The notes under the pieces: generated by a model
Seen by the model: the letters and a program-made list of their open reading frames with translations, nothing else
Told to the model about the DNA's origin: nothing
Database searches by the model: none
From: an uncultured delta proteobacterium
GTDB taxonomy: Bacteria > Myxococcota > Myxococcia > Myxococcales > Myxococcaceae
DNA length: 64,000 nt
Assembly (NCBI GenBank): GCA_963771175.1
Contig: CAVYSY010000046.1
Location: 229,475 to 293,474, forward strand
Direction: 5' to 3'
Program-made: the position numbers and the translations under genes
Shown here: in pieces, positions 1 to 64,000 of the stretch
How positions within the stretch are numbered: the first letter of the stretch is position 1
Layout of the letters: each line of letters begins with the position of its first letter

Positions 1-12
1 CGGGCACACGCC

Positions 13-44
13 AAAAAGAAAAACGGGAGCGTCGCCGCTCCCGT
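13..44 (-). terminator. Probable intrinsic terminator of the M35 peptidase gene
   Basis: Stem ACGGGAGCG/CGCTCCCGT (23-44) followed on the minus strand by a T-rich run (A-run at 13-23 on +), about 30 bp past the stop. Confidence 0.7.
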
Positions 45-73
45 CTCTTACCGCCGAACCCTACCCGACCTGC

Positions 74-1172
74 TTACGGCAGGGAGGGGGTGTTCTCGGC
101 GAAGTACTCGTGGTTGTCCGCGTTGTCCAGGGCGTTGGTGGGGTTGGAGCTGGCGAGGCTCTTGGCCGCGCTCTGGCCGTAGGCCCAGTCATCCGTGCCC
201 GCCACCACGTTGAAGTGGCTCATCTCGTGGACCAGCGTGCCGGCCTTGGAGTCCGTGCCCGTCGCGGGGGCGCTCCAGAAAGCGTTGCACACGTAGATCT
301 TGTACGGCGAGGCCGGGTACACGTAGGCGTAGTAGCTCTGGTTGCAGCTGCAGTCGACCACGACCGCCGCGTTGGCGAAGGCGTTCTTGATGTTGGTGAA
401 GTGGCTGCGCGCCGTGGTCAGCCGGGCGCTCGTGTAGGAGCCGAACCAGGTGGTGTAGCGCGTGGTGCCCGAGGGAGATGCCGTTGAGGTAGGTCGACGC
501 GTTGTTCGAGTACGTCTTGGCGTTGCTCACCGCCGTGGTGATCGACGACTGCTCGGAGCTGGTGCAGGCGCCGGAGAACGACAGACCCTGGGCCGACACG
601 GTGCCCTGAGCCTGGAGCTCGGGCTGGCCGCTCTCACGGCCCTCGATCCACAGGTTCACGAGGTTGGAGTCGAGCTGCGCGGCCTTGGAGAGCAGCGCGG
701 AGTGCTGATCCAGCGAGCGCGCGGCGTAGCTGATGGAGTAGGTGCCGGACTCGGACAGGTCATAGAAGCCCGAGACAGGCGCCACGCCCGAGATGCTCTC
801 GCCGGGGGCCAGGGTGACGTAGTCCTCGGCGCCCGGGGCCGCGCGCTTGATCTGGGGGCCGATGTACTCCACCGGCTCGCCATTGCGCGCCACCTCGAAC
901 AGACCCTCCTTGAGGGTGCCGTCCGGGATGTAGAACGAGAGCAGCCGCACGGGCTCGGACGAGATGTTGGTGAAGGTGACCTTCACCGCCACGTCCTCGC
1001 GGGCGCTCAGGGCGGACTTCTCCACGGACAGGCTCACCGCCACCTCACCGGTGGTGGCCTGCTGCTCCGCGGCAATCTCCTCGGCCGAATCGGCCGGCGC
1101 ACCGCAGGCGCCAAGAAGGGACACGCCGACAACTCCGCCGACCAGCCACTTGAAACCGAGGGTCTTGCTCAC
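74..1172 (-). CDS. M35 family (aspzincin, peptidyl-Lys-like) metalloendopeptidase lipoprotein; apparent frameshift near 470
   Basis: Lipobox LGAC; propeptide; HEMSHF...GTDD zinc motif and NADNHEYFAEN tail; ORFs 189..1172 and 74..361 join across an indel. Confidence 0.85.
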
Positions 1173-1584
1173 GTGGAAATTCCTTTCGGGGTACTGCGCT
1201 ACAGGGGAGGACTCGTTTCCGAGTAATTCTTGTTATACACCCATAAGCAGATAAAACCAACTGATAAGATTGTTTCAGGTTATTTCGTTTGACCTGAAAT
1301 GTTCCTATCGGGACCCAGGCCCCCAGCAGACCCGCGACGACCTGCTCGTGGAAGAGGGGCGCTCCGGTGACACCATGGCAGGCCCGAGCGCTCCACCGCG
1401 GCCTCGAGCCGTGGGAACACGTCAAAGGACTGAGCCACCGAGAGCTCGAAAGGGTGTGCCGCGTCGAGGATGGAACGCACCGCGCGCAAGGCGATGCGGT
1501 TCGCATCGGGACGGTAGGGCATGGGGGTGTTCTCCCCTCAGCGGGCCCGTGGCGTCCCGAGCTTGGAATGCCCACCGGGGCCTA

Positions 1585-1926
1585 CTACTCGCCCTCGTCC
1601 TCGCGGCTGCTGGCGACGCCGAACGTGTTGGCGTCGGCGATATCCTTGGTGGTGCTCTTGTACGCGCGGTACGCGAAGGGCGACACGGCAGCGAACACGA
1701 TGCCGGCGAGGCCCAGGGCCATCCAGGGGAAGGGCTCTTCCTTGACCTTGATGTCCCGATCGTAGCCGTTGATGTTGTACTTCGGCTTGGAGCGAGCGGC
1801 ATCGCGCTGTTCCTGGGTCATCTCCTCACCCTGGAACTCCTGGATTTGCCGCCGCTGGGCCAGGGCGGCACCGCCAGAGACGAGCACGAGGACGACCATC
1901 AATCGCGAGAGGGGGAGCAGGCGCAT
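1585..1926 (-). CDS. Small exported/membrane hypothetical protein
   Basis: Signal peptide (…GGAALA-QRRQ) plus a C-terminal TM helix (FPWMALGLAGIVFAAVSPF); host-like codon usage. Confidence 0.65.
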   Translation of the reverse strand: MRLLPLSRLMVVLVLVSGGAALAQRRQIQEFQGEEMTQEQRDAARSKPKYNINGYDRDIKVKEEPFPWMALGLAGIVFAAVSPFAYRAYKSTTKDIADANTFGVASSREDEGE

Positions 1927-2006
1927 GGGCGCGCAGCCTACCACGACCGTACAGGTGCGCAGAAGAAGGCTTGCGTCGCCCCCGGCGGTCCATTAGGCGC
2001 GGACCC

Positions 2007-3724
2007 GTGCGCCTCCTCCTGATCCCCCTGGTCAACCTGCTGTTGCTGTTGCGCGCCCTGCTGGGCCTGCCATTCCGACTGCTGGGGGCGCGCGGCCGTC
2101 CCTCCTACATCCGCTTCAGGCTGGCGGGAGATCCCCCCTACCGGGAGCGGAGCCGCCGGCCCCGCTTGAGCCTGCTGGGAGGCCCTGGGCGTCCCGAGCC
2201 GGCCACGGTGACCTCGCTGGAGCGCTTCCGGGAGTCGCTCGCGCTGCTGGCGAAGGACCCGAAGGTGAAGGGCATCCTCGTGGAGCTGGAGGGGCTGGAG
2301 GTGCCGCCAGCGAAGCGGGAGGTGCTGGTGAAGCTGCTGGAGGACTTCCGGGCGGCGGGCAAGCGGGTGGTGGCGTGGGCGGTGAGCGCGGACAACCTGG
2401 GGTACCAGGTGATGTGCGCGGCGGACGAGGTGCTGCTGGCTCCGGCGGGGCGGCTGGAGCTGGTGGGCTACGCCGCGGAGGCCACCGCGCTCGGCGAGGG
2501 CCTGGGCCGGCTGGGGATCCAGGCGCACTTCATCCGGCGGGGACCGTACAAGACGGCGCCGGAGCTCTTCACGCACCCGCATGTGTCGGACATCCAGCGG
2601 CAGACGCTGGAGGGCTTCCTGGACGAGCGGTACGACGAGCTGGTGGGCACCGTGGCGAAGGGGCGCAAGCGCACGCCGGAGGAGGTGCGGGCGTGGATCG
2701 ACGCGGGCCCGTACAGCGCGAAGCGCGCGGCGGCCGAGGGGCTGATCGACGGGCTGTGCAGCGAGGCGGACCTGCCCGCGCGGCTGGGGATGAAGGACGG
2801 CGAGGCGGACGAGGAAGAGGAGGAGGGGCTGGACCCGATGCCGCTGTACCTGGCGCGGCTGCCGTGGCCGCCGATGAAGTGGCGCCCGCTGCGTCCGAGA
2901 CCCCGGCTGGCGGTGGTGCCCCTGTCGGGGATGATCGTCCCCGGGAAGGGCGGGGCGGGGGGACCGGGACCGGAGATGGCGGGCTCGGAGGTGGCGGTGA
3001 AGGCGCTGCGTGCGGCGGGGAGGGATCGGCGCTCGAAGGCGGTGCTGCTGTACGTGGCGAGCCCGGGAGGCTCGGCGCTGGCCTCGGAACTCATCCTGGA
3101 GGCGGTGCAGCGGGTGGCGAAGAAGAAGCCGGTGATCGCCTTCGTGGACCGGGTGGCGGCGAGCGGTGGCTACATGGCGGCGCTGGGGGCGAAGGAGATC
3201 TGGGCCACGCCGCACGCGGTGGTGGGCTCCATCGGGGTCTTCGCGGGGAAGTTCGACGCCTCGGGACTGCTGGAGAAGCTGGGGATCCACCGCACGATGA
3301 TCGTGCGGGGGAGAACGCGGGCATCTTCTCGCCCACGCGGGGCTTCACCGAGCACGAGCGGGCGTCGATGGAGGCGGAGGTGGAGGAGACGTACCAGACG
3401 TTCCTCGAGTTCGTGGCGAAGGCGCGAAGCCGGACGAAGGAGGAGATCCACGCGCTGGCGGAGGGGCGGGTGTACAGCGGCACGCGAGCGCTGGGGGTGG
3501 GGCTGGTGGACCGGACGGGGGGCTTCGAGGAGGCGTGCCGGCACGCGATGGGGCTGGCGAAGGTGCCGGCGGAGCAGCGCTTCGATCTGCACATTCACGG
3601 AGGGGTGGATCGGCGCTTCTCCCTGCTGAAGCTGTTGTTGGGAGGCTCACGCGCGGGGCTGTATGCCTTGTGCCCGACGGCCTGGAGCCTGCTGGGGTTC
3701 AGGGGAGGGGAGCGTTTCGAGTAA
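2007..3724 (+). CDS. sppA: Signal peptide peptidase SppA (S49), long form; frameshift near 3310
   Basis: Two S49 domains: YKTAPELFT, SPGGSALASE, AASGGY, VGSIGVF, and AEGRVYSG in the continuing frame. Confidence 0.85.
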
Positions 3725-3737
3725 TGTCGGGGCCCGC

Positions 3738-4289
3738 ATGGCGCGCCCCTGTCCCCTCTGCGAGAACGAGTCCCTGCGACCCCTGCGTGTCTCCACCGTG
3801 GAGGTGGACACCTGCCCGCGTTGTCACGGGCTGTGGTTCGACCCGGGAGAGCTGGAGCGGTTCCCGGATCGGCCCCCGACGCGAGCGTTCCTGGCGGCGG
3901 CGAGACAGGCGCCCTCGCGGTGCGGGAAGCGGGGGCACCTCGTGCCGCGCGAGCAGTCCACGTGCGCCACGTGCCGGAGCGAGCCGGTGTCCTGCCCGAG
4001 CTGTGGCTCGCGGCTGGCGCGGGTGGAGACGAGTGCCTGCGCCCTCGACGTGTGCACGCGCTGCGAGGGTGTCTGGCTGGACGCGGGCGGGTTCGAGTCA
4101 CTGGAGGGGGTGACGAACCCCCAGGTAAGGCCAGCCGGAGCGGCGGCCCCGGGCGCACCGGCGCAGCGGTGTTCGGCCTGCAGGAGGGGGCTCCAGGTCC
4201 CGAACGCTTTCATCTATGAAGGCGACCTCTATTGTGCCCCGTGCCGGCCACCGGGCGCCGTCCCGTGCAAATCCCCCCAGGGGTTCTAA
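3738..4289 (+). CDS. Zinc-ribbon (zf-TFIIB-like) repeat protein
   Basis: Repeated CxxC pairs with 'VDTCPRCHGLWFDPGELE' and 'LDVCTRCEGVWLDAG' motifs. Confidence 0.75.
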   Translation: MARPCPLCENESLRPLRVSTVEVDTCPRCHGLWFDPGELERFPDRPPTRAFLAAARQAPSRCGKRGHLVPREQSTCATCRSEPVSCPSCGSRLARVETSACALDVCTRCEGVWLDAGGFESLEGVTNPQVRPAGAAAPGAPAQRCSACRRGLQVPNAFIYEGDLYCAPCRPPGAVPCKSPQGF

Positions 4290-4364
4290 GAGGGCTGAAG
4301 TAGCTCCGGGCCGGGGCTTGCGTGATGCAACTCCCCCGCGTCGAGATACGCGGGCGGGCTCGCA

Positions 4365-4634
4365 TCAAAGCCCCGGCCCAACGGCCAATGCCGGAAAGAT
4401 CACGTTGCCGAGTGTGACGATCCGGGGTCCATCTGCTTCCCAGAGCTTCAGGACAAAGGGACCAATCGTCTGCACGTCCTGGGCCTGAACTTCGATGAAG
4501 AGGGCGCGAAATTCGCCCGGACGGACGGGTTCCGGTTGCCACACGGAACCCTTCAGTTCATCACCCCTGGGGCCTGTGAGCTTGGCCCCTTGAGCCGCCC
4601 AGGCCGCCGTGTCGTCCGGATTCTGCAACTCAAC
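4365..4634 (-). pseudogene. C-terminal remnant of a DUF2381-family myxobacterial protein
   Basis: VELQNP…W…GAKLTGPRGDELK…VWQPEP…GPFVLKLWEADGPRIVTLGNVIFP resembles the DUF2381 C-terminus; no signal peptide or N-terminal part present. Confidence 0.65.
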
Positions 4635-4974
4635 CGAGCTGTGCAGCGTTCATGCGGCGAAGCGTCCTCACCAGCCGCCGGAGCTCCGGTAGATCATCCA
4701 CCTCGGGTTCGGGAGCCTCCAGCCACAAGGGCGCCTTGTCGACGTCGAGCCCCAGCATGGCGTTGGCGTCCACGCGCAGGATGCGGCACAGCTTCCGCAG
4801 GGTTGGAACGCTCGGGAGCATATGACCGCGCTCCAGCCGCCCGAAGACCTCGGTTACGACCCCAATTCGTTCCGCGACATCCGCCTGAGTCAGCGCGGTC
4901 CTCTTGCGCGCCTCGCGCACAACCGCGCTCAAGTGGGCCGTCAATCTCTTCTTCTCGTTCTGACTGTCCATCAT
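4630..4974 (-). CDS. XRE-family helix-turn-helix regulator (possibly 3'-truncated)
   Basis: REARKRTALTQADVAERIGV…GRLERGHMLPSVPTLRKLC is an HTH_3 pattern. Confidence 0.8.
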   Translation of the reverse strand: MMDSQNEKKRLTAHLSAVVREARKRTALTQADVAERIGVVTEVFGRLERGHMLPSVPTLRKLCRILRVDANAMLGLDVDKAPLWLEAPEPEVDDLPELRRLVRTLRRMNAAQLG

Positions 4975-5001
4975 CGGTCATCGGCGCGCTGGCTCCAGGA
5001 G

Positions 5002-6180
5002 CTATCCGAGGCTCGAAGCCTTCGGCCACGGGAGAAATCCAATCTCAACAGGGTGTGCATCCACTCGCTTGAGCGCGGATGCGCTCTTGACGATGACCGC
5101 CAGCTCCGCTGCCGCCTCGGGAGCGCCGAAGGGCCGCCGGAGGCTGGCGAGATACGCGCGCAGCTCGTCACGCATCTCGGCCGCTGTCTGATAGCGCTTG
5201 GTGGGGTCACTCTGAAGGGCTCGGAGCACGACCTTCCTCAATGGGGCCGGGGCTTGTCGGGCGATGCGCTCCACGTCCTCAGGACCGAAGCGGAGGAGTC
5301 GATCAGCGAGTATCTCGATGGAAGCCCATGCCGACTGCTCGGCCCTCACGCCTGAGACGAGCTGGAGCGTGCGTTTGGACACTTTGGGCGGCAGCACGTC
5401 CGGAGGATCGAGCGGATGGTGGCCCGCGATCATCTCCAGCAGGACGAGCCCGAGCGAGAAGATGTCCGCTCGGCTGTCGATGACCTTGGGCGAGAGGAGT
5501 CCAGCTCTGCCCTTTTCGGAGACGGAGCGAATGAGTTCCGGAGCCGCGTAGGCAAAATTTCCTCGGAGTACACGCGGCGGTGTTGGCACGCGCCCGAGTA
5601 GCTCCGAGAAGGCGGCGCCGAAGTTGGTGAGCTTGACGCGACCGTTGCGCCCGAGGCGGATGGCCGTAGGGCTGACGGCCCGGTGGATGATGTGAAGCTC
5701 GCGCCCTCTGTCATCCTCGCACTCATGGGCGTAGTCGAGGGCGTTGGCCACTTCGGAGGCGATGAAGGCCGCGAAAGCCGGGGAGAGCTTCCGGTCCAGC
5801 AGCAGCGCAGCGCCGATGATCGTGGCGAGGAACCCCCCGCTTGTGTGCTCCATCACCACGAAGGGGGCTCCCTGGTACTCGGCGAGCCTGAAGACGCGAG
5901 CGATGGCCGGATGGTGAAGGTGGGCGGCGAGTTGGACCTCCTCAACGGCTCGGGTCCTACCAGCACGCCCTTCCGGCACCTCCACGCGCTTCAGGACCAC
6001 CAATCGACGTGGGCCCACCTGCTCCGTCGACCTACACCGCGCAATCAAAAGCGTGTCGTAATCCTCGTGTGCGAGGAGAGGACCGCGAACCTCGTAACGG
6101 AAAGCGCCTGACTCAAACGAGAAGCGCCCAGTCTCCGTGGGCGGGGTGTTGGCTCCGACCATGTGGTCTCCTGTGTGCAA
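5002..6180 (-). CDS. Ser/Thr protein kinase-like protein, predicted pseudokinase
   Basis: Hanks-type fold (VVLK, EEVQL, YAAPE, DIFSLG), but HRD reads HRA, the catalytic-loop Asn is absent and DFG reads NFG; start may be 6162. Confidence 0.8.
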   Translation of the reverse strand: MHTGDHMVGANTPPTETGRFSFESGAFRYEVRGPLLAHEDYDTLLIARCRSTEQVGPRRLVVLKRVEVPEGRAGRTRAVEEVQLAAHLHHPAIARVFRLAEYQGAPFVVMEHTSGGFLATIIGAALLLDRKLSPAFAAFIASEVANALDYAHECEDDRGRELHIIHRAVSPTAIRLGRNGRVKLTNFGAAFSELLGRVPTPPRVLRGNFAYAAPELIRSVSEKGRAGLLSPKVIDSRADIFSLGLVLLEMIAGHHPLDPPDVLPPKVSKRTLQLVSGVRAEQSAWASIEILADRLLRFGPEDVERIARQAPAPLRKVVLRALQSDPTKRYQTAAEMRDELRAYLASLRRPFGAPEAAAELAVIVKSASALKRVDAHPVEIGFLPWPKASSLG

Positions 6181-6419
6181 CGGAATAAATGAGAGACGCT
6201 TGCACTCTCATTGGTCATCATCATTGCGCCCAGACACGTAACACGGATGGGCGGAAGAATGGAAGCAGCCCCACCGGGTAGGTCATCACCCCCGGGCAAC
6301 CGGCCCAAGTAGGAAAGCATCGGGAGGAACAACCGAGTGCGACACATCTACGGAGAGGAGCCCCGCCTATCGCTCCTTCTGGTTAGGGTGATGGTCGACC
6401 CCGATGCCCCGCGTTTCCC

Positions 6420-7044
6420 ATGCTCCCCAATCTTCTCAGACCTCCTCTCCTGACCCTCTCCCTTGCGGTCTCCCTGGTGGCCACGGGCTGCGCCCACAAA
6501 CCCGGCCCCAAGGAGGTGGCGTCGGCCTATGCCCAGGCACTGGAGGAGAAGCGACTGTCGGACGCCTACGCGCTGACGACCACGCCGGAGCAGAATCGAG
6601 AAGTCCTTCCTGGAGCACTACTCGGACGCCTCGGTCCGTCAGGCCCGGGTCGCGGAGGTGAGCAAGGCCCTCCCGGAGCTCCAGGCCCAGGCCCCGGCCC
6701 TCACCGTGCTCCAGACCCCCATGGGTTGGCGGGTCGTCGAGAAAGAGGCGGAGGACGCGCCCCGGGAGACCCTGAACCGCTTCCTGGACGCGGTGAAGGG
6801 GCGCGACTGGCCCACGGCCTGGTCGCTGCTGAGCGCTCCGCTGCGTGCCCGCTACACGCCCGAGCGCCTGCGCGACGACTTCAAGCGCGAGCCCCTGTCG
6901 GCCGAGCGGGTGCACCGGGCGCGGCTCGCCCTGCAGGGCCCGGTGCGGCTGTCTGCCTCGGGAGCGGAGTTCCCGATCGGAGAGGACCGGGCGGTGCGGC
7001 TGGTCCGGGAGGCAGGCGAGTATCGAGTGGCGACCATCGAATGA
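6420..7044 (+). CDS. Lipoprotein of unknown function; frameshift near 6595
   Basis: Lipobox VATGC; ORFs 6420.. and 6658..7044 join into one plausible protein. Confidence 0.65.
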
Positions 7045-7082
7045 GATGGCGTGCGGTCGCGGGAGCAGGGGATTAGAGGAGG

Positions 7083-7111
7083 TTGACACGATCGGGGCCG
7101 CTGGCTATTCC
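7083..7111 (+). promoter_or_regulatory. Putative sigma70-type promoter of mrp
   Basis: TTGACA-N17-TATTCC about 60 bp upstream of the ATG. Confidence 0.45.
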
Positions 7112-7172
7112 GCGCCCTCTCCGAGGGGGAGACCCCCAACCCCCCGGGCTCCAAAAGGATTCAGGTACCCAG

Positions 7173-8262
7173 ATGAGCGTTTCCGAGCGCGACATCCTCG
7201 CGGCGATGTCGAAGGTGATGGACCCCGAGCTGCACGTCGATCTGGTGAAGGCCGGGATGGTGAAGGACGTCCGCGTCGAGGGCGACAAGGCGAAGCTCAA
7301 GATCGAGCTGACCACGCCGGCCTGCCCGATGAAGGGGAAGATCCAGGCGGACGCCGAGGCGGCGCTCAAGCAGGTGCCGGGGCTGAAGACGTTCGACATC
7401 GAGTGGGGCGCGCAGGTGCGCTCGGCGCCGGCGGGCGTGGGCGGGCCGCAGGGGCAGGCGATCCTCCCGCAGGTGAAGAACGTGATCCTGGTCGGCGCCG
7501 GCAAGGGCGGCGTGGGCAAGAGCACCGTGTCGGTGAACCTGGCCGCGGCGCTGGCGCGCGAGGGCGCGAAGGTGGGCCTGCTGGACGCGGACTTCTACGG
7601 CCCCTCGATGCCGATGATGACGGGCATCACCGAGAAGCCGGTGAGCCCGGACGGCAAGACGCTGCTGCCGCTGGAGAAGCACGGGCTGAAGGTGATGTCG
7701 ATCGGCTTCCTGGTGGAGGCGGACCAGGCGCTCATCTGGCGCGGGCCCATGCTCCACGGCGCGCTGATGCAGCTCATGCGCGACGTGCACTGGGGCGAGC
7801 TGGACTACCTCGTCCTGGATCTGCCGCCGGGCACCGGCGACGTGGCCCTGTCGCTGTCGCAGTCGGTGCGGGCGGCGGGCGCGGTGCTGGTGACGACGCC
7901 GCAGGACGTGGCGCTGGCGGACGTGGTGCGCGCCAAGCAGATGTTCGACAAGGTCCACATCCCGGTGCTGGGCATCGTGGAGAACATGAGCCAGTTCGTG
8001 CTGCCCGCACTGCTCGAAGGCCACGCCCATCTTCCACCACGGCGGCGGGCGCAAGGCGGCCGAGATGTTCGGCATCCCCTTCCTGGGGGAGATTCCGCTC
8101 GAGCTGAAGATCCGCGAGCGCGGTGACGCGGGCGTGCCGGTGGTGCTGAGCCGCGCCGGACAGCCCCGAGGCCCAGGCCTTCATGGGGATGGCGCGCAAC
8201 ATCGCGGGCCGCGTCTCCACGGAGAACATGCGGGTGGCGGTGAAGCTGCCGGTGGTAGGCAG
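7173..8262 (+). CDS. mrp: Mrp/NBP35/ApbC Fe-S cluster carrier ATPase; frameshifts near 8000 and 8150, exact stop uncertain
   Basis: N-terminal DUF59-like DPEL…TTPACPM; GKGGVGKST P-loop; DADFYGPS; WRGPM; DLPPGTGD; GIVENMS. Confidence 0.9.
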
Positions 8263-8290
8263 CCGTCCCGCCACGAACCCCGAGGACCCC

Positions 8291-8750
8291 ATGGCGCCCC
8301 CAGACGACGATTTCGATCCGCTGCTCGGTGACGAGCCGGGGCGGCGAGTCGCCGCGCGGGCTTCGTGCCGGAGTTCGTGCGCAAGGTGGCGGTGGCGGGA
8401 CTGGGCGCGCTCTTCATGACCGAGGAGGGCATCCGCTCGCTCGCCGGCCAGCTCAAGCTGCCCAAGGAGGTGCTCGGCTACATCCTCTCGCAGGCGGAGA
8501 AGACGAAGGACGAGGTGGGCCGGGTCGTCTCCGAGGAGCTGCGGCGCTTCCTCCAGTCGGAGAAGCTGCGCGACGAGTTGCTCAAGCTGGTGTCGGGGAT
8601 GACGATGGAGGTGAAGGCGCAGATCCGCCTCGTGCCTCACGAGAAAGCGGCCGACGAGGAGTCGGACGAGACGCCTGCTCGGCCAAGGTGGTCGTCACCG
8701 AGCTGAACACGCGCCGCGGCGGCAAGAAGGCCTCCGGGAAGAAGGAGTAA
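8291..8750 (+). CDS. Conserved hypothetical helical protein (phasin-like N-terminal motif); frameshifted
   Basis: RBS GAGG before ATG 8291; VRKVAVAGLGALFMTEEGIR motif; pieces in three frames. Confidence 0.6.
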
Positions 8751-8754
8751 CGGC

Positions 8755-9159
8755 GTGGAGGGCGAGCCGCGGCGGGACTGGCGCAAACACCCCCTGATGA
8801 AGCGGCTGCCGCTGCTGCTGCTGGTCGCGCTGGGCCTGTGGCTTTGGAAGGGCTCGGACGTGCCCGAGCGCGAGCTGGTGTGGCGGCTGGACGGCCCGGG
8901 GTGGAGCGACATCCGGGCCCTCGAGTTCCAGGTGAAGGCCGAGGACGGCGAGCTGCTCAAGCGCGAGGAGCACCGCTTCCAGGGGAGCGCTCCGGGCTCC
9001 ATCACCCAGAAAATGGCCCTGCCCTCGGGGAGTTACCGAGGTGTGGGTCTTCGCCCGGGGGGCCGAGGGGCCCTCGCGGCCCCCCCAGTGGAGCGCCTGA
9101 CACTCGGGGACGAGGACGTGCGCGTCGAGCGCGAACTGCGGGTGCCGGCGAGTCGTTGA
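8755..9159 (+). CDS. Hypothetical membrane-anchored protein
   Basis: N-terminal hydrophobic helix (LPLLLLVALGLWLW); fills the gap before hbd. Confidence 0.6.
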   Translation: MEGEPRRDWRKHPLMKRLPLLLLVALGLWLWKGSDVPERELVWRLDGPGWSDIRALEFQVKAEDGELLKREEHRFQGSAPGSITQKMALPSGSYRGVGLRPGGRGALAAPPVERLTLGDEDVRVERELRVPASR

Positions 9160-9184
9160 CCGGTGGGGGGGCCAGGGCTATAGC
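9156..9184 (+). promoter_or_regulatory. Putative sigma70-type promoter of the hbd operon
   Basis: TTGACC-N17-TATAGC about 40 bp before ATG 9226. Confidence 0.5.
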
Positions 9185-9225
9185 GCGCCCGGTTCCTCGT
9201 TTACCGAGCAAGGGGTCTGGAACCC

Positions 9226-10075
9226 ATGGCAACGGAGCACATCGTCGTCGTCGGGGCAGGGCAGATGGGGCGGGCATCGCGCAGGTGGCGCTGCAGGCTG
9301 GCCTGCGCGTCACGCTGGTGGACGTCTCGAAGGAGGGTCTCGCCAAGGGCGCCGAGCGCATCAAGGGCGGCCTGAAGAAGCTGGTGGAGAAGGGCAAGCT
9401 GGACGCGGCCCGGCGCGAGGCGGCGAACGCCAACCTCGCCACCTCCACCAGCGCCACCGAGGTGAAGGACGTGGACTTCGCCATCGAGGCGGTGACGGAG
9501 AACGAGGAGCTCAAGCGCCGCATCTTCGTGGAGCTGGACAGCGTGGTGAAGCCCGGGCGGCATCCTGGCCACCAACACCTCGTCCATCCCCATCACCCGC
9601 ATCGCCGCGGCCACGAAGCGCCCCGAGAACGTCATCGGCATGCACTTCATGAACCCGGTGCCGGTGATGCAGCTGGTGGAGCTGATCCGCGGCGCGGCGA
9701 CGTCGGACGCGACCTACGCAGACCACGCGCGCGCTCGCCGAGAAGATGGGCAAGACCACGGTGGTGTCGAAGGACTACCCGGGCTTCATCGTCAACCGCA
9801 TCCTGATCCCGATGCTCAACGAGGCCTGCTTCGCGCTGATGGAGGGCCTGGGGACCGCCGAGGACATCGACACCGCGATGAAGCTGGGCACCAACCAGCC
9901 CATGGGCCCGCTGCAGCTCGCGGACTTCATCGGCCTGGACACGGTGCTCTACATCGCCGAGGTGCTGCACAAGGGCCTGGGCGACGACAAGTACCGCCCG
10001 TGCCCGCTGCTGCGCCAGTACGTGGACGCCGGCTGGTACGGCAAGAAGAGCGGCCGCGGCTTCTACAAGTACTAA
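9226..10075 (+). CDS. hbd: 3-hydroxybutyryl-CoA dehydrogenase; frameshifted
   Basis: VVGAGQMG Rossmann start; [52 protein letters not shown]. Confidence 0.9.
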
Positions 10076-10100
10076 CCCCGAGCACCCCGAGGAGCCTCAC

Positions 10101-10884
10101 ATGGCCTACGAGAACATCCGGCTGGAGACCGAGGACGCGATCGCCATCCTCACCATCGATCGCCCCAAGGCGCTCAACGCGCTCAACAGCAAGACGCTGC
10201 AGGAGCTGGAGTCGGCGCTGGACTCGCTGCCCACCACGGCTGCGCGCGCTCATCGTCACCGGCGGCGGCGAGAAGGCCTTCGTCGCCGGCGCGGACATCG
10301 CCGAGATGGCGTCGCATCACCTCGGCGCAGGCGCGCGAGTTCGCCGCCGCTGGGCCACCGCACGCTTCGCCACGCTCGAGCAGCTGCCCATCCCGACCAT
10401 CGCCGCGGTGAACGGCTTCGCGCTCGGCGGCGGCTGCGAGCTGGCCCTCGCCTGCGATCTCATCTACGCCTCGGAGAAGGCGAAGCTCGGCCTGCCCGAG
10501 GTGAGCCTCGGGCGTCATCCCCGGCTTCGGCGGCACGCAGCGGCTCACCCGCGCTGGTGGGCAAGATGCGCGCGAAGGAGCTCATCTTCACCGGCGAGCG
10601 CCTGGACGCGGCCAAGGCCAAGGAGATTGGCCTGGTGCTCGACGTGCTCCCGGCGGACAAGCTGCTGGCCGCACTGCAAGGCGGTGGCGGCGAAGATCCT
10701 CAAGAACGGCCCGCTGGCGATCTCCCAGGCCAAGCGGGTCATCGAGTTCGGCGCGGACCAGGATCTCCGGGCGGCCAACGAGCTGGAGCGCCAGGGCTTC
10801 GCGGTGCTCTTCGGCTCCGAGGACCAGAAGGAGGGCATGAAGGCCTTCCTGGAGAAGCGTCCGGCGGGCTTCACCGGCAAGTAG
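10101..10884 (+). CDS. crt: Enoyl-CoA hydratase (crotonase); frameshifted
   Basis: [47 protein letters not shown]. Confidence 0.9.
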
Positions 10885-11026
10885 GCCGGGGCAGGAGAGG
10901 GCCGGCGAGCGCCTGTCCGCTAATGGGCGCGGCAACCGACGCTTGCCCGCCCCTCCTGCAATCGCTGTTCCCGGGGCCTCCGCCCCGTACTATGTACCTC
11001 TGCGCCCTTACCCCACCAGGAGTGCC

Positions 11027-12172
<1,146 letters not shown>

Positions 12173-12185
12173 GGAGTCGACGCAT

Positions 12186-12666
12186 ATGAAGCGTTCCCTG
12201 ATCGCGGTGGTGGTGCTTCTCGGGTCGGGCCTGGCGTTCGCGCAGGGCTCGGCCAAGGGGTCGGCGGGCAAGGAGACAGGGTCCGAGGCGACCGTCCCCG
12301 CGCAGGAGAAGAAGAAGGCGGAGCCGGCCCGGCCCCAGCCGCCGAACGTGTCGCAGATGCCCTTCACCCCGGACTCCATCCGCGAGGTGATGACGTACTA
12401 CTCGCGCGACATCCAGGAGTGCTACGAGGAGATCCTCGCGACGAAGGGCAGCAAGGTGGAGGAGGGCCGCATCATGACGTCCTTCACCATCACGCCGGAC
12501 GGCTTCGTGAGGAACGCCAAGGTGGTCAAGGCGGGCACGACTGCTGAAGAACGCACGGCTGAACGAGTGCGTGGTGAACGTGCTCTCCAGCATCACGTTC
12601 CCGCAGCCGCCGGACGGGCGCGAGTACCCCATCGAGTATCCGTTCAACCTCAAGGCCATCAAGTAG
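12186..12666 (+). CDS. Secreted protein with AgmX/PglI C-terminal (TonB_C-like) domain; frameshift near 12540
   Basis: Signal peptide; DIQECYEE…EGRIMTSFTITPDGFV…ECVVNVLSSITFPQP…IEYPFNL pattern. Confidence 0.7.
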
Positions 12667-12677
12667 GACGCCCCCCC

Positions 12678-13829
12678 GTGAACCTCGAGCTCACCGAGAC
12701 GCAGACGCTCATCCGCGACACCGCGCGCAAGTTCGCGCGCGAGCGGATGGCGCCCCAGGCGCGCAGATTCGACAAGCGAGGAGATCTTCCCCACGGAGCT
12801 CTTCAAGGAGCTGGCCGCCCTGGGGCTGCATGGGGGTGAACATCCCCGCCCAGTACGGCGGCGCCGAGGCGGGCGCGGTCTCCTACGCCCTGGCGATGAT
12901 GGAGATGGCGGCCGCGTGCGCCTCCACCTCGGTGGCCATGGCGGTCACGAACATGTGCGCCGAGCTCATCCACAAGTTCGGCACCGAGGCCCAGCGCGAG
13001 AAGTACGTGACGCGGCTCACCTCGGGCGAGGCGGTGGTGGGCGCGTTCGCGCTCTCCGAGCCGCACGCGGGCTCGGATCCGCGCGCCATGCGCACCACGG
13101 CGGTGCGCCGCGGGGACAAGTGGGTGCTCAACGGCAGCAAGCAGTGGATCACCTCCGGCGCCTACGCGGGCGTGATGGTGGTGTGGGCGCAGCACGGGCG
13201 GGCAGGGCAGCAAGGGCATCTCCGCCTTCATCGTCGAGGGCGGGACGACGGGCCTCCTCGTCGGCAAGCACGAGGACAAGATGGGCCTGCGCGGCTCCAA
13301 CACCGTGGCGCTCACCTTCGAGGACTGCGAGATCCCCGCGGAGAACCTCCTGGGCAAGGAGGGCGACGGCTTCAAGCTGGCGATGATCGCGCTGGACGGC
13401 GGCCGCATCGGCATCGCCTCGCAGGCGTGCGGCGTGGCGCGGGCGGCGCTCGAGGCCTCCGTCCGGTACTCGAAGGACCGCAAGGCCTTCGGTCAGGCCA
13501 TCGCCGACTTCCAGGGGCTGCGCTTCATGCTCGCCAACATGAAGCACCGAGCTCCAGCGCGGCCGAGCTGCTGACGTTCCGGGCCGCGAAGCTCAAGGAG
13601 GAGGGCAAGCCGTTCACCCGCGAGGCCTCGATGGCGAAGCTCTATCGCCAGCGAGATGTCCAACCGCGCGGTGGACAAGGCGGTGCAGATCCACGGCGGC
13701 TACGGCTACATCGACGAGTTCCCCGTGGAGCGCTACTTCCGCGACGCCCGGGTGCAGACCATCTACGAGGGCACCAGCGAGGTGCAGCGGATGGTGATCG
13801 CCCGCGAGACGTTCAAGCTGCTGGACTGA
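12678..13829 (+). CDS. Acyl-CoA dehydrogenase; frameshifted
   Basis: [57 protein letters not shown]. Confidence 0.9.
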
Positions 13830-14051
13830 GCGCCCGCCCCCTCGGGTGCCTGGGCAGCAGCCACGGGACTCCGCGCGTTTCGTGCGCCGAGGCAATGGCG
13901 CGGGGATTCATCGGGCATCACCTTTGAATCCTCGGAGGGTAGGGGAGTGTGGGTGCTTTCCTGCCTGCCGGACGAGGGCTCTAGAGGACCGGGGGGTGTC
14001 CGATCCGCCAGTGAGCATTATCAGGACTATGAACAAGTACCGCGTGCTCGC

Positions 14052-14081
14052 TTGACTGCCGGTATAACCGGTGTCTAGGGT
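14052..14081 (+). promoter_or_regulatory. Putative rpsA promoter
   Basis: TTGACT-N18-TAGGGT about 115 bp upstream of the ATG. Confidence 0.4.
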
Positions 14082-14196
14082 GCGCGGCTTCGAACCAACC
14101 CCATTGTGGGGAAGGCTCGCGCTCCACTCGTAGCTCCCCGCGAGTGGATGCCGTCAACAACCGGGGGCAGAAGTACCAGTTAGGACTCTCAATCTC

Positions 14197-15908
<1,712 letters not shown>

Positions 15909-15935
15909 GTCTGCCTCCCTCATAAAGGGTACGCG

Positions 15936-15975
15936 ACGGCCGGGTTCCCGAGAGGGGGCCCGGCCGTTTGCTTTT
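15936..15975 (+). terminator. Intrinsic terminator after rpsA
   Basis: ACGGCCGGGTTCCC-gaga-GGGGGCCCGGCCGT stem followed by TTGCTTTT. Confidence 0.8.
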
Positions 15976-16081
15976 GGGCTTCAGGGCAGGCAAGGAGGCT
16001 TGATCCGCTCGGAAGGCTCAGTGATAAGGGCCCTCGCGATTGTTATTCGAAGTCATCTTCAGCACCCCAAGGAGGCAGTTC

Positions 16082-17260
16082 ATGGCTCGTGAAGTGGTCA
16101 TCGTCGGCGCGGCGCGTACCCCCATCGGGGCCTTCCAGGGCGCCCTCTCCAAGCTGACGGCTCCGCAGCTCGGCGCCATCGCCATCAAGGCGGCGCTGGA
16201 GCGCTCGGGCGTGTCCCCGGATCAGGTGAACGAGGTCGTCATGGGCTGCGTGCTCCAGGCTGGCGTGGGTCAGGCCCCCGCGCGTCAGGCCGCCATCTTC
16301 GCCGGCCTCCCCGACAGCATCCCCGCCGTCACCCTCAACAAGGTGTGCGGCTCGGGCCTCAAGGCGGTCATCGCCGGCGCCCAGGCCATTGCCCTCGGTG
16401 ACGCCGAGGTGGTGGTGGCCGGCGGCATGGAGTCCATGAGCAACGCGCCCTACGTCAGCCACGCCATGCGTGGCGGCGCCCGCATGGGCAACGTGGAGTT
16501 CAAGGACTCGATGATCCTCGACGGCCTGTGGGATCCCTACGACAACGTCCACATGGGCAACTGCGCCGAGGAGTGCGCCGTCAACCAGGGCATCAGCCGC
16601 GCCAACCAGGACGAGTTCGCCTTGGAGTCCACCAAGCGCGCCATCGAGGCCCAGAAGGCCGGCCTGTTCACCAAGGAGATCGTCCCGGTCACCGTGCCCG
16701 GCGGCAAGGGCGGCGACGTGGTGGTGAGCGAGGACGAGGGTCCGAAGAACGCCAGGCCGGAGAAGATTCCGACGCTCAAGCCCGTCTTCAAGAAGGACGG
16801 CACGGTGACGGCGGCCAATGCCTCGTCCATCAACGACGGCGCCGCGGCGCTGGTGCTGATGAGCGCCGAGCGCGCCAAGGCCGAGGGTCGCACCATCCTG
16901 GGCCGCATCGCCGGCTACGCCGGGGCCGCCCGCAAGCCGGTGGAGTTCACCATCGCCCCGGCCGACTCCATCAACAACCTGCTCAAGCGCACCGGTCACA
17001 CGACCGCCGACGTGGACCTCTGGGAGATCAACGAGGCCTTCGCGGTGGTGGCCCTCGCGAACAACAAGCTGCTCGGCCTGGACGCCTCGAAGGTGAACGT
17101 GCGCGGCGGCGCGGTGGTGCTCGGCCACCCGATCGGCGCCTCGGGCGCGCGCATCCTGGTGACGCTGCTGCACACCCTGAAGGACCAGAACAAGAAGCGT
17201 GGCGTCGCGTCGCTCTGCATCGGCGGCGGCGAGGGCATCGCGCTGATGGTGGAGCGCTAG
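16082..17260 (+). CDS. atoB: Acetyl-CoA acetyltransferase (thiolase)
   Basis: RTPIGAF; NKVCGSG; GGMESMS; NEAF; GHPIGASG; CIGGGEG. Confidence 0.92.
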   Translation: MAREVVIVGAARTPIGAFQGALSKLTAPQLGAIAIKAALERSGVSPDQVNEVVMGCVLQAGVGQAPARQAAIFAGLPDSIPAVTLNKVCGSGLKAVIAGAQAIALGDAEVVVAGGMESMSNAPYVSHAMRGGARMGNVEFKDSMILDGLWDPYDNVHMGNCAEECAVNQGISRANQDEFALESTKRAIEAQKAGLFTKEIVPVTVPGGKGGDVVVSEDEGPKNARPEKIPTLKPVFKKDGTVTAANASSINDGAAALVLMSAERAKAEGRTILGRIAGYAGAARKPVEFTIAPADSINNLLKRTGHTTADVDLWEINEAFAVVALANNKLLGLDASKVNVRGGAVVLGHPIGASGARILVTLLHTLKDQNKKRGVASLCIGGGEGIALMVER

Positions 17261-17353
17261 TCCAACGCGGGACGAACACCCTCTCCCGCTAGTGGAGAGG
17301 GGCGGGGTGGAGGCCTTCGATGGGCCTTCGCCCCGTTCTCGTAGGAGGGGCTC

Positions 17354-18052
17354 ATGAACAAGATCATCGCGAGCGCGGACGAGGCTGTCCGCGACATCCC
17401 GGATGGCGCCACGCTGATGAGCGGCGGCTTCGGGCTGTGCGGCAACCCCGAGAACCTCATCGCGGCCCTGCACCGCAAGGGGACCCGGGGGCTCACCATC
17501 ATCTCCAACAACTGCGGCACCACCGAGCTGGGTCTGGGCATCCTGCTCAAGGCCAACCAGGTGAAGAAGATCGTCGCCAGCTACGTGGGCGAGAACAAGG
17601 TCTTCGAGCAGCAGATGCTCTCCGGACAGCTCGAGGTCGAGCTCAACCCGCAGGGCACGCTGGCCGAGCGCATCCGCGCCGGTGGCTGCGGCATCGGCGG
17701 TTTCTTCACTCCGTCGGGCGCGGGCACCGAGCTCTCCAAGGGCAAGGAGACGCGGATGATCGACGGGCGCCTGCACGTGCTGGAGACGCCGCTCAAGGCG
17801 GACTTCACCATCGTGCGAGCCTGGAAGGCGGACACCTGGGGCAACCTGGTGTTCCGCAAGACGGCCCGCAACTTCTCGCCGATGATGTGCATGGCGGGAA
17901 AGGTCACCATCGTCGAGGCCGAGCACATCGTGGCCGCCGGCGAGATCGACCCGGATCAGGTGCACCTGCCCGGTATCTTCGTGCACCGCATCGTCCAGTC
18001 GAAGGACCTCCAGAAGTGGATCGAGCGCCGCACCGTGCAGAAGAAGGCCTGA
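17354..18052 (+). CDS. scoA: Succinyl-CoA:3-oxoacid CoA-transferase subunit A
   Basis: GGFGLCGNPENLI; SYVGEN; PQGTLAERIRAGG; ARNFSP. Confidence 0.92.
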   Translation: MNKIIASADEAVRDIPDGATLMSGGFGLCGNPENLIAALHRKGTRGLTIISNNCGTTELGLGILLKANQVKKIVASYVGENKVFEQQMLSGQLEVELNPQGTLAERIRAGGCGIGGFFTPSGAGTELSKGKETRMIDGRLHVLETPLKADFTIVRAWKADTWGNLVFRKTARNFSPMMCMAGKVTIVEAEHIVAAGEIDPDQVHLPGIFVHRIVQSKDLQKWIERRTVQKKA

Positions 18053-18061
18053 GAGGACGCC

Positions 18062-18718
18062 ATGCCCCTGACCCGTGAGCAGATTGCCCAGCGCATCGCC
18101 CAGGAGCTGCGCGATGGCTATTACGTGAACCTCGGAATTGGCATCCCCACGCTGGTGGCCAACTACATTCCGAAGGGCCTCGACATCATGTTCCAGTCCG
18201 AGAACGGCATCCTCGGCATGGGCCCCTGGCCCATGGAAGGCGAGGAGGATCCGGATCTCATCAACGCCGGCAAGGAGACGGTGACGGTGGTGAAGGGCGC
18301 CGCCTTCTTCGACTCGGCGCTGTCCTTCGGGATGATCCGCGGCGGCCATGTCGACCTGGCCGTGCTCGGCGCCATGGAGGTGAGCGAGGAGGGGGATCTC
18401 GCCAACTGGATGATCCCCGGCAAGATGGTGAAGGGCCCGGGTGGCGCCATGGACCTCGCGGTGGGCGCCAAGCGCGTCTTCGTGACCATGGAGCACGTCA
18501 ACAAGGAGGGGAAGCCGAAGATCCTCAAGAAGTGCTCCCTGCCCATCACCGGCCTCAAGTGCGTCAACCACATCGTCACCGAGTACGCCCTCCTGGACGT
18601 GACGCCCCAGGGCCTCGTGCTGCGCGAGCTGGCCCCCGGCGTGACGGTGGAGCAGGTTCAGGCCATCACCGAGCCCAAGCTCACGGTGGCCCCGGACGTG
18701 CGTGAGATGAAGATCTGA
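18062..18718 (+). CDS. scoB: Succinyl-CoA:3-oxoacid CoA-transferase subunit B
   Basis: [14 protein letters not shown] catalytic motif; INAGK; GDLANW; GGAMDL. Confidence 0.92.
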
Positions 18719-18849
18719 GATCGGTCTCCCGGTCTTTCGCCGTGCCCGCCGCGGTCCCAGCTCTCGGGGCCGCGGCGGAATACCTGCGCCGGAGCGGAGG
18801 TCGAATAAGGATGGCGCCCTGAAGGGGCCGCCGAGTCCCCGTTTCCCCC

Positions 18850-20139
18850 ATGCTGCCGGATACCCCCATTGAATTGACGATCGAGCGCCTCGGGCAGCTC
18901 GGAGAGGGCGTGGCCTCGTACGAGGGACGCACCGTCTTCGTGCCCGGCACCTTCCCTGGCGAGCGCGTGCGCGTGCGTCTGGAGCAGGAGGGCAAGGTGA
19001 TGCGCGGCCACCTGCTGGGTGACGTGCTGGTGCCGAGTCCGGACCGACGGCGCTCGCCGTGTGCCCTCAACGCCCGGTGTGGCGGGTGCGACTGGCTGGA
19101 GCTGTCCGAGTCCGCCCAGCGTGCCGCGAAACAGGAGATTGTCCTCTCCGCCCTGGAGCACCTGGGCCGGCTGAAGCGGGACAGCTTCGCGGTGCGGCCC
19201 CTCCTGGTGGCCCCGACGGACTTCGGTTACCGGCGGCGCGCGGTGCTGCACTTCCTCAAGGACGAGCTGGCCTACTTCGGGCGGCGCAGCCATGACCGGG
19301 TGCCGGTGAGCGAGTGTGGCGCGCTGGTGCCGGTGCTCGCGGAGCTGCCGGGCAAGCTGGCGCCGCTGCTCAAGCCGGTGTCCCGGGACGCCGAAGAGGT
19401 GCACCTGCTGGCCGAGGGTGGCAAGGCGGCCTTCGCGGTGATGCTGAAGGGTCAGGCGACTCCGAGGCATGTGGAGGCCTGCGAGGCGGCGGTGCGCGCG
19501 CTGCGGCTCGAGGGCGCGGTGCTGGTGCCCAAGGAGGGCTCGCCGCGCGTCATCGGCAAGCCGGTGCTGCGCTCGATTTCGCCCCTGCGTCCGGAAGTGC
19601 CGCTGTACCTGCGGCCGGACGCGTTCTCCCAGGCCCACGCGGAGGCCAATGTGGGGCTGGTGACGTCCGCCCTGTACGAATTGGCCCCGCGCGACACGGA
19701 CTCGGTACTGGAGCTGTACTCGGGCAATGGCAACTTCACGTTCCCGCTCGCGGCGAGTGCGGCCTCGGTACTCGGGGTGGAGTCCTCCCCGGCGTCAGTG
19801 GAGCTGGCGCAGCGCAGTGTTCGAGAGGGTGGGGTGACCAACGTGCGCTTCGTCCAGGGCGACGCCCGGAAGGTGTGCGAGGGCCTCATCCGCGAGGGGA
19901 AGCGGTTCGACCTCGCGCTGGCGGACCCTCCTCGGACGGGGGCACCGGGGCTCGCTCGGTGGCTCAAGACCCTGGGAGTAAGGCGTGTGGTGTACGTGGC
20001 CTGTGATCCGGGCTCGTTGGCGCGGGACGCAGCGGGACTGGTAGAGGCGGGTTACAAGCCGCTGGCGCTCCAGGTGGTGGACATGTTCCCCCAGACGCAC
20101 CACGTGGAATCCGTGATGTCCTTCGAGCTGCCCCGGTAA
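18850..20139 (+). CDS. rlmD: RlmD/TrmA-family RNA (uracil-5)-methyltransferase with TRAM domain
   Basis: TRAM-like N-terminus; CALNARCGGC Fe-S motif; ELYSGNGNF; DPPRTG; YVACDP; DMFPQTHHVE. Confidence 0.82.
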   Translation: MLPDTPIELTIERLGQLGEGVASYEGRTVFVPGTFPGERVRVRLEQEGKVMRGHLLGDVLVPSPDRRRSPCALNARCGGCDWLELSESAQRAAKQEIVLSALEHLGRLKRDSFAVRPLLVAPTDFGYRRRAVLHFLKDELAYFGRRSHDRVPVSECGALVPVLAELPGKLAPLLKPVSRDAEEVHLLAEGGKAAFAVMLKGQATPRHVEACEAAVRALRLEGAVLVPKEGSPRVIGKPVLRSISPLRPEVPLYLRPDAFSQAHAEANVGLVTSALYELAPRDTDSVLELYSGNGNFTFPLAASAASVLGVESSPASVELAQRSVREGGVTNVRFVQGDARKVCEGLIREGKRFDLALADPPRTGAPGLARWLKTLGVRRVVYVACDPGSLARDAAGLVEAGYKPLALQVVDMFPQTHHVESVMSFELPR

Positions 20140-20166
20140 TCACCCCGCGGCACACAGGAGTTTGTT

Positions 20167-20529
20167 TTGGAGATCTTCAAGGAGTTCACCTTCGAGGCCG
20201 CCCACCGCCTCCCCAATGTTCCCGCAGGGCACAAGTGCGCCCGGCTGCACGGTCACTCCTACCGCGTGACCCTCCACGTCCAGGGGCAGGTGGGTGCGGA
20301 CTCCGGGTGGGTGATGGACTTCGCCGACCTCACCGAGGCCTTCAAGCCCATCCAGGCCCAGCTCGATCACTACTACCTCAATGAGATCGAGGGGCTGTCC
20401 AACCCCACCAGTGAGAACCTGGCGCGATGGATCTGGCAGCGGGTGCGGCCTCGTCTGCCGCAGCTCTCCCAGGTGATGGTGCGCGAGACCTGCACCTCGG
20501 GCTGCATCTACCGGGGCGAGAACGACTGA
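20167..20529 (+). CDS. queD: 6-carboxy-5,6,7,8-tetrahydropterin synthase
   Basis: FEAAHRLP…[39 protein letters not shown]. Confidence 0.92.
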
Positions 20530-20532
20530 GCG

Positions 20533-21320
20533 TCACTCGCGCAGCAGCAGTCCTCCGTCGATGACCAACTCGCTGCCGGTCGTCCACGGGGACGCCAGCA
20601 GGTGCACTACCGCGTCGGCTATCTCCTCGGGCTTGCCGAGCCGTCCCAGCGGGTGCAACGCCCCCAGCGTGGACAGTTGGGCGGAGATCCTCCGCTCGAG
20701 CTCCTCACCCTCGGGAGGTGACTCACCGGGACTCAAGCGCGGAGCCCGGACCATCTCCGTGTCCACCACTCCCGGGCAGACGGCATTGGCCCGGACCCGC
20801 CGCGAGGCCCCCGCCAGGGCCAGCGAGCGCATCGCCGCCAGCAACCCGGCCTTGGCCGCGCTGTAGACCGCGCTGGTGGGCAACGGCCTCAGGGCCAGGG
20901 TGGAGGCGATGAACACCATGCCCCCGCCGTCCTCCAGGACCGACAGCGCCTCCTCGCCCAGGCGCAGCGGAGCCACCAGGTTGACCTCGAGTTGGGCCCG
21001 CAGGGCCTCCTCGGAGATGTGTCCGGGGAGTTGGTGCTCCACCACCCCCGCCGAGTGGACCAGTCCGTCCAGCCCGCCCAGCGCCTCACGCGCCCGAGCC
21101 AGCAGCCCCGCACGCTCGGAAGGGGACGGCGAGATCGCAGGGAAGGGCCACCGCCTGACCGGGCCAGGCTCGCACCACCGCCTCCAGCCGCTCCGCCCGA
21201 CGCCCGCTCACCGCCACCCTGCCTCCCGCCCGCAGCAGCGCCTCGGCGACCGCGAGGCCCATGCCGCTGCCCCCTCCCGTCACCAGCACCTTCCGGGTGC
21301 CCCACGGGTCGCTCGCTCAC
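20533..21320 (-). CDS. SDR family oxidoreductase; frameshifts near 21120 and 21300
   Basis: VLVTGGGSGMG; YSAAK; NAVCPGVVDT; PLGRLGKPEE; TTGSELVIDGG. Confidence 0.82.
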
Positions 21321-22144
21321 CACCGCTCGCCCTCCGCCTCCGGGGTGCTCGCCGCCGCCGGGTAGTAGGGATGGCCTTCAATCGGGGCCAGTCCGCCTTC
21401 CGGCACGGGGACCTCCACCTCGTCATCGGGGAGGAAGGCCGGACGGTCCACGCACAGCACCGTCTGCTCGAGGGTCCTCGGGTTGTCGTAGCGGTGCGGG
21501 AAGCGCTTCGGCCACCGGAAGCCCGTGCCCGCCGGCACCGGTCGGCCCTGGAGCAGCAGCCCGTGGCCCAGCACCAGCTCGGCCTCGTTCATCACCCGGT
21601 GCTCGTGCGTGGGGATGGTGCGGCCCGGGGCCACGCGCAGTCGGTAGATGCCAACGTGCTCGTCCTCGAAGAGGACGTCCACCCGCCCGAAGGACTTCTC
21701 CTCCGTCTCGAACTGGTACTCGTCCGCGGTGCGGTGCACCTGCAGCGAGGCGAGGCCCGCTCGGCCCAGGGCCTCCGGCTTGGACAGCCGCAGGGTGACG
21801 GCCCGCACCGCGGCTCGGGCCGAGTCCTCGGTGGGCGGGGCCAGGATGTAGCGGCAGAGGGCCTCGGCGGCTGTCTCCAGCATGCGGAAGTCGGCCGTCT
21901 CCAGCAGGAAGCGCAGCTCCCCGGACAGCCGCGCGTAGTCCACCGTGTCCCGGAGGCTGCCCTCCGCGGCGGCCTTCCGGGTGTCCAGGTACAGCGCCAC
22001 GTCGAGATCCAGCGGCTGCGGCGTGCCTCGCTCGGCGGGGTACACCCCGACGATGCACCGGACGGGGAGCTGGCGCAGTTCGATCACATCCAGCGGGCGG
22101 CCCTGCGCGTCACGCGGGGCACCCTCGGAGAGGGGGCGGTTCAT
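21317..22144 (-). CDS. folB: Dihydroneopterin aldolase fused to a C-terminal cupin domain
   Basis: IVGVYPAERGTPQPLDLD…DTVDY…MLETAAE…LSKPEA (FolB), then IPTHEHRVMNEAE…PHRYDN (cupin metal motifs); single uninterrupted ORF. Confidence 0.82.
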   Translation of the reverse strand: MNRPLSEGAPRDAQGRPLDVIELRQLPVRCIVGVYPAERGTPQPLDLDVALYLDTRKAAAEGSLRDTVDYARLSGELRFLLETADFRMLETAAEALCRYILAPPTEDSARAAVRAVTLRLSKPEALGRAGLASLQVHRTADEYQFETEEKSFGRVDVLFEDEHVGIYRLRVAPGRTIPTHEHRVMNEAELVLGHGLLLQGRPVPAGTGFRWPKRFPHRYDNPRTLEQTVLCVDRPAFLPDDEVEVPVPEGGLAPIEGHPYYPAAASTPEAEGERW

Positions 22145-22866
22145 AGCTGGGCGCTCCGGGCTCCATCCACGGCGATCACCTGTCCGGAGATATAAGGGGC
22201 CTCGCGGGCCAGGAAGACGACGACCCGGGCCACATCCTCGGCCGTGCCCACCCGCCCGAGGGGGATGCGGGCGAGGATGGCCTTCCGGGTGGCCTCGTCG
22301 AAGTCCTCCGGGAAGACGACCGTCCCCGGGGAGATGGCGTTCACCCGCACCTGGGGAGCCAGCTCCACGGCCAGCGCCCGGGTGAGCATGAGCAGCCCCG
22401 CCTTGCTGACGGAGTAGTGGGCATAGTTGCTCTCCGCTCGCTCCGCGCCAATGTCGGTGAGGTTCACGACGAGCGGGTGGGGGGTGGCTCGCAAGGCCGG
22501 GAGCAGCGCCTGGGTGAGGAAGAAGGGTGCCTCCAGGTTGACCCCCATCATCCGGTGGTACTGCTCCCGGGTGATGTCCTCGAAGGCCGCCCGCTCGTAG
22601 ATGCCCGCGTTGTTCACGAGGATGTCGATGGTCGGGTGGGCCTCGCGCAGGGTCGCCGCCAGCGACTCCAGCTCGCGCGGCGCCCCCAGGTCGGCGCGGT
22701 ACACGGTGGCACTCCGGCCCAGGGCGCGGGCCTTCCCGGCGACCTCCTCGGCTCCCTCGGTCGAGCGGTGGACGTGCAGGGCCAGGTCGTACCCCACCTC
22801 GGCGAGCGCCAGGGCGATGGCCTTTCCGATCCGGATGCCCGCCCCGGTGACGACTGCTGTTGGCAT
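22141..22866 (-). CDS. Pteridine reductase/FolM-like SDR
   Basis: TGAGIRIG (Arg in the Gly-rich loop typical of PTR1/FolM); NLTD; YSVSK; ELAPQVRVNAISPG; overlaps the folB start. Confidence 0.8.
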   Translation of the reverse strand: MPTAVVTGAGIRIGKAIALALAEVGYDLALHVHRSTEGAEEVAGKARALGRSATVYRADLGAPRELESLAATLREAHPTIDILVNNAGIYERAAFEDITREQYHRMMGVNLEAPFFLTQALLPALRATPHPLVVNLTDIGAERAESNYAHYSVSKAGLLMLTRALAVELAPQVRVNAISPGTVVFPEDFDEATRKAILARIPLGRVGTAEDVARVVVFLAREAPYISGQVIAVDGARSAQL

Positions 22867-23000
22867 GAATGTCTCCCTCGGCTTTTCCTCGGGCCTGGGT
22901 ATACAGGACCCACGGGCCGTCTGAGGGGAGGACGAGCGCTCACATCGCGGTCCCGAGGCTGTTAGAACGTCTGGCACCGATTCGAGGGGCCCACACCCAC

Positions 23001-24401
23001 ATGGACGCACGCATCGTCGAGTTCGCCGAGGTCCTCCGCCAGAACGGGGTGCGGGTCAGCACGTCCGAGGTCTCGGACGCGGCCCGGGCGGCCTCCGAGG
23101 TGGGGCTCCAGGACAAGGGCGCGTCTTCCGCTCGGTGCTGCGGACCACCCTGGTCAAGCGCCAGCAGGACGTGGACGTCTTCAACCGGGCCTTCGACTTC
23201 TTCTTCTCGGGGGCGGCGAAGACGTTCGAGGCGATCGACAAGTCGCTGGCGCAGCAGATTCAGGAGCAGGGGCTCATCGAGGGCGACAACCTCACGATGC
23301 TCCTGTTCCAGATGAACCAGCTCTTCCCCGAGCTGTCCCCGCTGGCCCAGGCGGCGCTGATGGGAGACCGGGCGCAGGCTCGCGCAGATCTTCCGGGCGG
23401 CCACGCTGCAGTTGGACCTCTCGCAGATGCAGAGCTCGATGCAGACGGGCTTCTTCTCCCGGCGCCTGCTGGTGGCGGCGGGAGTGGACCGGGCGCGCTC
23501 GGAGCTGAAGGGGATGGAGGACGAGCTGCGCAAGCGGGGCCTGCCGGCGGAGGGGGTGGAGATCGTCTCGCGCCACGTGGCCGAGGCCATGCGCAAGGTG
23601 GAGGAGGCGGCGCGGCGCGAGGTGAAGCGCCAGGCCGAGGCGCGCATCCGCAAGCCCGCGGGTGGGGTGGTGGACAAGCCGCTGCACCAGCTCAGCCAGG
23701 CCGAGGTGAACCAGATGGAGGCGGCGGTGCAGACGCTGGCGGAGAAGCTGAAGGCCCGGCTCATCCGCAAGGCGCGCTCGAAGCGGAAGGGGACGCTGAA
23801 CGTCCGCCGCACGCTGCGCCGCAACCTGCCGTGGGGTGGGGTGCCCATGGTGCCCCTGTTCCGCGCCCGCCGCCCCGAGCGCCCCGAGGTCGTCGTCCTC
23901 TGTGACGTCTCGGACTCGGTGCGCAACGCGTCGCGGATGATGCTGCTCTTCACCTACACGCTGCAGTCGCTCTTCGTGCGCGTGCGCTCGTTCGTCTTCG
24001 TCTCGGACGTGGGCGACGTGACGCAGTACTTCAAGGAGCAGGACGTGGACCGCGCGATCGACCTGGCCACCATGGGGCAGGCCGTCTCGCTCACCGCCAA
24101 CTCCAACTACGGCCGGGCGCTGGCCGCCTTCACGCGAGATCAGCTCGGCAGCATCACCCGCCGGACCACGGTGATGATCATCGGGGACGGCCGCAACAAC
24201 TACAACGCCAACAACGCCTGGGCGCTCAAGGACCTGAAGCAGAAGTGCAAGCGGCTCCTGTGGATCTGCCCCGAGGACCGTGGCAACTGGGGCTTCGGGG
24301 ACAGCGAGATGCTCACCTATTCGAAGGAATGCCACCAGACCGTGGTGGTCAACTCCGTGGCCGACCTGTCCCGCATCGCGGAGCAGCTCGTCCCCGCCTG
24401 A
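23001..24401 (+). CDS. CoxE-like VWA domain protein; frameshifted
   Basis: EFAEVLRQNGVRVS; LNVRRTLRRNL; MIDAS-like DVSDS; FVFVSD; IGDGRNN; LWICPE. Confidence 0.82.
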
Positions 24402-24412
24402 AAGACACGCCC

Positions 24413-24916
24413 ATGTCCCGTTCCATGTTCGATGATCTCGAGTCCGCTCCGGCCGTTGGCATGGAGGCGGCCGATGCGAGGACCCTCCGGCTCTCCGCCC
24501 ACCCCCTCACCCAGGACGAGCTGCAGTCCCTCGTCCGCTACCAGGAGGCCTACCTCGCCCATGCCGAGCAGCCCGCGGTGGGGCACGACGGCCTCGGGGC
24601 CGCGCACGAGCTCGGCCTGAAGGCCTCCGGCCTGGAGGTGAAGAAGGTGGAGCTGGGCCTCTCCCTGCTGCGCGCCTACTCCGGCAAGCGCTGGACGGTT
24701 CGCAAGCTGCGCACCCGCCTGGCGGAGCTGGAGCGGCAGTCCGACGCCGTCTCCACCGAGAAGGCTCGCCGGGCCCGCGAGGAGATGGCCCGCGTCGAGG
24801 ATCTGGACCCCCTGGCCCGGCGTTATGGCCAGGAGACGATCGACCTCCTCAACGAGCACGAGGAGCGCCTCGTCGACCTCCACGCCCGGATGCAGAAGGC
24901 CCACAGCCGGGTGTAG
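24413..24916 (+). CDS. Hypothetical helical protein
   Basis: Intact ORF with host codon bias between the VWA gene and miaB. Confidence 0.6.
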   Translation: MSRSMFDDLESAPAVGMEAADARTLRLSAHPLTQDELQSLVRYQEAYLAHAEQPAVGHDGLGAAHELGLKASGLEVKKVELGLSLLRAYSGKRWTVRKLRTRLAELERQSDAVSTEKARRAREEMARVEDLDPLARRYGQETIDLLNEHEERLVDLHARMQKAHSRV

Positions 24917-24999
24917 ATCGCCCGCCCGCCCGCTCGCCGGGTGGTTGCAATCCGCCGGGGCCCATCGGATAAGGGCCCGTTCTCCGTACGGAAAGACCC

Positions 25000-26387
25000 A
25001 TGAAGCGCTACTTCATCCACACCTTCGGCTGCCAGATGAACGTCAACGACTCGCTCCGCATGAGCGAGGTGCTCGGCGAGCTGGCATACCGGCCCACGCC
25101 GGCCCCGGAGGAGGCGGACCTCATCATCCTCAACACCTGCTCCATCCGCGAGAAGGCCGAGGACAAGATGCTCTCCGCCCTGGGCCGCTACCGCACGGTG
25201 AAGCTCGCCCGCGGCACGCTGATCGGCGTGGGCGGGTGCGTGGCGCAGCAGGAGAAGGACAAGCTCCTCAAGAAGGTGCCCTACCTGGACTTCGTCTTCG
25301 GCCCGGACACCATCGCCAAGCTGCCGGAGATCATCGGCCGCGTGCAGGGCGAGCGCGAGCGCGTGGTGGAGACCGCCTGGGTGGACTCGCGAGGAGTACG
25401 TCTTCCCGCGCGCCGACCCCGAGACGAGCCGCGGCAAGGTGACCGAGTTCGTCACGGTGATGAAGGGCTGCGACAACGTCTGCGCCTTCTGCGTGGTGCC
25501 GCACACCCGCGGCCGCGAGGTGAGCCGGGCCTTCCCGGAGGTGCTCGCCGAGGTGGCGGACCTGGCCAAGGTGGGCGTGCGCGAGGTGACGCTCATCGGG
25601 CAGAACGTGAACTCGTACCGGGGCGGCATCAGCTTCGCGCAGTTGCTGCTGCGCACCGCCGAGGTGCCGGGCATCGAGCGCGTGCGCTTCACCACCAGCC
25701 ACCCGCACGACCTGTCGGACGAGCTGATCGAGGCCTTCCGCGTCGCAGCCGAAGATCATGCCGCACTTCCACCTGCCGGTGCAGAGCGGCTCGGACCCGG
25801 TGCTCAAGCGGATGCGGCGCGACTACACCGTGGCCGAGTACCTGGAGCGCCTGGAGAAGCTGCGCGCGGCGCGTCCGGACATCGCGGTCACCACGGACAT
25901 CATCGTGGGCTTCCCCGGCGAGACGGAGGAGGACTTCGCGCTCACGCTGGAGCTCACCGAGAAGGTCCGTTACGAGAACCAGTTCTCGTTCATCTACGCG
26001 CCCCGCCCGAAGACGGGCGCGGCGCTCAAGGAGAAGGAGTGGGGCCTGGTGCCGCACGAGGTGAAGATCGAGCGGCTGGAGCGCCTGCAGAAGATCCAGC
26101 GGCGCATCAGCGGCGAGCTCATGGCCGCGGAGCAGGTGGGCACGGAGGTGGAGGTGCTGGTGGAGGGCCCCTCGCGCTACAACCCGCTCAAGCGCTTCGG
26201 CCGCACGCCGGAGAACCGCACGGTGAACTTCGACGGCGACGCGCCGGCCGGAGCCTTCGTGAAGGTGAAGGTGGAGAGCGCCACGCCGAACCAGCTCGCC
26301 GGCAAGCAGACGGCGGTGCTGAGCCTCCCGACGGTGATGCCCGCCGCCGAGGCCCCCCAGCCCGAGCTCTCGTGCGTCGTCGCCTGA
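25000..26387 (+). CDS. miaB: tRNA-2-methylthio-N6-isopentenyladenosine synthase; frameshifted
   Basis: [30 protein letters not shown] radical-SAM motif; [16 protein letters not shown]-terminal TRAM domain. Confidence 0.95.
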
Positions 26388-26409
26388 GCCTGTCCTCCCA
26401 GGAGCACCC

Positions 26410-26927
26410 ATGGCCCTGAGACGTTTCAAAGACCACTCCCCGCGCGTCCACCCGAGCTGCTTCGTCGAGGACTCGGCGCAGGTCATCGGGGACGTGGAGC
26501 TGGGGGAGGACTCCTCGGTGTGGTTCAACTCGGTGCTGCGGGGGGACGTGAACCCCATCCGCATCGGCCGGAGGACCAACATCCAGGACCTCTCGATGAT
26601 CCACGTCACCAGCGAACGCTACGCCACCTTCATCGGGGACGACGTGACGGTGGGGCACCACGTGGTGCTGCACGGGTGCACCAGGTGGGCAACCGCGTGC
26701 TGGTGGGCATGGGCGCCATCGTCATGGACGGCGTGGAGATCGGCGACGACTGCATCATCGGCGCCGGCACGCTGCTGACGCCGGGGACGAAGGTGCCCCC
26801 GGGCTCGCTGGTGGTGGGTTCCCCTGGAAAGGTGAAGCGGCCCCTCACCGACGAGGAGCGCTCCTTCCTCCTCGAGTCCGCGAAGCACTACGTCCGCACG
26901 GCCGCCGACCATCGCGCCAGCCGTTAA
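26410..26927 (+). CDS. Gamma carbonic anhydrase family (YrdA-like) protein; frameshift near 26680
   Basis: [30 protein letters not shown] hexapeptide repeats. Confidence 0.88.
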
Positions 26928-26965
26928 CGTGACGGACGGGGGCGTGCGTGTTAGGAGCACACCTC

Positions 26966-27421
26966 ATGGAGGTCGCTGCCTCACTCAAGGCGTGCTCGCT
27001 CTTCAAGGACTTCACCGATGTCGGCATCCAGATCTTCGCCGCCATCGGGGTGCCTCGGGCGTTCCCGAAAGGGTCGGCCCTCTTCCAGGAGAACCGTCCC
27101 GGCGAGTCGCTCTTCATCATCAGCGACGGCAAGGTGCGGTTGAGCGCGCGCAACCCCGCGGGCGAGGACGTGTCGCTCGGGGATGTGGGCGCGGGTGAGT
27201 CCCTGGGCGAGATGGCCCTCCTGCAAAAGGGCGAGCGGCTGTGTACCGCCACCGCCGCCACCGACGTCACCGCCGTGGAGATCCGCCACGCGGACTTCCA
27301 GAAGCTGACCGCCCAGAAGCCCCAGGCCTGCATGAAGCTGCTGATGGGGATCGTCACCCACTTCGGCCAGAAGGTCCGCGACAATCGCGAGGCCATGAAG
27401 TCGCTCGTGGGAAAGACTTGA
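26966..27421 (+). CDS. Stand-alone cyclic nucleotide-binding domain protein
   Basis: LFQENRPGESLFIISDGKV…GESLGEMALL…RLCTATA. Confidence 0.82.
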   Translation: MEVAASLKACSLFKDFTDVGIQIFAAIGVPRAFPKGSALFQENRPGESLFIISDGKVRLSARNPAGEDVSLGDVGAGESLGEMALLQKGERLCTATAATDVTAVEIRHADFQKLTAQKPQACMKLLMGIVTHFGQKVRDNREAMKSLVGKT

Positions 27422-27793
27422 GGCCTGGTCCCTCTCGCATCTGCTAGCTTCCCAACACACGATGGGTGGGACGTTCGCGCAGATGCTGGGAGTGTCGCTC
27501 GTGGCCTGGGGCCCGGCCCTCGCATGCGCGGATGCTGACCGGGCGGGCGAGTGCTCGCTGATGAGAGGGCAGGGTGTGGGGAACGACGCGGAACGGCCAG
27601 TCCGGGTGCTCGCACTCCGAGCCTTGGAGCCGCTCGATGATTATCTGGCAGACAGCCGCGGGAGATGCTTCGGGCCGCAGCACGTGGCTCGGAGTTTTGA
27701 CGACGCGTGCCCGGTTGATGCCTGGGCGCTGGAGACCTGGCGCGGGTAGAGCCCGCGAGGCCTCCACGAAGTAAACGAGACCGAGAGACGAGC

Positions 27794-28552
27794 GTGCAAG
27801 AATTCCTCACCAACCTGCTGGGCAATACCCAAGGCTTCCTCGCCTACCTCACCGTTTTTGGCGTGCTGGTGGCGTGTGGGCTCGGCGTGCCACTGCCAGA
27901 GGACATCTCGCTCATCCTGGGTGGGTTTCTCGCCCACAAGGGAGCGGCCAGCCTGCCGATCATGATGCTGGTCGGCTTCGTGGGCATCCTGGCTGGTGAC
28001 AGCCTCATCTACTACGCGGGTCGCCGGCTCGGCTCCCAGGTGGGCCGTTCGCCCAGGGGCTTCCTGGCCAGGGTCGTCACCCCGGAGAAGCGCGCCCGCG
28101 TGGAGGGGCTGTTCGCCCTGCACGGGCAGAAGATCGTGATGATCGCCCGCTTCCTGCCCGGGGTTCGCGCGGTGACGTACTTCTCCGCCGGCTCCGCGCG
28201 CATGTCCTACTGGCGCTTCATCCTCTGGGATGGTCTGGCGGCGCTCCTGTCCGCGCCCTTCTTCGTGTGGCTCGGCTTCCACTTCGGCGACAAGCTGGAC
28301 TACGCCATTGATCGCATGAAGGAGGGCCAGCTCGTGGTGGTGGGCGTCATCGCGGTGGTAGGCCTCGCCTTCTTCCTGTGGCGTAAGCGGCTCTCGGCCC
28401 TCCGCAACGCGGCGCTCGAGGCGGCCGCGAAGGCCTCGCCGGTTCCCGCCCACCTGCTGACCGGCGCGGCCGAGACCCAGCCGGCCGCGGCTCCCGTCTT
28501 CGAGATGGCGGAGAAGCCCGCCGGCACGGATCGCCTGCCGCTCCGCGACTGA
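27794..28552 (+). CDS. DedA family membrane protein
   Basis: GLGVPLPED; AGDSLIYYAGR; ARFLPGVR; SAGSARMSYWRF. Confidence 0.9.
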   Translation: MQEFLTNLLGNTQGFLAYLTVFGVLVACGLGVPLPEDISLILGGFLAHKGAASLPIMMLVGFVGILAGDSLIYYAGRRLGSQVGRSPRGFLARVVTPEKRARVEGLFALHGQKIVMIARFLPGVRAVTYFSAGSARMSYWRFILWDGLAALLSAPFFVWLGFHFGDKLDYAIDRMKEGQLVVVGVIAVVGLAFFLWRKRLSALRNAALEAAAKASPVPAHLLTGAAETQPAAAPVFEMAEKPAGTDRLPLRD

Positions 28553-28586
28553 AAGCACCCCTCTTCCCTCGGGAAGAGGGAAGGGC

Positions 28587-32758
<4,172 letters not shown>

Positions 32759-32788
32759 GGCGCCGGAGCGCGGCGAGGGGGGAGCCGC

Positions 32789-33388
32789 CTACTTGCCGCG
32801 CCTCTTGCCGGAGGCGGGCTGCTCCTCGCTGGCGGGCGACACGCGCTTCTCAGCGCTGCCCACGCGGGTGATGAGGGCCTCCTTGTCATCCAGGTTGAGC
32901 GTCTCGATGGCCTGGCGCAGGGTGTTGAAGTCCAGCCGGGCCACCGTGACGGTGTTACCGCCCTTGATCTCCTGTACGGTGGGCACATCCACCAGCTCGC
33001 GCACGTAGGTCTCGAACTCCACCTTCACGTCCGCCGTCTGCTGGATGCAGGTCTCCTTGGCGGCCACGAGGCGCTGGCTGCCCTCGGTGTAGTGGAGGTC
33101 CGGGTTGCGCGTCATCGCCTCCTCGAAGGTGGTGGTGCGCTTGATGAGCGAGGTGTAGAGGTCGATGTAGCTCAGCACCCGGTCGGTCTCCGGGCGGTTG
33201 ACGTTGCGAGCCTGGTTGAGCGCGTCGCCCGTGTCGTCGCAGTTGACCTTGGCCAGGGACGCCTCATCCGGCGTGTCCCTCGTCGCGTACTGGGTCTCAC
33301 GATCCAGGCGCTCCTCCGAGGAAATCTCCTTCACGCAACCGATGGTGGACAAAGACAGGACGGTTGCAGCAGCGAGCAGGCGGCGCAT
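32789..33388 (-). CDS. Lipoprotein of unknown function
   Basis: Lipobox TIGC; intact ORF. Confidence 0.7.
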
Positions 33389-33433
33389 CCTTGGAACCTC
33401 TGGGGCGGGGACTTATTGGTTGATTTCCGAAAG

Positions 33434-33462
33434 TTTCTAGCGGTAAGGGCCGCATCCGTCAA
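33434..33462 (-). promoter_or_regulatory. Putative promoter of the lipoprotein gene
   Basis: TTGACG-N17-TAGAAA on the minus strand. Confidence 0.4.
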
Positions 33463-33488
33463 CGCGCCCCACTCTCTTGGAGACCCCC

Positions 33489-35044
33489 GTGGACATCCAC
33501 GCTGAGAAGATCCTGATTCTCGATTTCGGGAGCCAGTACACGCAGCTCATCGCTCGCCGCGTGCGCGAGCTCGGGGTGTATTGCGAGATCCACCGCCCCG
33601 ACCTGTCGGCGGAGGAGATCCGCCGCTTCGCCCCCCGGGGCATCATCCTCTCGGGAGGGCCGGCCTCGGTGGAGGCGCCGGGCTCGCCGCGGTGTGATCC
33701 CTACGTCTTCGACGCGGGGCTGCCGGTGCTGGGCATCTGCTACGGCCTGCAACTGCTCTCCAAGCTGCTGGGCGGGCGAGTGGACCGCTCGGCACACCGC
33801 GAGTACGGCTCCGCCGAGGTGGAGGTGCTGTCGCCGCGCGGACCCCTGGCGGCCTTCCACCTGGGGGACCGGGTGAAGGTGTGGATGAGCCACGGAGACC
33901 GGGTGGAGGCGCTGCCGCCGGACTTCGAGGCCATCGGCCGCAGCGGCAACTCGCCCTTCGCGGCGACGGCGCACAAGAGCAAGCCCATCTACGGCCTGCA
34001 GTTCCACCCCGAGGTGGTGCACACCCCGCATGGGCAAGGAGATGCTGCGCGCCTTCCTGTTCACCGACTGCAAGGTGAGCGGGAGCTGGACGATGAAGGG
34101 CTTCATCCAGGAGGCCGAGGAGGCGATCCGCCGGCAGGTGGGCGAGCACGGCCGGGTCATCTGCGGCCTGTCGGGCGGCGTGGACAGCTCGGTGGCGGCG
34201 CTGCTGCTGCACCGGGCGCATCGGCGCCCGGCTGCAGTGCATCTTCGTGGACAACGGCCTCTTGCGGCAGGACGAGCGCGCGCAGGTGGAGGCGCTCTTC
34301 GTGGACCGGTTCCACGTGCCGCTGAAGACGGTGGATGCGCGGGCGCGCTTCCTGGCGAAGCTCGCCGGCGTCACGGATCCGGAGAAGAAGCGGAAGATCA
34401 TCGGCGGCGAGTTCATCGCGGTGTTCGAGGAGGCCGCGCGGGACGTGCAGGGCGCGGAGTTCCTGGCGCAGGGCACGCTGTACCCGGACGTGATCGAGTC
34501 CGTCTCGTACAAGGGCCCGTCGGTGACCATCAAGAGCCACCACAACGTGGGCGGGCTGCCGGAGAAGATGAACCTCAAGCTGGTGGAGCCGCTGCGCGAG
34601 CTCTTCAAGGACGAGGTCCGCGCGCTGGGCCGCGAGCTGGGGCTGCCGGACGAGATGGTGTCGCGGCAGCCGTTCCCGGGGCCGGGCCTGGCGATCCGGG
34701 TGCTGGGGGACATCACCGAGGAGCGGCTGGAGCTGGTGCGCCGCGCGGATGCGATCGTCCAGGAGGAGATCCGGGACGCGGGGCTGTACAAGGAGCTGTG
34801 GCAGGCCTTCGCGGTGCTGCTGCCGGTGCAGAGCGTGGGCGTGATGGGTGACGAGCGCACCTACGAGTCCACCTGCGTGCTGCGCGCGGTGACGAGCGTG
34901 GACGGCATGACGGCGGACTGGGCGCGGCTGCCGTACGACGTGATCGAGCGCATCTCCTCGCGCATCACCAACGAGGTGCGCGGCATCAACCGCGTCGTCT
35001 ACGACATCTCCTCCAAGCCGCCGGCGACGATCGAGTGGGAGTAG
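33489..35044 (+). CDS. guaA: GMP synthase (glutamine-hydrolysing); frameshifted
   Basis: [60 protein letters not shown]. Confidence 0.97.
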
Positions 35045-35090
35045 GGCGCTCGAGCTGAAGCAGGGGGGCCCTCGAATCGAGGGCCAAGAC

Positions 35091-35124
35091 AAAGAGGCTG
35101 CCCGGACGAACCGGGCAGCCTCTT
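35091..35124. terminator. Probable bidirectional terminator between guaA and the S46 peptidase gene
   Basis: Perfect stem AAGAGGCTGCCCGG-acgaa-CCGGGCAGCCTCTT between convergent genes. Confidence 0.75.
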
Positions 35125-35151
35125 CGTGCTACAGGGGGCGACGAGCGGGGA

Positions 35152-37244
35152 TTACATCCCCGGGCGGGCCTTCACGGAGGGCACGGAGCCGGGGCGCAGC
35201 TCCTCGAGGACGCGGTCGGCCTTGTAGACCTTCTTGAGCGCCTCGATGAGGGCCTCGCTGTGGACGGAGACGGCGCGGTTGACGCTCTCGTCGAAGCCGT
35301 AGTCACCGCCGAGCGACTGGATGTTGCCGTCGAACACGAGGCCGACGATCTCCGCGTCCTTGTTGATGACGGGCGAGCCCGAGTTGCCGCCGATGATGTC
35401 GTTGGTGGTGACGAAGTTCATCGGGGTGCTGGCCGTCAGGTCCTTCTGGGCGGCGAGCCAGCTCTTGGGCAGGGCGAACGGATCCTCTCCGGTGTGGCGC
35501 GCGAAGGTGCCTCCCATGGCGGTGATGGGCTCCACCTGCTTGCCGTCCTCCATGTAGCCCTTCACGGAGCCGTACGAGAGGCGCAGGGTGAAGGTGGCGT
35601 CCGGGTAGATGCCGGTGCCGTAGACCTCGAACTTCGCCTGGGCGACCAGCTCGCTGTTCTTGCGGACGACGGCCTCGACCTGTTCCTCGTAGATCTTACG
35701 GATGGCGCGAGCGTCCGGGTCCACCAGGGCGGCGAACTCGATCATCGGATCCTTGGAGGCCTCGATGGCCTGTCTTGCCACCGGAGAAGAGCTGCCTCGC
35801 GGACCTTGAGGTCGGTCAGCTTGGTGCCCTTGACCACGCGGGAGGCCAGCGCCGCCGGAGACTCCTTGCCGAGCACCTTCTTCACGAACGGGTGATCCGG
35901 CCCCAGTTCCTCGCGCATCTTGGTGAGCGAGAAGGTGAGCTGGGCGATCTCCAGCTCGGGGTAGATGGGGGCCTTGCTCAGGACCTGGTTCTTGAGGACG
36001 GGCAGGTTGGCCTCGTTGAACTCGCGGAGACGCTCGGTGTTCGGCTTGGTGAGCTCCTCGGCGGCGCGCACCAGGGTCCGGGCCATGCTGGAGCAGCTGC
36101 TGCCTGCCGAAGGCGCCCTCGATGTACTCGTAGTCCTTGCGGATGTTGCGGTAGCTGTCCTGGGCGCGGGCGATCTCGTCCCAGGCGGCGCCGTACTTCG
36201 CCTTCATCTTCGGATCCGCGTCCACCTTCTTCCGCAGCTCCTGCTCGGCGGCGACCTTCTGGGCGAAGAAGGCCTTGTCGACGAGCGCCTCGTGCCGGCC
36301 CTTGATCGCCTTGAAGCTGTTCTCCACGCCGAACAGCGGTTGTTGGAGATGCGCTTCTGCTCGGCGCCGCGGTTCTGGAACTCGGTGATCATCCCGCGGA
36401 GCTCGGACAGATCGAAGAGCTGCTTGGGCAGACCCACGTCGCGGATGGTACTCGAGCTGCGCCACGGTGAGGCCGCGCGAGGTCCTTCCCGGGTGGCCGG
36501 AGACGAAGGTGAGCTCGCCTTCCTTGGCGCCCTTGTCGGACCACTTGAAGTAGTTGGTCGGTCTTCGCGGGCTTGCCGTCCTTGTAGACGCGCACGAAGG
36601 TCACGTCGAGGTCGTACCGGGGGAACTTGAAGTTGTCCGGATCACCGCCGAAGAAGGCGATGGCGTGCTCGGGGGCGAACACGAGGCGGACGTCCTGGAA
36701 GCGCTGGTACTTGTAGAGGTTGTACTTGCCGCCCTGGTACAGGGTCACCACCTCGCAGCGAGATGTCGGTGCCGGTGGCGCAGTCCTTCTCGATGCTTGG
36801 CCATCTCGGCCTTGAGCGTGTCGGCGTACGGCTTGCCGGTGAGGCCCTTGGTGGCGGCGTTGCAGCTGCGCGGTGACGTCGGTGAGCTCGACGAGCTGGT
36901 TGACGCTCCATGGCCGGGCACTGGAGCTCCTCGGCCTGGGTCTTGGCGTAGAAGCCGTTGGCGATGAAGTCCTTCTTGGCGGTGGAGAGCTGCTCGATGC
37001 AGCCACGCGCACAGTGGTGATTCGTCATCACCAGGCCGTCCGGGGAGACGAAGCTCGAGCCGAGCAGCCGCCCGCGATGCGCACCGAGGCCAGAGCGCAC
37101 GTTGTCGAGCCACTCCTGAGTGGGCTCGAAGCCGTACTTCTCCTTCACCTTGGCGGCGGGGAAGTTGTTGTACGTCCACATGCCCTCGTCGGCGAGGGCG
37201 GGGGCGGCGCCGACCAGGGAGGCTAGGATGAGCAGACGCTTCAT
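35152..37244 (-). CDS. S46 family dipeptidyl peptidase; multiple frameshifts
   Basis: ALADEGMW; SFVSPDGLVMTNHHC; FFGGDPDNF; YPDATFTLRLSYG; DIIGGNSGSPV; GLVFDGN. Confidence 0.9.
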
Positions 37245-37516
37245 TACGGGAGTCCTTTCCGGGATCCGGAGGTGCCGCGGGTTGTCCCGGGAACGGCCGG
37301 TCCGGTCAAGCAGGGGAGAAATGGGGAGAAAAATCCCGGCGCCTGAACCCATGAGCGGGACTTTGATTTCCGATCGACCGCACGAACGGACGCAGTCTCC
37401 GCAAGCGAGCGGGATGACGCCGCTCATCGGAATGGAGGCCCGGAGGGCGACGGGGAGGAGCCGAAAACCAGCGCCCGGACCCGTGGTCCGAGGACCCCTT
37501 GGGCGGCCCTATGCTG

Positions 37517-37544
37517 AGTTTACATAACGCACATTATCAGACGC
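37517..37544 (-). other. dif: XerCD dif-like recombination site
   Basis: Minus strand reads GCGTCTGATAA-TGTGCG-TTATGTAAACT: an 11-6-11 layout with ATAA-N6-TTAT core and a XerD-like arm; intergenic; gene strand bias flips here. Confidence 0.8.
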
Positions 37545-37866
37545 AAAGGCTATTTGCGGCCTGATTCCGGGGACTTACCCATCCGCTGGCCCGAGCTGGC
37601 CGCGCCCACGACGCCCGCCGATGTGGCCGCTATATCGGAGCGCTGCCCCAGCGGCGCCAGGCACCGGCCCGCGCCGTACGACTGGTGGTGGAGAGACCCA
37701 GCCGAAATGACCGAGCCGAACTGCTCCAGGGGCTTCAACAGGAACTCGCCGCGGCCAGTTTGTGCCTGCCGACGCCCGGACTCGAGGGCGAACTCGACGA
37801 GTTTGGTGGACGAGCCAGCGCCGGTATGCCGGTATGCCGATTCCATTGAAACAAGGTGGGCGCTCA

Positions 37867-38439
37867 ATGAAAAGAAGACACCTTCTCGACCGTTTGATTG
37901 CCGCCGCATTCACCTGTTTGATTGTCATATACCTCGTCCTGGTCTTCAACAACGCCGAATTCTTCAATTGGGTTTTCGAGCGACATCAGAACCGGTTGAG
38001 CTGGTACATCAGGCCGCTTTTCTTGATTCCCTTCTGCTTTTTCGCCTACTGGCGAAGTCTGGCCGGCATCGCGGGCACGATCTTCCTGCTGCTTACAAGC
38101 ATGTGCTGGTTTTCAAAGCCCGTCGTCGTCGATGACCAGGTCAGAGAGTTCTTGCAGTTCGAAAAAGACTGGCTCACTCAAAACTGGGGGCTCTCCAAGA
38201 TCCTGCTGATGCTGCTCGTTCCCGCCTCCTTGGCCGCGCTCGCCGTCTCCCTCTGGAGGCGCGGTCTATGGCTCGGCATATCGGTTATCGTCTGCATGGC
38301 CCTTGGGAAAATCGTTTGGAGTTTGACCCAGGCTGGAGAATCTGGAGCGTCCATTTTAGTGCCCGCGATCACAGGGCTTTTGTTGTGCGTTTTGGCGGTG
38401 CTGTGGGGATTCAAAATCCTGGAAAGGAAATCGGGTTGA
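37867..38439 (+). CDS. Hypothetical multi-TM membrane protein, atypical (lower GC) codon usage
   Basis: About 5 hydrophobic segments; ERHQNRLSWYIRPLF motif; many A/T-ending codons. Confidence 0.7.
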   Translation: MKRRHLLDRLIAAAFTCLIVIYLVLVFNNAEFFNWVFERHQNRLSWYIRPLFLIPFCFFAYWRSLAGIAGTIFLLLTSMCWFSKPVVVDDQVREFLQFEKDWLTQNWGLSKILLMLLVPASLAALAVSLWRRGLWLGISVIVCMALGKIVWSLTQAGESGASILVPAITGLLLCVLAVLWGFKILERKSG

Positions 38440-38633
38440 TCCGCCAACTCGCCCCGGACGAGCACCCGCTTCAGCTCGCGGTCCCCTTCATCTCCGGGTT
38501 GGTACGAGCCCAGCAACTCGCCAGGGCCTTCACGGCCTGACGGCCTGCCCCGCGAGGGGCCGTGGCATCGCGCTCGAGCCCCGGCTTTCGCGCTTCTCGC
38601 CCTGCACGTTGGGACATAGGGTTTCCGCGCCCT

Positions 38634-39185
38634 ATGCGACTCCCTCGTTTGAACTTCGCGGTCTGCGCGGCCGCACTCCTCGTGGCCGGGTGTCCCAAGC
38701 CCTCTACCCCAGGCGAAGATGCCGGCGTCACCACCGAGCCTGGCGCTGAAACGGATGCGGGCACGGAACCTGGCCCCGCGTCGTTCACGCTCCAGTACGT
38801 GCTCCCGGATGCCGGGATGGACGCCATCCCCCTGGTGGGCCCGGACGAGGGCCGACCGCTTATCGAGCCCACGTCAACGCTTGAGCTGCGCAGTACCCTG
38901 ACGCTGCGGAACTATCGCATCCGCCTGTTCGACGAGGTCGATCGCGCCATGGTCTCGGATGACGCCGCCGAGGAATCCGCGAACGGGCTGCTGTACCGCA
39001 TCTCCCTGCCCACGCCCCTCAAGACCGGCCACAAGTACACCCTGGTCATCGACGCGCAGACCGGCACGTCGATGACCGACTCCCAGGGCCGCGAACTGCC
39101 CGACCTCCGGATTCCCTTCCAGGTCTCCGGTGAAAAGGAAAAACCGGCACCGCCCCCCAAGAAACAAAAACAGCGCCGGCGCTGA
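38634..39185 (+). CDS. Lipoprotein with Ig-like domain
   Basis: Lipobox VAGC; DAG linker repeats; PTPLKTGHKYTLVID…TDSQG resembles bacterial Ig-like domains. Confidence 0.7.
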   Translation: MRLPRLNFAVCAAALLVAGCPKPSTPGEDAGVTTEPGAETDAGTEPGPASFTLQYVLPDAGMDAIPLVGPDEGRPLIEPTSTLELRSTLTLRNYRIRLFDEVDRAMVSDDAAEESANGLLYRISLPTPLKTGHKYTLVIDAQTGTSMTDSQGRELPDLRIPFQVSGEKEKPAPPPKKQKQRRR

Positions 39186-39244
39186 GCCCCGGCATTCCCC
39201 AGAGCTCCGCGACCGGGCCAGGCCCCCTGGCGCGGAGCTTCCGC

Positions 39245-40363
39245 TCAGTGTTCGGTCTTCCGAGGCGGCACCTCTGGGAACACGTCCGGCTCGATTACGT
39301 CCGCCGACTCGCGCAACAGCTCGGCCTCCTTCACGGCCACGAACACCTCCCGCGCCGCCTCCGGCCGCCCGTACGAGCGCCCCTGAACCACCAGGAACTC
39401 CCGGAGCGCGTCCCGCATTTCCAGTCCGGACTGGTAGCGCTCGGCTGGCTCCCGCCGGAGCGCCCGGTGCACCACGGCCCGCAGCGGCTCCGACACGCCC
39501 TGGACCGCCCGCTCCACGTCCTCCGGACCAAAACGCTCGATGCGCGCCGCCATCTCCCTGATGGGCACCCAGCTCGGCTCCTCGCACTGCACCTCCGTCA
39601 GCGCGGCGGACACCGGCCCGGGCTCCCGCGCCGCCAGCTCCACGTCTTCCAGGTCGAACAGGTGCCGGCCCGTGAGCAACTCCAGCAGCACCAGCCCCAG
39701 GGAGAACAGATCCGAGCGGTGATCCACCTTCTCCAAACGCATGCGCTCGGGAGACGCATAGGCGATGTCCCCGCGCAGCACGGAGGCCGTGGTGGACTCC
39801 CGCCCGGGGAGCAACGAGTACGCCACGCCGAAATCCACCAGCTTCACCTCACCGCTGGTCCCCACGCGGATGTTCTCCGGATTGACGTCCCGGTGGACGA
39901 TGCCCAGGGGCCGCCCGCGCTCGTCCGCCAGCGTGTGCGCATGGTGGAGCGCGTCCGCGACCTCGGACACCACATGGCAGACGAAGGCCTCGGACATGGG
40001 ACGCTGTCGCATGGCCGCGACGCTCAGAACCGTCTCCAGGGAGCGCCCCTCCACATGCTCCATCACCACATACGGCAGGCCCCCGTGCAGCACCAACTGG
40101 TACACCTTGGCGATGCCCGGATGATCGAGCCGGTATGCGAGCTGGACCTCCTCCTTCAGCCGCTGTTTCTGCTTTTCGTTGACCGGCCGCGACAGCCGCT
40201 TGATGAGGACGGAGCCCGCGGGCCCCTGGGCGTAGCGACGCCTGGCGAGCAGCACCTCGCCATTGCTCCGCCGCCCCAACTTACGAATGACTTCGTAGCG
40301 GGTCCCATCCACGGAGAACAGGAGCCGGGGGTGGTTCGAGGATTCGGGCCTGTCGATGGACAT
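39245..40363 (-). CDS. Ser/Thr protein kinase
   Basis: VLIK; EEVQL; HRDVNPEN; DFG; YASPE; DLFSLG. Confidence 0.9.
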   Translation of the reverse strand: MSIDRPESSNHPRLLFSVDGTRYEVIRKLGRRSNGEVLLARRRYAQGPAGSVLIKRLSRPVNEKQKQRLKEEVQLAYRLDHPGIAKVYQLVLHGGLPYVVMEHVEGRSLETVLSVAAMRQRPMSEAFVCHVVSEVADALHHAHTLADERGRPLGIVHRDVNPENIRVGTSGEVKLVDFGVAYSLLPGRESTTASVLRGDIAYASPERMRLEKVDHRSDLFSLGLVLLELLTGRHLFDLEDVELAAREPGPVSAALTEVQCEEPSWVPIREMAARIERFGPEDVERAVQGVSEPLRAVVHRALRREPAERYQSGLEMRDALREFLVVQGRSYGRPEAAREVFVAVKEAELLRESADVIEPDVFPEVPPRKTEH

Positions 40364-40511
40364 CTCGGGCTCTCCTTTGTGATGCACGCCAACGCCGCGC
40401 CAATGGAATACCGAAGGTAGGGCCCAGACGCCGAACCTCCAGCGTCAGCCACCCTACCAGACCGGCCTGACACGCCCGCCCGACCTCTCCCATGGGCAGA
40501 GGCGGAGGCCG

Positions 40512-41396
40512 TCAGTCCTGGTGCAGATCGCGGTCCTGGGCGCGCACCCGCTCGAGCACCTTCAAGTCCCTCTCCGTGGGCCCCAGCTCCAGGATGAGCC
40601 GGCTCACGTCGTAGAGGACCTCGCCCCGCTCGAACACGGGCACCCGGGGCACGTCGTTCATATTCAGGTCGTCCAGCGCCTTGTTGTACGCCGTGTCCAT
40701 CAGCGACCGGAGCTGGAACGAGTCATAGAGGTTGTATTCCACCAGGAAACGCAGCGCCTCCACGTCCCCGCGCGCGCGGTAGGCCCGCCACAGCAGTACC
40801 GCGTCCCACCCGTTCACGCCCTTCATGTGCGGCGGCCGTCCCAGCCCCAGCTTGTCTTCGAGATCCTTGAGCCCGCCGCTCATTCCCAGCCGCAGGCACA
40901 CGAAGCGCAGATCAATGTGCGCGTCCGGCTTTGGAAAGCCCTTGCCGAAGTAGTCGCGCAGCACCGGCACGTCGAAGCACGAGCCGTTGAACGTCACCCA
41001 CAGCCGCCGTTCCGCCATCGCCTCTGGCAGCGCGTCCATGTTCCGGCCCTGGATGAAGACGCGCAGGCCCGCGTCGTCGAACAGGGCCACCACCGTGGGG
41101 ACCTGCTCCTCTTTCCCGTCCGTTTCGATGTCGAAGTAGACCGCGTCGCGCGCGAACTCGGGGTACAGCCGCCAGTGCTCGCGCTGCGGCACCATGGCCG
41201 CCAGCCCCTTCAGATCGCGGCGCTCCAGGGCCTCGCGCGCCATCGTCAGCCGCTGGCGAGCCTTGTCGTCCAGCTTCTGGCCCAGCACCACCCCGGTCTC
41301 CGGGAAGTCATCCCAGCTCAGGATGCCCCGGGCCCAGAGGTCCTTCTCCCTCCAGGGACCCACGCCCGGAATGAGCTGGAACGTGCGCCGCAGCAT
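40512..41396 (-). CDS. RNase H-like (YprB/DEDD-type) exonuclease domain protein
   Basis: HhH-like IPGVGP; YFDIETDG; TFNGSCFDVP; HIDLR; GGLK; YNLYD. Confidence 0.82.
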   Translation of the reverse strand: MLRRTFQLIPGVGPWREKDLWARGILSWDDFPETGVVLGQKLDDKARQRLTMAREALERRDLKGLAAMVPQREHWRLYPEFARDAVYFDIETDGKEEQVPTVVALFDDAGLRVFIQGRNMDALPEAMAERRLWVTFNGSCFDVPVLRDYFGKGFPKPDAHIDLRFVCLRLGMSGGLKDLEDKLGLGRPPHMKGVNGWDAVLLWRAYRARGDVEALRFLVEYNLYDSFQLRSLMDTAYNKALDDLNMNDVPRVPVFERGEVLYDVSRLILELGPTERDLKVLERVRAQDRDLHQD

Positions 41397-41827
41397 CACT
41401 CCAGCGGACCCAGCCTGCCCGCCACCAGGTCCTCCAGGGGCGGAATGTCCGCCTCGCAGAACGGCAGCGCCTGCATCTCCGCCGGCGTCAGGAACGCCAG
41501 GGCGTTGGCTCCCAGTGTCTTCGGCTCCCCCGAGCGCAGCCGGGCCGCGTACAGCACCAGCTCCACCGTCAGGTCCGAATACGCGTGTCTCCCCGCCCAT
41601 AGCCGCCTCCCCACGAGGAGCTCCACATCCAGCTCCTCCCGGCACTCACGAGCCAGCGCCTCCGGCTCGGACTCCCCGGGCTCCACCTTCCCGCCCGGGA
41701 ACTCCCAGAGCAACCCCCGGCTCCCTCCCGGCAGCCGCTGCTGCACCAGGAACCGCGAGTCATCCCCGGGCTTCACAATGAGGGCGGCCACCACGCGGAC
41801 CGTCCTCTTCGGTGCTCCCTGCGTCAA
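41396..41827 (-). CDS. MutT-like NUDIX hydrolase
   Basis: WEFPGGKVEPGESEPEALARECREEL Nudix box. Confidence 0.87.
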   Translation of the reverse strand: MTQGAPKRTVRVVAALIVKPGDDSRFLVQQRLPGGSRGLLWEFPGGKVEPGESEPEALARECREELDVELLVGRRLWAGRHAYSDLTVELVLYAARLRSGEPKTLGANALAFLTPAEMQALPFCEADIPPLEDLVAGRLGPLE

Positions 41828-42981
41828 CCACTCCTCCCATCCAGCCGGAGGGCGTACAGGTACCCGTTGTTCGACAGCACGTACATCTTCGCGCCCACCA
41901 CCCGCGGCGTGGCCGAGATGCCATCCCCCGGGTTCCACGCCAGTTGCGACTTCCCCGTCCGCGGGTCCACGAAGAGCAGCGAGCGCTGTGCCGGCACCAG
42001 GATCATCCCCTTGACCAACACCGGCTCGAACCCGGCCCGTTCCTGGAGGGTTTGCGACCAGAGGAGCTTCCCTGTGTCCGTCAGGTAGGCATCCAGGCGA
42101 TCATCCCCCGTGGCGACGACCACCCCTCCATGTACCAGCACCGAGGTGATGCCCTGGGCCACCGAGTTCCACACCACGTCGCCCGTCTCGGCGTCGAGCG
42201 CGTAGAGGCCGCCCGAGTACGACGCGGCGTAGACGTGGCCCGACTCGTCCAGCGCGGGCGTGGTGTCCACGTCCACGAACTGACCGCCGCTCGGGGCCAG
42301 CGACCTCTCCCACCGCAGGCCGCCGTCCGCCAGCTCCAGCGACACCAGCGTGCCGTCGGAGAAGCCCACCCAGACCGCCTCCCCGCGCACCGCTGGCGCG
42401 GAGGCCCGGTGGATGGTGAAGCCCGTGGGCGGATCCCTCCGGTACAGCCACGCCAGCTCGCCCGTGCCGCGCTTCACCGCGAACAGGGTGTCGCTCTGCG
42501 AGGCCACCAGCACCAGGTCGCCCGCGAGCACCGGCGCCGTCGCCAGCTCCTCGCCAGCCGGGTACTTCCACTTCGGCTCGCCCGTCTTCGCGTCCAGCGC
42601 GTACAGCACACCGTCCGCGCCAGGAACGTAGACGAGGCCGTCCTCCACCGTCGCGCCGGCGAAGAACCGGTTGCCGACCCGGAACCTCCATGCCACCTCG
42701 CCACCCGAGGCCACGCTGCGCACGAAGCCGTCCCGGGTGAGCGTGATGACGCGCTCGTTCTTCGCGTCGTACGCCGGCTGCGCGAACTCACGCGGCGCGT
42801 ACTCGAGCAACGTGGGGCTGACGAGCTGCGTCCACCAATCCACCGAGAAGAAGTGGTGTGGCGGCTGCTGCGCGGCGGAGGTGGCCGGGTTGCCATATAC
42901 CGGCACCACGCTGCATGCACCGAGCAGGCTCGCCGCCGCGAACCCACCCACCCAACGCTTCCACCCGCTCGCGATGCGCAT
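41824..42981 (-). CDS. bamB: PQQ-repeat beta-propeller lipoprotein, BamB-like
   Basis: Lipobox LGAC; repeated YALDA.TG..W motifs; adjacent to yfgM and der. Confidence 0.75.
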   Translation of the reverse strand: MRIASGWKRWVGGFAAASLLGACSVVPVYGNPATSAAQQPPHHFFSVDWWTQLVSPTLLEYAPREFAQPAYDAKNERVITLTRDGFVRSVASGGEVAWRFRVGNRFFAGATVEDGLVYVPGADGVLYALDAKTGEPKWKYPAGEELATAPVLAGDLVLVASQSDTLFAVKRGTGELAWLYRRDPPTGFTIHRASAPAVRGEAVWVGFSDGTLVSLELADGGLRWERSLAPSGGQFVDVDTTPALDESGHVYAASYSGGLYALDAETGDVVWNSVAQGITSVLVHGGVVVATGDDRLDAYLTDTGKLLWSQTLQERAGFEPVLVKGMILVPAQRSLLFVDPRTGKSQLAWNPGDGISATPRVVGAKMYVLSNNGYLYALRLDGRSG

Positions 42982-42991
42982 AAGCCAGCGA

Positions 42992-43798
42992 TTACCCCGC
43001 GTCCTGCTGGGCGGTCGCCGGAGGCGTCTTCGGCTCGGGCACCTTCACGCCCTGCGCCGCCAGCACCGCCAGCCGCTCCGTGGCCAGCCGGCCCGCCGCC
43101 GTGTTCGCCTGGGAAGACTTCAGATCCGCCAGGACCTGCGCCGCCTCGTCCTTCTTGCCCTGCTGCACGAGGATGCGCGCCTGGTGGTACAGCCCCATCC
43201 CCTGCAGGTAGTCACCCGACTCCACCTTCGCCATCCCCTTGAAGGCCTCGAGTGCCTGATCCAACTGTCCCTTCGCCTCGTAGGCGTAGCCCTGGCCCTC
43301 ATAGGCCGCGGCCAGCAGCGGATCGTTCTTCGGGGCGTCCTTGATGAAGTCGCCGAAGGCGGCCAGCGCGCCGTCAGGGTTGCCCAGCCGATACTCGGCC
43401 TTGCCCAGGGGCAGCGCAGCCGTCACCGCGGCCTCCGTGCCCTTGTGCTGCGCGCGGAAGTCGGTGAGCGACTTGACGATGGCCTGGTCCTTCTCCTGCT
43501 GGGACTTGAAGGGGGGCTCCTCGCCCGGGGGGGCCTGCAGCTCGGTCCCCTCCACCACCGGCCGATCCAGCACCGCCAAGGACTGGCCGAGCGCCTTGGA
43601 CGCCTGCATCTCGCTCCGGGTGGAGAAGTAGTGCACGACCGCGGCGATCAGCCCGCCCACCAGGAGCACCGCCACCGCGGTCCCGATGATCTCCCGGCGC
43701 TTCATCAGCCAGTCGCTCGCCTCGGCGCCGTAAAGCTGGAAGGCATCGGGCGCACGGAGCTCCTGCTTCGTCATCTTCTTCTCGGACTTCTCGGCCAC
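42992..43798 (-). CDS. yfgM: YfgM-like membrane-anchored TPR protein
   Basis: Single N-terminal TM plus TPR helices; der-yfgM-bamB synteny. Confidence 0.7.
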   Translation of the reverse strand: MAEKSEKKMTKQELRAPDAFQLYGAEASDWLMKRREIIGTAVAVLLVGGLIAAVVHYFSTRSEMQASKALGQSLAVLDRPVVEGTELQAPPGEEPPFKSQQEKDQAIVKSLTDFRAQHKGTEAAVTAALPLGKAEYRLGNPDGALAAFGDFIKDAPKNDPLLAAAYEGQGYAYEAKGQLDQALEAFKGMAKVESGDYLQGMGLYHQARILVQQGKKDEAAQVLADLKSSQANTAAGRLATERLAVLAAQGVKVPEPKTPPATAQQDAG

Positions 43799-43837
43799 GG
43801 TGGTTCGTCCCTCTCTACACAGAGTCGAAGGGCGCGC

Positions 43838-43867
43838 AATCTACGGAGCGCGCACCGGCAGTGTCAA
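43838..43867 (-). promoter_or_regulatory. Putative promoter of yfgM-bamB
   Basis: TTGACA-N18-TAGATT on the minus strand. Confidence 0.5.
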
Positions 43868-43879
43868 CGCGGACGACCC

Positions 43880-45352
43880 TCAATGCTTCCGGGCCACCTT
43901 GTTCGGCCTCTTGCGCGCGGCGCGCTTGGCCTGGCCCGGTCGGTCCCGGAACAGCATCCGGATGGGCACCCGCAGATCAAAGGTCTTCCGCAGCTGGTTG
44001 GTGATGTAGCGCTTGTACATGTCCGGCACCGCGTCCGGCCGGTTGCACGTGAGCGCGAAGGTGGGCGGCGCCGTGCCCACCTGGGCCATGTAGTACACCC
44101 GGAGCGGCCCGCGTCCCACGATGGGCGCCGGATGGTTCTCGTCGATGTGCTTCAGCAGCCGGTTGAGCTGCGGCGTGGGCGCCCGGTAGCGGAACTGGTC
44201 CGCCAGCTCCACCGCCAGCTCCAGCACCTTCTCCACCTTCGACCCGGTGAGCGCCGAGGTGAACACGATGGGCGCGTACCCCACGAACTTCAGCGAGTGC
44301 TTGAGATCCTCGCGGAAGAGCTCCTGCTTGCGCTGATCCGTGCTGATCAGATCCCACTTGTTCACCACGATGACCAGCGCGCGGCCCTTCTCCTCGGCGA
44401 TGCCGGCCAGCTTCGCGTCCTGGTCCACCGCCGGCTCCGTGGCGTCCATCAACAGCACCGCCACGTCGCTGCGCTCCATCGCCTTGAGCGCCGCCACCAC
44501 CGAGAACTGCTCCACCCGGTGCGCGATCGTCTTCTTGCGCCGGATGCCCGCGGTGTCCGTCAGGATGAGCTGGCGATTCTTGTACGTGAGCTCCGAGTCG
44601 ATGGGATCTCTCGTGGTGCCCGGCACCTCGCTGGCCACCACCCGCTTCTCCTTCAGCAGCGCGTTGACCAGGGTGCTCTTGCCCACGTTGGGCCGGCCGA
44701 TGATGGCCACCCGGATGGGGCGCTCCTCCTCCGGCTCCTCCTCGGCGGGCGCCTCCTCCTCCACGCCCTCCTCGCCCCACTCCGCCCGATCCTCGGCAGC
44801 CTTCTCGGCCTTCTCGGCCCGAGCCTTGGCGGCCAGCTCCTCGGGAGACAGGGGCGGCAGCTTGCCCACCACCGCCTCCATCATCGTCCCCACCCCGAGA
44901 CCATGCTCGGCGGAGATGGGGAACACATCTCCCAGCCCCATCCGGAAGAACTCGCTGGCGTGCGCCTGGAGGGTCTGCGACTCGCTGTCCAGCTTGTTGG
45001 CGGCCACCACCACCGGCTTGCCACTCTGGCGCAGGTAGTTGGCCACCTCCTGATCCGCGGTGGTGAGACCGGCGCGGGCGTCCGTCACGAAGATGATGGC
45101 GTCACACTCCTCCACCGCGAGCTGCGCCTGTTCGCGCACCTGCTGCAGGAGCGAGTCCTTCTCGCCGGGCACGAAGCCGCCCGTGTCGATGACGGTGAGC
45201 TCGCGATCCTCGTACTCCACGTCCCAGTAATGCCGATCCCGGGTCACCCCGGGCACGTCCTCCACCAGCGCGATGCGGCGCCGGGCGAGGCGATTGAAGA
45301 GCGTGGACTTGCCCACGTTGGGGCGACCCACGATTGCGACCAGAGGCTTCAT
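43880..45352 (-). CDS. der: Ribosome biogenesis GTPase Der (EngA)
   Basis: Two GRPNVGKST G-domains; DTGG/DTAG; NKLD/NKWD; KH-like tail. Confidence 0.97.
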   Translation of the reverse strand: MKPLVAIVGRPNVGKSTLFNRLARRRIALVEDVPGVTRDRHYWDVEYEDRELTVIDTGGFVPGEKDSLLQQVREQAQLAVEECDAIIFVTDARAGLTTADQEVANYLRQSGKPVVVAANKLDSESQTLQAHASEFFRMGLGDVFPISAEHGLGVGTMMEAVVGKLPPLSPEELAAKARAEKAEKAAEDRAEWGEEGVEEEAPAEEEPEEERPIRVAIIGRPNVGKSTLVNALLKEKRVVASEVPGTTRDPIDSELTYKNRQLILTDTAGIRRKKTIAHRVEQFSVVAALKAMERSDVAVLLMDATEPAVDQDAKLAGIAEEKGRALVIVVNKWDLISTDQRKQELFREDLKHSLKFVGYAPIVFTSALTGSKVEKVLELAVELADQFRYRAPTPQLNRLLKHIDENHPAPIVGRGPLRVYYMAQVGTAPPTFALTCNRPDAVPDMYKRYITNQLRKTFDLRVPIRMLFRDRPGQAKRAARKRPNKVARKH

Positions 45353-45369
45353 GGCTTCCTACTTCCTGA

Positions 45370-46311
45370 CTACTCGTAACCCAACTTCTTGAGGCCCTCG
45401 GGACGCTCGCTCCAGCGAGGCTCCACCCGGACCCGTAGCGAGAGGTACACGTGCGCCCCCAGCAACCGCTGGATGGATTTGCGCGCGTCCGTCCCGATCG
45501 TCTTCAGCATCTGCCCCTGCTTGCCGATGATGATGGCCTTCTGGCTGTCGCGCTCCACGTAGATGGAGGCGGCAATCCGGATGAGGCCGGCAAGCTTGCC
45601 GGGGGGCGTTCCAGGCGGTGGCTCGCGCTCGGACTCGTCGAAGAAGTCCACCAGCACCGCCGTGGAGTACGGAATCTCCTGCCGGCAGTGCCGCAGCACC
45701 TGCTCGCGGATGTACTCCGCCACCAGCGTCTTCTCCGCCTGGTCCGTCAGCACGTCCTCGGGGAAGAGCTGCTCTCCCTCCGGCAAGTGCTGGAGCACCG
45801 ACTGGAAGAGCTGCTCCACCCCGTCATCCTCCCGAGCGGAGATGGGCACCACCTCCGCGAAGGGGAATTCCCGGCGGTACAGGTCGATGAGCGGCAGCAG
45901 CACCTGCTTGGGCACCGAGTCGATCTTGTTGATGACCAGGAAGGTGGGCTTCTTCGACTTCTGCAGCCGCTCGAGGATGAAGCGGTTGCCCGGACCCACC
46001 CCAGGCGTCTCGGAGGGCGTCGGCTCGATGACGAAGAGGACCAGGTCCACCTCGTCCACCGCCTGCAGGGCGATGTCCACCATGTAGCGGTTGAGCTCGC
46101 CCTTGGCCTGATGGATGCCGGGCGTGTCGAGGAAGGCCACCTGCCCCTCCGGCCGGGTCACCACCCCCAGAATCCGATTCCGGGTGGTCTGCGGTTTGGG
46201 AGAGACGATGGCGAGCTTCTCGCCGGTAAGTTGATTGAGCAGCGTGCTCTTGCCCACGTTGGGGCGGCCAATGAGCGCGGCGAACCCGCTGCGGTGTTTC
46301 TGTGGAGGCAT
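45370..46311 (-). CDS. era: GTPase Era
   Basis: GRPNVGKSTLLN; KPQTTR; DTPG; NKID; EIPY; IIIGKQG KH domain. Confidence 0.97.
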   Translation of the reverse strand: MPPQKHRSGFAALIGRPNVGKSTLLNQLTGEKLAIVSPKPQTTRNRILGVVTRPEGQVAFLDTPGIHQAKGELNRYMVDIALQAVDEVDLVLFVIEPTPSETPGVGPGNRFILERLQKSKKPTFLVINKIDSVPKQVLLPLIDLYRREFPFAEVVPISAREDDGVEQLFQSVLQHLPEGEQLFPEDVLTDQAEKTLVAEYIREQVLRHCRQEIPYSTAVLVDFFDESEREPPPGTPPGKLAGLIRIAASIYVERDSQKAIIIGKQGQMLKTIGTDARKSIQRLLGAHVYLSLRVRVEPRWSERPEGLKKLGYE

Positions 46312-46451
46312 CTGAAGCTTCTGAAGGTCGAAGGTGATCTGGAGGTCCCCTCTTCAGGAGACCCCAGAAACTACGCAACTACATAAGACGTCCGGCCCAT
46401 CCATGCCTTATGGGGGCAGGCAGGCAACCGCCTCCTGGGCGGTCTGGACGG

Positions 46452-47009
46452 CTAGCCCTGCGCGGCGGTCGGGATGGTCAGCTTGTTGATCTTCACGTCC
46501 GTTCGCGGCCGGTCGCCCGGGCCCTTGGGAATCTCATTGGCGATGCGATCGGCGATGTCCTGGCCCTTCACGACCTCGCCGAAGATGGTGTGCCGGTTGG
46601 TGAGGTGCGGCGTCGGCACGACCGTGATGAAGAACTGGCTACCGTTGGTGTTCGGACCGGCGTTGGCCATGGCCAGCAGGCCCTTCCTGTCGAAACGGCG
46701 GCCGCTCTGGAACTCATCCTTGAACTTGTACCCCGGACCGCCCGTGCCCCGGCCGAGCGGATCCCCACCCTGAATCATGAAATCCCCGATGCAGCGGTGG
46801 AAGATCGTCCCGTCGTAGAGCGGCTTGCCCGTCATGCGCTCGTTCGTAGCCGGGTGCGTCCACTCCTTCTCCCCCGTGGCCAGCCCCACGAAGTTCTGCA
46901 CCGTCTCCGGCGCGTCCTTCGCGAAGAGCTTCACCACGATCTGACCTTCCGTCGTATCGAAGGTGGCGTAGAGATCCTTGCCCGCACGCGCCTCGTCCAT
47001 CATTCCCAT
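46452..47009 (-). CDS. Cyclophilin-type peptidyl-prolyl isomerase
   Basis: FHRCIGDFMIQGGDP; LAMANAGPNTNGSQFFIT; HTIFGEV. Confidence 0.93.
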   Translation of the reverse strand: MGMMDEARAGKDLYATFDTTEGQIVVKLFAKDAPETVQNFVGLATGEKEWTHPATNERMTGKPLYDGTIFHRCIGDFMIQGGDPLGRGTGGPGYKFKDEFQSGRRFDRKGLLAMANAGPNTNGSQFFITVVPTPHLTNRHTIFGEVVKGQDIADRIANEIPKGPGDRPRTDVKINKLTIPTAAQG

Positions 47010-47087
47010 GGATACCTCCCGGGTCTAAACCCACTAGCGGATGGGCGCGGGACCTTATTCGCCACCTCCAGGGCGGCCAAGCAGTTT

Positions 47088-47861
47088 TCAGGCCGGGGTG
47101 TCGTCCTTTGGACCCGAGACGGGTGCCGGAGGTGCCTCCTGCCCCGGCTTCTCGCCCCGGTCCATCATCTCCAGGGAGAGCCGGGCGGCGACCTGCTCGG
47201 CGTCCTTCTTGCTGCGGCCGCTGGCGCGCCCGTACACGTCCGTGCCCAGCACCACCTCCACCTCGAAGACCTTTTCGTGGTCCGGGCCCGTCTCGGAGAC
47301 GATCTGATAGCGGGGCGTCAGCTTGAGCCGCTCCTGCGCCGCCTCCTGCAGCTTCGTCTTGTAGTCCTGGCGGCTGAGCGCCTGCGCCACTCCCTCCAGC
47401 GCCTCGGCGAAGTGCCGATCCACCAGCGCCATCACCGGCTCCAGCCCGGAGCACAGGTACACGGCGGCGAAGACGGCCTCCACCGCGTTGGCCAGCAGCG
47501 AGCTCTTGTCCCGGCCGCCGCTCAGCTCCTCGCCCCGCCCGAGCTGCAGCAGATCGCCCAACTCCAGCCGCCGGGCGATGCGCGAGAGGCCCTCCTCGTT
47601 GACGATGCGGGCGCGCAGCGGCGTGAGCTCCCCCTCCTTCATCTGGGGAAAGCGCTCCATCAGCCGGTGGCCCACGGCCAGGTTCAGCACCGCGTCCCCG
47701 AGGAACTCCAGCCGCTCGTTGTCCTGGAAGCCCTCGCCCCGGTGTTCGTTCACCCAGCTCTTGTGGGTGAGCGCGGTGAGGGCCAGCTCGGGCCGCGGGA
47801 ACGTCGTCCCGAGCCGCTCCTCCAGGGCCTTCACGCGCTCGGCGGGTAGTAGCTTGGCCAC
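47088..47861 (-). CDS. rnc: Ribonuclease III
   Basis: ALTHKS; NERLEFLGDAVL signature; dsRBD DYKTKLQE…GPDH…SKKDAEQ. Confidence 0.97.
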   Translation of the reverse strand: MAKLLPAERVKALEERLGTTFPRPELALTALTHKSWVNEHRGEGFQDNERLEFLGDAVLNLAVGHRLMERFPQMKEGELTPLRARIVNEEGLSRIARRLELGDLLQLGRGEELSGGRDKSSLLANAVEAVFAAVYLCSGLEPVMALVDRHFAEALEGVAQALSRQDYKTKLQEAAQERLKLTPRYQIVSETGPDHEKVFEVEVVLGTDVYGRASGRSKKDAEQVAARLSLEMMDRGEKPGQEAPPAPVSGPKDDTPA

Positions 47862-47864
47862 GGG

Positions 47865-48902
47865 CTACTCCGCGAGCTGGCTCGCGAGCTCCTCGGCGAG
47901 CGCGTAGGGATCCGCCTGGCGCTCCGCGATGCGCCCGGCCACCTCGTCCAACTGCCCCCGCTCCCGCTCCAGCCGCGCCAGCGCGCTGCGCAGCAGCCGC
48001 TCGCGCAGCAGGGCCACGAACTGCGCCGCCGCCCGGGTACGCTCCTTCTCCTTGCGCTGGCCCGTCTCCTCCAGGAAGGCCCGGTGCTCGTCGATCGTCT
48101 TCACCAGCACGTCCACGCCCGTGTCCCTCGCGGCCATCACCTTGAGGATGGGCGGCTCCCACTCGCGAGGTCCGGCCGGCTCCTCCACGTGTTTGCCCTC
48201 GGCCTTGGCGAGCACCATCCGGTGGTGGGCGTCATGGTCCATGGGCGGCGCCTTCACCGCGTGGCGCAGCTCCAGCATCATCCGCAGCTCGCGCACCACC
48301 CGGTCCGCCCCGTCCAGGTCGGCCTTGTTCACCGCGAAGATGTCCGCCACCTCGAGGATGCCCGCCTTGATGGCCTGGATGTCATCGCCCATGCCCGGCA
48401 CCGTCACCACGATGGTGGTGTGCGCCATCTGGGCGATGTCGATCTCGTCCTGCCCCACGCCCACCGTCTCCACGATGATGACGTCGCGCCCCATGGCGTC
48501 CATCACCCGGATGCAGTCGCCCGTGGCGCGCGACAGGCCGCCCAGGTGCCCGCGCGTGGCCAGCGAGCGGATGAAGACGCCCGGATCCGTCGCGTGGTCC
48601 TGCATGCGGATGCGATCCCCGAGGATGGCGCCTCCCGTGAAGGGGCTCGTGGGGTCCACCGCGATGACGCCCACCGTCCTGCCCGACTTGCGCAGGTGCG
48701 CGATGAGCCGGTCGGTCAGCGTGGACTTGCCCGCCCCCGGCGAACCGGTGATGCCGATGATGTAGGCCCGCCCCGTCTTGGGGAACAGCTCGCGCAGGGC
48801 CTCGGTGGCCTCCGGCTCGCCGTCATCGATGTTGCGCATCAGGCGCGATGCGGCCCGCACATCGCCCTGCAGAACCCTCTCGGAAAGACTCGGCTTGGCC
48901 AA
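47865..48902 (-). CDS. meaB: Methylmalonyl-CoA mutase-associated GTPase MeaB/ArgK
   Basis: GITGSPGAGKST; DPTSPFTGGAILGDRIRM; ETVGVGQDE; GDDIQAIKAG; NKAD. Confidence 0.92.
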   Translation of the reverse strand: MAKPSLSERVLQGDVRAASRLMRNIDDGEPEATEALRELFPKTGRAYIIGITGSPGAGKSTLTDRLIAHLRKSGRTVGVIAVDPTSPFTGGAILGDRIRMQDHATDPGVFIRSLATRGHLGGLSRATGDCIRVMDAMGRDVIIVETVGVGQDEIDIAQMAHTTIVVTVPGMGDDIQAIKAGILEVADIFAVNKADLDGADRVVRELRMMLELRHAVKAPPMDHDAHHRMVLAKAEGKHVEEPAGPREWEPPILKVMAARDTGVDVLVKTIDEHRAFLEETGQRKEKERTRAAAQFVALLRERLLRSALARLERERGQLDEVAGRIAERQADPYALAEELASQLAE

Positions 48903-48907
48903 AACCC

Positions 48908-49786
48908 TTACTCCTGTGGAGCGTCCGCGCCGACCAGCTTCACGGCCTCGGGGGAGACCTTCAGCAGGCCCGCCACCAGCGGAACGACTCCGGGGAAATC
49001 ATCCAATTCGAAACGCTCCGCCCACACCTTCCCCTGCGCTCCGGCCAGCAGCCCCCGGAAGGTGCGGCCCGCCACGCGGGCCGCGGCGAAACGGTACGGC
49101 CGGCCCTCCACCTCGAGCTGCACCAGCAGCTCCAGGCCGCTGCGCGGAGGCACCACCGCCCCCTCCCCGAAGGCCTGGACGACCTCCGAGAAATGCACCA
49201 GCCCCTCCCCTACCGCCGCTGCCTGCCCCCGGGCCGCCTCGCCGGCCCCGGTCTGCTCTCCGAAGAGGGCCGCCAGGTAGCCCACCAGCGCGCCGCGCTC
49301 TCGGAACTCGGACAGCTCGAAGGTGTGCGCGGGGGGCACGGGCAGGGACTGCCCCTCCCGCGTCGCGCGCGCCACCCGGAAGTTGCCCTGACGATCCGCC
49401 ACCAGCGTCAGCACCAACCCGGCCTCGGACACCTCGGTGGACAGCACCAGCGACCCCGGATCCACCTGGGGACTCAGCCCCAGGGCCCGCAGCTCCGCCG
49501 AGCGACGCTGCACGTGGAAGAGGTGCTCATTGAAGGCGTCCGCCAGCTCCGCCTCCAGGGCCGCGGAGCCCATCACCGCGCCCAACGTGATGGGGCGCAA
49601 CCCCACCACCTCCGGCGGCGCCATGGGCACCAGCCGCTCCCCCTGCACCCGGAAGTCCACCCGATCCACCTTGACGGGACTCACCGGGTTGTCGAGAGGC
49701 GTGTTCAGGACGAAGGTCGCCTCCAGGCGCTCGCCCTCGCCCCGGATCTCCAGTCCGAGTTGTCGCAGCCGGGCCGAGTCCATCAC
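48908..49786 (-). CDS. Hypothetical protein
   Basis: Intact ORF coupled to neighbours (overlaps the upstream stop). Confidence 0.65.
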
Positions 49787-50928
49787 GCCTTCTTGAAGAC
49801 TTCCCGGGCGATGATGGAGCGCTGGATCTCGCTGGTGCCCTCGCCGATCTCACACAGCTTGGCATCGCGCAGGTAGCGCTCGACGGGGAACTCGCGGGTG
49901 TAGCCGTAGCCGCCGTGGATCTGCACCGCCTTGTTGCAGGCCCGCGTGGCCACCTCGGAGGCGAACAGCTTCGCCATCGAGGCCTCCTGGCTGTACGGCT
50001 GGCCGGCATCGGCCAGCGCCGCCGCGCGGTGCACCAGCAGTCGCGCCGCGTCCGACTCCGTCTTCATGTCCGCGAACATCCAGCGCAGCGCCTGGAACTC
50101 GGCGATGGGCTGGCCGAAGGCCGTGCGCTCCGGGAGTAGCGAAGCGACTCCTCCAGCGCACCGCGAGCCAGGCCCACCGCCAGGGCGCCAATGGTGATGC
50201 GGCCCTTGTCGAGGATCTTCATCGTGTCGATGAAGCCGTGGTCCACCTCGCCCAGCCGCTGCGAGTCGGGCACTTCCACGTTCTCCAGCACCAGCTCCGC
50301 GGTGTCCGAGGAGCGCATGCCCAGCTTGCCGTGGATGGAGCGCTGGCTGAACCCGGGCAGCCCCTTCTCCAGGATGAAGGCGGTGACGCCCTTCTGCTTC
50401 TTCTCCGGAGAGGTGACCGCGAGCACCACGAACACGCTGCCCACGGTGCCCTGGGTGATGAACATCTTCGTGCCGTTGAGCACCCACTTGTCGCCCTTGC
50501 GGACGGCCGTGGTCTTCATGCCCGCCGGCGTCCGAGCCGCTGCCGGGCTCGGTCAGGCCCCAGGCGCCGAGGGACTCGCCGGTGGCCAGCTTGGGCAGGT
50601 ACTTGCGCCGCTGCTCGTCGTTGCCGAAGACGCGCAGGTGGCTGGTGCCCAGCCCGTTGTGGGAGGCCACGGTGAGGGCCAGCGAGCCGTCGTAGCGGGC
50701 GATCTCCTCGACCGCCACCGCCACCGCGAGCGAGTCCATGGCGGCGCCGCCGTACTCCTCGGACACCAGCATGCCCATCACGCCCAGCTCACCCAGCTCC
50801 CGCACCACCTCCAGCGGGAACTTCTCCTCCTTGTCCCACTCGCGCGCGTACGGCTTGACCTTGCGCTCGCAGAAGTCACGGAGGGAGGCCTGAAGGGCTC
50901 GATGGCTTTCGGGAAGTTCGAAGTCCAT
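49783..50928 (-). CDS. Acyl-CoA dehydrogenase (isovaleryl-CoA-like by context); frameshifted
   Basis: [50 protein letters not shown]. Confidence 0.88.
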
Positions 50929-50963
50929 GTCGGGATGTATAGCAGAGGGTGGAGGGGGGACCA

Positions 50964-52493
50964 TCAAACCGGGTAGACGCCGTGCTTCTTCGTCTCCCGG
51001 GGCTGGAAGCGCCGGGAATACAGCTCATAACGCTGCACCAGCTCCTGGCGCAGCCGGTCGCCGGGGACGATCTCGTCCACCACCAGCTCGCTCGCCAGCT
51101 TGTAGATGTCCACGTCCTGACGGTACTCGTCCCGGAGCTGCTGGACGTAGGCGGCCCGCTCGGCCTCGGGCTTCTCCTGGATCTTGTTGAAGTAGACGGC
51201 GTTCACCGCCGCCTCCGGGCCCATCACGGCGATCATCGCCTGGGGCAGCGCCAGGGTGGCGTCCGGAGCGAAGCCCGGGCCGCTCATGGCGTACAGGCCC
51301 GCGCCGTACGCCTTGCGCACCACCACGCAGATCTTCGGCACGCTGGCCTCGGACACCGCCGAAATCATCTTCGCGCCCGCCCGGATGATGCCCGCGCGCT
51401 CCACCTTGGTGCCGATCATGAAGCCCGGCACGTCCGACAGGTACAGCAGCGGGATGTTGAAGGCGTCGCACAGCCAGATGAAGCGCGCCGCCTTGTCCGC
51501 CGAGTCCACGAAGAGCACGCCGCCCTTGTACTTGGGCTGGTTGGCGATGATGCCCACCGGACGGCCGTCGATGCGCGCCAGGCCGGTGATCAGCTCCTGG
51601 GCGAAGAGCTTCTTCACGTCGAACCAGCTCCCCTCGTCGATGAGCTCGTTGATGAGCGCATACATGTCGAAGGGCTTGTTCTGGTCCGCGGGGATGATCT
51701 CCTCCACCCGCTTGCCGCTGCTCTTGGGGGCCTTGGGCTCGGCCCGGGGAGGCGCCTGGGTGAAGTTCTCCGGGAAGTAGCTCAGGTACTTCTTGGCCGT
51801 CTCGATGGCCTCCTGCTCCGTCTTCACCAGCACGTCGCCCACGCCCGACACCGAGCAGTGCATCTTCGCCCCGCCCATCTCCTCCAGCGTCACCTTCTCG
51901 CCGATGACCATCTCGGCCATGCGCGGGCTGCCCAGGTACATGGAGGCGTTGCCGTCCACCATGATGACCAGATCGCAGAACGCCGGGATGTAGGCGCCGC
52001 CCGCCGCCGAGGGCCCGAAGAGGAGGCACACCTGCGGCACCTCTCCGGACATGTGCACCTCGTTGTAGAAGATGCGGCCCGCGCCTCGCCGGCCGGGGAA
52101 CATCTCCACCTGATCCGTGATGCGGGCCCCCGCCGAGTCCACCAGGTACAGCAGCGGACAGCGCAGCGACTTCGCCGTCTCCTGGATGCGGAGGATCTTC
52201 TCCACCGTCCGGGCGCCCCAGCTCCCCGCCTTCACCGTGGAGTCGTTGGCCATGATCGCCACGGTGCGCCCCGCCACCTTGCCCAGCCCGATGATGACGC
52301 CGTCCGAGGGCAGCTCCGGATCCACGTTGTTGGCGAGCCTGGCGTCCTCGATGAACGAGCCCTCGTCCACCAGCAGCCGGATGCGCTCGCGGGCGAACAG
52401 CTTGCCCGCCTCCCGGTTCTTCGCGTGGTATTTCTCGGCCCCGCCCTTCTCCACCTGGGCGATCTTCTCGAGCAGCGTCTGGTCGAATGACAT
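50964..52493 (-). CDS. Acyl-CoA carboxylase carboxyltransferase subunit (methylcrotonyl-CoA carboxylase beta-like)
   Basis: [46 protein letters not shown] tail. Confidence 0.9.
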
Positions 52494-52736
52494 GGCGGGC
52501 TGGGGCATAGCAGAAAGGTGCTCGCCTGGCTGCTGTCTCCGTTCACCCCCCTACTGGGCACACCGCGTCATGGCCTCGCGCTGCCTTCCAGCCGACGCCC
52601 GCCCCCTCCCCCAGGGGCCAGCACACTCCCCAGGGGGTGCCTCCCTCGCCCCACCTCCCTAGCTTGATGCCCGCAGGGGTGGACGACCGTGGGGGGAGTC
52701 CACCTCTCGTATGGCTGTGGCCAGGAGGAGGACGGA

Positions 52737-53081
52737 ATGCTGTTCGCGAAGAAGGCCAGGTGGGCGGTGAAGAGCGATGTGTACCGGAAGCTGCTCGCCC
52801 GGAAGATCATCAAGGACCTGCCCAGGTTCGCCAAGGATCAGTGGAAGGACTTCGATCCGGATGACGTGCTGCGCTACGTGGGTCTCACCACCTACAAGCC
52901 CGCTCGCAGCTCGTTCGCCGGCATCGGCGCGTTCGTCATCGGGTGCTGCGTCGGCGGCATCGCCGCCCTCATGCTCGCGCCCAAGCCCGGCACCGAGCTG
53001 CGCACCACCGTGAAGGACAAGGCCATGGGCTACCTCGGCAAGCAGGGCATCATCAGCCCGGAGAAGACCGCCAGCGCCTAG
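52737..53081 (+). CDS. YtxH domain-containing protein
   Basis: GAFVIGCCVGGIAALMLAPKPGTELR; RBS GGAGG upstream. Confidence 0.75.
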   Translation: MLFAKKARWAVKSDVYRKLLARKIIKDLPRFAKDQWKDFDPDDVLRYVGLTTYKPARSSFAGIGAFVIGCCVGGIAALMLAPKPGTELRTTVKDKAMGYLGKQGIISPEKTASA

Positions 53082-53281
53082 TAGTCGCTCGCGGCCCACC
53101 AGCCAGGGAGGGGGGCGCCAGCTTGTGCTCCCCTGCTTCGCCGGTGGGGACTCCCGCGAGGGACCTGGGAGCGTCCGACACGGGACGGGACGACGCCTCC
53201 TGGACTCCTCGCGCGAGGTAAGTCACTGAAATCACGGGGCTTCCTCGGAGTCTCCCGCCGCCGGACTCCCCTGCCCCGCCG

Positions 53282-54520
53282 CTAGTACACGCGCAGCAGC
53301 TCGGTCCGGATGTCGAAGTGCGGCCTCCGGACGTCCGGGATGATCACCTCGCCGCGCGTCTCCTCGAAGTTGCCCGACAGCAGCCCCAGCGGAAACAGCG
53401 CCGAGATGTAGGCCGCGTCCGAGGCGTCGAGCTCCTCCAGCTTCGAGAACTTGATCGTGCGCGAGAAGCTCACGTGTCCCTCGATGCCCCAGACACTGCG
53501 CACATTGCCCTTCGTCCTCGCGGCGAAGTGCTCGGACGCGGGGCCGAGCACCGCCAACGACGTGGGCACGCGCTCGGTGACGTACGCATCGAAGAGGGGG
53601 TTGCCCGAGCTCTCCACCAGCTTCACCGACAGCACCTGGCCCGTGCGGGACTGCTCCAGCTCCAGCTTCACGTGCAGCGCTCCGGCGCGCCGGTTGTACG
53701 TCTCCAGTATGTCCACCGTGGAGGGCCTCGTCCGGGCTCGCGCCCCCGCCGTCCCCGAGCGTGCCACGTCCTCCAGCCGATCCGTCCCCGAGGGGCCGCC
53801 TCCCGCCTCGTCCGGGCTGCCGCTCGCGCCATAGCGCTCGACGCTCGTGAGCAGATCGCGCAAGGACTTGCCGCGCTCGGGCGTGGCCTTGAAGAAGTGC
53901 TCGAGCACCCCCTGGTACGCGAAGAGCGGCGCGCCGGAGAGCCCCTTCTCCAGGGCCTTGTCCATATCCCCGAAGAAGCTGTCCACGAGGCCGTTCTGCA
54001 CGCGCAGGCTCGCCATCCCGTCGTCGAGGAAGCCCTGGACTCGGCCCCGCACCCGCTCGCCTTCCTCCGCGAGGAGCTGCTCCGGCGAGGGCCCGTCACC
54101 CGGTCGCAGCGTGCGCCCGGTGGAGCTCCCTGGCGTCGTGGGGACTCCGGTCACGGGGAGTCCCCCAGGACCCGGAAACAAGCGCACCGAGCGCGGCGCA
54201 TCCGGCACGGTCTCGGTCGGAGGTGGAGCGGGCGCGGGGGTGACCGGAGGCGGGGCGGCGGCCGTAGCGCTCGGGGGTGGTGTCGAGGGAGGGGTCGCGG
54301 CGCGCGGAGGTCGGGAGGCGTTTCTCGGCGGCCGGGGAGGCGCGGGTTCCGGTACCGAGGGCGTGGGCGGCGTGCGCACGACCACCTCGACCTGGAGTGG
54401 CTCATGGAGCGCAGGCGGACGCGTGCTCTCGGGCGACGGCGCCAGGAACAGCACGAGCCCCAGGCCCAGGTGGAGGGCCAACGAGAGGAGTAGTGCCAGG
54501 ACCAGGCGCGAGCGCCGCAT
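53282..54520 (-). CDS. TonB/TolA-like protein (TM, Pro-rich linker, TonB_C-like domain)
   Basis: SLALH TM motif; Pro-rich stretch; VKLVESSGNPLFDAYV. Confidence 0.65.
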   Translation of the reverse strand: MRRSRLVLALLLSLALHLGLGLVLFLAPSPESTRPPALHEPLQVEVVVRTPPTPSVPEPAPPRPPRNASRPPRAATPPSTPPPSATAAAPPPVTPAPAPPPTETVPDAPRSVRLFPGPGGLPVTGVPTTPGSSTGRTLRPGDGPSPEQLLAEEGERVRGRVQGFLDDGMASLRVQNGLVDSFFGDMDKALEKGLSGAPLFAYQGVLEHFFKATPERGKSLRDLLTSVERYGASGSPDEAGGGPSGTDRLEDVARSGTAGARARTRPSTVDILETYNRRAGALHVKLELEQSRTGQVLSVKLVESSGNPLFDAYVTERVPTSLAVLGPASEHFAARTKGNVRSVWGIEGHVSFSRTIKFSKLEELDASDAAYISALFPLGLLSGNFEETRGEVIIPDVRRPHFDIRTELLRVY

Positions 54521-54566
54521 ACACCGCCAACGCTGACAGAGATGCGCCCTCCACACAAAGTACGGC

Positions 54567-56003
54567 TCAGGGACCCGCCGTGCCAAAGACGCTGTCGGAC
54601 ATGTAGCTCAAGGTCAGCCGAAGGCCTCTACCACCGAGCGCCTGATAATGGGTCGGGCCGAAGTCATAGACGCGCAGGGCCATGGGCAACTCGAACCCCA
54701 CCGCGAAGTGAGGCGCGACCCGGACAGCGCCATCCCAGACGACGTAGGTGATGGATTCGAAGCCCTCCCGGGGTTCCGTATACGCACCAGTCACCCACCA
54801 GTTCCTGGCCCGCATCCGGAGCATTCCCAGTCCCCGGTGGACGAGCTTCGCCTCCAGGACGGCCTGCGCCCCCGGACCGATGTGATAGTCGCGGACGAGC
54901 TCCGACTCGAGGTCGAGGCGTCCCGCCGCGGCGAAGCCCAGTCCTCCCAGGATGGCGGTGCCCTGCAGGAACACCTTGTCGGTGAGGCGCGTCCGCAGGG
55001 TCGTCCCCACCCCTACCCCCACGGACGACACTCGGACGATGTCGTTCGCTCCGAAGTCGTAGAGGCCGAACAGCCCCCAGAGGCCCTGCGTCGAGCTCGC
55101 CTCACCGCCGTACTGGTCGCCCGCGAGGAGTCCACGGATGTAGAGATTCCCCGTCGAGACGCCCGGGAAGGTCAGACTCGCGTGCGCGTCGAAGTGGGAG
55201 AAGGGATGACGGTAACGCCAGCGGAAATCACCCGGAGCACCATAGGTGAGCTCCCCCGATAACGTGACCTGTGGCCCCTGGCGGATGAGCGGGCGAGGCG
55301 CATCTCCGGTTATATCAACGAGGCGGGTCATCAGACTCACGCCAGGGGTGAGCACGAAGGAGATCGGCGGAGCCCGATCGATGTCGCCCGGATCCGTCTC
55401 GCCTCCGAAGATCCAATCGTTCAGGGACGACGCCGGGCTGATGAGCAGTCCCGCGAGCTTGCGGGTCACACTCACCTGCCCCCCAGCATCCTCCATCAGG
55501 GAAACGTAGGTCCGGTGGAGGACCTCGCCCAGGAAGATTCCGCCGAGCGTCGTGGTGATCTGATCATTGATGGAGGGCGGTTCGTTCTCGGCGAAGTACT
55601 CCCACCCGAGGCTCGCGACGAAGGTGTAGAGACCCGCCTGCCAGAAGGGCACGCCCGACGAACGCGCCGCGGCGTGGTCGATCGAGCCATGGTACGGGTG
55701 CGCGAACTGGTTCGTGACGAAATGATCGACATCGAAGGTCCAGCCAGCGCTGCCATCGAGGTGGCTGCGCACCGTGGCCCAGGAGATCAGCGCGAATGAC
55801 TGCTTCGTCAGGAGGTTGTTGAAGGCGAAGAGGCCGAGGTTCATCGCCGCCGACTCGAAGGCCGGGATGAGATAGTCCCTCCGCACTGGAGCATCCGCGG
55901 GCGGATGGGCCGAGGGCGTTTCCGGCTCGACGATGGGTGGGAGCTCGGCGCGCGCGAGCGTTCCACAGACGCATAACAGCCCCAGCAGTCCGCTCCACTT
56001 CAC
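54567..56003 (-). CDS. DUF3943 domain-containing exported protein
   Basis: DHFVTNQFAHPYHGS…ARSSG…WEYFAENEPPSINDQITTTLGG…GEVLHR. Confidence 0.75.
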   Translation of the reverse strand: MKWSGLLGLLCVCGTLARAELPPIVEPETPSAHPPADAPVRRDYLIPAFESAAMNLGLFAFNNLLTKQSFALISWATVRSHLDGSAGWTFDVDHFVTNQFAHPYHGSIDHAAARSSGVPFWQAGLYTFVASLGWEYFAENEPPSINDQITTTLGGIFLGEVLHRTYVSLMEDAGGQVSVTRKLAGLLISPASSLNDWIFGGETDPGDIDRAPPISFVLTPGVSLMTRLVDITGDAPRPLIRQGPQVTLSGELTYGAPGDFRWRYRHPFSHFDAHASLTFPGVSTGNLYIRGLLAGDQYGGEASSTQGLWGLFGLYDFGANDIVRVSSVGVGVGTTLRTRLTDKVFLQGTAILGGLGFAAAGRLDLESELVRDYHIGPGAQAVLEAKLVHRGLGMLRMRARNWWVTGAYTEPREGFESITYVVWDGAVRVAPHFAVGFELPMALRVYDFGPTHYQALGGRGLRLTLSYMSDSVFGTAGP

Positions 56004-56419
56004 GGGAACGTCCCTGACAGGGACACTCCCCTCCCGCTCGGGGCGACCCTTACCGTCGCGGACCCCGCGCCCGGTCTCTCCGGAGTCCAACTCCACATCA
56101 CCACCGAGACTCCCACGGCGCACGCCCCGACGAGCGTCAGCGCCATCCCGCCCAACTGACGCTGCTGGGCTGTAATCCGCTCCGCCGCCTGGAGCTCGGA
56201 GGGGCTCTGGCTGGTCGGGGCCGCGGCTCCCCACTGAAAGTTGCCGACGAGCCACAACACCGTTCCGGAGAGCGCGAGACTCGCTCCGACACCGGCCATG
56301 AGCGGGGCTCGAGACCGCGCGGGAGCGGCTTCAACGACCGGAGCGGGGCCGGCATCCCGCGAGGACGTGGAGGCCGGCGCTGCTCCCATCAACATCGCGC
56401 ACAGCAAGGGGGTGATCAT
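56000..56419 (-). CDS. Small hypothetical membrane protein
   Basis: Signal-like start, two hydrophobic helices, C-terminal VSLSGTFP; 4-bp overlaps with both neighbours. Confidence 0.6.
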   Translation of the reverse strand: MITPLLCAMLMGAAPASTSSRDAGPAPVVEAAPARSRAPLMAGVGASLALSGTVLWLVGNFQWGAAAPTSQSPSELQAAERITAQQRQLGGMALTLVGACAVGVSVVMWSWTPERPGAGSATVRVAPSGRGVSLSGTFP

Positions 56420-57060
56420 GGGCGTGGGGCGGCGCCATCGAGGAAGCAGCGCAATAAGGGGGCAATGGCCTCATCGACCGGGCGGGGTTGCTTCAGGACG
56501 AGCTGCTGGTGGAGGACGCCCTGGACCATGCCCAGCAGCAGCGTGGGGTAGTGACTGGCGTCCTCGGGCCGCAAGGCGCCCTGCTTCAGGCCTTCCTGGT
56601 TGAGCAGCTCGACCCGGCTGGACAGCTCGCGCGACATCTCCTGGTGACCGCACCGATCCGAGTCATTGGGACGGCCCTGGCGCATTCCCTCCTCCATGAG
56701 CACGCTGAACAGCCGGAAGTGGGACTGGGCATGCTCCAGGATGCAGCGGAGGAAACCATACAGCCGGGCGCGGTAGGGCGCGCCCTGACTCCGCTCCAGC
56801 TCCGCGTCGAGCATGGCCAGCAGCTCCCGCGCGCGCACCTCGAGCAGTGCCCGCAGAAGCTGCTGCCGATCCTCGAAGTAGTTATAGAGCGTCCCGACCG
56901 AGACCCCCACCTGCGCGGCGATGTCATCCATGCGCGGGGCGTGGAGACCGTCCCTGGCCAGCACCTGCTCGGCCGCGTCGAGGATGGCGGCCCGCGCCTC
57001 CTCCTTCATCCGCATCCGGAGTGATTGAGGTTTGGTTCGGGATGTTGAACGCGGGTTCAT
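56416..57060 (-). CDS. TetR/AcrR family transcriptional regulator
   Basis: ILDAAEQVLARDGLHAPRMDDIAAQVGVSVGTLYNYFEDR. Confidence 0.9.
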   Translation of the reverse strand: MNPRSTSRTKPQSLRMRMKEEARAAILDAAEQVLARDGLHAPRMDDIAAQVGVSVGTLYNYFEDRQQLLRALLEVRARELLAMLDAELERSQGAPYRARLYGFLRCILEHAQSHFRLFSVLMEEGMRQGRPNDSDRCGHQEMSRELSSRVELLNQEGLKQGALRPEDASHYPTLLLGMVQGVLHQQLVLKQPRPVDEAIAPLLRCFLDGAAPRP

Positions 57061-57188
57061 TTTTATGAGTCTGGATATATAGCCGCTGAACTTCGGCTGC
57101 AACACCGCCGCCTCCAATTCCGCCAATCCCCGCACATCCCACCACTTCTGCCCTGTCAGCACACACAGCAAGAATGGAAAATTGCGGC

Positions 57189-57217
57189 TTGACGGCACTG
57201 ACGGATTTAATTAGAAA
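57189..57217 (+). promoter_or_regulatory. Putative promoter of the M4 peptidase gene
   Basis: TTGACG-N17-TAGAAA in an AT-rich divergent intergenic region. Confidence 0.45.
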
Positions 57218-57265
57218 ACAAGGAACAGCTCGACAACACCGTTGAGCAGGAGAGAGGAACTCGCC

Positions 57266-59052
57266 ATGCGCACTCGCCGTCTCGTTTCCATCCTCCCCCT
57301 CATGCTCCTGGGCAGTGCCTGCGGCGTCGACATGGACGTCGACACTCAGGCCACCGGGACTCAGGACAGCAACCTGGCCGCCGCCGCCGAAGGGCGTGGC
57401 CTCGCAGCGCTCAAGTCGCAGCGGCCGGACTTCCTCCGCGGCGCGGGTGACCTCTCCTCCAAGCGCGCGCTGGTCGATCGAGCGCGGCAAGTCGCACGAG
57501 CGCCTGTCGCAGTCCTTCCGGGGCGTGCCCGTCTTCGGCGCCGAGGCGATCGTCCACCTGAACGATGACGGCTCCATCGCGTCCATCACCGACCGTCTGG
57601 CCCGCGACCTCAAGGTCGAGACCACGCCCAAGCTCCGCGCGGACGAGGCCACGCAGATCGCCATCGCCCACGTGGGCGGCGCGAGCGCCCTGGTGGGCAC
57701 GCCGAAGGCGGACCTGCAGATCCTCCCCGAGAGCACTGGCGCGCCGCCTGACCTACCGGGTGCAGCTCGAGGCCGTCACGGCCAAGGGCGAGCCCTCGAT
57801 GCCGAACCTCTTCATCGACGCGCAGACCGGCGAGCTCGTGGAGTCAGTTCGACAACCTGAAGACGAGCCGCAACCGCAAGACCTACACGGCCAGCACCCG
57901 CACGAGCGCTGCCCGGCACGCTGGTGCGCACCGAGGGCCAGGGCGCCTCGGGCGACGCCGTGCTGGACGCGGCCCACGACAACGCGGGCATCACGTACGA
58001 CTTCTACTTCAGCCGGTTCGGCCGCGACAGCTACAACGGCGCCGGCGCCACCCTCACCTCGACCGTCCACTACAGCAGGAACTACGTGAACGCGTACTGG
58101 AACGGGACGCAGATGGTGTACGGCGACGGCGACGGCTCGCAGTCCGGCCCGCTGACGGTGCTCGACGTGGTGGGCCATGAGCTCACCCACGCCGTGACCG
58201 ACACCTCCTCGGACCTCATCTACTCCAACGAGTCGGGCGCCCTGAACGAGGCCATGTCCGACGTCTTCGGCGCCTCCATCGAGGCCTACCGGGACGGCGC
58301 GGTCAGCGCCAACACCTGGAAGATCGGCGAGGAGTGCTGGACGCCGGCCACCGCGGGCGACGCGCTGCGCTACATGAACGACCCGGCCCTCGCTGGCGAC
58401 TACGACTACTACCCGACGCGCTACACGGGCACCTCCGACAACGGCGGCGTGCACTGGAACTCGGGTATCGCCAACCTGGCGTTCAAGCTGATGGTCACCG
58501 GCGGCACGCACCCGCGCGGCAAGACGAGCAACGTGGTGCCCGCGCTCGACGCGAACCCGTACCTCAGCATCGAGAAGGGCGCGGCCATCTTCTACCGCGC
58601 CAACACGGTGTACCTGACCCCGAGCAGCACCTTCGCGGACGCGCGCAACGCCACGGCGCAGGCCGCCGCCGACCTGTACGGCTCGGCCGCCGCCACCGCG
58701 GTCAACGAGGCCTGGACCGCGGTGGGCGTGGGCGCGCCCCCGATCTGGACGGCGTTCGACACCAAGACCAACCTCTCGGGCGCCAAGAGCAGCAGCACGA
58801 ACTTCAGCTACGTCACGCCGACCGGCGCGACGGCGATGAAGTTCGAGATGTCCGGCGGCACGGGTGACGCCGACCTGTACGTGAAGTTCGGCAGCGCGCC
58901 CACCACCACCAGCTACGACTGCCGTCCGCGGGCGCCGCCGGCAACGCCGAGAGCTGCACCTTCAACGCGGCGCAGCAGGGCACGTACTACGTCATGATCA
59001 GCGGCTACACGGCCTACTCCGGCCTCACCTCAAGGTGAGCTCCGCGCAGTAA
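57266..59052 (+). CDS. M4 (thermolysin-like) metallopeptidase with FTP/PepSY propeptide and C-terminal PPC domain; frameshifted
   Basis: Lipobox-like GSAC; NAYWNGTQMVYGDG; HELTH; NESGALNEAMSD; GGVHWNSG; SGGTGDADLYVKFG…YDCRP. Confidence 0.92.
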
Positions 59053-59075
59053 TCCCGAGCAGCACTGAATTCCTC

Positions 59076-59119
59076 AGCCGGCGCGGCTGCCACTCCTGGC
59101 GGTCGCGCCGGTTGTCTTT
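59076..59119 (+). terminator. Probable terminator after the M4 peptidase gene
   Basis: AGCCGGCGCGGCTGCCA-ctcc-TGGCGGTCGCGCCGGTT stem followed by GTCTTT. Confidence 0.6.
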
Positions 59120-59231
59120 GCGGGCCTTTTCCCCGCGGAGCGCGACGGGCCACCTCGAAGGTGCACTTGGGGCACGCGGTATGTCGGTTCCGGAGACCCT
59201 GTAGACTGCGCTCCCTCCCCGTGCCGCACCC

Positions 59232-61215
59232 ATGAAGACGCCCTCGGTTTTTCTCTCGTTCGTGCTGGTGGCACTGGCCGCGTGCCAGGGCCATACGGAC
59301 ATGGGCGTGGGCCCGCGCCTGGGGCTCGCGATGGAGTCGCCGGGCCTGGGCGCGCTGGCCTCGGCACACTCCGGGGCCGAGGCGCTGGAGGGGACGAGCG
59401 AGGTGCGCATCCAGGCGTGGGCGGCGGCGCGCCGGCTGAAGCACACGGGCGCGTGGCTGGCGCTCGGGCTGCGCGTGGAGGGCGAGCGGGTGCAGTTGCT
59501 CGCCGTACGCGCTCACGAGGGGACGGGCGCCGAGGCGGGCCCGGTGGAGACGGAGGACTTCCGCCGCCTGGTGGACTGGGCGCTGTACCGCTACGTGCGG
59601 GGCCAGCGGGGCGACGTGGTGGTGACGCTGCGTCGCGGTGAGGGCATGTGGCGCGAGGAGGTGGAGTCCACGGGCCCGGTGCTCTCGGCCGCCCTGCCCC
59701 AGGCGCCCTACGAGGCCTTCCTTCGCCACCAGGGGGAGGCGTTGCAAGCCCCCGGCCTCTCCGAGGCGGCGCGCCGCGAGGGCCTGTCGGCCCTCAAGAA
59801 GCTGGAGGGCCAGCTGTGGCTGCAACCCGAGGAGGCGCTGACGACGGCGCCCTCGCCCCTGGCGCGGTACGCGGCGCTGCTGGAGGAGGAGCGGCAGCGC
59901 GAGGTGCGCTGGCGGGCGGTGCAGCGCAAGCTGGCCGAGTACGAGACGTGGGGCAGAAAGCTGCTGGACACCTACGCCCCGCCCCCTCGCCGTCTGGCGC
60001 CGGGCTACCTGCTGAGCGAGTCGCCCCTGCGCGAGCACTCGCTGCGCGCCCTGGGCAATGCCACGCTGGCCTGGGCCTACTCGCATACGGAGGACCCGGA
60101 TTTCCTCCGGCGCACTCCCGAGGAGGTGGCCCTCTATCTGCTGGCGAGTCGCTCGGCCCTGGCCAGCGCGGTGCAACTGGGGCGACTGGCTCCGGTGCAA
60201 TTGGATTACAACGAGGCCTTCGACCCGGAGACCTACCCCGCCGAGGACCTGGTGCTGGAGCTGCTGGTGGGCCTGACACCGGGCGCTGGCGAGGTGACGG
60301 ACGCGCAGGCGGCCGTCACCGGCTACAGCCTCACCGGCCACGCCCTCACTCGCACCGAGCGCGTGGTGTGTGCACTGGGCGTGCTGCTGCCCTTCGTCAC
60401 CGGCGCCGTGCTGATGAAGGCCGGCGAGGAGGGGGCCGCGCGGCTGGCGTTGCTCACCGGCCGGGGCCTGGACGAGGTGGAGGTGCTCTCGCGCGTGGCC
60501 TCGCACCTGTCTCCCGCGGACGCCAAGGAGATTGAGCGCCTGCTGGCGGCGGCCTCCCGGGGCCACTCCTTCACCGAGGAGGAGTTGCACTTCCTCGAGC
60601 GGGTGGCTCGCGGCCTGGAGGCCCCGTTGCGCGAGGCGGCCGGGGCCCTGAGGGCGAGCCAGAAGGTGCCGCTGCTGGGCGTGCGCACCCTGCCGGACGG
60701 CAGCCGGCTGCTGCCCGGCACCCGTGCCCACAAGGCCCAGCGCTGGGTGGACTACCAGTTCCGCCACCCGGAGAAGTACCGCCGCTTCTCCTTCCAGCCG
60801 GACCCGGACTGGGAGCGCATGTACGAGACCATCCTGAAGAACCGGCCGGCGGGCAACGCCTTCGAGGACTCCATCCTCCAGGCCAACCAGTACGAGCGCA
60901 ACACCGCGATGATGATGCCGCCACCGGGCAGCGGCGCCCGGGGCTTCATCCCCGACTCGGTGAAGGGCAACCCGGCGGAGCTGGTTTGGGGGCAGCCCTA
61001 CCCCTTCGTCGAGTCCAAGGCCCGCAAGGAACTCTCCCTCTCCGGCAACCTCAAGGCGATGATTGACTACGTGGACAAATACGGCGGTCACCTCGAACTG
61101 TGGGTCCGCTCCGCCAAGCATCCCGATGGGGCTACACATCTGTCCGGATCCACTCCTGAATGAATTGACCCGTCTGTCAAGCAGGGCAAGGCAATCATTC
61201 AGACGTTACCCATGA
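59232..61215 (+). CDS. Putative polymorphic lipoprotein toxin (lipobox, pre-toxin TG domain, PD-(D/E)xK nuclease-like tip); copy 1
   Basis: Lipobox LAAC; VGLTPGAGEVTDAQAAVTGYSLTGHALTRTER (PT-TG pattern); GNAFE…FIPDSV…FVESK…LSLSGNL; ORF stops at 61163, but a +1 shift near 61149 gives …GPLLNELTRL…RYP* ending at 61215. Confidence 0.75.
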
Positions 61216-62034
61216 TTCCCATCTCCGACATGCCAATCAAGATATTCGAAACGAATTTCGATCTTCCACCCGGAACGACCATCTTGCGCAGTCGTGGGGG
61301 AGTTTCTCGACCTCGTGCTTCGCGAGTTCCGATGGTTCGAACCCAGGCGCTATGGGTGCTCGCCTTGGATAAGACCCATCGATCCGAGCCGCATCGATCT
61401 GGGTGCGCTCGTCGCCTACTACGAAGAGCATGGAACCTGTGCGTCGCCGCCCGCACCGATCGGGACTTCATCTCGATTCTATCCCATCACGACCGGCGCT
61501 CCGCCCTACACAGGCGCAATCACCTGGATGACGTCTGCGAGCCCGGCCTCGAAAGCGTCCTGGCGTGCGGCTCATGCAAAGCAGGTGCTCGAGGTGATGC
61601 GCCTCTTTCAAGTCCCGCTGGCCCAGGCCGGATTGAAGACGGATCTTCATGCCAAGCAAGGCGACTCGTGCGCAAGAGGATTCCCCAGGAAGGAGGAAAG
61701 GAGTTCACCTACTCAGAAACAGGTCGTCACCGTGCGCGACTACAGCGAAGGACTGGCGGGCCTCTTCTGGCGCAACTTCTACGGTCCACCCTTCGTCCGT
61801 ATGTTCGGCGAGCGGCTCGACGCACTACCCCCCGAGTGCCGCCAGACGCTCGGAGAGGAACTCGTCCTCGTCCAGCCCTACGAGCTGCCCACCGAGGCGG
61901 GCACCGAGGCGGGCATGGCGCGAGAGCGCGAGCTCATCTCCCTGCTCGGCCCCGAGTGCTTCTACGACCACGAGCACCACACCCTCCCCACCCGCCGGCC
62001 CGTCCTGGACTCCCTCGGCCAGCCTCTTCACTGA
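61212..62034 (+). CDS. Putative cognate immunity protein; frameshifted near the 5' end
   Basis: ATGA overlap with the toxin stop; no signal peptide; about 270 aa with GLAGLFWRNFYGPPFVRMFG motif. Confidence 0.6.
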
Positions 62035-62120
62035 GCGTTTTCGCGCTCACGATGCTCGCAGCCAGGAGCCGTGATGCGGTTGGATGGTGGAAGGCCGCCC
62101 CTCGCATCCCCGTGCCGCAC

Positions 62121-64000
62121 ATGAAGACGCCCTCGGTATTGCTCTCGTTCGTGCTGGTGGCACTGGTCGCATGCCAGGGCCATACGGACATGGGCGTGGG
62201 CCCGCGCCTGGGGCTCGCGATGGAGTCGCCGGGCCTGGGCGCGCTGGCCTCGGCACACTCCGGGGCCGAGGTGCTGGAGGGGACGAGCGAGGTGCGCATC
62301 CAGGCGTGGGCGGCGGCGCGCCGGCTGAAGCACACGGGTGCATGGCTGGCGCTCGGGCTGCGCGTGGAGGGCGAGCGGGTGCAGTTGCTCGCCGTACGCG
62401 CTCACGAGGGGACGGGCGCCGAGGCGGGCCCGGTGGAGACGGAGGACTTCCGCCGCCTGGTGGGATGGGCGCTGCACCGCGACGTGCGGGGCCAGCGGGG
62501 CGACGTGGTGGTGACGCTGCGTCGCGGTGAGGGCATGTGGCGCGAGGAGGTGGAGTCCACGGGCCCGGTGCTCTCGGCCACCCTGCCCCAGGCGCCCTAC
62601 GAGGCCTTCCTTCGCCACCAGGGGGAGGTATTACGTGTCCCCGGCCTCTCCGAGGCGGCGCGCCGCGAGGGCCTGTCGGCCCTCAAGAAGCTGGAGGGCC
62701 AGCTGCGCTGCAACCCGAGGAGGCGCTGAAGACGGAGCCCTCGCCCCTGGCGCGCTACGCGGCGCTGCTGGAGGAGGAGCGGCAGCGCGAGGTGCGCTGG
62801 CGGGCGGTGCAGCGCAAGCTGGCCGAGTACGAGACGTGGGGCAGAAAGCTGCTGGACACCTACGCCCCGCCCCCTCGCCGTCTGGCGCCGGGCTACCTGC
62901 TGAGCGAGTCGCCCCTGCGCGAGCACTCGCTGCGCGCCCTGGGCAATGCCACGCTGGCCTGGGCCTACTCGCATACGGAGGACCCGGATTTCCTCCGGCG
63001 CACTCCCGAGGAGGTGGCCCTCTATCTGCTGGCGAGTCGCTCGGCCCTGGCCAGCGCGGTGCAACTGGGGCGACTGGCTCCGGTGCAATTGGATTACAAC
63101 GAGGCCTTCGACCCGGACACCTTCCCCGCCGAGGACCTGGTGCTGGAACTGCTGGTGGGCCTGACACCGGGCGCAGGCGAGGTGACGGACGCGCAGGCGG
63201 CCGTCACCGGCTACAGCCTCACCGGCCACGCCCTCACTCGCGCCGAGCGCGTGGTGTGTGCACTGGGCGTGCTGCTGCCCTTCGTCACCGGCGCCGTGCT
63301 GATGAAGGCCGGCGAGGAGGGGGCCGCGCGGCTGGCCTTGCTCACCGGCCGGGGCCTGGACGAGGTGGAGGTGCTCTCGCGCGTGGCCTCGCACCTGTCT
63401 CCATCGGACGCCAAGGAGATTGAGCGCCTGCTGGCGGCGGCCTCCCGGGGCCACTCCTTCACCGAGGAGGAGTTCGCACTTCCTCGAGCGGGTGGCTCGC
63501 GGCCTGGAGGCCCCGTTGCGCGAGGCGGCCGGGGCCCTGAGGGCGAGCCAGAAGGTGCCGCTGCTGGGCGTGCGCACCCTGCCGGACGGCAGCCGGCTGC
63601 TGCCCGGCTCCCGTGCCCACAAGGCCCAGCGCTGGGTGGAGCTACCAGTTCCGCCACCCGGAGAAGTACCGCCGCTTCTCCTTCCAGCCGGACGCGGACT
63701 GGGAGCGCATGTACGAGACCGTCCTGAAGAACCGGCCAGCGGGCAACGCCTTCGAGGACTCCATCCTCCAGGCCAACCAGTACGAGCGCAACACCGTGAT
63801 GATGATGCCGCCACGGGCAGCGGCGCCCAGGGCTTCATCCCCGACTCGGTGAAGAGCGACCCAGCGGAGCTGGTTTGGGGGCAGCCCTACCCCTTCGTCG
63901 AGTCCAAGGCCCGCAGGAACTCTCCCTCTCCGGCAACCTCGAGGCGATGATTGACTACGTGGACAAATACGGCGGTCACCTCGAACTGTGGGTCCGCTCC
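62121..64000 (+). CDS. Second near-identical lipoprotein toxin copy (runs off the window; several indels)
   Basis: MKTPSVLLSFVLVALVACQGH… aligns end to end with 59232 onward, with scattered substitutions. Confidence 0.75.

What the first reader, a model, noticed from the sequence alone, without database searches (positions are those of the whole stretch)
59232..64000. Tandem array of lipoprotein nuclease-toxin/immunity modules (candidate SitAI-like kin-discrimination family)
Seen: a ~660-aa ORF with a lipobox (LAAC-QG), a long conserved middle region, a pre-toxin TG pattern and a C-terminal E…PD…ExK motif (GNAFE…FIPDSV…FVESK). It is directly followed by an overlapping (ATGA) cytoplasmic ORF, then a second toxin copy. 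Established: PT-TG domains precede toxin tips in polymorphic toxins. Myxobacterial SitA lipoprotein toxins are passed by TraAB outer-membrane exchange and neutralised by a downstream SitI. Inference: this is a contact-transferred DNase toxin array. I do not recognise its N-terminal escort region as a described SitA family, and no T6SS, RHS or CDI carrier is visible, so it may be an undescribed family.
Basis: partly seen in the sequence, partly recalled or inferred. Interest (0 to 1): 0.85.

Follow-up and report, generated by a model that had tools for sequence, protein, structure and literature searches.

The report
Lipoprotein nuclease toxin–immunity tandem array
A soil myxobacterium carries two tandem copies of an outer-membrane lipoprotein DNase-like toxin with its own antidote gene, a family seemingly confined to Archangium and relatives that in some strains is fused to a copy of the cell-to-cell membrane-exchange protein TraB.

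Summary
The anatomy is real. Toxin copy 1 (59232-61163 as an open frame, about 660 aa once frame changes near its end are allowed for) has a lipobox (Cys18), a Pfam PT-TG domain (residues 342-399) and a C-terminal domain with a family-invariant E…PD…ExK signature. An antidote-like gene follows (61212-62034), then copy 2 (62121 to the window end, 97.5% identical). The antidote gene, copy 2 and the tail of copy 1 are frame-broken. So are many housekeeping genes in the window, so I read these breaks as assembly errors, not decay.

The toxin and its partner gene are adjacent in all 14 related loci that extend past the toxin, and arrays recur. Unlike classic polymorphic toxins, the C-terminal toxin is constant and the N-terminal address varies: lipoprotein, TraB-like outer-membrane protein, or eCIS_core.

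Named relatives come only from Archangium, Vitiosangium, Hyalangium and one Myxococcaceae MAG. The family is not SitA6 (direct test). It is absent from the published SitA1/2 and SitA3 lists, and it lacks the AHH toxin reported for SitA4. SitA5 and SitA7 could not be tested.

Best reading: a SitA-like, probably undescribed, outer-membrane-exchange toxin family. Delivery is inferred, not shown.

The parts
59232..61215 (+). Toxin copy 1. Open frame 59232-61163 (643 aa). The probable true end is TGA 61213-61215, after frame changes between about 61146 and 61205.
   Evidence: ORF list and sequence. Homologues of 87-88% identity extend about 22 aa further. The tail of the L005 homologue matches pieces in two window frames.
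59232..59285 (+). Type II signal peptide with lipobox L-A-A-C (Cys18). +2 is Gln and +7 is Met.
   Evidence: Translation. A lipobox-like motif occurs in 59 of 108 relatives; many of the rest are N-terminally truncated calls or TraB-like fusions. None has Lys at +2. The outer-membrane sorting rule is as quoted in PMC5562445.
59286..59906 (+). N-terminal region (residues 19 to about 225). This is the most variable part of the family. In relatives it is replaced by shorter leaders, a TraB-like protein or eCIS_core.
   Evidence: Many relatives align only from about q222-230 onward. Fusions are shown. The ESM Atlas gave no usable hit for residues 19-340.
59907..60671 (+). Conserved helical pre-toxin region. 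It includes the PT-TG domain (residues 342-399, nt 60255-60428) and a linker.
   Evidence: Pfam PF14449. Invariant columns run from R226 onward. The PT-TG part alone matches many other proteins.
60672..61215 (+). C-terminal toxin domain with a restriction-endonuclease-like (PD-(D/E)xK) signature: E545 (60864-60866), D575 (60954-60956), E594 (61011-61013), K596 (61017-61019).
   Evidence: Invariant D, E, K. AlphaFold2 model of the 87%-identical L001 domain, pLDDT 86.7. Tox-REase-7 is weak in 2 of 32 members. 19 of 30 named Atlas hits are Tox-REase-7. The domain occurs at the C-terminus of unrelated carriers.
61212..62034 (+). Candidate immunity gene (about 274 aa, no signal peptide). Its ATG overlaps the toxin's probable TGA. 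It is frame-broken in this sequence at about 61272, 61435 and 61479.
   Evidence: tblastx and ORF comparison with 14 loci. 340 homologues, all unnamed or 'hypothetical'. No Pfam or NCBIfam family. The fold search points to TsiV-type immunity proteins. GC falls to 0.61-0.65 here.
62121..64000 (+). Toxin copy 2, cut by the window end. It differs from copy 1 by 24 non-synonymous and 12 synonymous codon changes and by five single-base indels.
   Evidence: blastn; codon-wise comparison; PT-TG hit in the middle fragment.

Best explanation
This is a tandem array of toxin-immunity modules of a SitA-like lipoprotein toxin family.

Proposed mechanism:
- The toxin is exported, lipidated at Cys18 and parked in the inner leaflet of the outer membrane (inferred from the lipobox and the sorting rule).
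- Its constant cargo is a helical pre-toxin region, a PT-TG domain and a PD-(D/E)xK (restriction-endonuclease-fold) nuclease related to Tox-REase-7. This is supported by motif, model, weak profile matches and the domain's occurrence on other toxin carriers.
- On contact with a cell carrying a compatible TraA/TraB receptor, the lipoprotein passes over with other outer-membrane material and reaches the cytoplasm, where it cuts nucleic acid (inferred by analogy with SitA).
- Sibling cells are protected by the cytoplasmic product of the gene immediately downstream (inferred from strict linkage and a TsiV-like predicted fold).

The family appears confined to Archangium and near relatives. It is probably not one of the six described SitA families. 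Its variability lies in the N-terminal address rather than in the toxin.
For: Signal and sorting:
- Lipobox with Gln at +2. The rule comes from PMC5562445 (passages and supplement 1).
- PT-TG is above Pfam's cut-off.

Toxin domain:
- E…PD…ExK with D, E and K invariant in 35 sequences.
- Confident model (pLDDT 86.7) with helix-strands-helix-strand order around these residues.
- The PDB fold-search rows listed include EndoMS, Hjc, Bax1 and MspJI nucleases.
- Tox-REase-7 hits in 2 of 32 members, best E 0.0018.
- 19 of 30 named Atlas neighbours are Tox-REase-7.
- The same domain ends proteins with eCIS_core heads in 13 of 35 scanned.

Immunity gene:
- The partner gene sits directly downstream in 14 of 14 loci.
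- Its model's hits include PA0821/TsiV (7drg_B, E 6e-3, probability 1.00), which PMC9635880 calls an immunity protein of a PD-(D/E)xK effector.
- Toxin-domain and immunity divergence are correlated (r 0.49; 3 of 5000 permutations as high). Linkage alone could give this result.

Link to membrane exchange:
- 9 of 9 long or odd relatives and the L012 ORF match NCBIfam TraB (E down to 1e-180).
- traAB orthologues are reported in Archangium gephyra and Cystobacter (now Archangium) violaceus (PMC6372800, passages).

Genomic setting:
- Modules sit at several unrelated chromosomal sites, with lower GC3 than their neighbours.
Against: - No experiment supports toxicity, immunity or transfer.
- No PDB fold match reaches E 0.001 for the toxin domain, and no PDB sequence match was found.
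- ORF1 itself has no Tox-REase Pfam hit.
- The Atlas hits share 154 of 256 features, below the 170 typical of true family members.
- Toxin domains are 75-85% identical between alleles. Immunity may therefore cross-protect, and discrimination may be coarse.
- In this window the immunity gene, copy 2 and the tail of copy 1 are frame-broken.
- No traA or traB lies in the window.
- PMC5562445 argues that TraB is wall-anchored and holds TraA back from transfer. A TraB-like fusion therefore need not travel between cells.
- Distant relatives carry eCIS_core, so the cargo is not specific to membrane exchange.
Confidence: 0.6

Rival explanations
1. It is a member of an already described SitA family. 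SitA7 is the most likely candidate (reported as non-modular with a predicted DNase), with SitA5 the alternative. On this reading the biology is as above but nothing is new.
For: PMC8546572 (passages) states that SitA4, SitA6 and SitA7 carry one toxin family each and that SitA7 has a predicted DNase. This matches the constant nuclease seen here. Neither SitA5 nor SitA7 sequences could be obtained.
Against: - The SitA4-7 alleles listed in that paper's strain table are all from Myxococcus fulvus.
- No relative naming Myxococcus, Corallococcus or Stigmatella appeared among 108 and 35 hits of two searches. Both searches scored only the 8000 best word-sharing candidates.
- NCBI names these proteins only 'pre-toxin TG domain-containing' or 'hypothetical'. 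No NCBIfam model matches them.
- The same library does recognise SitA6 and SitI6 on pMF1.
Confidence: 0.25
2. It is a lipoprotein toxin used by a route other than TraAB exchange. Examples are release on outer-membrane vesicles, surface exposure for predation on other species, or loading into a contractile injection system.
For: The same cargo is joined to eCIS_core heads in 13 of 35 distant relatives scanned. Other relatives with the pre-toxin region have no signal peptide at all. No tra gene is nearby in the window or in 15 of 16 loci.
Against: The lipoprotein form and the TraB-like fusions are found, where named, only in genera reported to have traAB. A cognate immunity gene implies that the toxin reaches cells of the same kind. 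SitA genes are likewise unlinked to traAB.
Confidence: 0.15
3. The array is a decaying remnant. On this reading copy 2, the immunity gene and the end of copy 1 are true pseudogenes.
For: There are five indels in copy 2, about three frame changes in the immunity gene and up to three in the last 70 nt of copy 1. Several of these are not in homopolymer runs.
Against: Core genes in the same window, such as GMP synthase, MiaB-like, FadB-like and the acyl-CoA dehydrogenases, are split between frames in the same way. That is not expected in a living myxobacterium. Intact versions exist in every related genome examined.
Confidence: 0.1

Closest known systems
SitA/SitI lipoprotein toxin-immunity systems of Myxococcus (families SitA1/2, 3, 4, 5, 6, 7)
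   Same: Outer-membrane-type lipobox. An N-terminal region with no known domain. A C-terminal nuclease. The immunity gene lies immediately downstream and overlaps. There are many copies per genome. Hosts are myxobacteria that possess traAB. Like SitA4, 6 and 7, the toxin domain is of a single family.
   Different: No sequence match to SitA6/SitI6. The family is absent from the published SitA1/2 and SitA3 homologue lists of the same strains. The toxin is restriction-endonuclease-like, not AHH as reported for SitA4 and SitA6. It contains a PT-TG domain, and no held paper contained both 'SitA' and 'PT-TG' or 'pre-toxin TG'. Named members come only from Archangium, Vitiosangium, Hyalangium and one Myxococcaceae MAG. 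TraA-dependent transfer is untested.
PT-TG polymorphic toxins (Pfam PF14449) with Tox-REase C-termini, e.g. the Tox-REase-7 DNase of Acinetobacter baumannii CdiA2 (listed in PMC9990079)
   Same: A pre-toxin TG domain precedes a PD-(D/E)xK nuclease tip, and a cognate immunity gene lies downstream.
   Different: Here the tip is constant and the N-terminal delivery part varies. The match to Tox-REase-7 is only marginal. The carrier is a lipoprotein, not CdiA, Rhs or a T6SS or T7SS substrate.
TraB, the outer-membrane partner of TraA in outer-membrane exchange (NCBIfam NF033763)
   Same: The heads of the fused relatives match the TraB model over positions 3-474/515 of 522, including the OmpA-like domain (E about 1e-180).
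   Different: Scores of about 600 bits lie under the 700-bit cut-off. The L012 gene has no traA upstream, whereas traA and traB overlapped in an operon in all cases examined in PMC6372800. It carries a 640-residue toxin at its C-terminus. The window's own genes are not fused.
TseV/TsiV and TseT/TsiT: T6SS PD-(D/E)xK effectors with their immunity proteins (Pseudomonas aeruginosa)
   Same: A nuclease of the same superfamily. The predicted fold of the downstream protein resembles PA0821/TsiV (7drg_B), and more weakly a chain of the PA3907-PA3908 complex.
   Different: No sequence similarity is detectable. The model has only moderate confidence (pLDDT 72.4). The delivery system is different.

Membership tests
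SitA (outer-membrane-exchange lipoprotein toxins, generic) | Type II signal peptide with lipobox and no Lys at +2 (outer-membrane sorting) | tested here: met
   LAAC|Q in ORF1. None of the 59 lipobox-bearing relatives has Lys at +2.
SitA (generic) | C-terminal nuclease toxin domain | tested here: inconclusive
   Invariant PD…ExK motif, a confident model and weak Tox-REase-7 signals. No fold match reaches E 0.001 and there is no activity data.
SitA (generic) | Cognate immunity gene immediately downstream in the same operon | tested here: met
   A homologous signal-less gene follows the toxin in 14 of 14 loci. ATGA overlap at 61212-61215. Protection itself is untested.
SitA (generic) | Found only in genomes that have traAB | not tested
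   Whole genomes could not be scanned. traAB orthologues are reported for A. gephyra, C. violaceus and Hyalangium in PMC6372800.
SitA (generic) | TraA-dependent cell-to-cell transfer and killing | not testable with these tools
   This needs co-culture assays.
SitA1/2 and SitA3 | N-terminal escort domain homologous to SitA1 (residues 1-507) or SitA3 (residues 1-441) | tested here: not met
   Indirect test. The BLAST lists of PMC5562445 supplement 1 for C. violaceus Cb vi76 (17 entries) and A. gephyra (8 entries) hold no lipobox like this family's. The Cb vi76 member (L007) has MSAC|RSHSDGG. Reference sequences were not compared directly.
SitA4 | AHH nuclease toxin, as reported in PMC8546572 | tested here: not met
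   No AHH (PF14412) hit in ORF1 or relatives at E up to 1. The escort domain was not compared.
SitA6 / SitI6 | Match to NCBIfam TIGR02269 (SitA6) and TIGR02264 (SitI6) | tested here: not met
   No hit at E up to 1. The pMF1 control genes hit both models. BLASTP against them is not significant.
SitA5 and SitA7 | Escort domain homologous to the family's reference alleles | not testable with these tools
   The defining paper and its sequences are not held. No named relative was found.
PT-TG (PF14449) | Score above Pfam's gathering threshold | tested here: met
   29.7 bits against a cut-off of 23.5, residues 342-399. Copy 2 scores 28.5 bits.
Tox-REase-7 (PF15649) | Significant match to the Pfam model | tested here: inconclusive
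   ORF1 and the L005 domain give no hit. 2 of 32 aligned members hit, best E 0.0018. Atlas neighbours are mostly Tox-REase-7 but with low shared features.
TraB (NF033763), for the fused relatives only | Score above the curated 700-bit cut-off, and a position in a traA-traB operon | tested here: not met
   Scores are 124-601 bits, and about 600 for full-length forms. No traA lies upstream in L012. They are TraB-like paralogues, not the orthologue.

The most novel reading that the evidence does not exclude
A portable cargo (helical pre-toxin region, PT-TG and a restriction-endonuclease-fold nuclease, with a dedicated immunity protein) has been plugged onto three different addresses: an outer-membrane lipoprotein anchor, a complete TraB-like outer-membrane protein, and an eCIS_core head.

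On this reading the lipoprotein form in this window is a seventh, Archangiaceae-specific SitA-type family. The TraB-like fusions would mean that a paralogue of the membrane-exchange machinery itself serves as a toxin carrier. That would place a nuclease at the very junction where two cells fuse their outer membranes.
Probability: 0.35. Interest if true: 0.8.

Novelty: new variant of a known kind. Interest (0 to 1): 0.62.

Why it matters
SitA toxins are the best-understood case of bacterial kin discrimination by shared membrane material, and all six described families were tested with Myxococcus alleles. A further family restricted to Archangium and its neighbours would show that the toxin repertoire is lineage-specific and larger than catalogued.

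The TraB-like::toxin fusions are the more striking point. They are independent, sequence-level evidence tying this cargo to the exchange machinery. They offer a handle on an open question: how toxins meet the TraAB junction and then leave the outer membrane.

The reversed polymorphism (constant toxin, swappable address) also differs from the usual logic of polymorphic toxins.

Tried and rejected
- Complex prediction of the L005 toxin domain with its cognate downstream protein gave no verdict (runs 0.00, 0.81, 0.00). I draw nothing from it.
- A PDB sequence search with the toxin-domain profile found nothing (best E 1.4).
- The ESM Atlas gave no usable neighbour for the N-terminal 19-340 region.
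- NCBIfam named none of 42 distant relatives.
- A tblastn search of 72,556 plasmids found no relative.
- The cluster look-up that would have given organisms for distant relatives was switched off. The taxa of P0109-P0116 and of P0126 therefore stay unknown. P0126 is a lipoprotein with a different N-terminal half and the same toxin.
- The paper defining SitA4-7 (PMC6900543 / 10.1073/pnas.1912556116) and PMC7490427 are not held. The supplement of PMC12390754 had no family lists. Those supplements may bear directly on the novelty claim.
- A conserved upstream accessory gene (SitB-like) or mobile-element genes: flanks of 13 loci are ordinary and mutually different housekeeping genes.
- Synteny with the window's upstream region: none in 16 loci.
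- The idea that the C-terminus is polymorphic is rejected.


Full report
**What is in the window**

On the + strand an ORF starts at ATG 59232 and is open to 61163 (643 aa). It begins with a lipoprotein signal whose lipobox is L-A-A-C (Cys18), followed by Gln at +2.

Pfam finds a pre-toxin TG domain at residues 342-399 (E 6.5e-7, 29.7 bits against a cut-off of 23.5). NCBIfam finds nothing at E up to 1.

The C-terminal part carries GNAFE (E545), FIPD (D575) and VESK (E594, K596). A second copy starts at ATG 62121 and runs off the window at 64000.

The two copies are 97.5% identical over 1899 aligned columns, with 40 mismatches. Codon by codon they differ by 12 synonymous and 24 non-synonymous changes, plus five single-base indels at codons 196, 452, 507, 565 and 599. 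The repeat period is 2889 nt. Similarity begins only about 16 nt before each ATG.

**State of the sequence**

Homologues of 87-88% identity are 660-683 aa. They align to residue about 640 of ORF1 and then run about 22 residues further, ending in …YP. The window holds pieces matching that tail in two reading frames between about 61146 and 61215, ending at a TGA (61213-61215) that overlaps an ATG (61212). Neither holds for the raw sequence without frame changes.

The downstream gene (61212-62034) matches intact homologues in one frame over most of its length. It starts in another frame (shift near 61272) and has a short excursion between about 61435 and 61479.

Breaks of this kind are not special to the locus. 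Among the 86 window ORFs I scanned with Pfam, the following genes each have their domains spread over overlapping ORFs in different frames:
- an S49 peptidase
- a FadB-like gene
- two acyl-CoA dehydrogenases
- a MiaB-like gene
- GMP synthase
- an S46 peptidase
- the M4 peptidase just upstream of the toxin

I therefore read the indels as assembly errors. I do not call copy 2 or the immunity gene pseudogenes, but only read-level data can settle this.

**The family**

A word-indexed search of 5.8 billion proteins gave 108 relatives. Every hit that carries an organism name is from Archangium, Vitiosangium (2), Hyalangium (2) or a Myxococcaceae MAG (1).

104 of the 108 align through residue about 635-640 of ORF1, so they share the same C-terminal domain. 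Three of the other four end at the end of their own sequence, and two of those are labelled partial by their source. The family is therefore not modular at its C-terminus.

What varies is the N-terminus. Many relatives align only from about residue 222-230 onward and have short unrelated leaders. 59 of 108 have a recognisable lipobox, none with Lys at +2.

An exhaustive profile search of 1.84 billion cluster representatives found 240 proteins at E up to 0.001 and 52 at E up to 1e-30. It resolved the protein into separable pieces:
- a variable head
- a helical region (profile about 135-335)
- PT-TG (about 336-465), which is also found alone in many other proteins
- the toxin domain (about 480-654), which is also found alone at the C-terminus of otherwise different proteins

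Of 35 such proteins scanned, 13 carry an eCIS_core domain (PF13699) near the N-terminus. A second search seeded with eight divergent members again returned only Archangium names (35 hits). Both word-indexed searches scored only the 8000 best candidates, so distant Myxococcus relatives are not excluded.

**The toxin domain**

- In a 35-sequence alignment that includes distant members, D of PD, W-G, Y, and E and K of ExK are invariant.
- An AlphaFold2 model of the intact L001 domain (87% identical to the window's over the whole protein; the window's own lacks the tail) has mean pLDDT 86.7 and pTM 0.80. A helix bears the first acidic residue, strands bear PD and ExK, and a helix-strand-helix-strand follows.
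- Foldseek against the PDB gave no match at E up to 0.001. The rows listed include EndoMS/NucS, Hjc resolvases, Bax1 and MspJI, all PD-(D/E)xK nucleases, at E 0.07-0.4.
- A profile search of PDB sequences found nothing.
- Pfam Tox-REase-7 appears in 2 of 32 aligned members (best E 0.0018).
- 19 of the 30 nearest named ESM Atlas clusters are Tox-REase-7 (score 0.93, 154 of 256 shared features). By the tool's own calibration this is a lead, not proof.

Together with its use as the tip of eCIS_core proteins, I consider a restriction-endonuclease-fold toxin well supported. DNase activity remains likely but unproven. A review table lists a Tox-REase-7 CdiA tip as a DNase (PMC9990079, passages).

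**The downstream gene**

- One scan of genome contigs returned 16 related loci. In the 14 that extend beyond the toxin, tblastx finds the homologue of the window's downstream region directly after the toxin.
- In the 13 loci that hold the whole region, an ORF ends in the same conserved C-terminal motif.
- The protein (258-295 aa) has no signal peptide and no Pfam or NCBIfam family. It has 340 relatives, all unnamed or 'hypothetical'.
- It is less conserved than the toxin domain. Mean pairwise identity is 0.68 against 0.79 in 45 comparisons of 10 cognate pairs. The two divergences are correlated (r 0.49; 3 of 5000 permutations as high), which linkage alone could also produce.
- Its AlphaFold2 model is of moderate confidence (pLDDT 72.4).
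- The best PDB fold matches are an uncharacterised Burkholderia protein (4rho, E 9.9e-4) and PA0821 (7drg_B, E 6e-3, probability 1.00). A chain of the PA3907-PA3908 complex is at rank 50.
- PMC9635880 (passages) calls PA0821 an immunity protein and relates it to TsiV and TsiT, which neutralise PD-(D/E)xK effectors.

**Arrays and genomic setting**

Archangium minus (L002) has three toxin-immunity modules in a row, and a MAG (L005) has two. L010 has an immunity-like fragment upstream of its toxin.

The modules lie between ordinary and mutually different housekeeping genes. Some insertion sites are shared between species: L008/L013, L011/L015, and L004/L006/L009. No integrase, transposase or SitB-like gene is adjacent. 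None of the 16 loci shares the window's upstream sequence.

Toxin genes have GC3 of 0.81-0.88 against 0.90-0.97 for many neighbours. In the window, GC falls to 0.61-0.65 over the immunity gene.

**The TraB-like fusions**

Nine relatives stood out by length or N-terminus: P0027, P0034, P0042, P0047, P0048, P0049, P0051, P0055 and P0097. All nine match the NCBIfam model 'outer membrane exchange protein TraB' (E 3.7e-36 to 1.6e-180). The full-length forms cover the barrel and the OmpA-like domain and score about 600 bits, under the 700-bit cut-off.

Locus L012 shows this as one uninterrupted 1126-codon ORF (5585-8965), followed by the immunity gene. There is no traA upstream. Instead, two genes lie on the other strand, with cysJI beyond them.

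The join falls where the lipobox would be, and a Cys is retained there. This suggests read-through from an upstream traB-like gene into a lipoprotein toxin gene. P0053 keeps only a TraB-like signal peptide and first residues before the toxin.

PMC6372800 reports that traA and traB overlapped in an operon in all cases examined, and lists orthologues in A. gephyra, C. violaceus and Hyalangium (passages). The fused genes are therefore paralogues.

Two full-text searches for such fusions returned only general outer-membrane-exchange papers. I found no description in the held library, which lacks many subscription papers.

**Comparison with SitA**

PMC8546572 (abstract and passages) defines six families by non-homologous N-terminal escort domains. 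It reports that SitA4, 6 and 7 carry a single toxin family, that the tested alleles of SitA4 and SitA6 contain AHH nucleases and that SitA7 contains a 'predicted DNase'. Its strain table lists alleles of families 4-7 from M. fulvus.

| Family | Test | Result |
|---|---|---|
| SitA6/SitI6 | NCBIfam recognises them on plasmid pMF1 (TIGR02269, TIGR02264). The present proteins do not match and BLASTP is not significant. | Excluded directly |
| SitA1/2 and SitA3 | The homologue lists in supplement 1 of PMC5562445 (read whole) include C. violaceus Cb vi76 and A. gephyra. They hold no lipobox like this family's. Cb vi76 does encode a member (L007). | Excluded indirectly |
| SitA4 | Its reported toxin type (AHH) is absent here. 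| Excluded by toxin type only |
| SitA5 and SitA7 | Reference sequences not available. | Not tested |

The generic SitA features are met as far as sequence can show: an outer-membrane lipobox, a nuclease tip, an adjacent immunity gene, and host genera with traAB.

**Verdict**

The toxin-immunity reading is well supported computationally. Delivery by outer-membrane exchange is a reasoned inference, strengthened by the TraB-like fusions.

The family is probably, not certainly, outside the six described SitA families. I rate it a new variant of a known kind, with interest about 0.6.

Noticed in passing
Whole window, e.g. 1971-3724, 8838-11030, 10943-13927, 25000-26419, 33477-35044, 35152-37427, 57242-58997: Many housekeeping genes have their Pfam domains split over overlapping ORFs in different frames: S49 peptidase, FadB-like, acyl-CoA dehydrogenases, MiaB-like, GMP synthase, S46 and M4 peptidases. 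The assembly seems rich in single-base indel errors, which affects every ORF-based reading of this window.
   Followed up: partly
L012:5585-8965 (MAG Archangium sp.); proteins P0027, P0034, P0042, P0047, P0048, P0049, P0051, P0055, P0097: Natural fusions of a TraB-like outer-membrane protein (barrel plus OmpA-like domain) to this toxin, followed by the immunity gene and not preceded by traA. I found no description of such fusions in two literature searches.
   Followed up: partly
Proteins P0112, P0114, P0119, P0127, P0133, P0135, P0144, P0156, P0176, P0180, P0182, P0183, P0186: The same toxin domain, and in some cases the whole pre-toxin/PT-TG/toxin cassette, is attached to eCIS_core (PF13699) heads. 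Several also carry Poly_export domains. Their organisms are unknown.
   Followed up: partly
Protein P0126 (523 aa): A lipoprotein with an unrelated N-terminal 260 residues, but the same linker and toxin domain as this family. It could belong to another lipoprotein toxin family that shares the tip. Its organism could not be looked up.
   Followed up: no
L002 (Archangium minus, 1335-9797); L005 (4411-10481): There are three toxin-immunity modules in tandem in A. minus and two in a MAG. Tandem arrays are therefore a recurring trait of the family, not a peculiarity of this window.
   Followed up: yes
window 60500-62000: GC content drops to 0.61-0.65 over the end of the toxin and the immunity gene, against about 0.68-0.73 around it. 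In related loci the immunity genes have the lowest GC3 of their neighbourhood.
   Followed up: partly
Proteins P0139, P0196, P0237: Database proteins that join a toxin tip to the start of the immunity protein, or an immunity-like start to the next toxin's middle region. These are probably gene calls running across tandem modules or frame errors.
   Followed up: no
window 57242-58997 (+): A thermolysin-type M4 peptidase gene (FTP propeptide, catalytic and helical domains) lies just upstream of toxin copy 1, split over four frames. It is not conserved next to the toxin in any of the 16 related loci.
   Followed up: partly
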